64,000 bases of DNA. It comes from Heterodontus francisci (lineage: Eukaryota). The stretch's first letter is position 1. Each line of letters begins with the position of its first letter. The stretch covers positions 16,526,945 through 16,590,944 of the forward strand of contig NC_090416.1 in assembly GCF_036365525.1 (NCBI RefSeq). Reading direction: 5' to 3'. Under the pieces are notes generated by a model. The model was not told where the DNA came from and ran no database searches. It saw only the letters and a list, made by a program, of their open reading frames with translations. This document shows, piece by piece, positions 1 through 64,000 of the stretch. The translations under genes and the position numbers were made by a program.

Positions 1-569
1 AAAGAACAGCAGGGAAGGTATGTGACACGGGTGGAGGGCAGGAGAGATTAAATGACAAAAAGGGTTTCAAGGTGCAAAGCCAAAGAGAGTGGTAATAAAA
101 GATGTGTCTGGAGGAGGTGTGAATGGCAGCTACTGAAAACAAGGTAAAGGAAATAAGAGGTCAACAAGAGAGATAAAATAACAAATCAGCAAAGAAATGG
201 GCAACAAAAATTAGGGCAGGGGGGTTACAAACTAAAATTGTTGAATTCATTGTTGTGTCCGGAAGGCTGTAGAGTGCCCAGTCGAAAGATGAGGTGCTGT
301 TCCTGGAGTTAGCCTCCGATTACTGACATGTTCAGTCAAGTCAGTGTCGACTAGCTGCCCCCTAGACAGAGAATTTGACCCTTCCCCATTAAAAATCCAT
401 TTCTGATTGGTCTCCACAGCAGAAACAGACCCACCTCCCTCCCCTCCCACCAGCAGATTCTCTAGGTTCCTTTTCAACTAACCCTAACCTGCATTACTAT
501 AGAGATCTCAGGATGTCCTCAAGACAGAAAAATAAACACCTGTTTTGAAGTCTGGCCATTGTAACATCG

Positions 570-732
570 TAACCCAATGCACAATGGAAATAAATATTTG
601 GAAATGTTTACTCAGGGACAAATATATTTTTAATAAAGTGTTTTCCCCTGCTCCCCTTGACCCCCTCCCTGTATTTGCATATTGACTAATATATAGATAC
701 TAGTATTCTCCGGGTTCCCGGAGTTACAGTAA
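570..732 (+). promoter_or_regulatory. Inverted paralogue of the IgL V promoter (octamer 673-680)
   Basis: Collinear identical blocks with the functional promoter: TGGAAATAAATA, TGGAAATGTTTA, CCCCTGCTCC, CCCTCCCTGTATTTGCATA (19 nt), ATAGATACT, GGAGTTACAGTAA. Confidence 0.88.
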
Positions 733-960
733 TCTTGTTGAAGTGAAAGCACAATTGCTAAATGTGTGAGAAGCTGAACTCAGCTTTGCCCATGTAGTTG
801 AATGGAGAGTGCACATATGTAGTTGAATAGAGTCATCCACGTATGTAGTTAAATGGAGTGTGCCAGTGTGTAGTAAAATGGGGTTGTGCACATGTCTAAT
901 GGAAAGCAGTTCAGCACCTCCAGGTTCATAGAATCTCTCACTTTGCACAGCAGATGTCAC

Positions 961-1031
961 ATGGCTGCAGCTTTGCCCAGGGAGCCTACCCGGTTCACAC
1001 AGGATAGGCCAGGTGTTAAAGCAAGAGCATT
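961..1031 (+). pseudogene. Degenerate leader-exon remnant (also from 17548, 33487, 50159)
   Basis: ATGGCTGCAG identical to leader start; CCCAGGGAGCCT vs CCTGGGGACCCT; ACAG|GATAG vs ACAG|GTGAG (donor lost); then TGTTAA..AGAGCATT vs intronic TGTTAACAGAGCGTT. Confidence 0.6.
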
Positions 1032-1112
1032 TGGTGCTGCCTATTGAAGCTTGCACAGCGGTTAAAGGAAAATACAATTAATGTTCACAAGATGGGAATC
1101 TTGTAATTTGTT

Positions 1113-2314
1113 AGCCATGGCCTCGTGGGTTCAAGTCCCAATCCAGAGACTTGAGCACAAAAAACAGTCTCACATTCTCCGTGTAGTACTGATGGAGTGC
1201 TGCACTGTCGGAGGGTCAGTACTGAGGGAGTGCTGCACTGTCGGAGGGTCAGTACTGAGGGAGTGCTGCACTGTCGGTGGGTCAGTACTGAGGGAGTGCT
1301 GCACTGTCGGAGGGTCAGTACTGAGGGAGTGCTGCATTGTCAGAGGGTCAGTACTGAGGGAGTGCTGCACTGTCGGAGGGTCAGTACTGAGGGAGTGCTG
1401 CACTGTCAGAGGGTCAGTACTGAGGGAGTGCTGCACTGTCGGAGGGTCAGTACTGAGGGACTGCGGCACTGTCGGAGGGTCAGTAGTGAGGGAGTGCTGC
1501 ACTGTCGGAAGGTCAGTACTGAGGGAGTGCTGCACTGTCGGAGGGTCAGTACTGAGGGAGTGCTGCACTGTCGGTGGGTCAGTACTGAGGGAGTGCTGCC
1601 CTGTTGGAAGGTCAGTACTGAGGGAGCGCTGCACTGTCGGAGGGTCAGTACTGAGGGAGTGCTGCACTGTCGGAGGGTCAGTACTGAGGGAGTGCTGCAC
1701 TGTCGGAGGGTCAGTACTGAGGGAGTGCGGCACTGTCGGAGGGTCAGTACTGAGGGAGTGCTGCACTGTCAGAGGGTCAGTACTGAGGGAAAGCTGTATT
1801 GTCAGAGGGTCAGTACTGAGGGAGTGCTGCACCGCCAGAGGGTCAGTTCTGAGGGAGTGCGGCACTGTCGGAGGTTCAGTACTGAGGGAGTGCCGCACTG
1901 TCAGAGGGTCAGTACTGAGGGAAAGCTGTATTGTCAGAGGGTCAGTACTGAGGGAGTGCTGCACCGCCAGAGGGTCAGTTCTGAGGGAGTGCGGCACTGT
2001 CGGAGGTTCAGTACTGAGGGAGTGCCGCACTGTCAGAGGGTCAGTACTGAGGGAGTGCTGCACTGTCTGAGGTGCTATCTTCACAAGTCCCCCTCAGGTG
2101 GACATTATCGATCCCATGACTCTATTTGAAGGAGAGCAGGTGCCCTGGACAATATATATTCCAACATTAACTCCTAAAACTGTAACTGGTCATTATCACG
2201 TTGCTATTTGTGGGAGCTTGCTGTGTAAATGACTGTCAGATTTCCTGCATTTCAACAGTGACTACATTTCAAAACACACTTCAAAAGTACGTCATTGGAT
2301 GTAAACCACTGTGG
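1113..2314 (+). mobile_element. tRNA-derived shark SINE (Deu-domain/SacSINE1-like) with internal minisatellite expansion (also 17697-18210, 33636-34345, 50308-51147)
   Basis: B-box GGTTCAAGTCC, body CAGAGACTTGAGCAC..GGTCATTATCAC..GTGACTACA..TTCAAAAGTAC; a non-expanded copy lies at ~9925-10240; family name from recall. Confidence 0.7.
1185..2068 (+). repeat. 33-bp minisatellite (AGTACTGAGGGAGTGCTGCACTGTCGGAGGGTC), ~27 copies
   Basis: Direct tandem; ~6 copies at 17772-17961, ~12 at 33711-34096, ~16 at 50383-50900. Confidence 0.97.
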
Positions 2315-2334
2315 AGCAGCCTAGTGATCAGACC

Positions 2335-2676
2335 TCTCTGTCTCTCCGTCTGTCTATCTATTAATCTATCTATCTATCTAGCCAGCTATCTATCGATCTA
2401 TCTATCTGTCTGTTTATCTATCGATCTCTCCATATCTATCTTTCTATCTGTCNNNNNNNNNNNNNNNNNNNNNNNNNNNNNNNNNNNNNNNNNNNNNNNN
2501 NNNNNNNNNNNNNNNNNNNNNNNNNNNNNNNNNNNNNNNNNNNNNNNNNNNNNNNNNNNNNNNNNNNNNNNNNNNNNNNNNNNNNNNNNNNNNNNNNNNN
2601 NNNNNNNNNNNNNNNNNNNNNNNNNNNNNNNNNNNNNNNNNNNNNNNNNNNNNNNNNNNNNNNNNNNNNNNNNNNN
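2335..2676. repeat. (TCTA/TCTG)n microsatellite, partly N; continues at 7138-7350 after the LINE
   Basis: LINE is flanked by the same simple repeat on both sides in all units. Confidence 0.85.
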
Positions 2677-5600
2677 CGTAGTTCCAGACGGGGAAGTATA
2701 AAAAATTAACTTTGGGGATTCTCGCACCAGGCTCGGAGGGCGGAGTTCACCTCGGGGATTTTCGGAGCAGAGTCGGAGATGCTCGGACCGACTCGGAGGG
2801 CGGAGTTCACCTCGGGGATACTCGGAGCAGCCTCGGAGAGCGGAGTTCACCTCGGGGACTCTCGGAGCAGACTCGGAAGGCGGAGTTAATCTCGGGGATT
2901 CTCGGACAGACTCGGAGGGCGGAGTTAACCTCGGGGATTCTCGGACAGACTCGGAGGGCGGAGTTAACCTCGGGTATTCTCGGACAGACTCGGAAGGCAG
3001 AGTTAATGTCGATGGGCCGAAGGGCCTGTTTCAGTGCTGTATCTCTAAATAAAAAATAAAAATAAAAATAAATAAAATAATATTTATAGTAGAAATCTAG
3101 CACTAGGGACCATATAGTTAATTATAACAATTTAGTAAGAATTTAATAAGTATTTATTTTATATTAATTAACTAATTAGTGATAGAAATGTCAGTTAAAG
3201 GGGTGAAGTGCTTCACCTGTGAGATGTGGGAAGTCCGTGACACTTCCAGCATTCCGGGCGACTCCGCCTGCAGGAAGTTTACCCAGTTGCAGCTCCTCAC
3301 AGACCGCATGGATCGGTTGGAGCGGCAACTGGATGCACTTAGGAGCATGCAGGTGGCAGAGAGCGTCATAGACAGGAGTTTTGGAGAAGTGGTTACACCC
3401 AAGGTGCAGGCAGATAGATGGGTGACCGCTAGAAGGGGCAGGCAGTCAGTGCAGGAATCCCCTGTGGCTATCCCCCTCTGTAACAAGTATACCGTTTTGG
3501 ATACTGTTGGGGGGGGATGGCCTATCAGGGGAAAACAGCAGCAGCAGCCAGAGCAGTGGCACCACGGCTGGCACCGTTGTTCAGCAGGGAGGGACAAAGC
3601 GCAGAAGAGCAATAGTTATCGGGGACTCTGTAGTCAGGGGCACAGATAGGCGCTTCTGTGGACGTGAAAGAGACTCCAGGATGGTATGTTGCCTCCCTGG
3701 TGCCAGGGTCAAGGATGTCTCTGAATGGACAGGGGGCATTCTGAAGGGCGAGGGTGAACAGCCAGAGGTTGTGGTACACATCGGTACCAATGACATAGGC
3801 AGGAAGAGTGATGAGGTCCTGCAGGGGGAGTTTAGGGAGTTAGGTAGTAAGTTAAAAAAACAGGACCTGTAGGGTTGTCATCTCTGGATTAGTCCCTGTG
3901 CCACGTGCCAGTGAGGCTAGAAATAGGAAGCTAGTGCAGCTAAACACGTAGCTGAGCAGCTGGTGTAGAAGGGAGGGTTTCAGATATCTGGACCATTGGG
4001 CTCTCTTCAGGGACAGATGGGACCTGTACAAGAAGGAAGGGTTGCATCTAAACTGGAGCGGCATTAATATCCTTGCTGCAAAGTTTGCTAGCGTCACTCG
4101 GGAGGGTTTAAACTAGTGTGGCAGGGGGTGGGAACCAGAGCAGTGGGACAGTTAGAAAAATAAATGAGGAGGACATAGTAAATAAGGCCAGTCGGACTAA
4201 GAGGAAGAGCAGGCAGGGAGATGTTGCTGAGCACAGCGGGACTGGTGCTCTGAAGTGCATTTCTTTCAATACGAGAAGTATAACAGGTAAGGCAGATTAA
4301 CTTAGAGCTTGGATTAGTACTTGGAAATATGATGTTGTTGCTATTACAGAGACTTGGTTGAGGGAAGGGCAGGATTGGCAGCTAAATGTTCCAGGCTTTA
4401 GAAGCTTCAGGCAGGATAGAGGGGGATGTAAAAGGGGTGGGGGAGTTGCATTACTGGTTAAGGAGAATATCACAGCTGTACTGCGGGAGGACACCTCAGA
4501 GAGGTCATGCAGCGAGGCAATAGGGGTGGAGCTCAGGAATAGGAAGGGTGCAGGCACGATGTTGGGGGTTTACTACAAGCCTCCCAACAGCCAGCGGGAG
4601 GTAGAGGACAAGATATGTAGACAGATTTTGGAAAGATGTAAAGGTAACAGGGTTGTGGTGGTGGGTGATTTTAACTTCCCCTATATTGACTGGGACTCAC
4701 TTAGTGCTAGGGGCTTGGATGGGGCATAATTTGTGAGGAGCATCCAGGAGGGCTTCTTGAAACAGTATGTAGATAGTCCAACTAGGGATAGGGCCATTCT
4801 GGACCTGGTATTGGGGAATGAGCCCGGCCAGGTGGTCGAAGTTTCAGTGGGTGAACATTTCGGGAGCAGCGACCATAATTCCATAAGTTTTAAGGTACTT
4901 GTGGATAAGGATAAGAGTAGTCCTCGGGTGAAGGTGCGAAATTGGGGGAAGGCTAATTATAACAATATTAGGCAGGAATTGAAGAATTTAGATTGGAGGG
5001 GCGGCTGTTTGAGGGTAAATCAACATCTGACATGTGGGAGTCTTTCAAACGTCAGCTGATTAGAATCCAGGACCAGCATGTTCCTGTGAGGAAGAAAGAC
5101 AAGTTTGGCATGTTTCGGGAAATTTGTATAACACTGGATGTTGTGAGCCTCGTCAAAAAGAAAAAGGAAGCATTTGTCAGGGTTGGAAGGCTCGGAACAG
5201 ACTTGAGGAATATAAAGACAGTGGGAAGGAACTTAAGCAAGGAGTTAGGAGGGCTAAAAGGGGTCATAAAAGGTCATTGGCAAACAGGATGAAGGAGAAT
5301 CCCAAGGCTTTTTATACATATACAAAGAGCAAGAGGGTAACCAGGGAAAGGGTTGGCCCACTCAAGGATAGAGATGGGAATCTATGTGTGGAGCCAGAGG
5401 AAATGGGCGAGGTGCTAAATGAGTACTTTGCATCAGTATTCACCAAAGAGAAGGACTTGGTGGATGATGAGCCTAGGGAAGGGAGTGCAGATAGTCTCAG
5501 TCATCTCATTATTAAAAAGGAGGAGGTGTTGGGTGTTTTGCAAAGCATTAAGGTAGATAAGTCCCCAGGGCCTGATGGGATCTACCCTAGAATACTGAGG

Positions 5601-7138
5601 GAGGCAAGGGAAGAAATTGATGGTTTCTTGTCAGAAATCTTTGCATCATTTTTGGCTACAGGTGAGGTCCCAGAGGACTGGAGAAAAGCTAATGTTGTTC
5701 CTTTGTTTAAGAAGGGTGGCAAGGATAATCCAGGAAATTATAGGCCGGTGAGCCTTCCGTCAGTGGTAGGGAAACTATTAAAGAGGATTATTCGGGACAG
5801 GATTTACTCCCATTTGGAAACAAACGAACTTATTAGTGAGAGACAGCATGGCTTTGTGAAGTGGAGGTTGTGTCTTACTAATTTGATTGAGTTTTTTGAG
5901 GAAGTGACGAAGATGATTGATGAAGGAAGGGCAGTGGATGTTGTCTATATGGACTTTATTAAAGCCTTTGACAAGGTCCCTCATGGCAAACTGGTACAAA
6001 AGGTAATGTCACATGGGATCAGATGTGAGCTGGCAAGATGGATACAGAACTGGCTCGGTCATAGAACACAGAGGGTATCAGTGGATGGGTGTTTTTCTGA
6101 ATGGAGGGATGTGACTAGTGGTGTTCCGCAGGGATCAGTGCTGGGACCTTTGCTGTTTGTAGTATATATAAATGATTTGGAGGAAAATGTAGCTGGTCTG
6201 ATTAGTAAGTTTGCGGACGACACAAAGGTTGGTGGAGTTGCGGATAATGATGAGGATTGTCAGAGGATACAGCAGGATATAGATCGGTTGGAGACTTGGG
6301 CGGAGAAATGGCAGATGGAGTTTAATCTGGACAAATGTGAGGTAATGCATTTTGAAAGGACTAATGCAGGTGGGAGGTATACAGTAAATGGCAGAACCCT
6401 CAGGAGTATTGACAGACAGCGAAATCTGGGCGTACAGGTCCACAGGTCACTGAAAGTGGCAACGCAGGTGGATAAGGTAGTCAAGAAGGCATACGGCATG
6501 CTTGCCTTCATCGGTCGGGGCACAGAGTATAAAAATTGGCAAGTCATGTTGCAGCTGCACAGAACCTTAGTTCGGCCACACTTAGAATATTGCGTGCAAT
6601 TCTGGTCGCCACACTACCAGAAGGACGTGGAGGCTTTGGAGAGGGTACAAAGGAGGTTTACGGATGCTGCCTGGTCTGGAGGGCATTAACTATGAGGAGA
6701 GGTTGGAAAAAGTCGGATTGTTTTCACTGGGACGACGGAGGTGGAGGGGCGACATGATAGAGGTTTACAAAGTTATGAGCGGGATGGACAGAGTGGATAG
6801 TCAGAAGCTTTTTCCCAGAGTGGAAGAGTCAGATACTATGGGACATAGGTATAAGGTGCGAGGGGCAAAGTTTAGAGGGGATGTACGAGGCAAGTTTTAT
6901 ACACAGAGGGTGGTGAGTGCCTGGAACTTGCTGCCAGGGGAGGTGGTGGAAGCAGATACGATAGCGATGTTTAAGTGACATCTTGACAAATACATGAATA
7001 GGAAGGAAATAGAGGGATATGGGCCCCGGAAGTGCAGAAGGTGTTAGATTAGGCAGGCATCAAGATCGGTGCAGGCTTGGAGGGCCGAATGGCCTGTTCC
7101 TGTGTGGTACTGTTCTTTGTTCTTGTTCTTTGTTCTCT
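2677..7138 (+). mobile_element. Full-length CR1-clade LINE, disabled (unit 1); ORF1 ~3188-4116, ORF2 ~4118-7050
   Basis: ORF1: CxxC, leucine zipper, SGNH esterase motifs (GDS, GTND, GLHL); ORF2: APE endonuclease (ITETW, GDFN, SDH) and RT (GVPQGSVLGP, FADD); tail GGCCGAATGGCCTG..(TTCTTTG)n; stops and frameshifts. Confidence 0.95.
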
Positions 7139-7350
7139 CTGTCTATCTGTCTATCTGTCTATCTATCTATCTGTCTATCTATCTATCTGACTATCGATCT
7201 ATCGATTAATCTATCTGTCCATATCTATCTATCTATGTATCTATCTATCTGTCTATCTATCCACCTGTCCATCTCTCTTGCTCTATCTATTTGTCTGTCT
7301 GTCCATCTCTATCTATCTGTCTGTCCATCTCTGTCTGTCTGTCTGTCTAT

Positions 7351-7403
7351 CCCTCAGTACTGACCCTTTGACAGTGCGGCACTCCCTCAGTACTGACCCT
7401 TTG
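7351..7403 (-). repeat. Inverted 1.6 copies of the 33-bp unit (2.6 copies at 56762-56848)
   Basis: CCCTCAGTACTGACCCTTTGACAGTGCGGCACTCCCTCAGTACTGACCC. Confidence 0.9.
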
Positions 7404-8623
7404 GGAACTGAATATTCCAGGGTATTTGACAGTTTGGAATGACAGGAAGCAAGGAAAAGGAGGTGGTGAAGCTCAGTTAATAAAGGATGAGATCAGTACA
7501 GTAGTGAGAAATGATCTTGTATCAGAAAATCAAGATGTGGAATCAGTTTGGGTGGAGATATGAAATAGCAAAAATTCATACTGGAGCTGCACTGTAAGAC
7601 AGAGTATAAATCAAGAAATAATGGGGGCTTGTAAGGAAAATACTGCAGTAATCCTGGGTGATTTTAATCTTCATATAGATTGGAGTAATCAAACTGGTAA
7701 AGTTAGATAGAGGATGAGTTCATGGAGTGTACTCAGGACAGTTTCTTAGAACAATACATTCTGGAACCAATCCGAGAGCAGGCTATTTTAGACCTGGTAA
7801 TGTGTAAGGAGACAGAATTAAATAATGACCTCTTAGTAAAGGAAGAATAGAAAAGTAGAATATTATTTACATGGAGAGAGACTGCAGAATGCTGCAGTAC
7901 AGAGGGATCTGGGTGTCCTTGTACATGGATCACAAAATGTTAACATGCAGGTTCAGCAAGTAATTAGGAAGAGAAATGGAATGTTTGTATTTATTGCAAT
8001 GGGGATGGAATATAAAAGTAGGGCCATCTTGCTACAACTGTACCGGGTATTGGTGAGACCGCACCTAGAATACTGCATACAGTTTTGGTCTCCTTATTTA
8101 AGGAGGGATAGACTTGCATTGGAAGCAGTTCAGAGAAGGTTCACTTGGCTGATTCCTGGGATGAAGGGATTGTCTTATAAGGAAAGGTTGAGCAGGTTGG
8201 GCCTGTTTAGAGTTTAGAAGAATGAGAGGTGATCTTATTGAAATGTGTAACGTTCTGAAGGGGTTTGACGGGGTAGATACTGAGAGGATGTTTCCCCTCG
8301 TGGGGGAATCTAGAACTAGGGGGAACAGTTACAGAATACGGGGTCTCCCATTTAAGACGGAGATGAGGAGGAATTTCTTCTCTGAGGGTCATTAATCTTT
8401 GGAATTCTCTTCCCCAGGGAGCAGTGGAGGCTGGGTCATTGAATATATTCAAGGCTGAGTTGGAGAGTTTTTTGATCTACAAGGGAGTTGAGGGTTATGG
8501 TGGGGGGCCGAGAGGAATGTGGAGTTAAAGTCACAATCATATAATCCGTGATCTCATCGAATGGCAGAACAGTCTCGAGGGGCCGAATGGCCTTCTCCTG
8601 TTCTTATTTCTTATGCTTTTATG
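7404..8623 (+). mobile_element. Older internally deleted CR1 fragment (also ~23020-24238, 39578-40798, 56846-58066)
   Basis: Endonuclease remnants (GDFN) joined near 7845 to RT C-terminus (LVRPHLEYCIQFWSPY) and tail GGCCGAATGGCCT..TTCTTATG. Confidence 0.85.
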
Positions 8624-8629
8624 TTGAAG

Positions 8630-8914
8630 ATATCGTACCTGCTGTATTCAATAGCTGTCCAGGTCTTTAAAGCCCAAAGTGGCCGTAACTGTTCCTATCT
8701 GTGCAGAGACCCCTTGGCAGTAATATAATATAATAAAAATGGCCTGGCTGAAACTCCCCGGGTCTGGATATCTCAGTACAGATCGGGGAAGGGATGGTGG
8801 GAGTGCTGGAATCTGGGCCTTCCCAGCAAGTGTCCTGTAAGGGAACTGAATGACCTCAACGAAGGAACGAGTTCACAGAGGGAGATGAGGCCGGAGTGAT
8901 TGCAGTGTGTGCGA
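8630..8914 (+). pseudogene. Decayed V-like exon
   Basis: TTGAAG acceptor, then collinear remnants with frameshifts and stops: DIVPAVFNSCP (vs GVLAVPVLNQTP), TGT GCA, GGC AGT, PG/ETPRVWI (vs PGEAPVWV), GLPSK, GAT GAG GC.., TGC AGT GTG TG; about V-exon length; cut at 3' end by a reverse retroposon tail. Confidence 0.5.
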
Positions 8915-9326
8915 ACAAGAGGAGGCCATTCAGCCCTTCGAGACTGCTGTACCATTCCATTAGATCATAGCTGGTCTGTACCTTAACCCCATATACCCTG
9001 CCTTAGCTCCATAGTCCTTGCTGCCCTTACCCAATAAAAATCTATCAACCACAATCTTTATAACTCCAATTTTTAATGAAGTGCATTTCTATAGCGTCTT
9101 TCACAACCTCAGGATGTTCCCAAAGTGCTTCGCAGCCAATGAAATACCTTGAAAAGCAATGTTGGGAAATGAAGACTGGGATGTAGAGCAGGAGGAGTTC
9201 AGTTCAGTTCTCCTGAGGGGCCCAGTCCAGATAATGGGTTGTTTTGTTATAAATGTGTGACGTGTCCAAGAATGGAACCGTTTAACGGTGTTTCTCGGAT
9301 TTCCGTCCTGTTTCTGTGTGTTTCAG

Positions 9327-9436
9327 AGCAGGGGAACTGGGCCCAGATGCTGCTGCTCTCTGCTGCTTATCAGACAGTGAACAGGGATGTTTCGGTTCCT
9401 CCCCGAGGCTCCTCTCCCACCCCCTGCAGCGAGTGA
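9327..9436 (+). pseudogene. C-like mini-exon, internally deleted (also 24942-25051, 41502-41611, 58772-58881)
   Basis: Strong acceptor TCCTGTTTCTGTGTGTTTCAG|, phase-1 frame QGNWAQMLLLSAAYQTVNRDVSVPPRGSSPTPCSE*; start resembles SEDRKPSVLLLPPS and end resembles ISSTACSD*. Confidence 0.45.
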
Positions 9437-9659
9437 CCACACCACCTGCACCACATCACAAACAAGACAAAAACAGCATCGATTTGGGTATCAGGATCTA
9501 AAATAAGGCTTTCAGAACACCGCCCAGGTCCCCTGTGGTTGATGACGAGGGCCTGATCTGAGCTGCATTCAGTGCCATTCTCAGACCCAGTCTGGAACCT
9601 GGCTGTTCGGCCATGTGAATCATCAACATTGTGGATTTAACTGGACTGATAAACGTTTG

Positions 9660-9825
9660 ATGGCCTTTAAGATACTCCTTAAAACCTACCTCTTTGACCG
9701 AGCTTTTGGTCACCTGCTCTAATATCTCCGAATGTGGCTCAGCATTAAACTTTGTTTGCTGACACTCCTTGCGACGTTTTATTACATTAAAGGCGCCATA
9801 TAAATGCAGATTGGTTGTTGTTTGC
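9660..9825 (+). mobile_element. L2-like LINE 3' tail fragment (repeated in each unit)
   Basis: FKILLKTYLF-like end and AAAGGCGCCATATAAATGCA tail. Confidence 0.55.
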
Positions 9826-11349
9826 AGATGACAATTCGTTGAAGACCTTAATAACTAACCGACTGCAGGCCATGAAGTACATCAACTAAAGCCACAATTA
9901 AAACTCAAGGCTTCTGATGTAAGTACAGTACTGAAGGAATACCGCACTGCCGGAGGGGCTATCTGTCACTTGGAATCTGCCCTCTGTTAAAGATACTGCA
10001 ACCCCTATTTAGAAAAAGAGTTGGGGAGTTCTCCCCCATCCCCGTGTCTTGGCTGATATTTATCCTTCAATCAATATCACAAAAAAAAATCACCTGGGTC
10101 ATTATCTCATTGTTATGTGTGTGGGATCATGCTGTGCGCAAATTGGCTGCTGTGTTTCCTACATTACAACAGTTGACTAGACTTCAAAAAAAATACTTGG
10201 TTGGCTGTAAAGCGCTGTGCGACATTCTGAAGCTGTGAAAGGAGGCTCACTGTCACCTTCTCAGGGGGACAACCAGTGATGGACAATAAATGGCTGGTCT
10301 TACCAGAGATGCCCACATCTCGAGAATGAAGAAGTGCAGGTTCTGTCTCTCTGGACGCTGTGATGTCCCCTTGTAAAACATATTGAAACTAAATAGTTCT
10401 AAAAACATCTGCATAAATACAGCATCCTCAGACTCGAGATGAGGATTAAACCTGCATTTAATACCTCTTTAAGTGCGTGGCCCCTTTAAGGTGTGCTGAG
10501 GGACTCTGCTTTTCCAGCACTCTCTGTCCATTTACTCTTTGAGGTGATGCAACCGATACTCTCTCCACAGCCGGGGGCTCAGTTAACAGCCCTTCCCTCT
10601 TATGGCCCCTAGTTCTGCTCTCACCCGCAAGTGGAAACGTCCAGCCTTATCGAGGCCTTTCATAACCTGAAAGGCCTCCATCAGGTCCTACCCTCCCCCC
10701 TTCTCGGTCTTCTCTTTTCAACCTATCCTGGTAGCCTATCTCAGTACTGGTACCATCCCAGCACATCTTTTCTTGCACCTTCTCCAGTGTCATTTTATAA
10801 CATGGAGACGGGAACAGTGCACAGTAATTCCAAGTGTGGTCTAACTGAGGTTCCCTACAAGTTTGACTTAATGTATCTGCTTCTCAATTCTATCCCTCGA
10901 GAAATTAACCCCGGTGTTTGGATTGCTTTTTATATGGCCTTATTCAGCAGCATTGCTGCAGTTACTCTATAACCCTCGATCCACAACCCTATTTAGACTC
11001 TTTCTTCCCCACCTCCCCCTCCCTCCAGGACTAGGTGACCTCATTCATCCTCCCAAAAAGTAGCACCTCACACTTATCCATACTGACCTTCATTTGCCAA
11101 TTACACACCCATTCTGCATGTCACTTCATGTCCTGTCATTTGTGATGGACCTAATATTAACTGCAGCCTCCCCCAATTTGGAGTCATCAGCAAGCTCTCA
11201 AATTGTACCTGGGGCTAGTCTGTCCCGTGCCATCCCATCTCTCGGACCGGGATAGTGAGCAGTTCTCCCTGGGAGGGACGGTATTTTATTCCAAACAGAG
11301 GCTTTTCCTGTAAATCACATACAATGATGGTCTAGTATGGGAGAAACTA

Positions 11350-11840
11350 CACTTTAGGATGGGAGGGTTGTTGAGAGTGTGCAGAGGAGGTTTACCGGAA
11401 TGGTTCCAGGGATGGGGGAATTCTAGTTATAAGGTCAGCCTGGAGAAGCTGGGATTGTTTTCCCTGGAGCGAAGGAGATTGCAGGGAGATTTGATAGAGG
11501 TGGACAAGATTATGACAGATCTGGATAGAGTAGACAAGGAAAAACAGTTCCCATTAACTGATGGTACAAGGGCTAGGAGACACAGATTGAACGTTTTGGG
11601 CAAGAGATACAGGGGAGAGGGGGGTGGGGGGATGTGAGGAAGAAATTATTTATTTTTAAATGCAGTGAGTGACAATGACCTGGAACTCACTGCCTACCAG
11701 AGTGGTGGAAGCGGGAGACAATGATTTCAGGAACACTTGAAGGAAATAAATTCGCAGGGGGCCACGGGGGAGTGGGACTGACTGGATTGCACTACGGGGA
11801 GCTGTCATGGATCCGAGGGGCCGAATAACCTCCTTCTGCG
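11350..11840 (+). mobile_element. Degenerate CR1 3' fragment (repeated in each unit)
   Basis: LEKLGLFSLERRRLQGDLIEV..G.R.RGH..; tail GAGGGGCCGAAT. Confidence 0.75.
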
Positions 11841-12028
11841 CCAGAAATAAAATCGAAGACGTTTAAAATAGCTAACTCTGCTTGAATATTTTTTATTAAA
11901 TCTGCCCAAAAGAAAAATCCTCAAATCGCCAATATTCGTACAGTTAACCACTGACGCACCAATATCCACCTCAACTCACCCCCAAACCCCCACAAAAAAA
12001 TAACAGAGCAATTTGAATTCATGTCATC

Positions 12029-12034
12029 TTTATT
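12029..12034 (-). terminator. Probable poly(A) signal, cluster 1
   Basis: AATAAA on minus strand ~330 nt after the stop; conserved in all four units. Confidence 0.65.
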
Positions 12035-12363
12035 AAAACAGCCACACACACAGAGATACACTTTTCAATTCTAACAAATGGTACTACTGAGAGAAAGGAG
12101 AGAGGGAGCAGAACCCATCCAGCTCCAAATGGGAATGTACTCCCGGGATAGGTGGTCCTGATATTCACTGTCACCCACCTGCGCCCCCCAGTTAAAATTG
12201 GATCCAAAATTGGATCGTTAAACTGCGATTGAAGTGACTGTTTCAACATCGCTGGCCACATTTGCTACAGTGATTACATTGTAAAACAACAACAACAACA
12301 TTCCACATATTGAATAATATTTCATCAGCAATAAATCAAACTCTAAACCCCAGTTGCCCCCTC

Positions 12364-12692
12364 TCAGTCGGAACAAGCGGTGGAGCTGATGGTTTTGAGG
12401 AGAGGTGAGCTCAGAGAGCCGTGGTCCACACTGCAGGTATAGCTGGAGCCCTTATTCCAGGCAGTGGCGGGGACTCTCAGGTAACTGCTCAGGCTGTAGG
12501 TTTGATCACTGTCCGTGGACACGGTGCCTGTGGTCACCCCGCTGTCTGTCTCTTTATCATCCACTCTCCAGAGAACCCGCACGAAACCCGGCTTAAAGCG
12601 GCTCACCAGGCAGGACAGAGTAGCCCATCCGGAGTCTATTTCTTCCGAGGAAGGAGGGAGCAGGAGAACTGATGGTTTCCGATCCTCACTAC
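12364..12692 (-). CDS. IgL cluster 1 C exon
   Basis: Acceptor CACAG|GT; SEDRKPSVLLLPPS...ATLSCLV...W...YSLSSYL...YTCSVDH...STACSD*; C1-set domain with the C-terminal Cys. Confidence 0.97.
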
Positions 12693-13708
12693 CTGTGTGT
12701 GAGAGACAGGGTGGAAGAAAGGAATCTCACTGTTAGTATCAATCATTTTTTCTAAAAGGCACATCCAGAATTAGTAACACAGACTATAATTTAAAACAAA
12801 CATTTAACTTGACTTCAGACTTAGGTAGAGACAGTAAATAATATAATAGCCTGAGTGTTTCCAGCACTCGATTTCAGATTTCCAGCATCTGCAGGATTTT
12901 GCTTTGATTGGATTAAAATTAAATATTTAGTCCAATCTTAACTCCCTGTCAATTGAGAGCTGGACTTGTACATGGATTCGAGACATTCAATATAAATTAA
13001 TTAACTGAATATTAAATACAACAGACAATATCGAATTGTTTAAAATTCAGGGGCAGATTAAAATCAAAAGTTTATAAATTGAGGAAGTTTCACATTTCGG
13101 ATAGGCTGTACTGGAGGTCTTATGGAGGTGCTCGGAGTATGTATTGGGAGTAACTCAACCTCCCAGATCCACACTCAGAGTTCGGTGATCACCTCACCAG
13201 GAAAAATACTTTATTTAAAAAAAAAGAGTTTTAAAAGTAATAAAGTTCGGGGCGGTTTCCATTTAGAAAGTAGGTTAGACACTTCACATGAAGGAATGAC
13301 AGCCGGAAGGAGGGGTTTGGGAAGGTAGACGGGGGGTCGGGGTTAGTGGGACCGGGGTGCGTTAGGAACAGACAAGATGGGGGGGGGGGGGGGGCGCAGA
13401 ATGAGGCCATTCGGTCCATCGAGTCCCTGCCGCAGCCTAACCCACTTCCCAACTTTGGGAGTCTTTTTTTGAGGTGGGGGAGGGGGTGCTAGTGTCAAAC
13501 TCGACCCCCTTTGAGTGTGAGTAAAATTCCTGTTTGTAAATCTTCCAGCAACACCCGGGGCAGGCTCGCTATTTATACAACAGTGCAGCGAATAGACGGA
13601 GAAGTCCACACCTGCACACTGCAGACCTGGCCGAACAGACTCGAGGGGCTGAATGGCCTTTCTCCCCTGTTCATTCTGCATTTTTTTTTTGCCAATGGAG
13701 TTTTTCCT

Positions 13709-13857
13709 CGGTTCTGAGGAAAGGTCAGAGACCCGAAACTGTTCACCGTTTCTCCCTCTCTCTCCGCAGGGGCTGCCCAGACCTGCTGAGTATTTCCAGC
13801 ATCTTCTGTTTTTTTATTTCAGATTTCCAGCATCCGCAATTGTTTTGCTGCTATTTT
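13709..13857 (+). mobile_element. Penelope-like terminal fragment with hammerhead core in J-C intron (also 29311-29460, 45919-46068, 63182-63330)
   Basis: CTGAGGA A AGGTC AGA GACCC GAAAC TGTTC then CAGACCTGCTGAG..TTCCAGCAT. Confidence 0.7.
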
Positions 13858-14031
13858 AGTGTTTATTTTTCTACCCTCCAGAATCCAAATTCCCAGCACT
13901 GAATCAGTGGACAGAAAAATAAAAATCAGACCTAATTTTTTTTCACCGTTATCAGGGCAGATCCGATTCTGCAACAATAAATGAATAAATAATTGAAACA
14001 ATATGAATGATAGGATGAGGGAATTACTTAC

Positions 14032-14068
14032 TCCGTAAACTCAGGGCGGTCCCAGGTCCGAAGGTAAA
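14032..14068 (-). CDS. IgL cluster 1 J segment (FTFGPGTALSLR)
   Basis: FGxGT motif, 37 nt, phase-1 donor A|GTAAGT. Confidence 0.96.
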
Positions 14069-14107
14069 CACAGTGCAGTGTTTTAATGGGACGGGTCACT
14101 TAAAACC
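14069..14107 (+). other. J recombination signal sequence, 23-bp spacer
   Basis: CACAGTG + 23 nt + CTTAAAACC reading away from J. Confidence 0.88.
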
Positions 14108-14422
14108 CAGGCTGGGAAGAAAGAGGGAAAAATATTAATAATCTGTCCTTTATTACATTCCCTTTCACATTCTGCCTTTCACTGGGGCCGGAATGCTGAG
14201 AGTCTGGAGAAAGATTTTCACAGATCAGTGAGGAAACCCTGAGAATATCAGTGTTTACCAACCCAGCTAATAGTCCAAATATTGGGGAAAATCCAAATAA
14301 ACCCATGGAATTCCAGTGAGATTTTCCACAAGTTACATAAGGAATATTTCTGAAGCTCATTACACAGTCTCAGGCAGGAATATTTCAGTTGCTGTTGGAA
14401 TTCTGAGTGGTTCTGTTGATAC

Positions 14423-14450
14423 AGTTTTTGTATTGCCCTGTCTCACTGTG
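14423..14450 (-). other. V recombination signal sequence, 12-bp spacer
   Basis: CACAGTG AGACAGGGCAAT ACAAAAACT on minus strand. Confidence 0.96.
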
Positions 14451-14778
14451 TATGTAGCTGCTGAGTATTCCGCGGCAGCACAGTAATAGACGGCGGAGTC
14501 TCCCGGTTCCAAGCTGCCGATGGTCAGAATGTGACTGTTACTGGAGGTGTCTCTGGAAGGTTTAAAACGGTCCGTGAAGCCGGTGCCTCGATTGATGCTC
14601 CCATCTTTATAGTGCACTAACACCCACACCGGAGCCTCCCCGGGTCGCTGTCGGTACCAGCTCATGTAGTAACTGCCCACATTGCCGTTCTGCATCGCAC
14701 ACTTTAACTCGGAGGTCTCACCGGCGGAGACTGGGTCTGAAATTGGGGTCTGATTGAGGACAGGAACCGCCAGGACAC
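14451..14778 (-). CDS. IgL cluster 1 V exon, shark type I / sigma-cart-like
   Basis: Acceptor TTGAAG|GT; VPVLNQTP...LKC...WYRQRPGEAP...DSAVYYCAAAEYSAAT; both Cys and the Trp present; followed directly by RSS. Confidence 0.97.
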
Positions 14779-14940
14779 CTTCAACACAAAACACAAGAGA
14801 GAGAAAAACACATTCAGTTTATTGGAGCAAAAAAGCAAACTGATAAATAAACAGGCCGGGCTACCAAATCCCTTTGCTTCCTAATCTAATGGTTTACAAA
14901 TGAATAATTGAGTAACGCTCTGTTAACATAAGTCTCTCAC

Positions 14941-14989
14941 CTGTTAAATGGAGTAGCAGGGTCCCCAGGAGATACATTACTGCAGCCAT
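14941..14989 (-). CDS. IgL cluster 1 leader exon (MAAVMYLLGTLLLHLT-G)
   Basis: ATG at 14989, hydrophobic signal peptide, 49 nt phase-1 exon ending ACAG|GTGAG. Confidence 0.93.
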
Positions 14990-15039
14990 TCCCTCCGGGG
15001 GGGGGGAAAAAACCCGTGAAGAATTAGAGAGCAGGGTTT

Positions 15040-15262
15040 TACTGTAACTCCAGAAAGTGGATCCAGTTACAGTGCCGGACAAGGTGAGACCAGTATCTAT
15101 TATATGAACCTGTATGCAAATACAGGGAGGGTTGAGAGGAGCAGGGGCGGCGGGGGGGCGGGGGGGGGGGGGGGGTGGACCAGACCAGATTTTTTTTATT
15201 GAGCCTCTATTGGTCCCCAATTAAACATTTCCATGTATTTATTTCCACCGAGTTGAGGGTTA
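15040..15262 (-). promoter_or_regulatory. IgL cluster 1 V promoter: octamer ATTTGCAT (15114-15121) plus TATA-like CATATAATAG
   Basis: Minus strand CCCTCCCTGTATTTGCATACAGGTTCATATAATAG about 125 nt upstream of the leader ATG; light-chain-type octamer orientation. Confidence 0.85.
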
Positions 15263-16024
15263 ATTCACAATAATTTCTGATTTTAACCCCCCCCTTCTCA
15301 TGTCAAGAGTGTGAGATTTAAAAGAACAACTGTAGAAATTGCACATTTTATCCCAGATGGGCAAAGACAAAAGCCCTTCAGAATCCAGTGCCTTGAATTC
15401 ATCCAGAACAAGTTTAACCCAGCGATCGTTAAGGATTTGTTTTTTTTTTATATTTGGGTCTGCAATGTGTACTTAAACACATATCTTTATATCCAACACG
15501 CTGGTGTTTGCAACAAAGCAGTTCATTGGAAGGATTGGAATGGAAGAGATTGACTGGACTGCTTCTCTCAGCTGCTCTTTTTTCCTATCCGCCACTGTAC
15601 AAGTGCACTGCTTGTCCTGGCGTTTGAGCCGAGTGTAGGGTCAAAACACTCGTTTCTCACTCAGGCCGACGTTCAGAAACAGCCAGAATCAACTCCAATA
15701 TCCGTTTTAATTGGTAATGCAACGAGGAGTGAGATTCTGACCGGGCAAGCTGACTGCTCGGCTAGTTTCTGTGTTGTGTCCGGATCCTGTGTTAAGTCCA
15801 GTTTCAATGAAATGTGTTTTCCTGCTGCAACAGTTCCTGCCCTGACTTTTTTTTGTTGCAACTAAACCACATGTATCGGAACCTCAGTCCCAGGAATACA
15901 TTTGTTTTAACATTCCATTTCAGATGTTTTATGTCAATCACTCGATGCCAAGGGAAAACTTGCAACAAGTAGCTGGTGAGAGGAGTTAGTTTCTTTAAAA
16001 TGAATATTTTCTATCTTTATTTTA

Positions 16025-16464
16025 AATTCACTTCATGGGATATGGGCATCACTTGGCCCTGCCCGCATTTATTGCCCATCCCTCATTGCCGTTGAGAAGG
16101 TGGTGGTGGAGCCGCCTTCTTGAACTGCTGCAGTGCAGTGGTTTTTTACAACAGAACGTCCATTTCTGAGGGCAGTTAAGAGTCAACCACATTGCCGTTG
16201 GTCTGGAGTCACATGTAGGCCAGACGAAGTGAGGACGGCAGATTTCCTTCCCTAAAAGGACATTTGTGAACCAGATGGTTTTTTGTTAATGAACATTCAA
16301 TGGTAGTTTTATGGTCACCATTACTGAGACTAGGTTTCAATTCCAATTTTTAAAAATTAATTAGTTGAATTTAAATTCCATGGTGGGATTTGAACACGTG
16401 TCTCCAGAGCATTATCCTGGGCCTCTGGATTAGTAATATCTAGTGACATTACTACTACGCCACC
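16025..16464 (-). mobile_element. Older tRNA-derived SINE (also ~31645-32420, 48250-49024)
   Basis: Minus strand begins GGTGGCGTAGTAGTAATGTCACT..GTTCAAATCCCACC (A/B-box-like). Confidence 0.7.
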
Positions 16465-16489
16465 TTGTGATGGATCAATATTAATTCTA

Positions 16490-16846
16490 GAAATGTGATA
16501 GGATTTGAGCCAGTGAAAGGGGGAAGGTGGGAAGAAGAACAGCAGGGAAGGTCTGTGACAGGGGTGGAGGGCAGGAGAGATTAAATGACAAAAAGGGTTT
16601 CAAGGTGCAAAGCCAAAGGGAGTGGTAATGAAAGATGTGTCTGGACGAGGTGTGAATGACAGGTACTGAACACAAGGTAAAGGAAATAAGAGGTAAACAA
16701 GAGAGATAAAATAACAAATCAGCAAACAAAAAGGGAAACAAAAATGAGGGCAGGGGGGTTACAAACTAAAATTGTAGAATTCAGTGTTGAGTCCGGAAGG
16801 CTGTAGACTGCCCAGTCGAAAGATGAGGTGCTGTTCCTGGAGTTAG
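16490..16846 (-). mobile_element. Penelope-like element 3' fragment (also 1-312, 32446-32812, 49050-49407)
   Basis: Minus strand encodes LQEQHLIFRLG(T/S)LQPSG(L/H)N.EF, typical of the GIY-YIG endonuclease C-terminus of Penelope-like elements. Confidence 0.75.
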
Positions 16847-17104
16847 TCTCCTAATACTGACATGTTCAGTCAAGTCAGTGTCGACTAGCTGCCTCCTAGA
16901 CAGAGAATTTGACTCCTCCCCAATTAAAAATCCGTTTCTGATTGGTCTCCACAGCAGAAACAGACCCACCTCCCTCCCCTCCCACCAGGCAGATTCTCTG
17001 GGTCATTTTCAACTAAACCTAACCTGCATTACTATAGAGACCTCAGGATGTCCTAAAGACAGACAAATAAACACCTGTTTTGAAGTCTGGTCATTGTAAC
17101 ATCA

Positions 17105-17267
17105 TAACCCAATGCACAATGGAAATAAATATTTGGAAATGATCAATCAGGGACAATTATATTTTTAATAAAGTGTTTTCCCCTGCTCCCCTTGACCCCC
17201 TCCCTGTATTTGCATATTGACTAATACATAGATACTTGTATTCTCCGGGTTCCCGGAGTTACAGTAA
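17105..17267 (+). promoter_or_regulatory. Inverted paralogue of IgL V promoter (octamer 17208-17215), divergent from cluster 1 promoter
   Basis: Same blocks as 570-732. Confidence 0.88.
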
Positions 17268-17326
17268 TCTTGTTGAAGTGAAAGCACAATTGCTAAATGT
17301 GTGAGAAGCTGAACTCAGCTTTGCTC

Positions 17327-17454
17327 GTGTAGTTGAATAGAGGGTGCACATATGTAGTTAAATGGAGTCATCCACGTATGTAGTTAAATGGAGTCATCCA
17401 CGTATGTAGTTAAATGGAGTCATCCACGTATGTAGTTAAATGGAGAGTGCCAGT
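17327..17454 (+). repeat. 26-bp VNTR (ATGTAGTTAAATGGAGTCATCCACGT), 5 copies; 3-4 copies in other units
   Basis: Direct tandem between the inverted promoter and the leader remnant. Confidence 0.85.
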
Positions 17455-18416
17455 GTGCAGTAAAATGGGGTTGTGCACATGTCTAATGGAAAGCAGTTCA
17501 GCACCTCTAGGTTCATAGAATCTCTCACTTTGCACAGCAGATGTCACATGGCTGCAGCTTTGCCCAGGGAGCCTACCCGGTTCACACAGGATAGGCCAGG
17601 TGTTAAAGCAAGAGCATTTGGTGCTGCCTATTGAAGCTTGCACAGCGGTTAAAGGAAAATACAATTAAAGCTCACAAGATGGGAATCTTGTAAAGTGTCA
17701 GCCATGGCTTCGTGGGTTCAAGTCCCAATCCAGAGACTTGAGCACAAAAAACAGTCTCACATTCCCCGTGTAGTACTGAGGGAGCGCTGCACTGTCGGAG
17801 GTTCAGTACTAAGAGAGTGCGGCACTGTCGGAGGGTCAGTACTGAGGGAGTGCTGCACTGTCGGAGGATCAGTACTGAGGGAGTGCTGCACTGTCAGAGG
17901 GTCAATACTGAGAGAGTGCTGCACTGTCAGAGGGTCAGTACTGAGGGAGTGCTGCACTGTCTGAGGTGCTATCTTCACAAGTCCCCCTCAGGTGGACATT
18001 ATCGATCCCATGACTCTATTTGAAGGAGAGCAGGTGCCCTGGACAATATATATTCCAACATTAACACCTAAAGCTGTAACTGGTCATTATCACATTGCTA
18101 TTTGTGGGAGCTTGCTGTGTAAATGACTGTCAGATTTCCTGCATTTCAACAGTGACTACATTTCAAAACACACTTCAAAAGTACGTCATTAGATGTGAAC
18201 CACTTTGGGGCAGCCTAGTGATCAGACCACTCTGTCTCTCCATCTGTCTATCTGTCTATGTATCTGACCACTCATCNNNNNNNNNNNNNNNNNNNNNNNN
18301 NNNNNNNNNNNNNNNNNNNNNNNNNNNNNNNNNNNNNNNNNNNNNNNNNNNNNNNNNNNNNNNNNNNNNNNNNNNNNNNNNNNNNNNNNNNNNNNNNNNN
18401 NNNNNNNNNNNNNNNN

Positions 18417-21400
18417 TAGTTCCAGACCGGTAAGTTTAAAAAACTTACTTCGGGGATTCTCGCACCAGGCTCGGAGGGCGGAGTTAACCTCGGGAATTTT
18501 CGGAGCAAACTCGGAGATTCTCGGTCAGACTCGGAGGCCGGAATTAATCTCGGGGATTCTCGGACAGAGTCGGAGGGCGTGGTTAACCTCGGTGATTCTC
18601 GGACAGACTCGGAGGGCGGAGTTTGTGTCGATGGGCCGAAGGGCCTGTTTCTGTGCTGTATCTCTAAATAAAAATAAAAATAAAAAAATAAAATAATATT
18701 TATAGTCGAAATCCAGCACTAGGGGCCATATAGTTAATTATAACAGTTTAGTAAGTATTTAATAAGTATTTATTTTATATTAATTAACTAATTAGTGATA
18801 GAAATGTCAGTTAAAGGGGTGAAGTGCTTCACCTGTGAGATGTGGGAAGTCCGTGACACTTCCAGTATTCCGGGCGACTCCGCCTGCAGGAAGTTTACCC
18901 AGTTGCAGCTCCTCACAGACCACATGGATCGGTTGGTGCGGCAACTGGATGCACTTAGGAGCATGCAGGTGGCAGAGAGCGTCATAGACAGGAGTTTTAG
19001 AGAAGTGGTTACACCCAATGTGCAGGCAGATAGATGGGAGACCGCTAGAAGGGGCAGGCAGTCAGTGCAGGAATCCCCTGTGGCTATCCCCCCTCGCTAC
19101 ACCATTTTGGATACGGTTGGGGGGGATGGCCTAGCAGGGGAAAACAACAGCAGCAGCCAGAGCAGTGGCACCACAGCTATCACTGTTGTTCAGCAGGGAG
19201 GGACAAAGCGCAAAGAACAATAGTTATCGGGGACTCTATAGTCAGGGGCACAGATAGGCGCGAATGTGGACGTGAAAGAGACTCCAGGATGGTATGTTGC
19301 CTCCCTGGTGCCAGGGACAAGGATGTCTCTGAATGGACAGGGGGCATTCTGAAGGGCGAGGATGCACAGCCAGAGGTTGTGGTACACATCGGTACCAATG
19401 ACAGAGGCAGGAAGAGTGATGAGGTCCTGCAGGGGGAGTTTAGGGAGTTAGGTAGAAAGTTAAAAAAACAGGACCTCTAGGGTTGTCATCTCTGGATTAG
19501 TCCCTGTGCCACGTGCCAGTGAGGCTAGAAATAGGAAGATACTGCAGCTAAACACGTGGCTGAGCAGCTGGTGTAGAAGGGAGGGTTTCAGATATCTGGA
19601 CCATTGGGCTCTCTTCAGGGACAGATGGGACCTGTACAAGAAGGACGGGTTGCATCTAAACTGGAGGGGCGCTAATATCCTGGCTGCAAAGTTTGCTAGC
19701 GTCACTCGGGAGGGTTTAAACTAGTGTGGCAGGGGGGTGGGAACCAGAGCAGTGGGACAGCTAGAAAAATAAATGAGGAGGACATAGTAAATAAGGCCAG
19801 TAAGACTAAGAGGAAGAGCAGGCAGGAAGATGTTGCTGAGCACAGCGGGACTGGTGGTCTGAAGTGCATTTCTTTCAATGCGAGAAGTATAACAGGTAAG
19901 GTAGATGAACTTAGAGCTTGGATTAGTACTTGGAAATATGATGTTGTTGCTATTACAGAGACTTGGTTGAGGGAAGGGCAGGATTGGCAGCTAAATGTTC
20001 CAGGCTTTAGAAGCTTCAGGCGGGATAGAGGAGGATGTAAAAGGGATGGGGGAGTTGCATTACTGGTTAAGGAGAATATCACAGCTGTACTGCGGGAGGA
20101 CACCTCAGAGAGGTCATGCAGCGAGGCAATATGGGTGGAGCTCAGGAATAGGAAGGGTGCAGTCACGATGTTGGGGGTTTACTACAGGCCTCCCAACAGC
20201 CAGCGGGAGGTAGAGGAGCAGATATGTAGACAGATTTTGGAAAGATGTAAAGGTAACAGGGTTGTGGTGGTGGGTGATTTTAACTTCCCCTATATTGACT
20301 GGGACTCACTTAGTGCTAGGGGCTTGGATGGGGCATAATTTGTGAGGAGCATCCAGGAGGGCTTCTTGAAGCTGTATGCAGACAGTCCAACTAGGGATAG
20401 GGCCATTCTGGACCTGGTATTGGGGAATGAGCCCGGCCAGGTGGTCGAAGTTTCAGTGGGGGAACATTTCGGGAGCAGTGACCATAATTCCATATGTTTT
20501 AAGGTACTTGTGGATAAGGATAAGAGTAGTCCTCGGGTGAAGGTGCTAAATTGGGGGAAGGCTAATTCTAACAATATTAGGCAGGAATTGAAGAATTTAG
20601 ATTGGGGGCGGCTGTTTGAGGGTAAATCAACATCTGACATGTGGGAGTCTTTCAAACGTCAGCTGATTAGAATCCAGGACCAGCATGTTCCTGTGAGGAA
20701 GAAAGACAAGTTTGGCATGTTTCGGGAAATTTGGATAACACTGGATATTGTGAGCCTAGTCAAAAAGAAAAAGGAAGCATTTGTGAGGGCTGGAAGGCTA
20801 GGAACAGACGAAGCACTTGAGGAACATAAAGACAGTGGGAAGGAACTTAAGCAAGGAGATAGGAGGGCTAAAAGGGGTCATAAAAGGTCATTGGCAAACA
20901 GGATTAAGGAGAATCCCAAGGCTTTGTATACATATATAAAGAGCAAGAGGGTAACCAGGGAAAGGGTTGGCCCACTCAAGGATAGAGATGGGAATCTATG
21001 TGTGGAGCCAGAGGAAGTGGGCGAGGTGCTAAATGAGTACTTTGCATCAGTATTCACCAAAGAGAAGGACTTGGTGGATGATGAGCCTAGGGAAGGGAGT
21101 GCAGATAGTCTCAGTCATCTCATTGTTAAAAAGGAGGAGGTGTTGGGTGTTTTGCAAAGCATTAAGGTAGATAAGTCCCCAGGGCCTGATGGGATCTACC
21201 CTAGAATACTGAGGGAGGCAAGGGAAGAAATTGATGGTTTCTTGTCAGAAATCTTTGCATCATTTTTGGCTACAGGTGAGGCCCCAGAGGACTGGAGAAT
21301 AGCCAATGCTGTTCCTTTGTTTAAGAAGGGTGGCAAGGATAATCCAGGAAATTATAGGCCGGTGAGCCTTCCGTCAGTGGTAGGGAAACTATTAAAGAGG

Positions 21401-22757
21401 ATTATTCGGGACAGGATTTACTCCCATTTGGAAACAAACGAACTTATTAGTGAGAGACAGCATGGCCTTGTGAAGTGGAGGTTGTGTCTTACTAATTTGA
21501 ATGAGTTTTTTGAGGAAGTGACGAAGATGATTGATGAAGGAAGAGCAGTGGATGTTATCTATATGGACTTTATTAAAGCCTTTGAGAAGGTCCCGCATGG
21601 CAGACTGGTACAAAAGGTAATCTCACATGGGATCAGATGTGAGCTGGCAAGATGGATACAGAACTGGCTCGGTCATAGAAGACAGAGGGTATCAGTGGAT
21701 GGGTGTTTTTCTGAATGGAGGGATGTGACTAGTGGTGTTCCGCAGGGATCAGTGCTGGGACCTTTGCTGTTTGTAGTATATATAAATGATTTGGAGGAAA
21801 ATGTCGCTGGTCTGATTAGTAAGTTGGCGGACGACACAAAGGTTGGTGGAGTTGCGGATAATGATGAGGATTGTCAGAGGATACAGCTGGATATAGATCG
21901 GTTGGAGACTTGGGCGGAGAAATGGCAGATGGAGTTTAATCTGGACAAATGTGAGGTAATGCATTTTGAAAGGACTAATGCAGGTGGGAGGTATACAGTA
22001 AATGGCAGAACCCTTAGGAGTATTGACAGACAGAGAAATCTGGGCGTTGCGGTCCACAGGTCACTGAAAGTGGCAACGCAGGTGGATAAGGTAGTCAGGA
22101 AGGCATACGGCATGCTTGCCATCATTGGTCGGGGCATAGAGTATAAAAATTGGCAAGTCATGTTGCAGCTGTACAGAACCTTAGTTAGGCCACACTTAGA
22201 ATACTGCGTGCAATTCTGGTCGCCACACTACCAGAAGGACGTGGAGGCTTTGGAGAGGGTACAAAGGAGGTTTATCAGGATGTTGCCTGGTCTGGAGGGC
22301 ATTAACTATGAGGAGAGGTTGGAAAAAGTCGGATTGTTTTCACTGGGACGACGGAGGTGGAGGGGCGACATGATAGAGGTTTACAAAGTTATGAGCGGCA
22401 TGGACAGAGTGGATAGTCAGAAGCTTTTTCCCAGGGTGGAAGAGTCAGTTACTAGGGGACATAGGTTTAAGGTGCGAGGGGCAAAGTTTAGAGGGGATGT
22501 GCGAGGCAAGTTTTTGACACAGAGGGTGGTGAGTGCCTGGAACTTGCTGCCAGGGGAGGTGGTGGAAGCAGATACGATAGCGACGTTTAAGAGACATCTT
22601 GACAAATACTTGAATAGGATGGGAATAGAGGGATACGGTCCCCAGAAGTGCAGAAGTTGTTAGTTTAGACAGGCATCAAGATCGGTGCAGGCTTGGAGGG
22701 TCGAATGGTCTGTTCCTGTGTGGTACTGTTCTTTGTTCTTGTTCTTTGTTCTCTCTG
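18417..22757 (+). mobile_element. Full-length CR1-clade LINE (unit 2); ORF2 has one stop (20336-20338) and LADD
   Basis: Consecutive 204-aa and 773-aa ORFs in one frame; ORF1 frameshifted. Confidence 0.95.
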
Positions 22758-24244
22758 TCNNNNNNNNNNNNNNNNNNNNNNNNNNNNNNNNNNNNNNNNN
22801 NNNNNNNNNNNNNNNNNNNNNNNNNNNNNNNNNNNNNNNNNNNNNNNNNNNNNNNNNNNNNNNNNNNNNNNNNNNNNNNNNNNNNNNNNNNNCTCGCTCT
22901 ATCTATTTGTCTGTCTGTTCATCTCTATCTATCTGTCTGTCCATCTCTGTCTGTCTGTCTGTCTATCCCTCAGTACTGACCCTTTGACAGTGCGGCACTC
23001 CCTCAGTACTGACCCTTTGGGAACTGAATATTCCAGGGTATTTGACAGTTTGGAATGACAGGAAGCAAGGAAAAGGAGGTGGTGTAGTTCAGTTAATAAA
23101 GGATGAGATCAGTACAGTAGTGAGAAATGATCTTGTATCAGAAAATCAAGATGTGGAATCAGTTTGGGTGGAGATATGAAATAGCATAAATTCATACAGT
23201 AGCTGCACTGTAAGACAGAGTATAAATCAAGAAATAAGGGGGGCTTGTAAGGAAAATACTGCAGTAATCCTGGGTGATTTTAATCTTCATATAAATTGGA
23301 GTAATCAAACTGGTAAAGTTAGATAGAGGATGAGTTCATGGAGTGTACTCAGGACAGTTTCTTAGAACAATACACTCTGGAACCAATCCGGGAGCAGGAT
23401 ATTTTAGACCTGGTAATGTGTAAGGAGACGGAATTAATTAATGACCTCTTAGTAAAGGAAGAATAGAAAAGCAGAATATTATTTACATGGAGAGAGACTG
23501 CAGAATGCTGCAGTACAGAGGGATCTGGGTGTCCTTGTACATGAATCACAAAATGTTAACATGCAGGTTCAGAAAGTAATTAGGAAGAGAAATGGAATGT
23601 TTGTATTTATTGCAATGGGGATGGAATATAAAACTAGGGCCATCTTGCTACAACTGTACCGGGTATTGGTGAGACCGCACCTAGAATACTGCATGCAGTT
23701 TTGGTCTCCTTATTTAAGGAGGGATATACTTGCATTGGAAGCAGTTCAGAGAAGGTTCACTTGGCTGATTCCTGGGATGAAGGGATTGTCTGATAAGGAA
23801 AGGTTGAGCAGGTTGGGCCTGTTTGGAGTTTAGAAGAATGAGAGGTGATCTTATTGAAATGTGTAAGGTTCTGAAGGGGCTTGACGGGTAGATACTTAGC
23901 GGATGTTTCCCCTCATGGGAGAATCTAGAACTAGGGGGAACAGTTACAGAATACGGGGTCTCCCATTAAAGACGGAGATGAGGAGGAATTTCTTCACTGA
24001 GGGTCATTAATCTTTGGAATTCTCTTCCCCAGGGAGCAGTGGAGGCTGGGTCATTGAATATATTCAAGGCTGAGTTGGAGAGTTTTTTGATCTCCAAGGG
24101 AGTTGAGGGTTATGGTGGGGGGCAGACAGGAAAGTGGAGATAAGGTCACAATCAGATCATCCATGATCTTATCGAATGGCGGAACAGTCTCGATGGCCCG
24201 AATGGCCTTCTCCTGTTCTTATTTATTATGCTTTTATGTTGAAG

Positions 24245-24529
24245 ATATCGTACCTGCTGTATTCAATAGCTGTCCAGCTCTTTAAAGCCCAAAGTGGCCG
24301 TAACTGTTCCTATCTGTGCAGAGAGCCCTTGGCAGTAATATAATATAATGAAAATAGCCTGGCTGAAACTCCCCGGGTCTGGATATCTCAGTACAGATCG
24401 GGGAAGGGGTGGTCGGAGTGCTGGAATCTGGGCCTTCCCAGCAAGTGTCCTGTAAGGGAACTGAATGACCTCAACGAAGGAACGAGTTCACAGAGGGAGA
24501 TGAGGCTGATGTGATTGCAGTGTGTGCGA
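24245..24529 (+). pseudogene. Decayed V-like exon (unit 2)
   Basis: Copy of 8630-8914; reads GAT GAG GCT GAT (DEAD) before the Cys-like codon. Confidence 0.5.
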
Positions 24530-27500
24530 ACAAGAGGAGGCCATTCAGCCCTTCGAGACTGCTGTACCATTCCATTAGATCATAGCTGGTCTGTACCTTA
24601 ACCCCATATACCCTGCCTTAGCTCCATAGTCCTTGCTGCCCTTACCCAATAAAAATCTATCAACCACAATCTTTATAACTCCAATTTTTAATGAAGTGCA
24701 TTTCTATAGCGTCTTTCACAACCTCAGGATGTTCCCAAAGTGCTTCGCAGCCAATGAAATACCTTGAAAAGCAATATTGGGAAATGAAGAATGGGATGTA
24801 GAGCAGGAGGAGTTCAGTTCAGTTCTCCTGAGGGGCCCAGTCCAGATAATGGGTTGTTTTGTTGTAAATGTGTGACGTGTCCAAGAATGTAACCGTTTAA
24901 CGGTGTTTCTGAGATTTCCGTCCTGTTTCTGTGTGTTTCAGAGCAGGGGAACTGGGCCCAGATGCTGCTGCTCTCTGCTGCTTATCAGACAGTGAACAGG
25001 GAGGTTTCGGTTCCTCCCCGAGGCTCCTCTCCCACCCCCTGCAGCGAGTGACCACACCACCTGCACCACATCACAAACAAGACAAAAACAGCATCGATTT
25101 GGGTATCAGGATCTAAAATAAGGCTTTCAGAACACCGCCCAGGTCCCCTGTGGTTGATGACGAGGGCCTGATCTGAGCTGCATTCAGTGCCATTCTCAGA
25201 CCCAGTCTGGAACCTGGCTGTTCGGCCATGTGAATCATCAACATTGTAGATTTAACTGGACTGATAAACGTTTGATGGCCTTTAAGATACTCCTTAAAAC
25301 CTACCTCTTTGACCGAGCTTTTGGTCACCTGCTCTAATATCTCCGAATGTGGCTCAGCATTAAACTTTGTTTGCTGACGCCCCTTGCGACGTTTTATTAC
25401 ATTAAAGGCGCCATATAAATGCAGATTGGTGGTTGTTTGCAGATGACAATTCGTTGAAGACCTTAATAACTAACCGACTGCAGGCCATGAAGTACATCAA
25501 CTAAAGCCACAATTAAAACTCAAGGCTTCTGATGTAAGTACAATACTGAAGGAATACCGCACTGCCGGAGGGGCTATCTGTCACTTGGAATCTGCCCTCT
25601 GTTAAAGATACTGCAACCCCCATTTATAAAAGAGTTGGGGAGTTCTCCCCCACCCCCGTGTCTTGGCTGATATTTATCCTTCAATCAATATCACAAAAAA
25701 AGATCACCTGGGTCATTATCTCATTGTTATGTGTGTGGGATCATGCTGTGCACAAATTGTCTGCTGTGTTTCCTACATTGCAACAGTTGACTAGACTTCA
25801 AAAAAAATACTTGGTTGGCTGTAAAGCGCTGTGGGACATTCTGAAGCTGTGAAAGGAGGCTCACTGTCACCTTCTCAGGGGGACAAATAGTGATGGACAA
25901 TAAATGGCTGGTCTTACCAGAGATGCCCACATCTCGAGAATGAAGAAGTGCAGGTTCTGTCTCTCTGGACGCTGTGATGTCCCCTTGTAAAACATACTGA
26001 AACTAAATAGTTCTAAAAACATCTGCATAAATACAGCATCCTCAGACTCGAGATGAGGATTAAACCTACATTTAATACCTCTTTAAGTGCGTGGCCCCTT
26101 TAAGGTGTGCTGAGGGACTGGGCTTTTCCAGCACTCTCTGTTCATTTACTCTTTGAGGTGATGCAACCGATACTCTCTCCACAGCCGGGGGCTCAGTTAA
26201 CAGCCCTTCCCTCTTATGGCCCCTAGTTCTGCTCTCACCCGCAAGTGGAAACGTCTCGCCTTATCGAGTCCTTTCATAACCTTAAAGGGCTCCATCAGGT
26301 CCTACCCTCCCCCCCTCTCAGTCTTCTCTTTTCAACCTATCCTGGTAGCCTATCTCAGTACTGGTACCATCCCAGCACATCTTTTCTTGCACCTTCTCCA
26401 GTGTCATTTTATAATATGGAGACGGGAACAGTGCACAGTAATTCCAAGTGTGGTCTAACTGAGGTTCCCTACAAGTTTGACTTAATGTATCTGCTTCTCA
26501 ATTCTATCCCTCGAGAAATTAACCCCGGTGTTTGGATTGCTTTTTATATGGCCTTATTCAGCAGCATTGCTGCAGTTACTCTATAACCCTCGATCCACAA
26601 CCCTATTTAGACTCTTTCTTCCCCACCTCCCCCTCCCTCCAGGACTAGGTGACCTCATTCATCCTCCCAAAAAGTAGCACCTCACACTTATCCAGACTGA
26701 CCTTCATTTGCCAATTACACACCCATTCTGCATGTCCTGTCATTTGTGATGGACCTAATATTAACTGCAGCCTCCCCCAATTTGGAGTCATCAGCAAACT
26801 GATCCCGTGCCATCCTATCTCTCGGACCGGGATAGTGAGCAGTTCTCCCTGGGAGGGACGGTATTTTATTCCAAACAGAGGCTTTTCCTGTAAATCACAT
26901 ACAATGATGGTCTAGTATGGGAGAAACTACACTTTAGGATGGGAGGGTTGTTGAGAGGGTGCAGAGGAGGTTTACTGGAATGGTTCCAGGGATGGGGGAA
27001 TTCTAGTTATAAGGTCAGCCTGGAGAAGCTGGGATTGTTTTCCTTGGAGCGAAGGAGATTGCAGGGAGATTTAATAGAGGTGGACAAGATTATGACAGAT
27101 CTGGATAGAGTAGACAAGGAAAAACAGTTCCCATTAACTGATGGTACAAGGGCTAGGGGACACATATTGAACGTTTTGGGCAAGGGATACAAGGGGGGGG
27201 GGGGATGTGAGGAAGAATTTATTTATTTTTAAATGCAGTGAGTGACAATGACCTGGAACTCACTGCCTACCAGAGTGGTGGAAGCTGGAGACAATGATTT
27301 CAGTAACAAACTGGGGTGGGGGGGGGGGACACTTGAAGGAAATAAATTCGCAGGGGGCCACGGGGGTGCGGAGAGTGGGACTGACTGGATTGCACTACGG
27401 GGAGCTGGCACGGACCCGAGGGGCCGAATAGCCTCCTTCTGTGCCAGAAATGAAATCGAATTCGTTTAAAATAGTTAACTCTGCTTGAATATTTTTTTTT

Positions 27501-27635
27501 AAATCTGCCCAAAAGAAAATTCCTCTAATCGCCATTATTCGTACAGTTAACCACTGACTTGCACCAATATCCACCTCAACTCACCCCCACCCCCTCCCCA
27601 CAAAAAATAACAGAGCAATTTGAATTCATGTCATC

Positions 27636-27641
27636 TTTATT
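27636..27641 (-). terminator. Probable poly(A) signal, cluster 2
   Basis: AATAAA at the equivalent position. Confidence 0.65.
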
Positions 27642-27970
27642 AAAACAGCCACACACAGAGAGATACATTTTTCAATTCTAACAAATGGTACTACTGAGAG
27701 AAAGGAGAGAGGGAGCAGAACCCATCCAGCTCCAAATGGGAATGTACTCCCGGGATAGGTGGTCCTGATATTCACTGTCACCCACCTGCGCCCCCCAGTT
27801 AAAATTGGATCCAAAATTGGATCGTTAAACTGCGATTGAAGTGACTGTTTCAACATCGTTGGCCACATTTGCTACAGTGATTACATTGTAAAACAACAAC
27901 AACAACATTCCACATATTGAATAATATTTCATCAGCAATAAATCAAACTCTAAACCCCAGTTGCTCCCTC

Positions 27971-28299
27971 TCAGTCGGAACAAGCGGTGGAGCTGATGGT
28001 TTTGAGGAGAGGTGAGCTCAGAGAGCCGTGGTCCACACTGCAGGTATAGCTGGAGCCCTTATTCCAGGCAGTGGCGGGGACTCTCAGGTAACTGCTCAGG
28101 CTGTAGGTTTGATCACTGTCCGTGGACACAGTGCCTGTGGTCACCCCGCTGTCTGTCTCTTTATCATCCACTCTCCAGAGAACCCGCACGAAACCCGGCT
28201 TAAAGCGGCTCACCAGGCAGGACAGAGTAGCCCATCCCGAGTCTATTTCTTCTGAGGAAGGAGGGAGCAGGAGAACTGATGGTTTCCGATCCTCACTAC
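27971..28299 (-). CDS. IgL cluster 2 C exon
   Basis: 329 nt; protein identical to cluster 1, silent differences only. Confidence 0.97.
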
Positions 28300-29634
28300 C
28301 TGTGTGTGAGAGACAGGGTGGAAGAAAGGAATCTCACTGTTAGTATCAATCATTTTTTCTAAAAGGCACATCCAGAATTAGTAACACATACTATAATTTA
28401 AAACAAACATTTAACTTGACTTCAGACTTAGGTAGAGACAGTAAATAATACAATAGCCTGAGTGTTTCCAGCACTCGATTTCAGATTTCCAGCATCTGCA
28501 GGATTTTGCTTTGATTGGATTAAAATTAAATATTTAGTCCAATCTTAACTCCCTGTCAATTGAGAGCTGGACTTGTACATGGATTCGAGACATTCAATAT
28601 AAATTAATTAACTGAATATTAAATACAACAGACAATATCGAATTGTTTAAAATTCAGGGGCAGATTAAAATCAAAAGTTTAAAAATTGAGGAAGTTTCAC
28701 ATTTCGGATAGGCTGTACTGGAGGTCTTATGGAGGTGCTCGGAGTATGTATTGGGAGTAACTCAACCTCCCAGATCCACACTCAGAGTTCGGTGATCACC
28801 TCACCAGGAAAAATTCTTTATTTATAAAAAAAAGTTTTAAAAGTAATAAAGTTCGGGGCGGTTTCCATTTAGAAAGTAGGTTAGACACTTCACATGAACG
28901 AACGACAGCCGGAAGGAGGGGGCTGGGAAGGGAGACGGGGACTGGGGGTTCGAGAGACCGGGTGCGTTAGGAACAGACAAGATGGGGTGGGGGGGGCGCA
29001 GAATGAGGCCATTCGGTCCATCGAGTCCCTGCCGCTGCCTAACCCCACTTCCCAACTTTGGGAGTCTTTTTTTGAGGTGGGGGAGGGGGTGCTAGTGTCA
29101 AACTCGACCCCCTTTGAGTGTGAGTAAAATTCCTGTTTGTAAATCTTCCAGCAACACCCGGGGCAGGCTCGCTATTTATACAACAGTGCAGCGAATAGAC
29201 GGAGAAGTCCACACCTGCACACTGCAGGCCTGGCCGAACAGACTCGAGGGGCTGAATGGCCTTTCTCCCCTGTTCATTCTGCATTTTTTTTTGCCAATGG
29301 AGTTTTTCCTCGGTTCTGAGGAAAGGTCAGAGACCCGAAACTGTTCACCGTTTCTCCCTCTCTCTCCGCAGAGGCTGCCCAGACCTGCTGAGTATTTCCA
29401 GCATCTTCTGTTTTTTTTATTTCAGATTTCCAGCATCCGCAATTGTTTTGCTGCTATTTTAGTGTTTATTTTTCTACCCTCCAGAATCCAAATTCCCAGC
29501 ACTGAATCAGTGGACAGAAAAATAAAAATCTGACCCAATTTTTTTTCACCGTTATCAGGGCAGATCCGATTCTGCAACAATAAATGAATAAATAATTGAA
29601 ACAATATGAATGATAGGATGAGGGAATTACTTAC

Positions 29635-29671
29635 TCCGTAAACTCAGGGCGGTCCCAGGTCCGAAGGTAAA
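29635..29671 (-). CDS. IgL cluster 2 J segment
   Basis: Identical to cluster 1 J. Confidence 0.96.
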
Positions 29672-29710
29672 CACAGTGCAGTGTTTTAATGGGACGGGTC
29701 ACTTAAAACC
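29672..29710 (+). other. J RSS, 23-bp spacer (cluster 2)
   Basis: CACAGTG + 23 + CTTAAAACC. Confidence 0.88.
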
Positions 29711-30025
29711 CAGGCTGGGAAGAAAGAGGGGAAAATATTAATAATCTGTCCTTTATCACATTCCCTTTCACATTCTGCCTTTCACAGGGGCCGGAATGCT
29801 GAGAGGCTGGAGAAAGATTTTCACAGATCAGTGAGGAAACCTTGAGAATATCAGTGTTTACCTACCCAGCTAATAGTCCAAATATTGGGGAAAATCCAAA
29901 TAAACCCATGGAAACCCAGTGAGATTTTCCACAAGTTACATAAGGAATATTTCTGAAGCTCATTACACAATCTCAGGCAGGAATATTTCAGTAGCTGTTG
30001 GAATTCTGAGTGGTTCTGTTGATAC

Positions 30026-30053
30026 AGTTTTTGTATTGCCCTTTCTCACTGTG
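30026..30053 (-). other. V RSS, 12-bp spacer (cluster 2)
   Basis: CACAGTG AGAAAGGGCAAT ACAAAAACT. Confidence 0.96.
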
Positions 30054-30381
30054 TATGTAGCTGCTGAGTATTCCGCGGCAGCACAGTAATAGACGGCGGA
30101 GTCTCCCGGTTCCAAGCTGCCGATGGTCAGAATGTGACTGTTACTGGAGGTGTCTCTGGAAGGTTTAAAACGGTCCGTGAAGCCGGTGCCTCGATAGATG
30201 CTACCACTTGTAGAGTGGGCTAACACCCACACCGGAGCCTCCCCGGGTCTCTGTCGATACCAGCTCATGTAGTAACTGCCCACGTTGCCGTTCTGCATCG
30301 CACACTTTAACTCGGAGGTCTCACCGGCGGAGACTGGGTCTGAAATTGGGGTCTGATTGAGGACAGGAACCGCCAGGACAC
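30054..30381 (-). CDS. IgL cluster 2 V exon
   Basis: Open V domain; CDR2 region AHSTSGSIY; ends CAAAEYSAAT. Confidence 0.97.
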
Positions 30382-30543
30382 CTTCAACACAAAACACAAG
30401 AGAGAGAAAAACACATTCAGTTTATTGGGGCAAAAAAGCACACTGATAAATAAACAGGCCGGGCTACCAAATCCCTTTGCTTCCTAATCTAATGGTTTAC
30501 AAATGAATAATTGAGTAACGTTCTGTTAACATAAGTGTCTCAC

Positions 30544-30592
30544 CTGTTAAATGGAGTAGCAGGGTCCCCAGGAGATACATTACTGCAGCCAT
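30544..30592 (-). CDS. IgL cluster 2 leader exon
   Basis: Same 49-nt leader, GT donor. Confidence 0.93.
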
Positions 30593-30641
30593 TCCCTCCG
30601 GGGGGGAAAAACCCCCGTGAAGAATTAGTGAGCAGGGTTTT

Positions 30642-30860
30642 ACTGTAACTCCAGAAAGTGGATCCAGTTACAGTGCCGGACAAGGTGAGACCAGTATCTA
30701 TTATATGAACCTGTATGCAAATACAGGGAGGGTTGAGAGGAGCAGGGGCGGCGGGGGGGGGGGGGGGGGGGTGGGGGGGGGGGGTGGGTGGGAGTGGACC
30801 AGACCAGATTTTTTTTATTGAGCCTCTATTGGTCCCCAATTAAACATTTCCATGTATTTA
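30642..30860 (-). promoter_or_regulatory. IgL cluster 2 V promoter (octamer 30715-30722)
   Basis: Same sequence as the cluster 1 promoter. Confidence 0.85.
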
Positions 30861-31713
30861 TTTCCACCGAGTTGAGGGTTAATTCACAATAATTTCTGAT
30901 TTTAACCCCCCCTTCTCATGTCAAGAGTGTGAGATTTAAAAGAACAACTGTAGAAATTGCACATTTTATCCCAGATGGACAAAAACAAAAGCCCTTCAGA
31001 ATCCAGTGCCTTAAATTCATCCAGAACAAGTTTAACCCTGCGATCGTTAAGGATTTGTTTTTTTTTATATTTGGGTCTGCAATGTGTACTTAAACACATA
31101 TCTTTATATCCAACACGCTGGTGTTTGCAACAAAGCAGTTCATTGGAAGGATTGGAATGGAAGAGATTGACTGGACTGCTTCTCTGAGCTGCTCTTTTTT
31201 CCGATCCGCCACTGTACAAGTGCACTGCTTGTCCTGGCGTTTGAGCCGAGTGTAGGGTCAAAACACTCGTTTCTCACTCAGGCCGACGTTCAGAAACAGC
31301 CAGAATCAACTCCAATATCCGTTTTAATTGGTAATGCAACGAGGAGTGAGATTCTGACCGGGCAAGCTGACTGCTCGGATAGTTTCTGTGTTGTGTCCGG
31401 ATCCTGTGTTAAGTCCAGTTTCAATGAAATGTGTTTTCCTGCTGCAACAGTTCCTGCCCTGACTTTTTTTTGTTGCAACTAAACCACATGTATCGGAACC
31501 TCAGTCCCAGGAATACATTTGTTTTAACATTCCATTTCAGATGTTTTATGTCAATCACTCGATGCCAAGGGAAAACTTGCAACAAGTAGCTGGTGAGAGG
31601 AGTTAGTTTCTTTAAAATGAATATTTTCTATCTTTATTTAAAATTCACTTAATTGGATATGGACATCACTTGGCCCTGCCCGCATTTACTGCCCATCCCT
31701 TATTCCCGTTGAG

Positions 31714-32065
31714 GGCGGCACAGTGGCGCAGTGGTTAGCACTCCAGCCTCACAGCTCCAGGGACCCGGGTTCGATTCCGGGTACTGCCTGTGAGGAGTTT
31801 GCAAGTTCTCCCTGTGTCTGCGTGGATTTTCTCCGGGTGCTCCGGTTTCCTCCCACAAGCCAAAAGACTTGCAGGTTGATAGGTAAATTGGCCATTATAA
31901 ATTGTCACTAATATAGGTAGGTGGTAGGGTAATATAGGGACAGGTGGGGATGTTTGGTGGGAATATGGGATTAGTGTAGGATTAGTATAAATGGGTGGTT
32001 GAGGTTCGGCACAGACTCGGTGGGCCGAAGGGACTGTTTCATTGCTGTATCTCTAATCTAATCGA
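31714..32065 (+). mobile_element. tRNA-derived V-SINE (HE1-like), full length
   Basis: A box TGGCGCAGTGG, B box GGTTCGATTCC, V-domain-like core GGTGCTCCGGTTTCCTCCCAC, LINE-like tail ..GGGCCGAAGGG..CTCTAATCTAA; empty site at 16096/16097. Confidence 0.88.
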
Positions 32066-33069
32066 AAGGTGGTGGTGGAGCCGCCTTCTTGAACTGCGAC
32101 AGTGCAGTGGTTTTTGTACAACAGAACTGAGGGCAGTTAAGTGTCAACCACATTGCCGTGTGTCTGGAGTCACTAGTCGGCCAGACCAGGTGAGGAAGGC
32201 AGATTTCCTTCCCTAAAAGGACATTTGTCAACCAGATGGTTTTTTGTTAATGAACATTCAATTTATGGTCACCATTACTGAGACTAGGTTTCAATTCCAA
32301 TTTTTCTTTTAATTAATTAGTTGAATTTAAATTCCATGGTGGGATTTGAACTCGTGTCTCCAGAGCATTATCCTGGGCCTCTGGATTAGTAATATCTAGT
32401 GACATTACTACTACTCCACCTTGTGATGGATCAATATTAATTCTAGAAATGTGATAGGATTTGAGCCAGTGAAAGGGGGAAGGTGGGAAGAAGAACAGCA
32501 GGGAAGGTCTGTGACACGGGTGGAGGGCAGGAGAGATTAAATGACAGAAAGGGTGTCAAGGTGCAAAGCCAAAGGGAGTGGTAATGAAAGATGTGTCTGG
32601 AGGAGGTGTGAATGGCAGGATCAGAACACAAGGTAAAGGAAATAAGAGGTCAACAAGAGAGATAAACTAACAAATCAGCAAAGAAAAGGCCAACAAAAAT
32701 GAGGGCGGGGGGGGGGGGGGGGGGTTACAAACTAAAATTGTTGAATTCAGTGTTGAGTCTGGAAGGTTGTAGAGTGCCCAGTCGAAAGATGAGGTGCTGT
32801 TCCTGCAGTTAGCCTCCGATTACTGACGTGTTCAGTCAAGTCAGTGTCGACTAGCTGCCCCCTAGACAGAGAATTTGACCCCTCCACCACTAAAAATCCA
32901 TTTCTGATTGGTCTCCACAGCAGAAACAGACCCATCTCCCTCCCCTCCCACCAGCAGATTCTCTGGGTCATTTTCAACTAACCCTAACCTGCATTACTAT
33001 AGAGACCTCAGGATGTCCTAAAGACAGAAAAATAAACACATGTTTTGAAGTCTGGTCATTGTAACATCG

Positions 33070-33232
33070 TAACCCAATGCACAATGGAAATAAATATTTG
33101 GAAATGATTAATTAGGGACAAATATATTTTTAATAAAGTGTTTTCCCCTGCTCCCCTTGACCCCCTCCCTGTATTTGCATATTGACTAATATATAGATAC
33201 TAGTCTTCTCCGGGTTCCCGGAGTTACAGTAA
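33070..33232 (+). promoter_or_regulatory. Inverted paralogue of IgL V promoter (octamer 33173-33180)
   Basis: Same blocks as 570-732. Confidence 0.88.
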
Positions 33233-34590
33233 TCTTGTTGAAGTGAAAGCACAATTGCTAAATGTGTGAGAAGCTGAACTCAGCTTTGCCCATGTAGTTG
33301 AATGGAGAGTGCACACATGTAGTTAAATGGAGTCATCCACGTATGTAGTTAAATGGAGTCATCCACGTATGTAGTTAAATGGAGTGGGCCAGTGTGCAGT
33401 AAAATGGGGTTGTGCACATGTCTAATGGAAAGCAGTTCAGCACCTCTAGGTTCATAGAATCTCTCACTTTGCACAGCAGATGTCACATGGCTGCAGCTTT
33501 GCCCAGGGAGCCTACCCGGTTCACACAGGATAGGCCAGGTGTTAAAGCAAGAGCATTTGGTGTTGCCTATTGAAGCTTGCACAATGGTTAAAGGAAAATA
33601 CAATTAAAGTTCACAAGATGGGAATCTTGTAAAGTGTCAGCCATGGCCTCGTGGGTTCAAGTCCCAATCCAGAGACTTGAGCACAAAAAACAGTCTCACA
33701 TTCGCCGTGTAGTACTGAGGGTGTGCTGCACTCTCGGAGGGTCAATACTGAGGGAGTGCGGCACCGTCGGAGGGTCAGTATTGAGGGAGTGCTGCACTGT
33801 TGGAGGTTCAGTACTGAGGGAGTGCTGCACTGTCAGAGGGTCAGTACTGAGGGAGCGCTGCACTGTCGGTGGATCAGTACTGAGTGAGTGCCGCACTCAG
33901 AGGGTCAGTACTGAGGGAGTGCTGCATTGTCAGAGGGTCAGTACTGAGGGAGTGCTGAACTGTCGGAGGGTCAGTCCTGAGGGAGTGCTGCACTGTCGGA
34001 GGGTCAGTACTGAGGGAGTGCTGCACTGTTGGAGGTTCAGTACTGAGGGAGTGCTGCAGTGTCAGAGGGTCAGCACTGAGGGAGTGCTGCACTGTCTGAG
34101 GTGCCATATTCACAAGTCCCCCTCAGGTGGACATTATCGATCCCATGACTCTATTTGAAGGAGAGCAGGTGTCCTGGACAATATATATTCCAACATTAAC
34201 ACCTAAAGCTGTAACTGGTCATTATCACATTGCTATTTGTGGGAGCTTGCTGTGTAAATGACTGACAGATTTCCTGCATTTCAACAGTGACTACACTTCA
34301 AAACACACTTCAAAAGTACGTCATAAGATGTAAACCACTTTGGGGCAGCCTAGTGATCAGACCTCTCTGTCTCTCCATCTGTCTATCTGTCCATNNNNNN
34401 NNNNNNNNNNNNNNNNNNNNNNNNNNNNNNNNNNNNNNNNNNNNNNNNNNNNNNNNNNNNNNNNNNNNNNNNNNNNNNNNNNNNNNNNNNNNNNNNNNNN
34501 NNNNNNNNNNNNNNNNNNNNNNNNNNNNNNNNNNNNNNNNNNNNNNNNNNNNNNATATCGATCTATCTGTCTATCTATCTTTCTATCTGA

Positions 34591-34636
<46 letters not shown>

Positions 34637-34854
34637 GTCTGTTTATCTATCGANNNNNNNNNNNNNNNNNNNNNNNNNNNNNNNNNNNNNNNNNNNNNNN
34701 NNNNNNNNNNNNNNNNNNNNNNNNNNNNNNNNNNNNNNNNNNNNNNNNNNNNNNNNNNNNNNNNNNNNNNNNNNNNNNNNNNNNNNNNNNNNNNNNNNNN
34801 NNNNNGCGATCTGTCTATCTATCTGTCCATCTATCGATCTATCTATCTGACTGA

Positions 34855-34900
<46 letters not shown>

Positions 34901-34920
34901 GTCTATCTATCTATCTGTCT

Positions 34921-37900
34921 CGGAGGGCGGAGTTCCAGACCGGGAAGTCTAAAAAACTGACTTCGGGGATTCTCGGACAGCCTCGGAGGACGGAATTAAC
35001 CTCGGGGATTCTCGGACAGACTCGGAGGGCGGAGTGAACCTCGGGGATTCTCGGACAGACTCGGAGGGCGGAGTTAACCTCGGGGATTCTCGGACAGACT
35101 CGGAGGGCGGTGTTCACCTCGGGGATTCTCGGACAGACTCGGAGGGCGGTGTTCACCTCGATGGGTCGAAGGGCCTGTTTCAGTGCTGTATCTCTAAATA
35201 AAAAATAAAAATAAATAAAATAATATTTATAGTCGAAATCTAGCACTGGGGACCATATAGTTAATTATAACAATTTAGTAAGGATTTAATAAGTATTTAT
35301 TTTATATTAATTAACTAATTAGTGATAGAAATGTCAGTTAAAGGGGTGAAGTGCTTCACCTGTGAGATGTGGGAAGTCCGTGACACTTCCAGCGTTCCGG
35401 GCGACTCCGCCTGCAGGAAGTTTACCCAGTTGCAGCTCCTCACAGACCGCATGGATCGGTTGGAGCGGCAACTGGATGCACTTAGGAGCATGCAGGTGGC
35501 AGAAAGCGTCAAAGACAGGAGTTTTAGAGAAGTGGTTACACCCAAGGTGCAGGCAGATAGATGGGTGACCGCTAGAAGGGGCAGGCAGTCAGTGCAGGAA
35601 TCCCCTGTGGCTATACCCCTCTCTAACAAGTATACAGTTTTGGATACTGTTGGGGGGGATGGCCTATCAGGGGAAAACAGCAGCAGCAGCCAGAGCAGTG
35701 GCACCACGGCTGGCACTGTTGTTCAGCAGGGAGGGACAAAGCGCAGAAGAGCAATAGTTATAGGGGACTCTGTAGTCAGGGGCACAGATAGGCGCTTCTG
35801 AGGACGTGAAAGAGACTCCAGGATGGTATGTTGCCTACCTGGTGCCAGGGTCAATGATGTCTCTGAACGGACAGGGGGCATTCTGAAGGGCGAGGGTGAA
35901 CAGCCAGAGGTTGTGGTACACATCGGTACCAATGACAAAGGCAGGAAGAGTGATGAGGTCCTGCAGGGGGAGTTTAGGGAGTTAGGTAGAAAGTTAAAAA
36001 AACAGGATTCTGGGGTTGTAATCTCTGGATTAGTCCCTGTGCCACGTGCCTGAGAGGCTAGAAATAGGAAGATAGTGCAGCTAAACACGTGGCTGAGCAG
36101 CTGGTGTAGAAGGGAGGGTTTCAGATATCTGGACCATTGGGCTCTCTTCAGGGACAGATGGGACCTGTACAAGAAGGACGCGTTGCATCTAAACTGGAGG
36201 GGCACTAATATCCTGGCTGCGAGGTTTGCTAGCGTCACTCGGGAGGGTTTAAACTAGTGTGGCAGGGGGATGGGAACCAGAACAGTGGGACAGCTAGAAA
36301 AATAAATGAGGAGGACAGAGTAAATAAGGCCAGTAAGACTAAGTGGAAGAGCAGGCAGGGAGATGTTGCTGAGCACAGCGGGACTGGTGCTCTGAAGTGC
36401 ATTTCTTTCAATGCGAGTAGTATAACAGGTAAGGCAGATGAACTTAGAGCTTGGATTAGTACTTGGAAATATGATGTTGTTGCTATTACAGAGACTTGGT
36501 TGAGGGAAGGGCAGGATTGGCAGCTAAATGTTCCAGGCTTTAGAAGCTTCAGGCGGGATAGAGGGGCATGTAAAAGGGATGGGGGAGTTGCATAACTGGT
36601 TAAGGAGATTATCACAGCTGTCCTGCGGGAGGACACCTCAGAGGGGTCATGCAGCGAGGCAATATGGGTGGAGCTCAGGAATAGGAAGGGTGCAGTCACG
36701 ATGTTGGGGGTTTACTACAGGCCTCCCAACAGCCAGCGGGAGGTAGAGGAGCAGATCAGTGGACAGATTTTGGAAAGATGTAAAGGTAACAGGGTTGTGG
36801 TGGTGGGTGATTTTAACTTCCCCTATATTGACTGGGACTCACTTAGTGCTAGGGGCTTGGATGGGGCAGAATTTGTGAGGAACATCCAGGAGGGCTTCTT
36901 GAAACAGTATGTAGATAGTCCAACTAGGGATAGGGCCATTCTGGACCTGGTATTGGAGAATCAGCCCGGCCAGGTGGTCGAAGTTTCAGTGGGGGAACAT
37001 TTCGGGAGCAGTGACCATAATTCCATATGTTTTAAGGAACTTGTGGATAAGGATAAGAGTAGTCCTCGGGTGAAGGTGCTAAATTGGGGGAAGGCTAATT
37101 ATAACAATATTAGGCAGGAACTGAAGAATTTAGATTGGGGGGGCGGCTGTTTGAGGGTAAATCAACATCTGACATGTGGGAGTCTTTCAAACGTCAGCTG
37201 ATTAGAATCCAGGACCAGCATGTTCCTGTGAGCAAGAAAGACAAGTTTGGCATGTTTCGGGAAATTTGGATAACACTGGATATTGTGAGCACAGTCAAAA
37301 AGAAAAAGGAAGCATTTGTAAGGGCTGGAAGGTTAGGAACAGACGAAGCACTTGAGGAATATAAAGACAGTGGGAAGGAACTTAAGCAAGGAGTTAGGAG
37401 GGCTAAAAGGGGTCATAAAAGGTCATTGGCAAACAGGATGAAGGAGAATCCCAAGGCTTTTTATACATATACAAAGAGCAAGAGGGTAACCAGGGAAAGG
37501 GTTGGCCCACTCAAGGATAGAGATGGGAATCTATGTGTGGAGCCAGAGGAAATGGGCGAGGTGCTAAATGAGTACTTTGCATCAGTATTCACCAAAGAGA
37601 AGGACTTGGTGGATGATGAGCCTAGGGAAGGGAGTGCAGATAGTCTCAGTCATCTCATTATTAAAAAGGAGGAGGTGTTGGGTGTTTTGCAAAGCATTAA
37701 GGTAGATAAGTCCCCAGGGCCTGATGGGATCTACCCTAGAATACTGAGAGAGGCAAGGGAAGAAATTGATGGGTTCTTGTCAGAAATCTTTGCATCATTT
37801 TTGGCTACAGGTGAGGCCCCAGAGGACTGGAGAATAGCCAATGCTGTTCCTTTGTTTAAGAAGGGTGGCAAGGATAATCCAGGAAATTATAGGCCGGCGA

Positions 37901-39290
37901 GCCTTCCGTCAGTGGTAGGGAAACTATTAAAGAGGATTATACGGGACAGGATTTACTCCCATTTGGAAACAAACGAACTTATTAGTGAGAGACAGCATGG
38001 CTTTGTGAAGTGGAGGTTGTGTCTTACTAATTTGATTGAGTTTTTTGAGGAAGTGACGAAGATGATTGATGAAGGAAGGGCAGTGGATGTTATCTATATG
38101 GACTTTATTAAAGCCTTTGAGAAGGTCCCGCATGGCAGACTGGTACAAAAGGTAATGTCACATGGGATCAGATGTGAGCTGGCAAGATGGATACAGAACT
38201 GGCTCGGTCATAGAAGACAGAGGGTATCAGTGGATGGGTGTTTTTCTGAATGGAGGGATGTGACTAGTGGTGTTCCGCAGGGATCAGTGCTGGGACATTT
38301 GCTGTTTGTAGTATATATAAATGATTTGGAGGAAAATGTCGCTGGTCTGATTAGTAAGTTGGCGGACGACACAAAGGTTGGTGGAGTTGCGGATAATGAT
38401 GAGGATTGTCAGAGGATACAGCTGGATATAGATCGGTTGGAGACTTGGGCGGAGAAATGGCAGATGGAGTTTAATCTGGACAAATGTGAGGTAATGCATT
38501 TTGGAAGGACTAATGCAGGTGGGAGGTATACAGTAAATGGCAGAACCCTTAGGAGTATTGACAGACAGAGAAATCTGGGCGTTTCGGTCCACAGGTCACT
38601 GAAAGTGGCAACGCAGGTGGATAAGGTAGTCAAGAAGGCATACGGCATGCTTGCCTTCATTGGTCGGGGCATAGAGTATAAAAATTGGCAAGTCAAGTTG
38701 CAGCTGTACAGAACCTTAGTTAGGCCACACTTAGAATATTGCGTGCAATTCTGGTCGCCACACTACCAGAAGGACGTGGAGGCTTTGGAGAGGGTACAAA
38801 GGAGGTTTACGGATGCTGCCTGGTCTGGAGGGCATTAACTATGAGGAGAGGTTGGAAAAAGTCGGATCGATTTCACTGGGACGACGGAGGTGGAGGGGCG
38901 ACATGATCGAGGTTTACAAAGTTATGAGCGGCATGGACAGAGTGGATAGTCAGAAGCTTTTTCCCAGGGTGGAAGAGTCAGTTACTAGGGGACATAGGTT
39001 TAAGGTGCGAGGGGCAAAGTTTAGAGGGGATGTGCGAGGCAAGTTTTATACACAGAGGGTGGTGAGTGCCTGGAACTTGCTGCCAGGGGAGGTGGTGGAA
39101 GCAGATACGATAGCGATGTTTAAGAGACATCTTGACAAATACTTGAATAGGAAGGGAATAGAGGGATATGGGCCCCGGAAGTGCAGAAGGTTTTAGTTTA
39201 GGCAGGCATCAAGATCGGTGCAGGCTTGGAGGGCCGAATGGCCTGTTCCTGTGTGGTACTGTTCTTTGTTCTTGTTCTTTGTTCTCTCTG
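34921..39290 (+). mobile_element. Full-length CR1-clade LINE, disabled (unit 3)
   Basis: Same element, several stops and frameshifts. Confidence 0.95.
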
Positions 39291-40804
39291 TCNNNNNNNN
39301 NNNNNNNNNNNNNNNNNNNNNNNNNNNNNNNNNNNNNNNNNNNNNNNNNNNNNNNNNNNNNNNNNNNNNNNNNNNNNNNNNNNNNNNNNNNNNNNNNNNN
39401 NNNNNNNNNNNNNNNNNNNNNNNNNCTCGCTCTATCTATTTGTCTGTCTGTTTATCTCTATCTATTTGTCTGTCTGTCCATCTCTATCTATCTGTCTGTC
39501 CATCTCTGTCTGTCTGTCTGTCTATCCCTCAGTACTGACCCTTTGACAGTGCGGCACTCCCTCAGTACTGACCCTTTGGGAACTGAATATTCCAGGGTAT
39601 TTGACAGTTTGGAATGACACGAAGCAAGGAAAAGGAGGTGGTGAAGCTCAGTTAATAAAGGATGAGATCAGTACAGTCGTGAGAAATGATCTTGGCTCAG
39701 AAAATCAAGATGTGGAATCAGTTTGGGTGGAGATATGAAATAGCAAAAATTCATACAGGAGCTGCACTGTGGGACAGAGTATAAATCAAGAAATAAGGGG
39801 GGCTTGTAAGGAAAATACTGCAGTAATCCTGGGTAATTTTAATCTTCATATAAATTGGAGTAATCAAACTGGTAAAGTTAGATAGAGGATGAGTTCATGG
39901 AGTGTACTCAGGACAGTTTCTTAGAACAATACATTCTGGAACCAACACGGGAGCAGGATATTTTAGACCTGGTAATGTGTAAGGAGACGGAATTAAATAA
40001 TGACCTCTTAGTAAAGGAAGAATAGAAAAGCAGAATATTATTTACATGGAGAGAGACTGCAGAATGCTGCAGTACAGAGGGATCTGGGTGTCCTTGTACA
40101 TGGATCACAAAATGTTAACATGCAGGTTCAGCAAGTAATTAGGAAGAGAAATGGAATGTTGGTATTTATTGCAATAGGAATGGAGTATAAAAGTAGGGAC
40201 ATCTTGCTACAACTGTACCGGGTATTGGTGAGACTGCACCTAGAATACTGCATACAGTTTTGGTCTCCTTATTTAAGGAGGGATATACTTGCATTGGACG
40301 CAGTTCAGAGAAGGTTCACTTGGCTGATTCCTGGGATGAAGGGATTGTCTTATCAGGAAAGGTTGAGCAGGTTGGGCCTGTTTAGAGTTTAGAAGAATGA
40401 GAGGTGATCTTATTGAAATGTGTAAGGTTCTGAAGGGGTTTGACGGGGTAGATACTGAGAGGATGTTTCCCCTCGTGGGGGAATCTAGAACTAGGGGGAA
40501 CAGTTACAGAATACGGGGTCTCCCATTTAAGACGGAGATGAGGAGGAATTTCTTCTCTGAGGGTCATTAATCTTTGGAATTCTCTTCCCCAGGGAGCAGT
40601 GGAGGCTGGGTCATTGAATATATTCAAGGCTGAGTTGGAGAGTTTTTTGATCTACAAGGGAGTTGATGGTTATGGTGGGGGGCAGACAGGAAAGTGGAGA
40701 TAAGGTCACAATCAGATCATCCGTGATCTTATCGAATGGCAGAACAGGCTCGAGGGGCCGAATGGCCTTCTCCTGTTCTTATTTCTTATGCTTTTATGTT
40801 GAAG

Positions 40805-41089
40805 ATATCGTACCTGCTGTATTCAATAGCTGTCCAGGTCTTTAAAGCCCAAAGTGGCCGTAACTGTTCCCATCTGTGCAGAGACACCTTGGCAGTAATA
40901 TAATATAATGAAAATGGCCTGGCTGAAACTCCCCGGGTCTGGATATCTCAGTACAGATCGGGGAAGGGGTGGTGGGAGTGCTGGAATCTGGGTCTTCCCA
41001 GCAAGTGTCCTGTAAGGGAACTGAATGACCTCAACGAAGGAACGAGTTCACAGAGGGAGATGAGGCTGATGTGATTGTAGTGTGTGCGA
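40805..41089 (+). pseudogene. Decayed V-like exon (unit 3)
   Basis: Copy of 8630-8914. Confidence 0.5.
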
Positions 41090-44000
41090 ACAAGAGGAGG
41101 CCATTCAGCCCTTCGAGACTGCTGTGCCATTCCATTAGATCATAGCTGGTCTGTACCTTAACCCCATATACCCTGCTTTAGCTCCATAGTCCTTGCTGCC
41201 CTTACCCAATAAAAATCTATCAACCACAATCTTTATAACTCCAATTTTTAATGAAGTGCATTTCTATAGCGTCTTTCACAACCTCAGGATGTTCCCAAAG
41301 TGCTTCGCAGCCAATGAAATACCTTGAAAAGCAATGTTGGGAAATGAAGACTGGGATGTAGAGCAGGAGGAGTTCAGTTCAGTTCTCCTGAGGGGCCCAG
41401 TCCAGATAATGGGTTGTTTTGTTATAAATGTGTGACGTGTCCAAGAATGTAACCGTTTAACGGTGTTTCTCGGATTTCCGTCCTGTTTCTGTGTGTTTCA
41501 GAGCAGGGGAACTGGGGCCAGATGCTGCTGCTCTCTGCTGCTTATCAGACAGTGAACAGGGAGGTTTCGGTTCCTCCCCGGGGCTCCTCTCCCACCCCCT
41601 GCAGCGAGTGACCACACCACCTGCACCACATCACAAACAAGACAAAAACAGCATCGATTTGGGTATCAGGATCTAAAATAAGGCTTTCAGAACACCGCCC
41701 AGGTCCCCTGTGGTTGATGACGAGGGCCTGATCTGAGCTGCATTCAGTGCCATTCTCAGACCCAGTCTGGAACCTGGCTGTTCGGCCATGTGAATCATCA
41801 ACATTGTGGATTTAACTGGACGGATAAACGTTTGATTGCCTTTAAGATACTCCTTAAAACCTACCTCTTTGACCGAGCTTTTGGTCACCTGCTCTAATAT
41901 CTCCGAATGTGGCTCAGCATTAAACTTTGTTTGCTGACACTCCTTGCGACGTTTTATTACATTAAAGGCGCCATATAAATGCAGATTGGTTGTTGTTTGC
42001 AAATGACAATTCGTTGAAGACCTTAATAACTAACCGACTGCAGGCCATGAAGTACATCAACTAAAGCCACAATTAAAACTCAAGGCTTCTGATGTAAGTA
42101 CAGTACTGAAGGAATACCGCACTGCCGGAGGGGCTATCTGTCACTTGGAATCTGCCCTCTGTTAAAGATACTGCAACCCCTATTTAGAAAAAGAGTTGGG
42201 AATTCTCCCCCATCCCCGTGTCTTGGCTGATATTTATCCTTCAATCAATATCACAAAAAAAAATCACCTGGGTCATTATCTCATTGTTATGTGTGTGGGA
42301 TCATGCTGTGCACAAATTGGCTGCTGTGTTTCCTACATTACAACAGTTGACTAGACTTCAAAAAAAAATACTTGGTTGGCTGTAAAGCGCTGTGGGACAT
42401 TCTGAAGCTGTGAAAGGAGGCTCACTGTCACCTTCTCAGGGGGACAACTAGTGATGGACAATAAATGGCTGGTCTTACCAGAGATGCCCACATCTCGAGA
42501 ATGAAGAAGTGCAGGTTCTGTCTCTCTGGACGCTGTGATGTCCCCTTGTAAAACATATTGAAACTAAATAGTTCTAAAAACATCTGCATAAATACAGCAT
42601 CCTCAGACTCGAGATGGGGATTAAACCTGCATTTAATACCTCTTTCAGTGCGTGGCCCCTTTAAGGTGTGCTGAGGGACTGGGCTTTTCCAGCACTCTCT
42701 GTCCATTTACTCTTTGAGGTGATGCAACCGATACCCACTCCACAGCCGGAGGCTCAGTTAACAGCCCTTCCCTCTTATGGCCCCTAGTTCTGCTCTCACC
42801 CGCAAGTGGAAACGTCTCGCCTTATCGAGTCCTTTCATAACCTTAAAGGGCTCCATCAGGTCCTACCCTCCCCCCCTCTCAGTCTTCTCTTTTCAACCTA
42901 TCCTGGTAGCCTATCTCAGTACTGGTACCATCCCAGCACATCTTTTCTTGCACCTTCTCCAGTGTCATTTTATAACATGGAGACAGGAACAGTGCACAGT
43001 AATTCCAAGTGTGGTTTAACTGAGGTTCCCTACAAGTTTGACTTAATGTATCTGCTTCTCAATTCTATCCCTCGAGAAATTAACCCCGGTGTTTGGATTG
43101 CTTTTTATAAGGCCTTATTCAGCAGCATTGCTGCAGTTACTCTATAACCCTCGATCCACAACCCAATTTAGACTCTTTCTTCCCCACCTCCCCCTCCCTC
43201 CAGGACTAGGTGACCTCATTCATCCTCCCAAAAAGTAGCACCTCACACTTATCCATACTGACCTTCATTTGCCAATTACACACCCATTCTGCATGTCACT
43301 TCATGTCCTGTCATTTGTGATGGACCTAATATTAACTGCAGCCTCCCCCAATTTGGAGTCATCAGCAAACTCTCAAATTGTACCTGGGGCTAGTCTGTCC
43401 CGTGCCATCCCATCTCTCGGACCGGGATAGTGAGCAGTTCTCCCTGGGAGGGACGGTATTTTATTCCAAACAGAGGCTTTTCCTGTAAATCACATACAAT
43501 GATGGTCTAGTATGGGAGAAACTACACTTTAGGATGGGAGGGTTGTTGAGAGGGTGCAGAGGAGGTTGACCGGAATGGTTCCAGGGATGGGGGAATTCTA
43601 GTGATAAGGTCAGCCTGGAGAAGCTGGGATTGTTTTCCTTGGAGCGAAGGAGATTGCAGGGAGATTTAATAGAGGTGGACAAGATTATGACAGATCTGGA
43701 TAGAGTAGACAAGGAAAAACAGTTCCCATTAACTGATGGTACTAGGGCTAGGGGACACATATTGAACGTTTTGGGCAAGGGATACAAGGGGGGGGGGGAG
43801 GATGTGAGGAAGAATTTATTTATTTTTAAATGCAGTGAGTGACAATGACCTGGAACTCAGTGCCTACCAGAGTGGTGGAAGCTGGAGACAATGATTTCAG
43901 TAACAAACTGGGGTGGGGGAGGGGACACTTGAAGGAAATAAATTCGCAGGGGGCCACGGGGGTGCGGAGAGTGGGACTGACTGGATTGCACTACGGGGAG

Positions 44001-44232
44001 CTGGCACGGACCCGAGGGGCCGAATAGCCTCCTTCTGTGCCAGAAATGAAATCGAATTCGTTTAAAATAGTTAACTCTGCTTGAATATTTTTTTTTAAAT
44101 CTGCCCAAAAGAAAATTCCTCTAATCGCCATTATTCGTACAGTTAACCACTGACTTGCACCAATATCCACCTCAACTCCCCCCCTCCCCCCTCCCCACAA
44201 AAAATAACAGAGCAATTTGAATTCATGTCATC

Positions 44233-44238
44233 TTTATT
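44233..44238 (-). terminator. Probable poly(A) signal, cluster 3
   Basis: AATAAA at the equivalent position. Confidence 0.65.
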
Positions 44239-44567
44239 AAAACAGCCACACACAGAGAGATACACTTTTCAATTCTAACAAATGGTACTACTGAGAGAAA
44301 GGAGAGAGGGAGCAGAACCCATCCAGCTCCAAATGGGAATGTACTCCCGGGATAGGTGGTCCTGATATTCACTGTCACCCACCTGCGCCCCCCAGTTAAA
44401 ATTGGATCCAAAATTGGATCGTTAAACTGCGATTGAAGTGACTGTTTCAACATCGTTGGCCACATTTGCTACAGTGATTACATTGTAAAACAACAACAAC
44501 AACATTCCACATATTGAATAATATTTCATCAGCAATAAATCAAACTCTAAACCCCAGTTGCCCCCTC

Positions 44568-44896
44568 TCAGTCGGAACAAGCGGTGGAGCTGATGGTTTT
44601 GAGGAGAGGTGAGCTCAGAGAGCCGTGGTCCACACTGCAGGTATAGCTGGAGCCCTTATTCCAGGCAGTGGCGGGGACTCTCAGGTAACTGCTCAGGCTG
44701 TAGGTTTGATCACTGTCCGTGGACACGGTGCCTGTGGTCACCCCGCTGTCTGTCTCTTTATCATCCACTCTCCAGAGAACCCGCACGAAACCCGGCTTAA
44801 AGCGGCTCACCAGGCAGGACAGAGTAGCCCATCCCGAGTCTATTTCTTCCGAGGAAGGAGGGAGCAGGAGAACTGATGGTTTCCGATCCTCACTAC
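44568..44896 (-). CDS. IgL cluster 3 C exon
   Basis: 329 nt; protein identical to cluster 1. Confidence 0.97.
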
Positions 44897-46242
44897 CTGT
44901 GTGTGTGAGAGACAGGGTGGAAGAAAGGAATCTCACTGTTAGTATCAATCATTTTTTCTAAAAGGCACATCCAGAATTAGTAACACATACTATAATTTAA
45001 AACAAACATTTAACTTGACTTCAGACTTAGGTAGAGACAGTAAATAATACAATAGCCTGAGTGTTTCCAGCACTCGATTTCAGATTTCCAGCATCTGCAG
45101 GATTTTGCTTTGATTGGATTAAAATTAAATATTTAGTCCAATCTTAACTCCCTGTCAATTGAGAGCTGGACTTGTACATGGATTCGAGACATTCAGATAA
45201 ATTAATTAACTGAATATTAAATACAACAGACAATATCGAATTGTTTAAAATTCAGGGGCAGATTAAAATCAAAAGTTTAAAAATTGAGGAAGTTTCACAT
45301 TTCGGATAGGCTGTACTGGAGGTCTTATGGAGGTGCTCGGAGTATGTATTGGGAGTAACTCAACCTCCCAGATCCACACTCAGAGTTCGGTGATCACCTC
45401 ACCAGGAAAAATTCTTTATTTAAAAAAAAAGAGTTTTAAAAGTAATAAAGTTCGGGGCGGTTTCCATTTAGAAAGTAGGTTAGAAACTTCACATGAACGA
45501 ACGACAGTCGGAAGGAGGGGGCTGGGAAGGGAGACGGGGACTGGGGGGTAGAGAGACCGGGTGCGTTAGGAACAGACAAGATGGGGGGGGGGGGGGGGGG
45601 AGGGGGCGCAGAATGAGGCCATTCGGTCCATCGAGTCCCTGCCGCAGCCTAACCCACTTCCCAACTTTGGGAGTCTTTTTTTGAGGTGGGGGAGGGGGTG
45701 CTAGTGTCAAACTCGACCCCCTTTGAGTGTGAGTAAAATTCCTGTTTGTAAATCTTCCAGCAACACCCGGGCAGGCTCGCTATTTATACAACAGTGCAGC
45801 GAATAGACGGAGAAGTCCACACCTGCACACCGCAGACCTGGCCGAACAGACTCGAGGGGCTGAATGGCCTTTCTCCCCTGTTCATTCTGCATTTTTTTTT
45901 GCCAATGGAGTTTTTCCTCGGTTCTGAGGAAAGGTCAGAGACCCGAAACTGTTCACCGTTTCTCCCTCTCTCTCCGCAGAGGCTGCCCAGACCTGCTGAG
46001 TATTTCCAGCATCTTCTGTTTTTTTTATTTCAGATTTCCAGCATCCGCAATTGTTTTGCTGCTATTTTAGTGTTTATTTTTCTACCCTCCAGAATCCAAA
46101 TTCCCAGCACTGAATCAGTGGACAGAAAAATAAAAATCTGACCCAATTTGTTTTCACCGTTATCAGGGCAGATCCGATTCTGCAACAATAAATGAATAAA
46201 TAATTGAAACAATATGAATGATAGGATGAGGGAATTACTTAC

Positions 46243-46279
46243 TCCGTAAACTCAGGGCGGTCCCAGGTCCGAAGGTAAA
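46243..46279 (-). CDS. IgL cluster 3 J segment
   Basis: Identical to cluster 1 J. Confidence 0.96.
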
Positions 46280-46318
46280 CACAGTGCAGTGTTTTAATGG
46301 GACGGGTCACCTAAAACC
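46280..46318 (+). other. J RSS, 23-bp spacer (cluster 3)
   Basis: CACAGTG + 23 + CCTAAAACC. Confidence 0.88.
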
Positions 46319-46629
46319 CAGGCTTGGAAGAGGGGAAAATATTAATAATCAGTCCTTTATCACATTCCCTTTCACATTCTGCCTTTCACAGGGGCCGGAA
46401 TGCTGAGAGTCTGGAGAAAGATTTTCACATATCAGTGAGGAAACCCTGAGAATATCAGTGTTTACCTACCCAGCTAATAGTCCAAATATTGGGGAAAATC
46501 CAAATAAACCCATGGAAACCCAGTGAGATTTTCCACAAGTTACATAAGGAATATTTCTGAAGCTCATTCCACAGTCTCAGGCAGGAATATTTCAGTAGCT
46601 GTTGGAATTCTGAGTGGTTCTGTTGATAC

Positions 46630-46657
46630 AGTTTTTGTATTGCCCTGTCTCACTGTG
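46630..46657 (-). other. V RSS, 12-bp spacer (cluster 3)
   Basis: CACAGTG AGACAGGGCAAT ACAAAAACT. Confidence 0.96.
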
Positions 46658-46986
46658 TATGTAGCCTGCTGAGTCATCCCAGGCAGCACAGTAATAGACG
46701 GCGGAGTCTCCCGGTTCCAAGCTGCCGATGGTCAGAGTGTGACTGTTACTGGAGGTGTCTCTGGAAGGTTTAAAACGGTCCGTGAAGCCGGTGCCTCGAT
46801 AGATTTCACCATCTGTAGAGTGGTATAACACGAACACCGGAGCCTCCCCGGGTCTCTGTCGGTACCAGCTCATGTAGTAACTGCCCATTTTGCCGTTCTG
46901 CATCGCACACTTTAACTCGGAGGTCTCACCGGTGGAGACTGGGTCTGAAATTGGGGTCTGATTGAGGACAGGAACCGCCAGGACAC
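46658..46986 (-). CDS. IgL cluster 3 V exon
   Basis: Open V domain, 329 nt; CDR1 NGKMGSYY, CDR2 region YHSTDGEIY, ends CAAWDDSAGYI. Confidence 0.97.
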
Positions 46987-47152
46987 CTTCAACACAAAAC
47001 ACAAGAGAGAGAAAAAAAACACATTCAGTTTATTGGAGCAAAAAAAACACACTGATAAATAAACAGGCCGGGCTACCAAATCCCTTTGCTTCCTAATCTA
47101 ATGGTTTACAAATGAATAATTGAGTAACGTTCTGTTAACATAAGTCTCTCAC

Positions 47153-47201
47153 CTGTTAAATGGAGTAGCAGGGTCCCCAGGAGATACATTACTGCAGCCA
47201 T
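47153..47201 (-). CDS. IgL cluster 3 leader exon
   Basis: Same 49-nt leader, GT donor. Confidence 0.93.
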
Positions 47202-47249
47202 TCCCTCCGGGGGGGGGGAAAAACCCGTGAAGAATTAGAGAGCAGGGTT

Positions 47250-47475
47250 TTACTGTAACTCCAGAAAGTGGATCCAGTTACAGTGCCGGACAAGGTGAGA
47301 CCAGTATCTATTATATGAACCTGTATGCAAATACAGGGAGGGTTGAGAGGAGCAGGGGCGGCGGGGGGGTGGGGGGGGGGTGGGGTGGTGGACCAGACCA
47401 GATTTTTTTTATTGAGCCTCTATTGGTCCCCAATTAAACATTTCCATGTATTTATTTCCACCGAGTTGAGGGTTA
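47250..47475 (-). promoter_or_regulatory. IgL cluster 3 V promoter (octamer 47325-47332)
   Basis: Same sequence as the cluster 1 promoter. Confidence 0.85.
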
Positions 47476-48320
47476 ATTCACAATAATTTCTGATTTCAAC
47501 CCCCCCCCCCCCCCCACTTCTCATGTCAAGAGTGTGAGATTTAAAAGAACAACTGTAGAAATTGCACATTTTATCCCAGATGGGCAAAGACAAAAGCCCT
47601 TCAGAATCCAGTGCCTTGAATTCATCCAGAACAAGTTTAACCCAGCGATCGTTAAGGATTTGTTTTTTTTATATTTGGGTCTGCAATGTGTACTTAAACA
47701 CATATCTTTATATCCAACACGCTGGTGTTTGCAACAAAGCAGTTCATTGGAAGGATTGGAATGGAAGAGATTGACTGGACTGCTTCTCTCAGCTGCTCTT
47801 TTTTCCTATCCGCCACTGTACAAGTGCACTGCTTGTCCTGGCGTTTGAGCCGAGTGTAGGGTCAAAACACTCGTTTCTCACTCAGGCCGACGTTCAGAAA
47901 CAGCCAGAATCAACTCCAATATCCGTTTTAATTGGTAATGCAACGAGGAGTGAGATTCTGACCGGGCAAGCTGACTGCTCGGCTAGTTTCTGTGTTGTGT
48001 CCGGATCCTGTGTTAAGTCCAGTTTCAATGAAATGTGTTTTCCTGCTGCAACAGTTCCTGCCCTGACTTTTTTTTTGTTGCAACTAAACCACATGTATCG
48101 GAACCCCAGTCCCAGGAATACATTTGTTTTAACATTCCATTTCAGATGTTTTATGTCAATCACTCGATGCCAAGGGAAAACTTGCAACAAGTTGCCCGTG
48201 AGAGGAGTTAGTTTCTTTAAAATGAATATTTTCTATCTTTTTATTTAAAATTCACTTAATTGGATGTGGACATCACTTGGCCCTGCCCGCATTTATTGCC
48301 CATCCCTCATTGCCGTTGAG

Positions 48321-48672
48321 GGCGGCACAGTGGCGCAGTGGTCAGCACTACAGCCTCACAGCTCCACGAACCCGGGTTCGATTCCGGGTACTGCCTGTGT
48401 GGAGTTTGCAAGTTCTCCCTGTGTCTGCGTGGGTTTTCTCCGGGTGCTCCGGTTTCCTCCCACAAGTCAAAAGACTTGCAGGTTGATAGGTAAATTGGCC
48501 ATTATAAATTGTCACTAATGTAGGTTGGTGGTAGGGTAATATAGGGACAGGTGGGGATGTTTGGTAGGAATATGGGATTAGTGTCGGATTAGTATAAATG
48601 GGTGGTTGATGTTCGGCACAGACTCGGTGGGCCGAAGGGACTGTTTCATTGCTGTATCTCTAATCTAATCTA
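48321..48672 (+). mobile_element. tRNA-derived V-SINE (HE1-like), same insertion site
   Basis: Orthologous copy of 31714-32065. Confidence 0.88.
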
Positions 48673-49665
48673 AAGGTGGTGGTGGAGCCGCCTTCTTGAA
48701 CTGCTACAGTGCAGTGGTTTTTGTACAACAGAACTGAGGGCAGTTAAGAGTCAACCACATTACCGTGGGTCTGGAGTCACGAGTCGGCCAGACCAGGTGA
48801 GGACGGCAGATTTCCTCCCCTAAAAGGACATTTGTGAACCAGATGGTTTTTTGTTAATGAACATTCAATTTATGGTCACCATTACTGAGACTAGGTTTCA
48901 ATTCCAATTTTTCTTTTAATTAATTAGTTGAATTTAAATTCCATGGTGGGATTTGAACTCGTGTCTCCAGAGCATTATCCTGGGCCTCTGGATTAGTAAT
49001 ATCTAGTGACATTACTACTCCACCTTGTGATGGATCAATATTAATTCTAGAAATGTGATAGGATTTGAGCCAGTGAAAGGGAGAGTGTGGGAAGAAGAAC
49101 AGCAGGGAAGGTCTGTGACACGGGTGGAGGGCAGGAGAGATTAGATGACAAAAAGGGTTTCAAGGTGCAAAGCCAAAGGGAGTGGTAATGAGAGATGTGT
49201 CTGGAGGAGGTGTGAATGGCAGGATCAGAACACAAGGTAAAGGAAATAAGAGGTCAACAAGAGAGATAAACTAACAAATCAGCAAAGAAAAGGGCAACAA
49301 AAATGAGGGCGGGGGAGGGTTACAAACTAAAATTGTTGAATTCAGTGTTGAGTCTGGAAGGTTGTAGAGTGCCCAATCGAAAGATGAGGTGCTGTTCCTG
49401 CAGTTAGCCTCCGATTACTGACGTGTTCAGTCAAGTCAGTGTCGACTAGCTGCCCCCTAGACAGAGAATTTGACCCCTCCACCACTAAAAATCCATTTCT
49501 GATTGGTCTCCACAGCAGAAACAGACCCATCTCCCTCCCCTCCCACCAGGCAGATTCTCTGGGTCATTTTCAACTAACCCTAACCTGCATTACTATAGAG
49601 ACCTCAGGATGTCCTAAAGACAGAAAAATAAACACCTGTTTTGAAGTCTGGTCATTGTAACATCG

Positions 49666-49828
49666 TAACCCAATGCACAATGGAAATAAATATTTGGAAA
49701 TGATTAATCAGGGACAAATATATTTTTAATAAAGTGTTTTCCCCTGCTCCCCTTGACCCCCTCCCTGTATTTGCATATTGACTAATATATAGATACTAGT
49801 CTTCTCCGGGTTCCCGGAGTTACAGTAA
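49666..49828 (+). promoter_or_regulatory. Inverted paralogue of IgL V promoter (octamer 49769-49776)
   Basis: Same blocks as 570-732. Confidence 0.88.
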
Positions 49829-49966
49829 TCTTGTTGAAGTGAAAGCACAATTGCTAAATGTGTGAGAAGCTGAACTCAGCTTTGCCCATGTAGTTGAATG
49901 GAGAGTGCACACATGTAGTTAAATGGAGTCATCCACGTATGTAGTTGAATGGAGTGTGCCAGTGTG

Positions 49967-50068
49967 AGTTCCGAAGAAGGGTCACTGACCCGAAACGTTA
50001 ACTCTGCTTCTCTTTCCACAGATGCTGCCAGACCTGCTGAGAGAATCCAGCATTTCTTGTTTTTGTTG
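49967..50068 (+). mobile_element. Unit-specific 102-bp Penelope-like terminal fragment with minimal hammerhead fold
   Basis: Absent at the equivalent site in the other three units; GAGTT CCGAAGA A GGGTC ACT GACCC GAAAC GTT AACTC. Confidence 0.8.
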
Positions 50069-51797
50069 TAGTAAAATGGGGTTGTGCACATGTCTAATGG
50101 AAAGCAGTTCAGCACCTCTAGGTTCATAGAATCTCTCACTTTGCACAGCAGATGTCACATGGCTGCAGCTTTGCCCAGGGAGCCTACCCGGTTCACACAG
50201 GATAGGCCAGGTGTTAAAGCAAGAGCATCTGGTGTTGCCTATTGAAGCTTGCACAGTGGTTAAAGGAAAATACAATTAAAGTTCACAAGATGGGAATCTT
50301 GTAAAGTGTCAGCCATGGCCTCGTGGGTTCAAGTCCCAATCCAGAGACTTGAGCACAAAAAACAGTCTCACATTCTCCGTGTAGTACTGAGGGAGTGCTG
50401 CACTGTCGGAGGGTCAATACTGAGGGAGTGCGGCACTGTCGGAGGGTCAGTATTGAGGGAGTGCTGCACCGTTGGAGGTTCAGTACTGAGGGAGTGCTGC
50501 ACTGTCAGAGGGTCAGTACTGAGGGAGCGCTGCACTGTCGGTGGATCAGTACTGAGTGAGTGCCGCACTCAGAGGGTCAGTACTGAGGGAGTGCTGCATT
50601 GCCAGAGGGTCAGTACTGAGGGAGTGCTGAACTGTTGGAGGGTCAGTACTGAGGGAGTGCTGCACTGTCGGAGGGTCAGTACTGAGGGAGTGCTGCACTG
50701 TCAGAGGGTCAGTACTGAGGGAGTGCTGCACTGTCAGAGGGTCAGTACTGAGGGAGTGCTGCACTGTCACAGGGTCAGTACTGAGGGAGTGCTGCACTGT
50801 CAGAGGGTCAGTACTGAGGGAGTGCTGCACTGTCAGAGGGTCAGTACTGAGAGAGTGCTGCACTGTCAGAGGGTCAGCACTGAGGGAGTGCTGCACTGTC
50901 TGAGGTGCTATCTTCACAAGTCCCCCTCAGGTGGACGTTATCGATCCCATGACTCTATTTGAAGGAGAGCAGGTGTCCTGGACAATATATATTCCAACAT
51001 TAACACCTAAAACTGTAACTGGTCATTATCACATTGCTATTTGTGGGAGCTTGCTGTGTAAATGACTGTCAGATTTCCAGAATTTCAACAGTGACTACAC
51101 TTCAAAACACACTTCAAAAGTACGTCATGAGATGTAAACCACTGTGGAGCAGCCTCGTGATCAGACCTCTCTGTCTCTCCATCTGTCTATCTGTCTATNN
51201 NNNNNNNNNNNNNNNNNNNNNNNNNNNNNNNNNNNNNNNNNNNNNNNNNNNNNNNNNNNNNNNNNNNNNNNNNNNNNNNNNNNNNNNNNNNNNNNNNNNN
51301 NNNNNNNNNNNNNNNNNNNNNNNNNNNNNNNNNNNNNNNNNNNNNNNNNNNNNNNNNNNNNNNNNNNNNNNNNNNNNNNNNNNNNNNNNNNNNNNNNNNN
51401 NNNNNNNNNNNNNNNNNNNNNNNNNNNNNNNNNNNNNNNNNNNNNNNNNNNNNNNNNNNNNNNNNNNNNNNNNNNNNNNNNNNNNNNNNNNNCNNNNNNN
51501 NNNNNNNNNNNNNNNNNNNNNNNNNNNNNNNNNNNNNNNNNNNNNNNNNNNNNNNNNNNNNNNNNNNNNNNNNNNNNNNNNNNNNNNNNNNNNNNNNNNN
51601 NNNNNNNNNNNNNNNNNNNNNNNNNNNNNNNNNNNNNNNNNNNNNNNNNNNNNNNNNNNNNNNNNNNNNNNNNNNNNNNNNNNNNNNNNNNNNNNNNNNN
51701 NNNNNNNNNNNNNNNNNNNNNNNNNNNNNNNNNNNNNNNNNNNNNNNNNNNNNNNNNNNNNNNNNNNNNNNNNNNNNNNNNNNNNNNNNNNNNNNNN

Positions 51798-54700
51798 CAG
51801 ACCGGTAAGTCTAAAAAACCTACTTCGGGGATTCTCGGACAGACTCGGAGGGCGGAATTAACCTCGGGGATTCTCGGACAGATTCGGTGGGCGGAGTTAA
51901 CCTCGGGGATTCTCGGACAGACTCGGAGGGCGGAATTAACCTCGGGGATTCTCGGACAGACTCGGCGGGCGGAATTAACCTCGGGGATTCTCGGACAGAC
52001 TCGGAGGGCGGAATTAACCTCGGGGATTCTCGGACAGATTCGGTGGGCGGAGTTAACCTCGGGGATTCTCGGACAGACTCGGCGGGCGGAGTTAACCTCG
52101 GGGATTCTCGGACAGATTCGGTGGGCGGAGTTAACCTCGGGGATTCTCGGACAGACTCGGAGGGCGGAATTAACCTCGGGGATTCTCGGACAGACTCGGC
52201 GGGCGGAATTAACCTCGGGGATTCTCGGACAGACTCGGCGGGCGGAATTAACCTCGGGGATTCTCGGACAGACTCGGCGGGCGGAGTTAACCTCGGGGAT
52301 TCTCGGACAGATTCGGTGGGCGGAGTTAACCTCGGGGATTCTCGGACACACTCGGAGGGCGGAATTAACCTCGGGGATTCTCGGACAGATTCGGCGGGCG
52401 GAGTTAACCTCGGGGATTCTCGGACAGATTCGGCGGGCGGAGTTAACCTCGGGGATCTCGGACAGACTCGGAGGGCGGTGTTCACCTCGATGGGTCGAAG
52501 GGCCTGTTTTCGTGCTGTGTCTCTAAATCAAAAATAAAAATAAATAAAATAATATTTATAGACGAAATCTAGCACGAGGGACCATATCGTTAATTATAAC
52601 AATTTAGTAAGGATTTGATAAGTATTTATTTTATATTAATTAACTAATTAGTGATAGAAATGTCAGTTAAAGGGGTGAAGTGCTTCACCTGTGAGATGTG
52701 GGAAGTCCGTGACACTTCCAGCGTTCCGGGCGACTCCGCCTGCAGGAAGACCGCATGGATCGGTTGGAGCGGCAACTGGATGCACTTAGGCGCATGCAGG
52801 TGGCAGAAAGCGTCATAGCCAGGAGTTTTAGAGAAGTGGTTACACCCAAGGTGCAGGCAGATAGATGGGTGACCGCTAGAAGGGGCAGGCAGTCAGTGCA
52901 GGAATCCCCTGTGGCTATCCTCCTCTCTAACAAGTATACCGTTTTGGATACTGTTGGGGGGGATGGCCTATCAGGGAAAACAACAGCAGCAGCCAGAGCA
53001 GTGGCACCACGGCTGGCACTGTTGTTCAGCAGGGAGGGACAAAGTGCAGAAGAGCAATAGTTACAGGGGACTCTGTAGTCAGGGGCACAGATAGGCGCTT
53101 CTGTGGACGTGAAAGAGACTCCAGGATGGTATGTTGCCTACCTGGTGCCAGGGTCAATGATGTCTCTGAACGGACAGGGGGCATTCTGAAGGGCGAGGAT
53201 GCACAGCCAGAGGTTGTGGTACACATCGGTACCAATGACATAGGCAGGAAGAGTGATGAGGTCCTGCAGGGGGAGTTTAGGGAGTTAGGTAGAAAGTTAA
53301 AAAAACAGGATTCTCGGGTTGCCATCTCTGGATTAGTCCCTGTGCCACGTGCCAGAGAGGCTAGAAATAGGAAGATAGTGCAGCTAAACACGTGGCTGAG
53401 CAGCTGGTGTAGAAGGGAGGGTTTCAGATATCTGGACCATTGGGCTCTCTTCAGGGACAGATGGGACCTGTACAAGAAGGACGCGTTGCATCTAAACTGG
53501 AGGGGCACTAATATCCTGGCTGCAAAGTTTGCTAGCGTCACTCGGGAGGGTTTAAACTAGTATGGAAGAGGGATGGGAACCAGAGCAGTGGGACAGCCAG
53601 AAAAATAAATGAGGAGGACATAGTAAATAAGGCCAGTAAGACTAAGAGGAAGAGCAGGCAGGGAGATGTTGCTGAGCACAGCGGGACTGGTGTTCTGAAG
53701 TGCATTTTTTTCAATGCGAGAAGTATAACAGGTAAGGCAGATGAACTTAGAGCTTGGATTAGTACTTGGAAATATGATGTTGTTGCTATTACAGAGACTT
53801 GGTTGAGGGAAGGGCAGGATTGGCAGCTAAATGTTCCAGGCTTTAGAAGCTTCAGGCGGGATAGAGGGGGGTGTAAAAGGGATGGGGGAGTTGCATAACT
53901 GGTTGAGGAGAGTATCAGAGCTGTACTGCGGGAGGACACCTCAGAGAGGTCATGCAGCGAGGCAATATGGGTGGAGCTCAGGAATAGGAAGGGTGCAGTC
54001 ACGATGTTGGGGGTTTACTACAGGCCTCCCAACAGCCAGCGGGAGGTAGAGGACAAGATATGTAGACAGATTTTGGAAAGATGTAAAGGTAACAGGGTTG
54101 TGGTGGTGGGTGATTTTAACTTCCCCTATATTGACTGGGACTCACTTAGTGCTGGGGGCTTGGATGGGGCATAATTTGTGAGGAGCATCCAGGAAGGCTT
54201 CTTGAAACAGTATGTAGATAGTCCAACTAGGGATGGGGCCATTCTGGACCTGGTATTGGGGAATGAGCCCGGCCAGGTGGTCGAAGTTTCAGTGGGGGAG
54301 CATTTCGGGAGCAGTGACCATTATTCCATAAGTTTTAAGGTACTTGTGGATAAGGATAAGAGTAGTCCTCGTGTGAAGGTGCTAAATTGGGGTAAGGCTA
54401 ATTATAACAATAATAGGCAGGAATTGAAGAATTTAGATTGGGGGCGGCTGTTTGAGAGTAAATCAACATCTGACATGTGGGAGTCTTTCAAACGTCAGCT
54501 GATTAGAATCCAGGACCAGCATGTTCCTGCGACGAAGAAAGACAAGTTTGGCATGTTTCGGGAAATTTGGATAACACTGGATATTGTGAGCCTAGTCAAA
54601 AAGAAAAAGGAAGCATTTGTAAGGACTGGAAGGCGAGGAACAGACGAAGCACTTGAGGAATATAAAGACAGTGGGAAGGAAATTAAGCAAGGAGTTAAGA

Positions 54701-56588
54701 GGGCTAAAAGGGGTCATAAAAAGTCATTGGCAAACAGGATTAAGGAGAATCCCAAGGCTTTTTATACATATATAAAGAGCAAGAGGGTAACCAGGGAAAG
54801 TGTTGGCCCACTCAAGGATAGAGATGGGAATCTATGTGTGGAGCCAGAGGAAATGGGCGAGGTGCTAAATGAGTACTTTGCATCAGTATTCACCAAAGAG
54901 AAGGACTTGGTGGATGATGAGCCTAGGGAAAGGAGTGCAGATAGTCTCAGTCATGTCATTATCAAAAAGGAGGAGGTGTTGGGTGTCTTGCAAAGCATTA
55001 AGGTAGATAAGTCCCCAGGGCCTGATGGGAACTACCCTAGGAAACTGAGGGAGGCAAGGGAAGAAATTGCTGGGGCCTTGACAGAAATCTTTGCATCATC
55101 ATTGGCTACAGGTGAGGTCCCAGAGGACTGGAGAACAGCCAATGTTGTTCCTTTGTTTAAGAAGGGTGGCAAGGATAATCCAGGAAATTATAGGCCGGTG
55201 AGCCTTACGTCAGTGGTAGGGAAACTATTAAAGAGGATTATACGGGACAGGATTTACTCCGATTTGGAAACAAACGAACTTATTAGTGAGAGACAGCATG
55301 GTTTTGTGAAGGGGAGGTTGTGTCTTCCTAATTTGATTGAGTTTTTTGAGGAAGTAACGAAGATGATTGATGAAGGAAGGGCAGTGGATGTTATCTATAT
55401 GGACTTTATTAAAGCCTTTGACAAGGTCCCGCATGGCAGAATGGTACAAAAGGTAAAGTCACACGGGATCAGAGGTGAGCTGGCAAGATGGATACAGAAC
55501 TGGCTCGGTCATGGAAGACAGAGGGTATCAGAGGATGGGTGTTTTTCTGAATGGAGGGATGTGACTTGTGGTGTTCCGCAGGGATCAGTGCTGGGACCTT
55601 TGCTGTTTGTAGTATATATAAATGATTTGGCAGAAAATGTAGCTGGTCTGATTAGTAAGTTTGCGGTTGACACAAAGGTTGGTGGAGTTGCAGATAATGA
55701 TGAGGATTGTCAGAGGATACAGCTGGATATAGATCGGTTGGAGACTTGGGCGGAGAAATGGCAGATGGAGTTTAATCCGGACAAATGTGAGGTAATGCAT
55801 TTTGGAAGGACTAATGCAGGTGGGAGGTATACAGTAAATGGCAGAACCCTTAGGAGTATTGACAGGCAGAGAGATCTGGGCGTACAGGTCCACAGGTCAC
55901 TGAAAGTGGCAACGCAGGTGGATAATTAGTCAAGAAGGCATACGGCATGCTTGCCATCATTGGTCGGGGCATAGAGTATAAAAATTGGCAAGTCATGTTG
56001 CAGCTGTACAGAACCTTAGTTAGGCCACACTTAGAATATTGCGTGCAATTCTGGTCGCCACACTACCAGAAGGACGTGGAGGCTTTGGAGAGGGTACAAA
56101 GGAGGTTTACGGATGTTGCCTGGTCTGGAGGGCATTAACTATGAGGAGAGGTTGGAAAAAGTCGGATTGTTTTCACTGGGACGACGGAGGTGGAGGGGCG
56201 ACATGATCGAGGTTTACAAAGTTATGAGCGGCATGGACAGAGTGGATAGTCAGAAGCTTTTTCCCAGGGGGGAAGAGTCAGTTACTAGGGGACATCGGTT
56301 TAAGGTGCGAGGGGCAAAGTTTAGAGGGGATGTGCAAGGCAAGTTTTATACACAGAGGGTGGTGAGTGCCTGGAACTTGCTGCCAGGGGAGGTGGTGGAA
56401 GCAGATACGATAGCGACGTTTAAGAGACATCTTGACAAATACATGAATAGGAAGGAAATAGAGGGATTTGGGCCCCGGAAGTGCAGAAGGTGTTAGTTTC
56501 GGCAGGCATCAAGATCGGCGCAGGCTTGGAGGGCCGAATGGCCTGTTCCTGTGTGGTACTGTTCTTTGTTCTTGTTCTTTGTTCTCTC
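51798..56588 (+). mobile_element. Full-length CR1-clade LINE, disabled (unit 4)
   Basis: Same element; FAVD at the RT catalytic motif; stops and frameshifts. Confidence 0.95.
51826..52488 (+). repeat. 39-bp CpG-rich tandem repeat in the LINE 5' region, ~17 copies
   Basis: Unit CTCGGGGATTCTCGGACAGACTCGGAGGGCGGAGTTAAC; fewer copies at ~2712-3010, 18450-18625, 34921-35160. Confidence 0.95.
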
Positions 56589-58072
56589 TGTCTATCTGTC
56601 CATCTCTCTGTCTATCTATCTGTCTATCTATCTATCTGACTATCGATCTATCGATTTATCTATCTGTCCATATCTATCTATCTATGTATCTATCCACCTG
56701 TCCATCTCTCTCGCTCTACCTATTTGTCTGTCTGTCCATCTCTATCTATCTGTCTGTCTATCCCTCAGTACTGACCCTTTGACAGTGCGGCACTCCCTCA
56801 GTACTGACCCTTTGACAGTGCGGCACTCCCTCAGTACTGACCCTTTGGGAACTGAATATTCCAGGGTATTTGACAGTTTGGAATGACAGGAAGCAAGGAA
56901 AGGGAGGTGGTGTAGCTCAGTTAATAAAGGATGAGATCAGTACAGTAGTGAGAAATGATCTTGGCTCAGAAAATCAAGATGTGGAATCAGTTTGGGTGGA
57001 GATATGAAATAGCAAAAATTCATACAGGAGCTGCACTGTGGGACAGAGTATAAATCAAGAAATAAGGGGGGCTTGTAAGGAAAATGCTGCAGTAATCCTG
57101 GGTGATTTTAATCTTCATAAAGATTGGAGTAATCAAACTGGTAAAGTTAGATAGAGGATGAGTTCATGGAGTGTACTCAGGACAGTTTCTTAGAACAATA
57201 CATTCTGGAACCAATCCGGGAGCAGGCTATTTTAGAGCTGGTAATGTGTAAGGAGACGGAATTAAATAATGACCTCTTAGTAAAGGAAGAATAGAAAAGC
57301 AGAATATTATTTACATGGAGAGAGACTGCAGAATGCTGCAGTACAGAGGGATCTGGGTGTCCTTGTACATGAATCACAAAATGTTAACATGCAGGTTCAG
57401 CAAGTAATTAGGAAGAGAAATGGAATGTTGGTATTTATTGCAATTGGAATGGAGTATAAAGGTAGGGACATCTTGCTACAACTGTACCGGGTATTGGTGA
57501 GACCGCACCTAGAATACTGCATACAGTTTTGGTCTCCTTATTTAAGGAGGGATATACTTGCATTGGAAGCAGTTCAGAGAAGGTTCACTTGGCTGATTCC
57601 TGGGATGAAGGGATTGTCTTATGAGGAAAGGTTGAGCAGGTTGGGCCTGTTTAGAGTTTCGAAGAATGAGAGGTGATCTTATTGAAACACATAAAGTCCT
57701 GAAGGAGTTAATTGGGTGGATGGTGAGAGGATGTTTCCCCTCGTGGGGGAATCTGGAACTAGGGGGAACAGTTACAGAATACGGGGTCTCCCATTTAAGA
57801 CGGAGATGAGGAGGAATTTCTTCTCTGAGGGTCATTAATCTTTGGAATTCTCTTCCCCAGGGAGCAGTGGAGGCTGGGTCATTGAATATATTCAAGGCTG
57901 AGTTGGAGAGTTTTTTGATCTACAAGGGAGTTGAGGGTTATCGTGGGGGGCCGAGAGGAAATTGAAGTTAAAGTCACAATCAGATCATCCATGATCTTAT
58001 CGAATGGCAGAACAGTCTTGATGGGCCGAATGGCCTTCTCCTGTTCTTATTTCTTATGCTTTTATGTTGAAG

Positions 58073-58357
58073 ATATCGTACCTGCTGTATTCAATACCTG
58101 TCCAGGTCTTTAAAGCCCAAAGTGGCCGTAACTGTTCCTATCTGTGCAGAGAGCCCTTGGCAGTAATATAATATAATGAAAATGGCCTGGCTGAAACTCC
58201 CCGGGTCTGGATATCTCAGTACAGATCGGGGAAGGGATGGTGGGAGTGCTGGAATCTGGGCCTTCCCAGCAAGTGTCCTGTAAGGGAACTGAATGACCTC
58301 AACGAAGGAACGAGTTCACAGAGGGAGATGAGGCTGATGTGATTGTAGTGTGTGCGA
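58073..58357 (+). pseudogene. Decayed V-like exon (unit 4)
   Basis: Copy of 8630-8914. Confidence 0.5.
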
Positions 58358-61300
58358 ACAAGAGGAGGCCATTCAGCCCTTCGAGACTGCTGTACCATTC
58401 CATTAGATCATAGCTGGTCTGTACCTTAACCCCATATACCCTGCCTTAGCTCCATAGTCCTTGCTGCCCTTACCCAATAAAAATCTATCAACCACAATCT
58501 TTATAACTCCAATTTTTAATGAAGTGCATTTCTATAGCGTCTTTCACAACCTCAGGATGTTCCCAAAGTGCTTCGCAGCCAATGAAATACCTTGAAAAGC
58601 AATATTGGGAAATGAAGAATGGGATGTAGAGCAGGAGGAGTTCAGTTCAGTTCTCCTGAGGGGCCCAGTCCAGATAATGGGTTGTTTTGTTATAAATGTG
58701 TGACGTGTCCAAGAATGTAACCGTTTAACGGTGTTTCTCGGATTTCCGTCCTGTTTCTGTGTGTGTTTCAGAGCAGGGGAACTGGGCCCAGATGCTGCTG
58801 CTCTCTGCTGCTTATCAGACAGTGAACAGGGATGTTTCGGTTCCTCCCCGAGGCTCCTCTCCCACCCCCTGCAGCGAGTGACCACACCACCTGCACCACA
58901 TCACAAACAAGACAAAAACAGCATCGATTTGGGTATCAGGATCTAAAATAAGGCTTTCAGAACACCGCCCAGGTCCCCTGTGGTTGATGACGAGGGCTTG
59001 ATCTGAGCTGCATTCAGTGCCATTCTCAGACCCAGTCTGGAACCTGGCTGTTCGGCCATGTGAATCATCAACATTGTGGATTTAACTGGACGGATAAACG
59101 TTTGATGGCCTTTAAGATACTCCTTAAAACCTACCTCTTTGACCGAGCTTTTGGTCACCTGCTCTAATATCTCCGAATGTGGCTCAGCATTAAACTTTGT
59201 TTGCTGACGCTCCTTGCGACGTTTTATTACATTAAAGGCGCCATATAAATGCAGATTGGTTGTTGTTTGCAAATGACAATTCGTTGAAGACCTTAATAAC
59301 TAACCGACTGCAGGCCATGAAGTACATCAACTAAAGCCACAATTAAAACTCAAGGCTTCTGATGTAAGTACAGTACTGAAGGAATACCGCACTGCCGGAG
59401 GGGCTATCTGTCACTTGGAATCTGCCCTCTGTTAAAGATACTGCAACCCCTATTTAGAAAAAGAGTTGGGAATTCTCCCCCATCCCCGTGTCTTGGCTGA
59501 TATTTATCCTTCAATCAATATCACAAAAAAAAATCACCTGGGTCATTATCTCATTGTTATGTGTGTGGGATCATGCTGTGCACAAATTGGCTGCTGTGTT
59601 TCCTACATTACAACAGTTGACTAGACTTCAAAAAAAAATACTTGGTTGGCTGTAAAGCGCTGTGGGACATTCTGAAGCTGTGAAAGGAGGCTCACTGTCA
59701 CCTTCTCAGGGGGACAACTAGTGATGGACAATAAATGGCTGGTCTTACCAGAGATGCCCACATCTCGAGAATGAAGAAGTGCAGGTTCTGTCTCTCTGGA
59801 CGCTGTGATGTCCCCTTGTAAAACATATTGAAACTAAATAGTTCTAAAAACATCTGCATAAATACAGCATCCTCAGACTCGAGATGAGGATTAAACCTGC
59901 ATTTAATACCTCTTTCAGTGCGTGGCCCCTTTAAGGTGTGCTGAGGGACTGGGCTTTTCCAGCACTCTCTGTCCATTTACTCTTTGAGGTGATGCAACCA
60001 ATACCCACTCCACAGCCGGAGGCTCAGTTAACAGCCCTTCCCTCTTATGGCCCCTAGTTCTGCTCTCACCCGCAAGTGGAAACGTCTCACCTTATCGAGT
60101 CCTTTCATAACCTTAAAGGGCTCCATCAGGTCCTACCCTCCCCCCCTCTCAGTCTTCTCTTTTCAACCTATCCTGGTAGCCTATCTCAGTACTGGTACCA
60201 TCCCAGCACATCTTTTCTTGCACCTTCTCCAGTGTCATTTTATAACATGGAGACAGGAACAGTGCACAGTAATTCCAAGTGTGGTCTAACTGAGGTTCCC
60301 TACAAGTTTGACTTAATGTATCTGCTTCTCAATTCTATCCCTCGAGAAATTAACCCCGGTGTTTGGATTGCTTTTTATAAGGCCTTATTCAGCAGCATTG
60401 CTGCAGTTACTCTATAACCCTCGATCCACAACCCAATTTAGACTCTTTCTTCCCCACCTCCCCCTCCCTCCAGGACTAGGTGACCTCATTCATCCTCCCA
60501 AAAAGTAGCACCTCACACTTATCCATACTGACCTTCATTTGCCAATTACACACCCATTCTGCATGTCACTTCATGTCCTGTCATTTGTGATGGACCTAAT
60601 ATTAACTGCAGCCTCCCCCAATTTGGAGTCATCAGCAAACTCTCAAATTGTACCTGGGGCTAGTCTGTCCCGTGCCATCCCATCTCTCGGACCGGGATAG
60701 TGAGCAGTTCTCCCTGGGAGGGACGGTATTTTATTCCAAACAGAGGGTTTTCCTGTAAATCACATGCAATGATGGTCTAGTATGGGAGAAACTACACTTT
60801 AGGATGGGAGGGTTGTTGAGAGGGTGCAGAGGAGGTTGACCGGAATGGTTTCAGGGATGGGGGAATTCTAGTGATAAGGTCAGCCTGGAGAAGCTGGGAT
60901 TGTTTTCCTTGGAGCGAAGGAGATTGCAGGGAGATTTAATAGAGGTGGACAAGATTATGACAGATCTGGATAGAGTAGACAAGGAAAAACAGTTCCCATT
61001 AACTGATGGTACTAGGGCTAGGGGACACATATTGAACGTTTTGGGTAAGGGATACAAGGGGGGGGGGATGTGAGGAAGAATTTATTTATTTTTAAATGCA
61101 GTGAGTGACAATGACCTGGAACTCAGTGCCTACCAGAGTGGTGGAAGCTGGAGACAATGATTTCAGTAACAAACTGGGGTGGGGTGGGGGGACACTTGAA
61201 GGAAATAAATTCGCAGGGGGCCACGGGGGTGCGGAGAGTGGGACTGACTGGATTGCACTACGGGGAGCTGGCACGGACCCGAGGGGCCGAATAGCCTCCT

Positions 61301-61507
61301 TCTGTGCCAGAAATGAAATCGAATTCGTTTAAAATAGTTAACTCTGCTTGAATATTTTTTTTTAAATCTGCCCAAAAGAAAATTCCTCTAATCGCCATTA
61401 TTCGTACAGTTAACCACTGACTTGCACCAATATCCACCTCAACTCACCCCCACCCCCCCCCCCCCCTCCCCACAAAAAATAACAGAGCAATTTGAATTCA
61501 TGTCATC

Positions 61508-61513
61508 TTTATT
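61508..61513 (-). terminator. Probable poly(A) signal, cluster 4
   Basis: AATAAA at the equivalent position. Confidence 0.65.
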
Positions 61514-61842
61514 AAAACAGCCACACACAGAGAGATACACTTTTCAATTCTAACAAATGGTACTACTGAGAGAAAGGAGAGAGGGAGCAGAACCCATCCA
61601 GCTCCAAATGGGAATGTACTCCCGGGATAGGTGGTCCTGATATTCACTGTCACCCACCTGCGCCCCCCAGTTAAAATTGGATCCAAAATTGGATCGTTAA
61701 ACTGCGATTGAAGTGACTGTTTCAACATCGTTGGCCACATTTGCTACAGTGATTACATTGTAAAACAACAACAACAACATTCCACATATTGAATCATATT
61801 TCATCAGCAATAAATCAAACTCTAAACCCCAGTTGCCCCCTC

Positions 61843-62171
61843 TCAGTCGGAACAAGCGGTGGAGCTGATGGTTTTGAGGAGAGGTGAGCTCAGAGAGCCG
61901 TGGTCCACACTGCAGGTATAGCTGGAGCCCTTATTCCAGGCAGTGGCGGGGACTCTCAGGTAACTGCTCAGGCTGTAGGTTTGATCACTGTCCGTGGACA
62001 CGGTGCCTGTGGTCACCCCGCTGTCTGTCTCTTTATCATCCACTCTCCAGAGAACCCGCACGAAACCCGGCTTAAAGCGGCTCACCAGGCAGGACAGAGT
62101 AGCCCATCCCGAGTCTATTTCTTCCGAGGAAGGAGGGAGCAGGAGAACTGATGGTTTCCGATCCTCACTAC
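61843..62171 (-). CDS. IgL cluster 4 C exon
   Basis: 329 nt; protein identical to cluster 1. Confidence 0.97.
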
Positions 62172-63504
62172 CTGTGTGTGAGAGACAGGGTGGAAGAAAG
62201 GAATCTCACTGTTAGTATCAATCATTTTTTCTAAAAGGCACATCCAGAATTAGTAACACATACTATAATTTAAAACAAACATTTAACTTGACTTCAGACT
62301 TAGGTAGAGACAGTAAATAATATAATAGCCTGAGTGTTTCCAGCACTCGATTTCAGATTTCCAGCATCTGCAGGATTTTGCTTTGATTGGATTAAAATTA
62401 AATATTTAGTCCAATCTTAACTCCCTGTCAATTGAGAGCTGGACTTGTACATGGATTCGAGACATTCATATAAATTAATTAACTGAATATTAAATACAAC
62501 AGACAATATCGAATTGTTTAAAATTCAGGGGCAGATTAAAATCAAAAGTTTATAAATTGAGGAAGTTTCACATTTCGGATAGGCTGTACTGGAGGTCTTA
62601 TGGAGGTGCTCGGAGTATGTATTGGGAGTAACTCAACCTCCCAGATCCACACTCAGAGTTCGGTGATCACCTCACCAGGAAAAATTCTTTATTTAAAAAA
62701 AAGAGTTTTAAAAGTAATAAAGTTCGGGGCGGTTTCCATTTAGAAAGTAGGTTAGACACTTCACATGAAGGAATGACAGCCGGAAGGAGGGGGCTGGGAA
62801 GGGAGACGGGGACTGGGGGGTAGAGAGACCGGGTGCGTGAGGAACAGACAAGATGGGGGGAGGGGGCGCAGAATGAGGCCATTCGGTCCATCGAGTCCCT
62901 GCCGCAGCCGAACCCCACTTCCCAACTTTGGGAGTCTTTTTTTCAGGTGGGGGAGGGGGTGCTAGTGTCAAACTCGACCCCCTTTGAGTGTGAGTAAAAT
63001 TCCTGTTTGTAAATCTTCCAGCAACACCCGGGGCAGGCTCGCTATTTATACAACAGTGCAGCGAATAGACGGAGAAGTCCACACCTGCACACTGCAGACC
63101 TGGCCGAACAGACTCGAGGGGCTGAATGGCCTTTCTCCCCTGTTCATTCTGCATTTTTATTTTGCCAATGGAGTTTTTCCTCGGTTCTGAGGAAAGGTCA
63201 GAGACCCGAAACTGTTCACCGTTTCTCCCTCTCTCTCCGCAGAGGCTGCCCAGACCTGCTGAGTATTTCCAGCATCTTCTGTTTTTTTATTTCAGATTTC
63301 CAGCATCCGCAATTGTTTTGCTGCTATTTTAGTGTTTATTTTTCTACCCTCCAGAATCCAAATTCCCAGCACTGAATCAGTGGACAGAAAAATAAAAATC
63401 TGACCCAATTTGTTTTCACCGTTATCAGGGCAGATCCGATTCTGCAACAATAAATGAATAAATAATTGAAACAATATGAATGATAGGATGAGGGAATTAC
63501 TTAC

Positions 63505-63541
63505 TCCGTAAACTCAGGGCGGTCCCAGGTCCGAAGGTAAA
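63505..63541 (-). CDS. IgL cluster 4 J segment
   Basis: Identical to cluster 1 J. Confidence 0.96.
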
Positions 63542-63580
63542 CACAGTGCAGTGTTTTAATGGGACGGGTCACTTAAAACC
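63542..63580 (+). other. J RSS, 23-bp spacer (cluster 4)
   Basis: CACAGTG + 23 + CTTAAAACC. Confidence 0.88.
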
Positions 63581-63895
63581 CAGGCTGGGAAGAAAGAGGG
63601 GAAAATATTAATAATCTGTCCTTTATCACATTCCCTTTCACATTCTGCCTTTCACTGGGGCCGGAATGCTGAGAGTCTGGAGAAAGATTTTCACATATCA
63701 GTGAGGAAACCTTGAGAATATCAGTGTTTACCTACCCAGCGAATAGTCCAAATATTGGGGAAAATCCAAATAAACCCATGGAATTCCAGTGAGATTTTCC
63801 ACAAGTTACATAAGGAATATTTCTGAAGCTCATTCCACAGTCTCAGGCAGGAATATTTCAGTAGCTGTTGGAATTCTGAGTGGTTCTGTTGATAC

Positions 63896-63923
63896 AGTTT
63901 TTGTATTGCCCTTTCTCACTGTG
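63896..63923 (-). other. V RSS, 12-bp spacer (cluster 4)
   Basis: CACAGTG AGAAAGGGCAAT ACAAAAACT. Confidence 0.96.
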
Positions 63924-64000
63924 TATGTAGCCTGCTGAGTATTCCGCGGCAGCACAGTAATAGACGGCGGAGTCTCCCGGTTCCAAGCTGCCGATGGTCA
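63924..64000 (-). CDS. IgL cluster 4 V exon, 3' part only (truncated by window end)
   Basis: TIGSLEPGDSAVYYCAAAEYSAGYI followed by RSS. Confidence 0.93.

Follow-up and report, generated by a model that had tools for sequence, protein, structure and literature searches.

An inverted promoter copy with no detectable gene behind it upstream of the sigma-2 light-chain genes in a Heterodontus francisci array

Upstream of each light-chain gene in the analysed stretch of Heterodontus francisci DNA (64,000 nucleotides, here called the window) we found a real, inverted copy of the V promoter with no detectable gene behind it. This copy, here named the orphan, is on balance probably an old, short and largely neutral inverted duplication that was amplified along with the array in which it lies.

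The window is a head-to-tail tandem array with units of approximately 16–16.6 kb, each carrying a V-J-C light-chain cluster on the minus strand. The remainder of each unit is made up of a broken LINE, other repeats, micro- and minisatellites and assembly gaps. The alignment of four units comprised 18,028 columns, of which 13,157 were gap-free. Pairwise differences between the units ranged from 2.4 to 3.6% (distance 0.024–0.036), so that the units are about 97% alike.

Judged by their sequence, the clusters are sigma-2 (type I) IgL V-J-C clusters of the horn shark type. When the V domain was searched against proteins, 57 of 148 candidates matched. The best 11 of the 57 were from Heterodontus francisci with 83–96% identity; the presence of at least 11 distinct Heterodontus proteins suggests that the array probably has further units besides these four. 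A skate ‘type I immunoglobulin light chain’ was 67% identical to the V domain in the same search. In the cluster next to the orphan both V and C match type I, the V segment is followed by a 12-spacer RSS and the J segment is preceded by a 23-spacer RSS. Type I is the sigma-2 isotype, which is split in the horn shark and its most expressed light chain according to the available parts of two sources (PMC5985310, PMC5192425). The elements of this cluster are:

14941..14989, minus strand: leader exon (MAAVMYLLGTLLLHLT); the leader is identical in the Heterodontus protein P0001
14423..14778, minus strand: V exon (14778–14451) with 12-spacer RSS (heptamer 14450–14444, nonamer 14431–14423)
14032..14107, minus strand: 23-spacer RSS and J segment (FTFGPGTALSLRS)
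12364..12690, minus strand: C exon, 5' end approximate

Among the V exons (14453–14770, 30056–30373 and 46676–46978) 24 of 327 sites were variable, mainly around CDR2 and at the 3' end, and the C region was nearly invariant among units (3 of 363 sites). This is the usual pattern of a diversifying V and a homogenised C. P0001 belongs to a public gene model that bears the name of a gamma heavy chain and joins three V domains from adjacent clusters to one C, an annotation artefact of this type of array.

The working promoter and the orphan stand back to back upstream of the V exon:

15039..15262, minus strand: sigma-2 IgL V promoter, the portion that has a paralogue
15114..15121, minus strand: octamer in the light-chain orientation; the leader ATG follows 125 nt downstream
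15263..17104, no strand: spacer between the two promoters
17105..17267, plus strand: inverted promoter paralogue (orphan), 79% identical to the working promoter
17198..17216, plus strand: 19-nt block shared without mismatch with the working promoter; it includes CCCT motifs and the octamer (17208–17215)

In total, seven perfect octamers were present in the window. Only three of them are functional octamers in front of V genes (15114, 30715 and 47325), against four octamers of the orphan type in the opposite orientation (673, 17208, 33173 and 49769). The octamer of the minus-strand gene at 15114–15121 and the oppositely orientated one at 17208–17215 were confirmed where the preliminary description had placed them. 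In the three complete promoter pairs the octamers are separated by 2087, 2451 and 2437 nt. The two longer gaps result from an insertion of 353 nt that carries tRNA-type A and B boxes and was found in two of the three spacers (31714–32066 and 48321–48673); this agrees with the spacing of about 2.1 kb, or about 2.45 kb with an extra SINE, that had been described.

Alignment of the orphan to the working promoter gave identity at 134 of 170 columns (79%), corresponding to a JC distance of about 0.25. Six exact blocks of 8–19 nt, 71 nt in total, are shared: the 19-nt octamer block, the two TGGAAAT motifs (17120–17131 and 17134–17141 in the orphan), CCCCTGCTCC, ATAGATACT and GGAGTTACAGTAA. The 19-nt block, the TGGAAA motifs and the further blocks listed earlier for the two promoters thus proved exact in the alignment. 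The paralogy is beyond chance, since none of 500 shuffles reached the observed score (z 13.6) and nhmmer returned E values from 1e-13 to 4e-10. All four orphans carry the octamer in the orientation of light-chain V promoters, a CCCT element adjoins it within the 19-nt block, and the leader ATG and V exon that would follow such a promoter were not detected.

The working promoter contains the TGGAAAT pair (15226–15247), a C tract, the CCCT-octamer block (15113–15131) and the TATA-like motif TATAATA 9 nt 3' of the octamer. It also contains an inverted repeat with the distal arm ending at the boundary of homology to the orphan. We take TGGAAA to be a putative NFAT-type core and the palindrome TTACAGTAA to be putatively bZIP-like. 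The spacing of 9 nt between octamer and TATA-like motif was present in both promoter copies; as judged by eye, the motif itself was found at this position in three of the four orphans and was altered in the 17208 copy. Octamer and CCCT are known light-chain promoter elements (PMC8950363, available part).

In both promoter copies (15226–15247 and 17119–17141) a distance of 14 nt separates the two TGGAAAT motifs, which resemble the product of an old, short tandem duplication. Within each pair, one TGGAAAT is also an oppositely orientated octamer with a single mismatch. Just upstream of the octamer block (15144–15180, 30745–30792 and 47355–47391) the working promoters have a G/C tract that varies in length and is missing from the orphan; all differences among the three working promoters are confined to this tract. 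An inverted repeat follows just 3' of the TATA-like motif in both copies (15040–15075 and 17236–17265). Shuffled sequences folded as well as the repeat in 10 of 200 cases for the working promoter and in 1 of 200 for the orphan. Among the orphans pairing was best in the 17208 copy, partly by way of a change private to it.

The divergence between the orphan and its source exceeds that among the units 7- to 10-fold. It is therefore older than the split of the units, and a recent duplication, which had been named as the alternative that would refute a functional reading, does not agree with a JC distance of about 0.25 against 0.024–0.036 between units. Dating with the pedigree rate of the epaulette shark (7e-10 per generation; PMC10587355, in its available part) resulted in an implausible age, and for this reason only the relative age is used here.

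In the favoured explanation, the IgL V promoter module alone (about 165–225 nt) would have been duplicated in inversion before the present units diverged, and the duplicate would then have been copied with every unit of the array. The orphan may have arisen via a local template switch or fold-back. We infer a fold-back because the 3' end of the orphan coincides with the distal arm of the inverted repeat in the working promoter, with the limit that the hairpin behind this idea is modest (10 of 200 shuffles). Repeats would later have occupied the spacer and the downstream side of the orphan, which would since have drifted largely neutrally with the intact octamer as a survivor. An intact octamer binds Oct factors, and that of the orphan probably does so whenever its cluster is open. 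As octamer and CCCT are also light-chain promoter elements, incidental Oct binding or weak outward transcription from the orphan in an open cluster is predicted as plausible.

A possible, if tentative, explanation is that the orphan has been retained as a cis-element and would provide a second Oct/CCCT/TGGAAA platform 2.1–2.5 kb upstream of each V promoter. With the same reserve, it may act as an enhancer or as an outward promoter of a non-coding RNA that would help to set the opening of the cluster for RAG. The preliminary description had pointed to the octamer being intact in all four units. This was indeed the case in four of four orphans but is uninformative: with units about 97% alike an intact octamer is expected, and in the four-unit alignment (13,157 gap-free columns) 68% of all 8-mer windows and 45% of all 19-mer windows were invariant. 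In human VH pseudogenes, 18 of 33 retain an undiverged octamer according to the available part of PMC2212390.

A comparison of substitution rates in the copy and in its flanks across units had been proposed as a check of function, and it did not favour retention. The whole orphan lay at the array median (9 of 175 sites variable, the median of 12,983 windows) and the working promoter was invariant. At the 170 homologous columns the second to fourth orphans varied at six and the three working promoters at none (Fisher P 0.03). Seven of the eight variable aligned orphan sites fell on positions shared with the working promoter, which is about the share expected without constraint as 137 of 170 positions are shared. 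The 17208 copy carries five private changes, one of them inside the TATA-like motif, which also speaks against retention. In the upstream flank 51 of 555 sites were variable, in the downstream flank 4 of 79 and in the LINE 257 of 3963. The rate of the orphan is hence below that of the upstream flank and similar to that of the downstream flank and the LINE, and not lower than that of the surrounding DNA as purifying selection would demand. Rates along the unit are very uneven (0.5–10% per 200 columns), so conversion between units may have contributed to the lack of variation in the working promoter. Ongoing conversion of the orphan was also considered, as one allele equals the working promoter at seven of the eight variable aligned sites, and was dropped because mutation from the common ancestor explains these alleles.

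Three other results point in the direction of retention. In a two-state HMM, matches between the promoters were more clustered than under uniform decay, and 2 of 60 permutations reached the observed ratio under a control that ignores alignment bias at gaps. When blocks were defined by the majority allele, none of the nine variants fell into the 71 block positions (Fisher 0.008; 6 of 176 circular shifts). However, if any matching allele counts, four of nine variants fall into 78 positions (103 of 176 shifts) and the depletion is gone; with the first unit as block reference two of nine variants were located in blocks. The third result is the run over the octamer. We simulated a neutral orphan beside a working copy that was constrained in three ways, with 2500 runs per model of which 1426–1453 were kept at matching identity. 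The octamer survived in 12–29% of these, a run of at least 19 nt occurred anywhere in 15–23% and the observed block content was reached in 7–13%. With both copies neutral (1391 kept) the corresponding values were 8%, 15% and 7%. A run of at least 19 nt over the octamer itself was found in 1.8–6.1% of the neutral-orphan simulations (P 0.02–0.06) and in 1.4% with both copies neutral. Since the intact octamer was the reason for picking this feature, the run has to be conditioned on it, and P then rises to about 0.13–0.26 (ratios from the simulations).

The clustering in the HMM, the octamer run and the majority-allele blocks are borderline, non-independent signals of constraint and amount to a weak hint. 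The preserved 9-nt spacing between octamer and TATA-like motif in both copies is consistent with a retained element as well, as is the presence of octamer and CCCT, both listed as light-chain promoter elements in the accessible text of PMC8950363, in the shared blocks. Furthermore, enhancer marks near V genes predict the rearrangement frequency at the mouse Igk locus, as far as covered by the available part of PMC6146092. The neat bracketing of the promoter module would also be expected from selection on an older, larger duplicate.

A more specific form of this explanation, which we consider unlikely, is that each sigma-2 cluster would keep an outward-facing, octamer-dependent promoter copy that competes or cooperates with the V promoter, with a transcript running towards the 3' end of the next cluster. 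If true, this would be a built-in device for stochastic activation per cluster and a handle on light-chain exclusion in sharks. More generally, a retained orphan would be a cluster-bound cis-element bearing on the choice of one among many autonomous Ig clusters for rearrangement. The support that the sequence lends to such a cluster-choice element is weak.

The region downstream of the orphan starts with about 60 nt of unique DNA, followed by a 26-nt minisatellite, about 190 nt and a repeat with a 33-nt tandem array. Two of these stretches are delimited as follows:

17328..17497, no strand: 26-nt minisatellite, core 17347–17445, with older diverged units flanking it
17498..17690, no strand: stretch with V-like and RSS-like hints, none of which passed any test

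The minisatellite sits where the leader and intron of the orphan would be, had it a gene. On either side the promoter homology breaks off abruptly within 30 nt, and anchored extensions of 30–150 nt from the ends of the shared segment were random-like in both directions (139–373 of 400 controls as high). Between the upstream flanks of the two promoters no homology was found (490 of 500 shuffles as high), and the anchored extension agreed.

The exons downstream of the orphan had been described as barely recognisable, and the orphan as far better preserved than its gene. In our analysis no test detected homology to a leader, intron, V or RSS, and as no relic of a gene is detectable there is no gene to which the preservation of the orphan could be compared. 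A V-profile built from the V parts of the 57 related proteins gave no match downstream of the orphan in six frames, and Pfam no Ig family in six of six frames. PDB sequence searches with the two longest plus-strand frames gave no match at E 10. Local DNA alignment for a V relic was equalled in score by 79, 93 and 264 of 500 shuffles, the pair-HMM by 20–52 of 100 and the search for leader and intron in the same orientation by 458 of 500, 172 of 200 and 190 of 200. With a DNA profile that ran from the promoter through leader and V to the RSS, the matches of the orphan were confined to the promoter part. The power of the pair-HMM was high for moderately diverged relics: simulated relics of at least 120 nt were found in 25 of 25 trials at distances of 0.25 and 0.4, those of 60 nt in 24 of 25 at 0.25 and those of 240 nt in 22 of 25 at 0.6 and 8 of 25 at 0.8. 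An inverted intron and leader directly after the orphan (4 of 500 shuffles; 0 and 5 of 200 shuffles; 4 and 7 of 188 windows) were rejected because composition-aware scoring put this candidate at rank 7 of 530.

These null results leave either a duplication of the promoter only or a V relic with at least 2.5 times the divergence of the promoter, and the former is simpler. A very old inverted V pseudogene, the coding part of which decayed and the promoter of which, the present orphan, was occasionally refreshed by conversion from its inverted neighbour, is quite unlikely. Some hints do follow in the order of a V gene: a donor-like site at about 17301, a pyrimidine tract with CAG at about 17530, the pattern W-x4-PG-x2-P in one frame and a heptamer-like site near 17644, which is perfect in one of the four copies (the fourth, 50252). 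The donor-like site, the W-x4-PG-x2-P pattern and the heptamer-like site are probably what had been seen by eye. Of the alignments targeted at an RSS, one reached 5 of 128, but the other three gave 27, 33 and 45 of 128. The weak power at distances of 0.8 and above (at most 8 of 25) leaves room for an extremely decayed relic, but this would require a coding part diverged at least 2.5 times more than its promoter and deletions of about 300 nt, and no recognisable V-region sequence of the kind that marks a V pseudogene was found. The mismatch of 21% and several indels between the two promoters furthermore speak against recent conversion.

It is very unlikely that the orphan drives an unrelated transcript that would be a non-coding RNA or would read through into the LINE of the same orientation about 1.4 kb downstream: a plus-strand LINE with esterase-like, endonuclease and reverse-transcriptase frames does follow in every unit, and 17450–17690 is slightly less variable (10 of 241) than the unit average (721 of 13,157), but Rfam gave no credible match over 14900–18300 (one match, E 0.25), the longest frame has no protein relative, all four LINE copies are broken by stops or frameshifts, and a minisatellite, a tandem array and an assembly gap stand between orphan and LINE. 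The 117-aa minus-strand frame of the first copy, used as the query in a protein search, matched neither of two candidates.

The published sigma-2 clusters of Heterodontus francisci (type I, NS5, sigma-cart) resemble those of the window in the split V-J-C arrangement, the 12/23 RSS and the upstream octamer. In the available part of a review promoters are apparently tied to V segments only (PMC5192425), whereas an inverted second copy of the promoter is present here. Our literature search, which included text of PMC2193156 and in which older immunology papers were thinly covered, found no description of an inverted promoter copy in shark IgL loci, and such a copy is apparently undescribed so far. 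The original Heterodontus genomic paper is reportedly that of Shamblott and Litman 1989.

The orphan is closest to promoter-retaining Ig relics. Among the human IGHV pseudogenes and truncated relics covered by the available text of PMC2212390, dead V genes have a 5' region with an intact octamer as the orphan does, and truncated relics were likewise spread by later duplication. They differ in that the human relics keep a recognisable V, whereas in the shark the promoter alone is detectable, and it is inverted, back to back with a working promoter and present in every unit.

Two other systems are related to the possible roles of the orphan. In work on the repurposing of promoters and enhancers (PMC6172195, available part) an element derived from a promoter could serve as an enhancer, the role proposed for the orphan. 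These data are mammalian epigenomes and transcriptomes with mostly enhancer-to-promoter changes, whereas the orphan is known from its sequence. For the Ly49 and KIR genes, probabilistic switches have been described in which promoter-proximal non-coding transcription determines the stochastic activation of genes in a tandem immune array (PMC4222648, available part). Such a switch is defined there as a single bidirectional element with competing sites, whereas the shark promoters are two paralogous modules 2087–2451 nt apart. For shark IgH clusters, activation that is rare and by chance has been proposed (PMC2435157, as far as available).

Whichever explanation holds, two old copies and an invariant working promoter (none of 170 homologous columns differed among the three) mark out a candidate core module of the shark light-chain promoter. 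It would comprise the TGGAAAT pair, the CCCT-octamer, the TATA-like motif and the palindromic TTACAGTAA. In the preliminary description both the inverted paralogy and the suggestion that the shared blocks can be used as candidate promoter footprints were right. If neutral, as we favour, the orphan is a minor structural note, yet of practical use in delimiting this module, as shark light-chain promoters are little studied.

Several stretches of the unit, which are non-coding or partly so, showed low variation (about 0.5–2% compared to a unit average of 4–5%). These were 15465–15864, 8956–9754, 12110–13100 and 13499–14098. Their settings are the DNA 5' of the V promoter, a region some 3 kb beyond the 3' side of C, and the intron between J and C. 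Such stretches may be better enhancer candidates than the orphan, or else recent conversion tracts.

Within the spacer the 760 nt proximal to the gene are little variable (13 of 760) and the distal part is more variable; the latter contains a repeat with a further copy near 10240–10330. The site of the 353-nt insertion corresponds to the position after 16096 in the spacer at 15263–17104, which is without the insertion. The insertion has no Rfam match, and at its 3' end it matches the terminal part of the 39-nt repeat arrays that precede the LINE. In the upstream flank of the orphan a short peptide on the minus strand (16762–16842), which had no Pfam match, presumably resembles the C terminus of a Penelope-type retroelement, and a stretch at 17020–17060 resembles what we take to be a shark SINE tail. 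The LINE is near full length at 18700–22700, with copies at 3100–7100, 35200–39250 and 52600–56550. Each copy is interrupted, and the LINE was amplified with the cluster in the same orientation as the orphan. Additionally, the minisatellite region of the fourth orphan only carries an insertion of about 100 nt (49968–50067) that is 76% like a repeat of the J-C intron (13711–13813).
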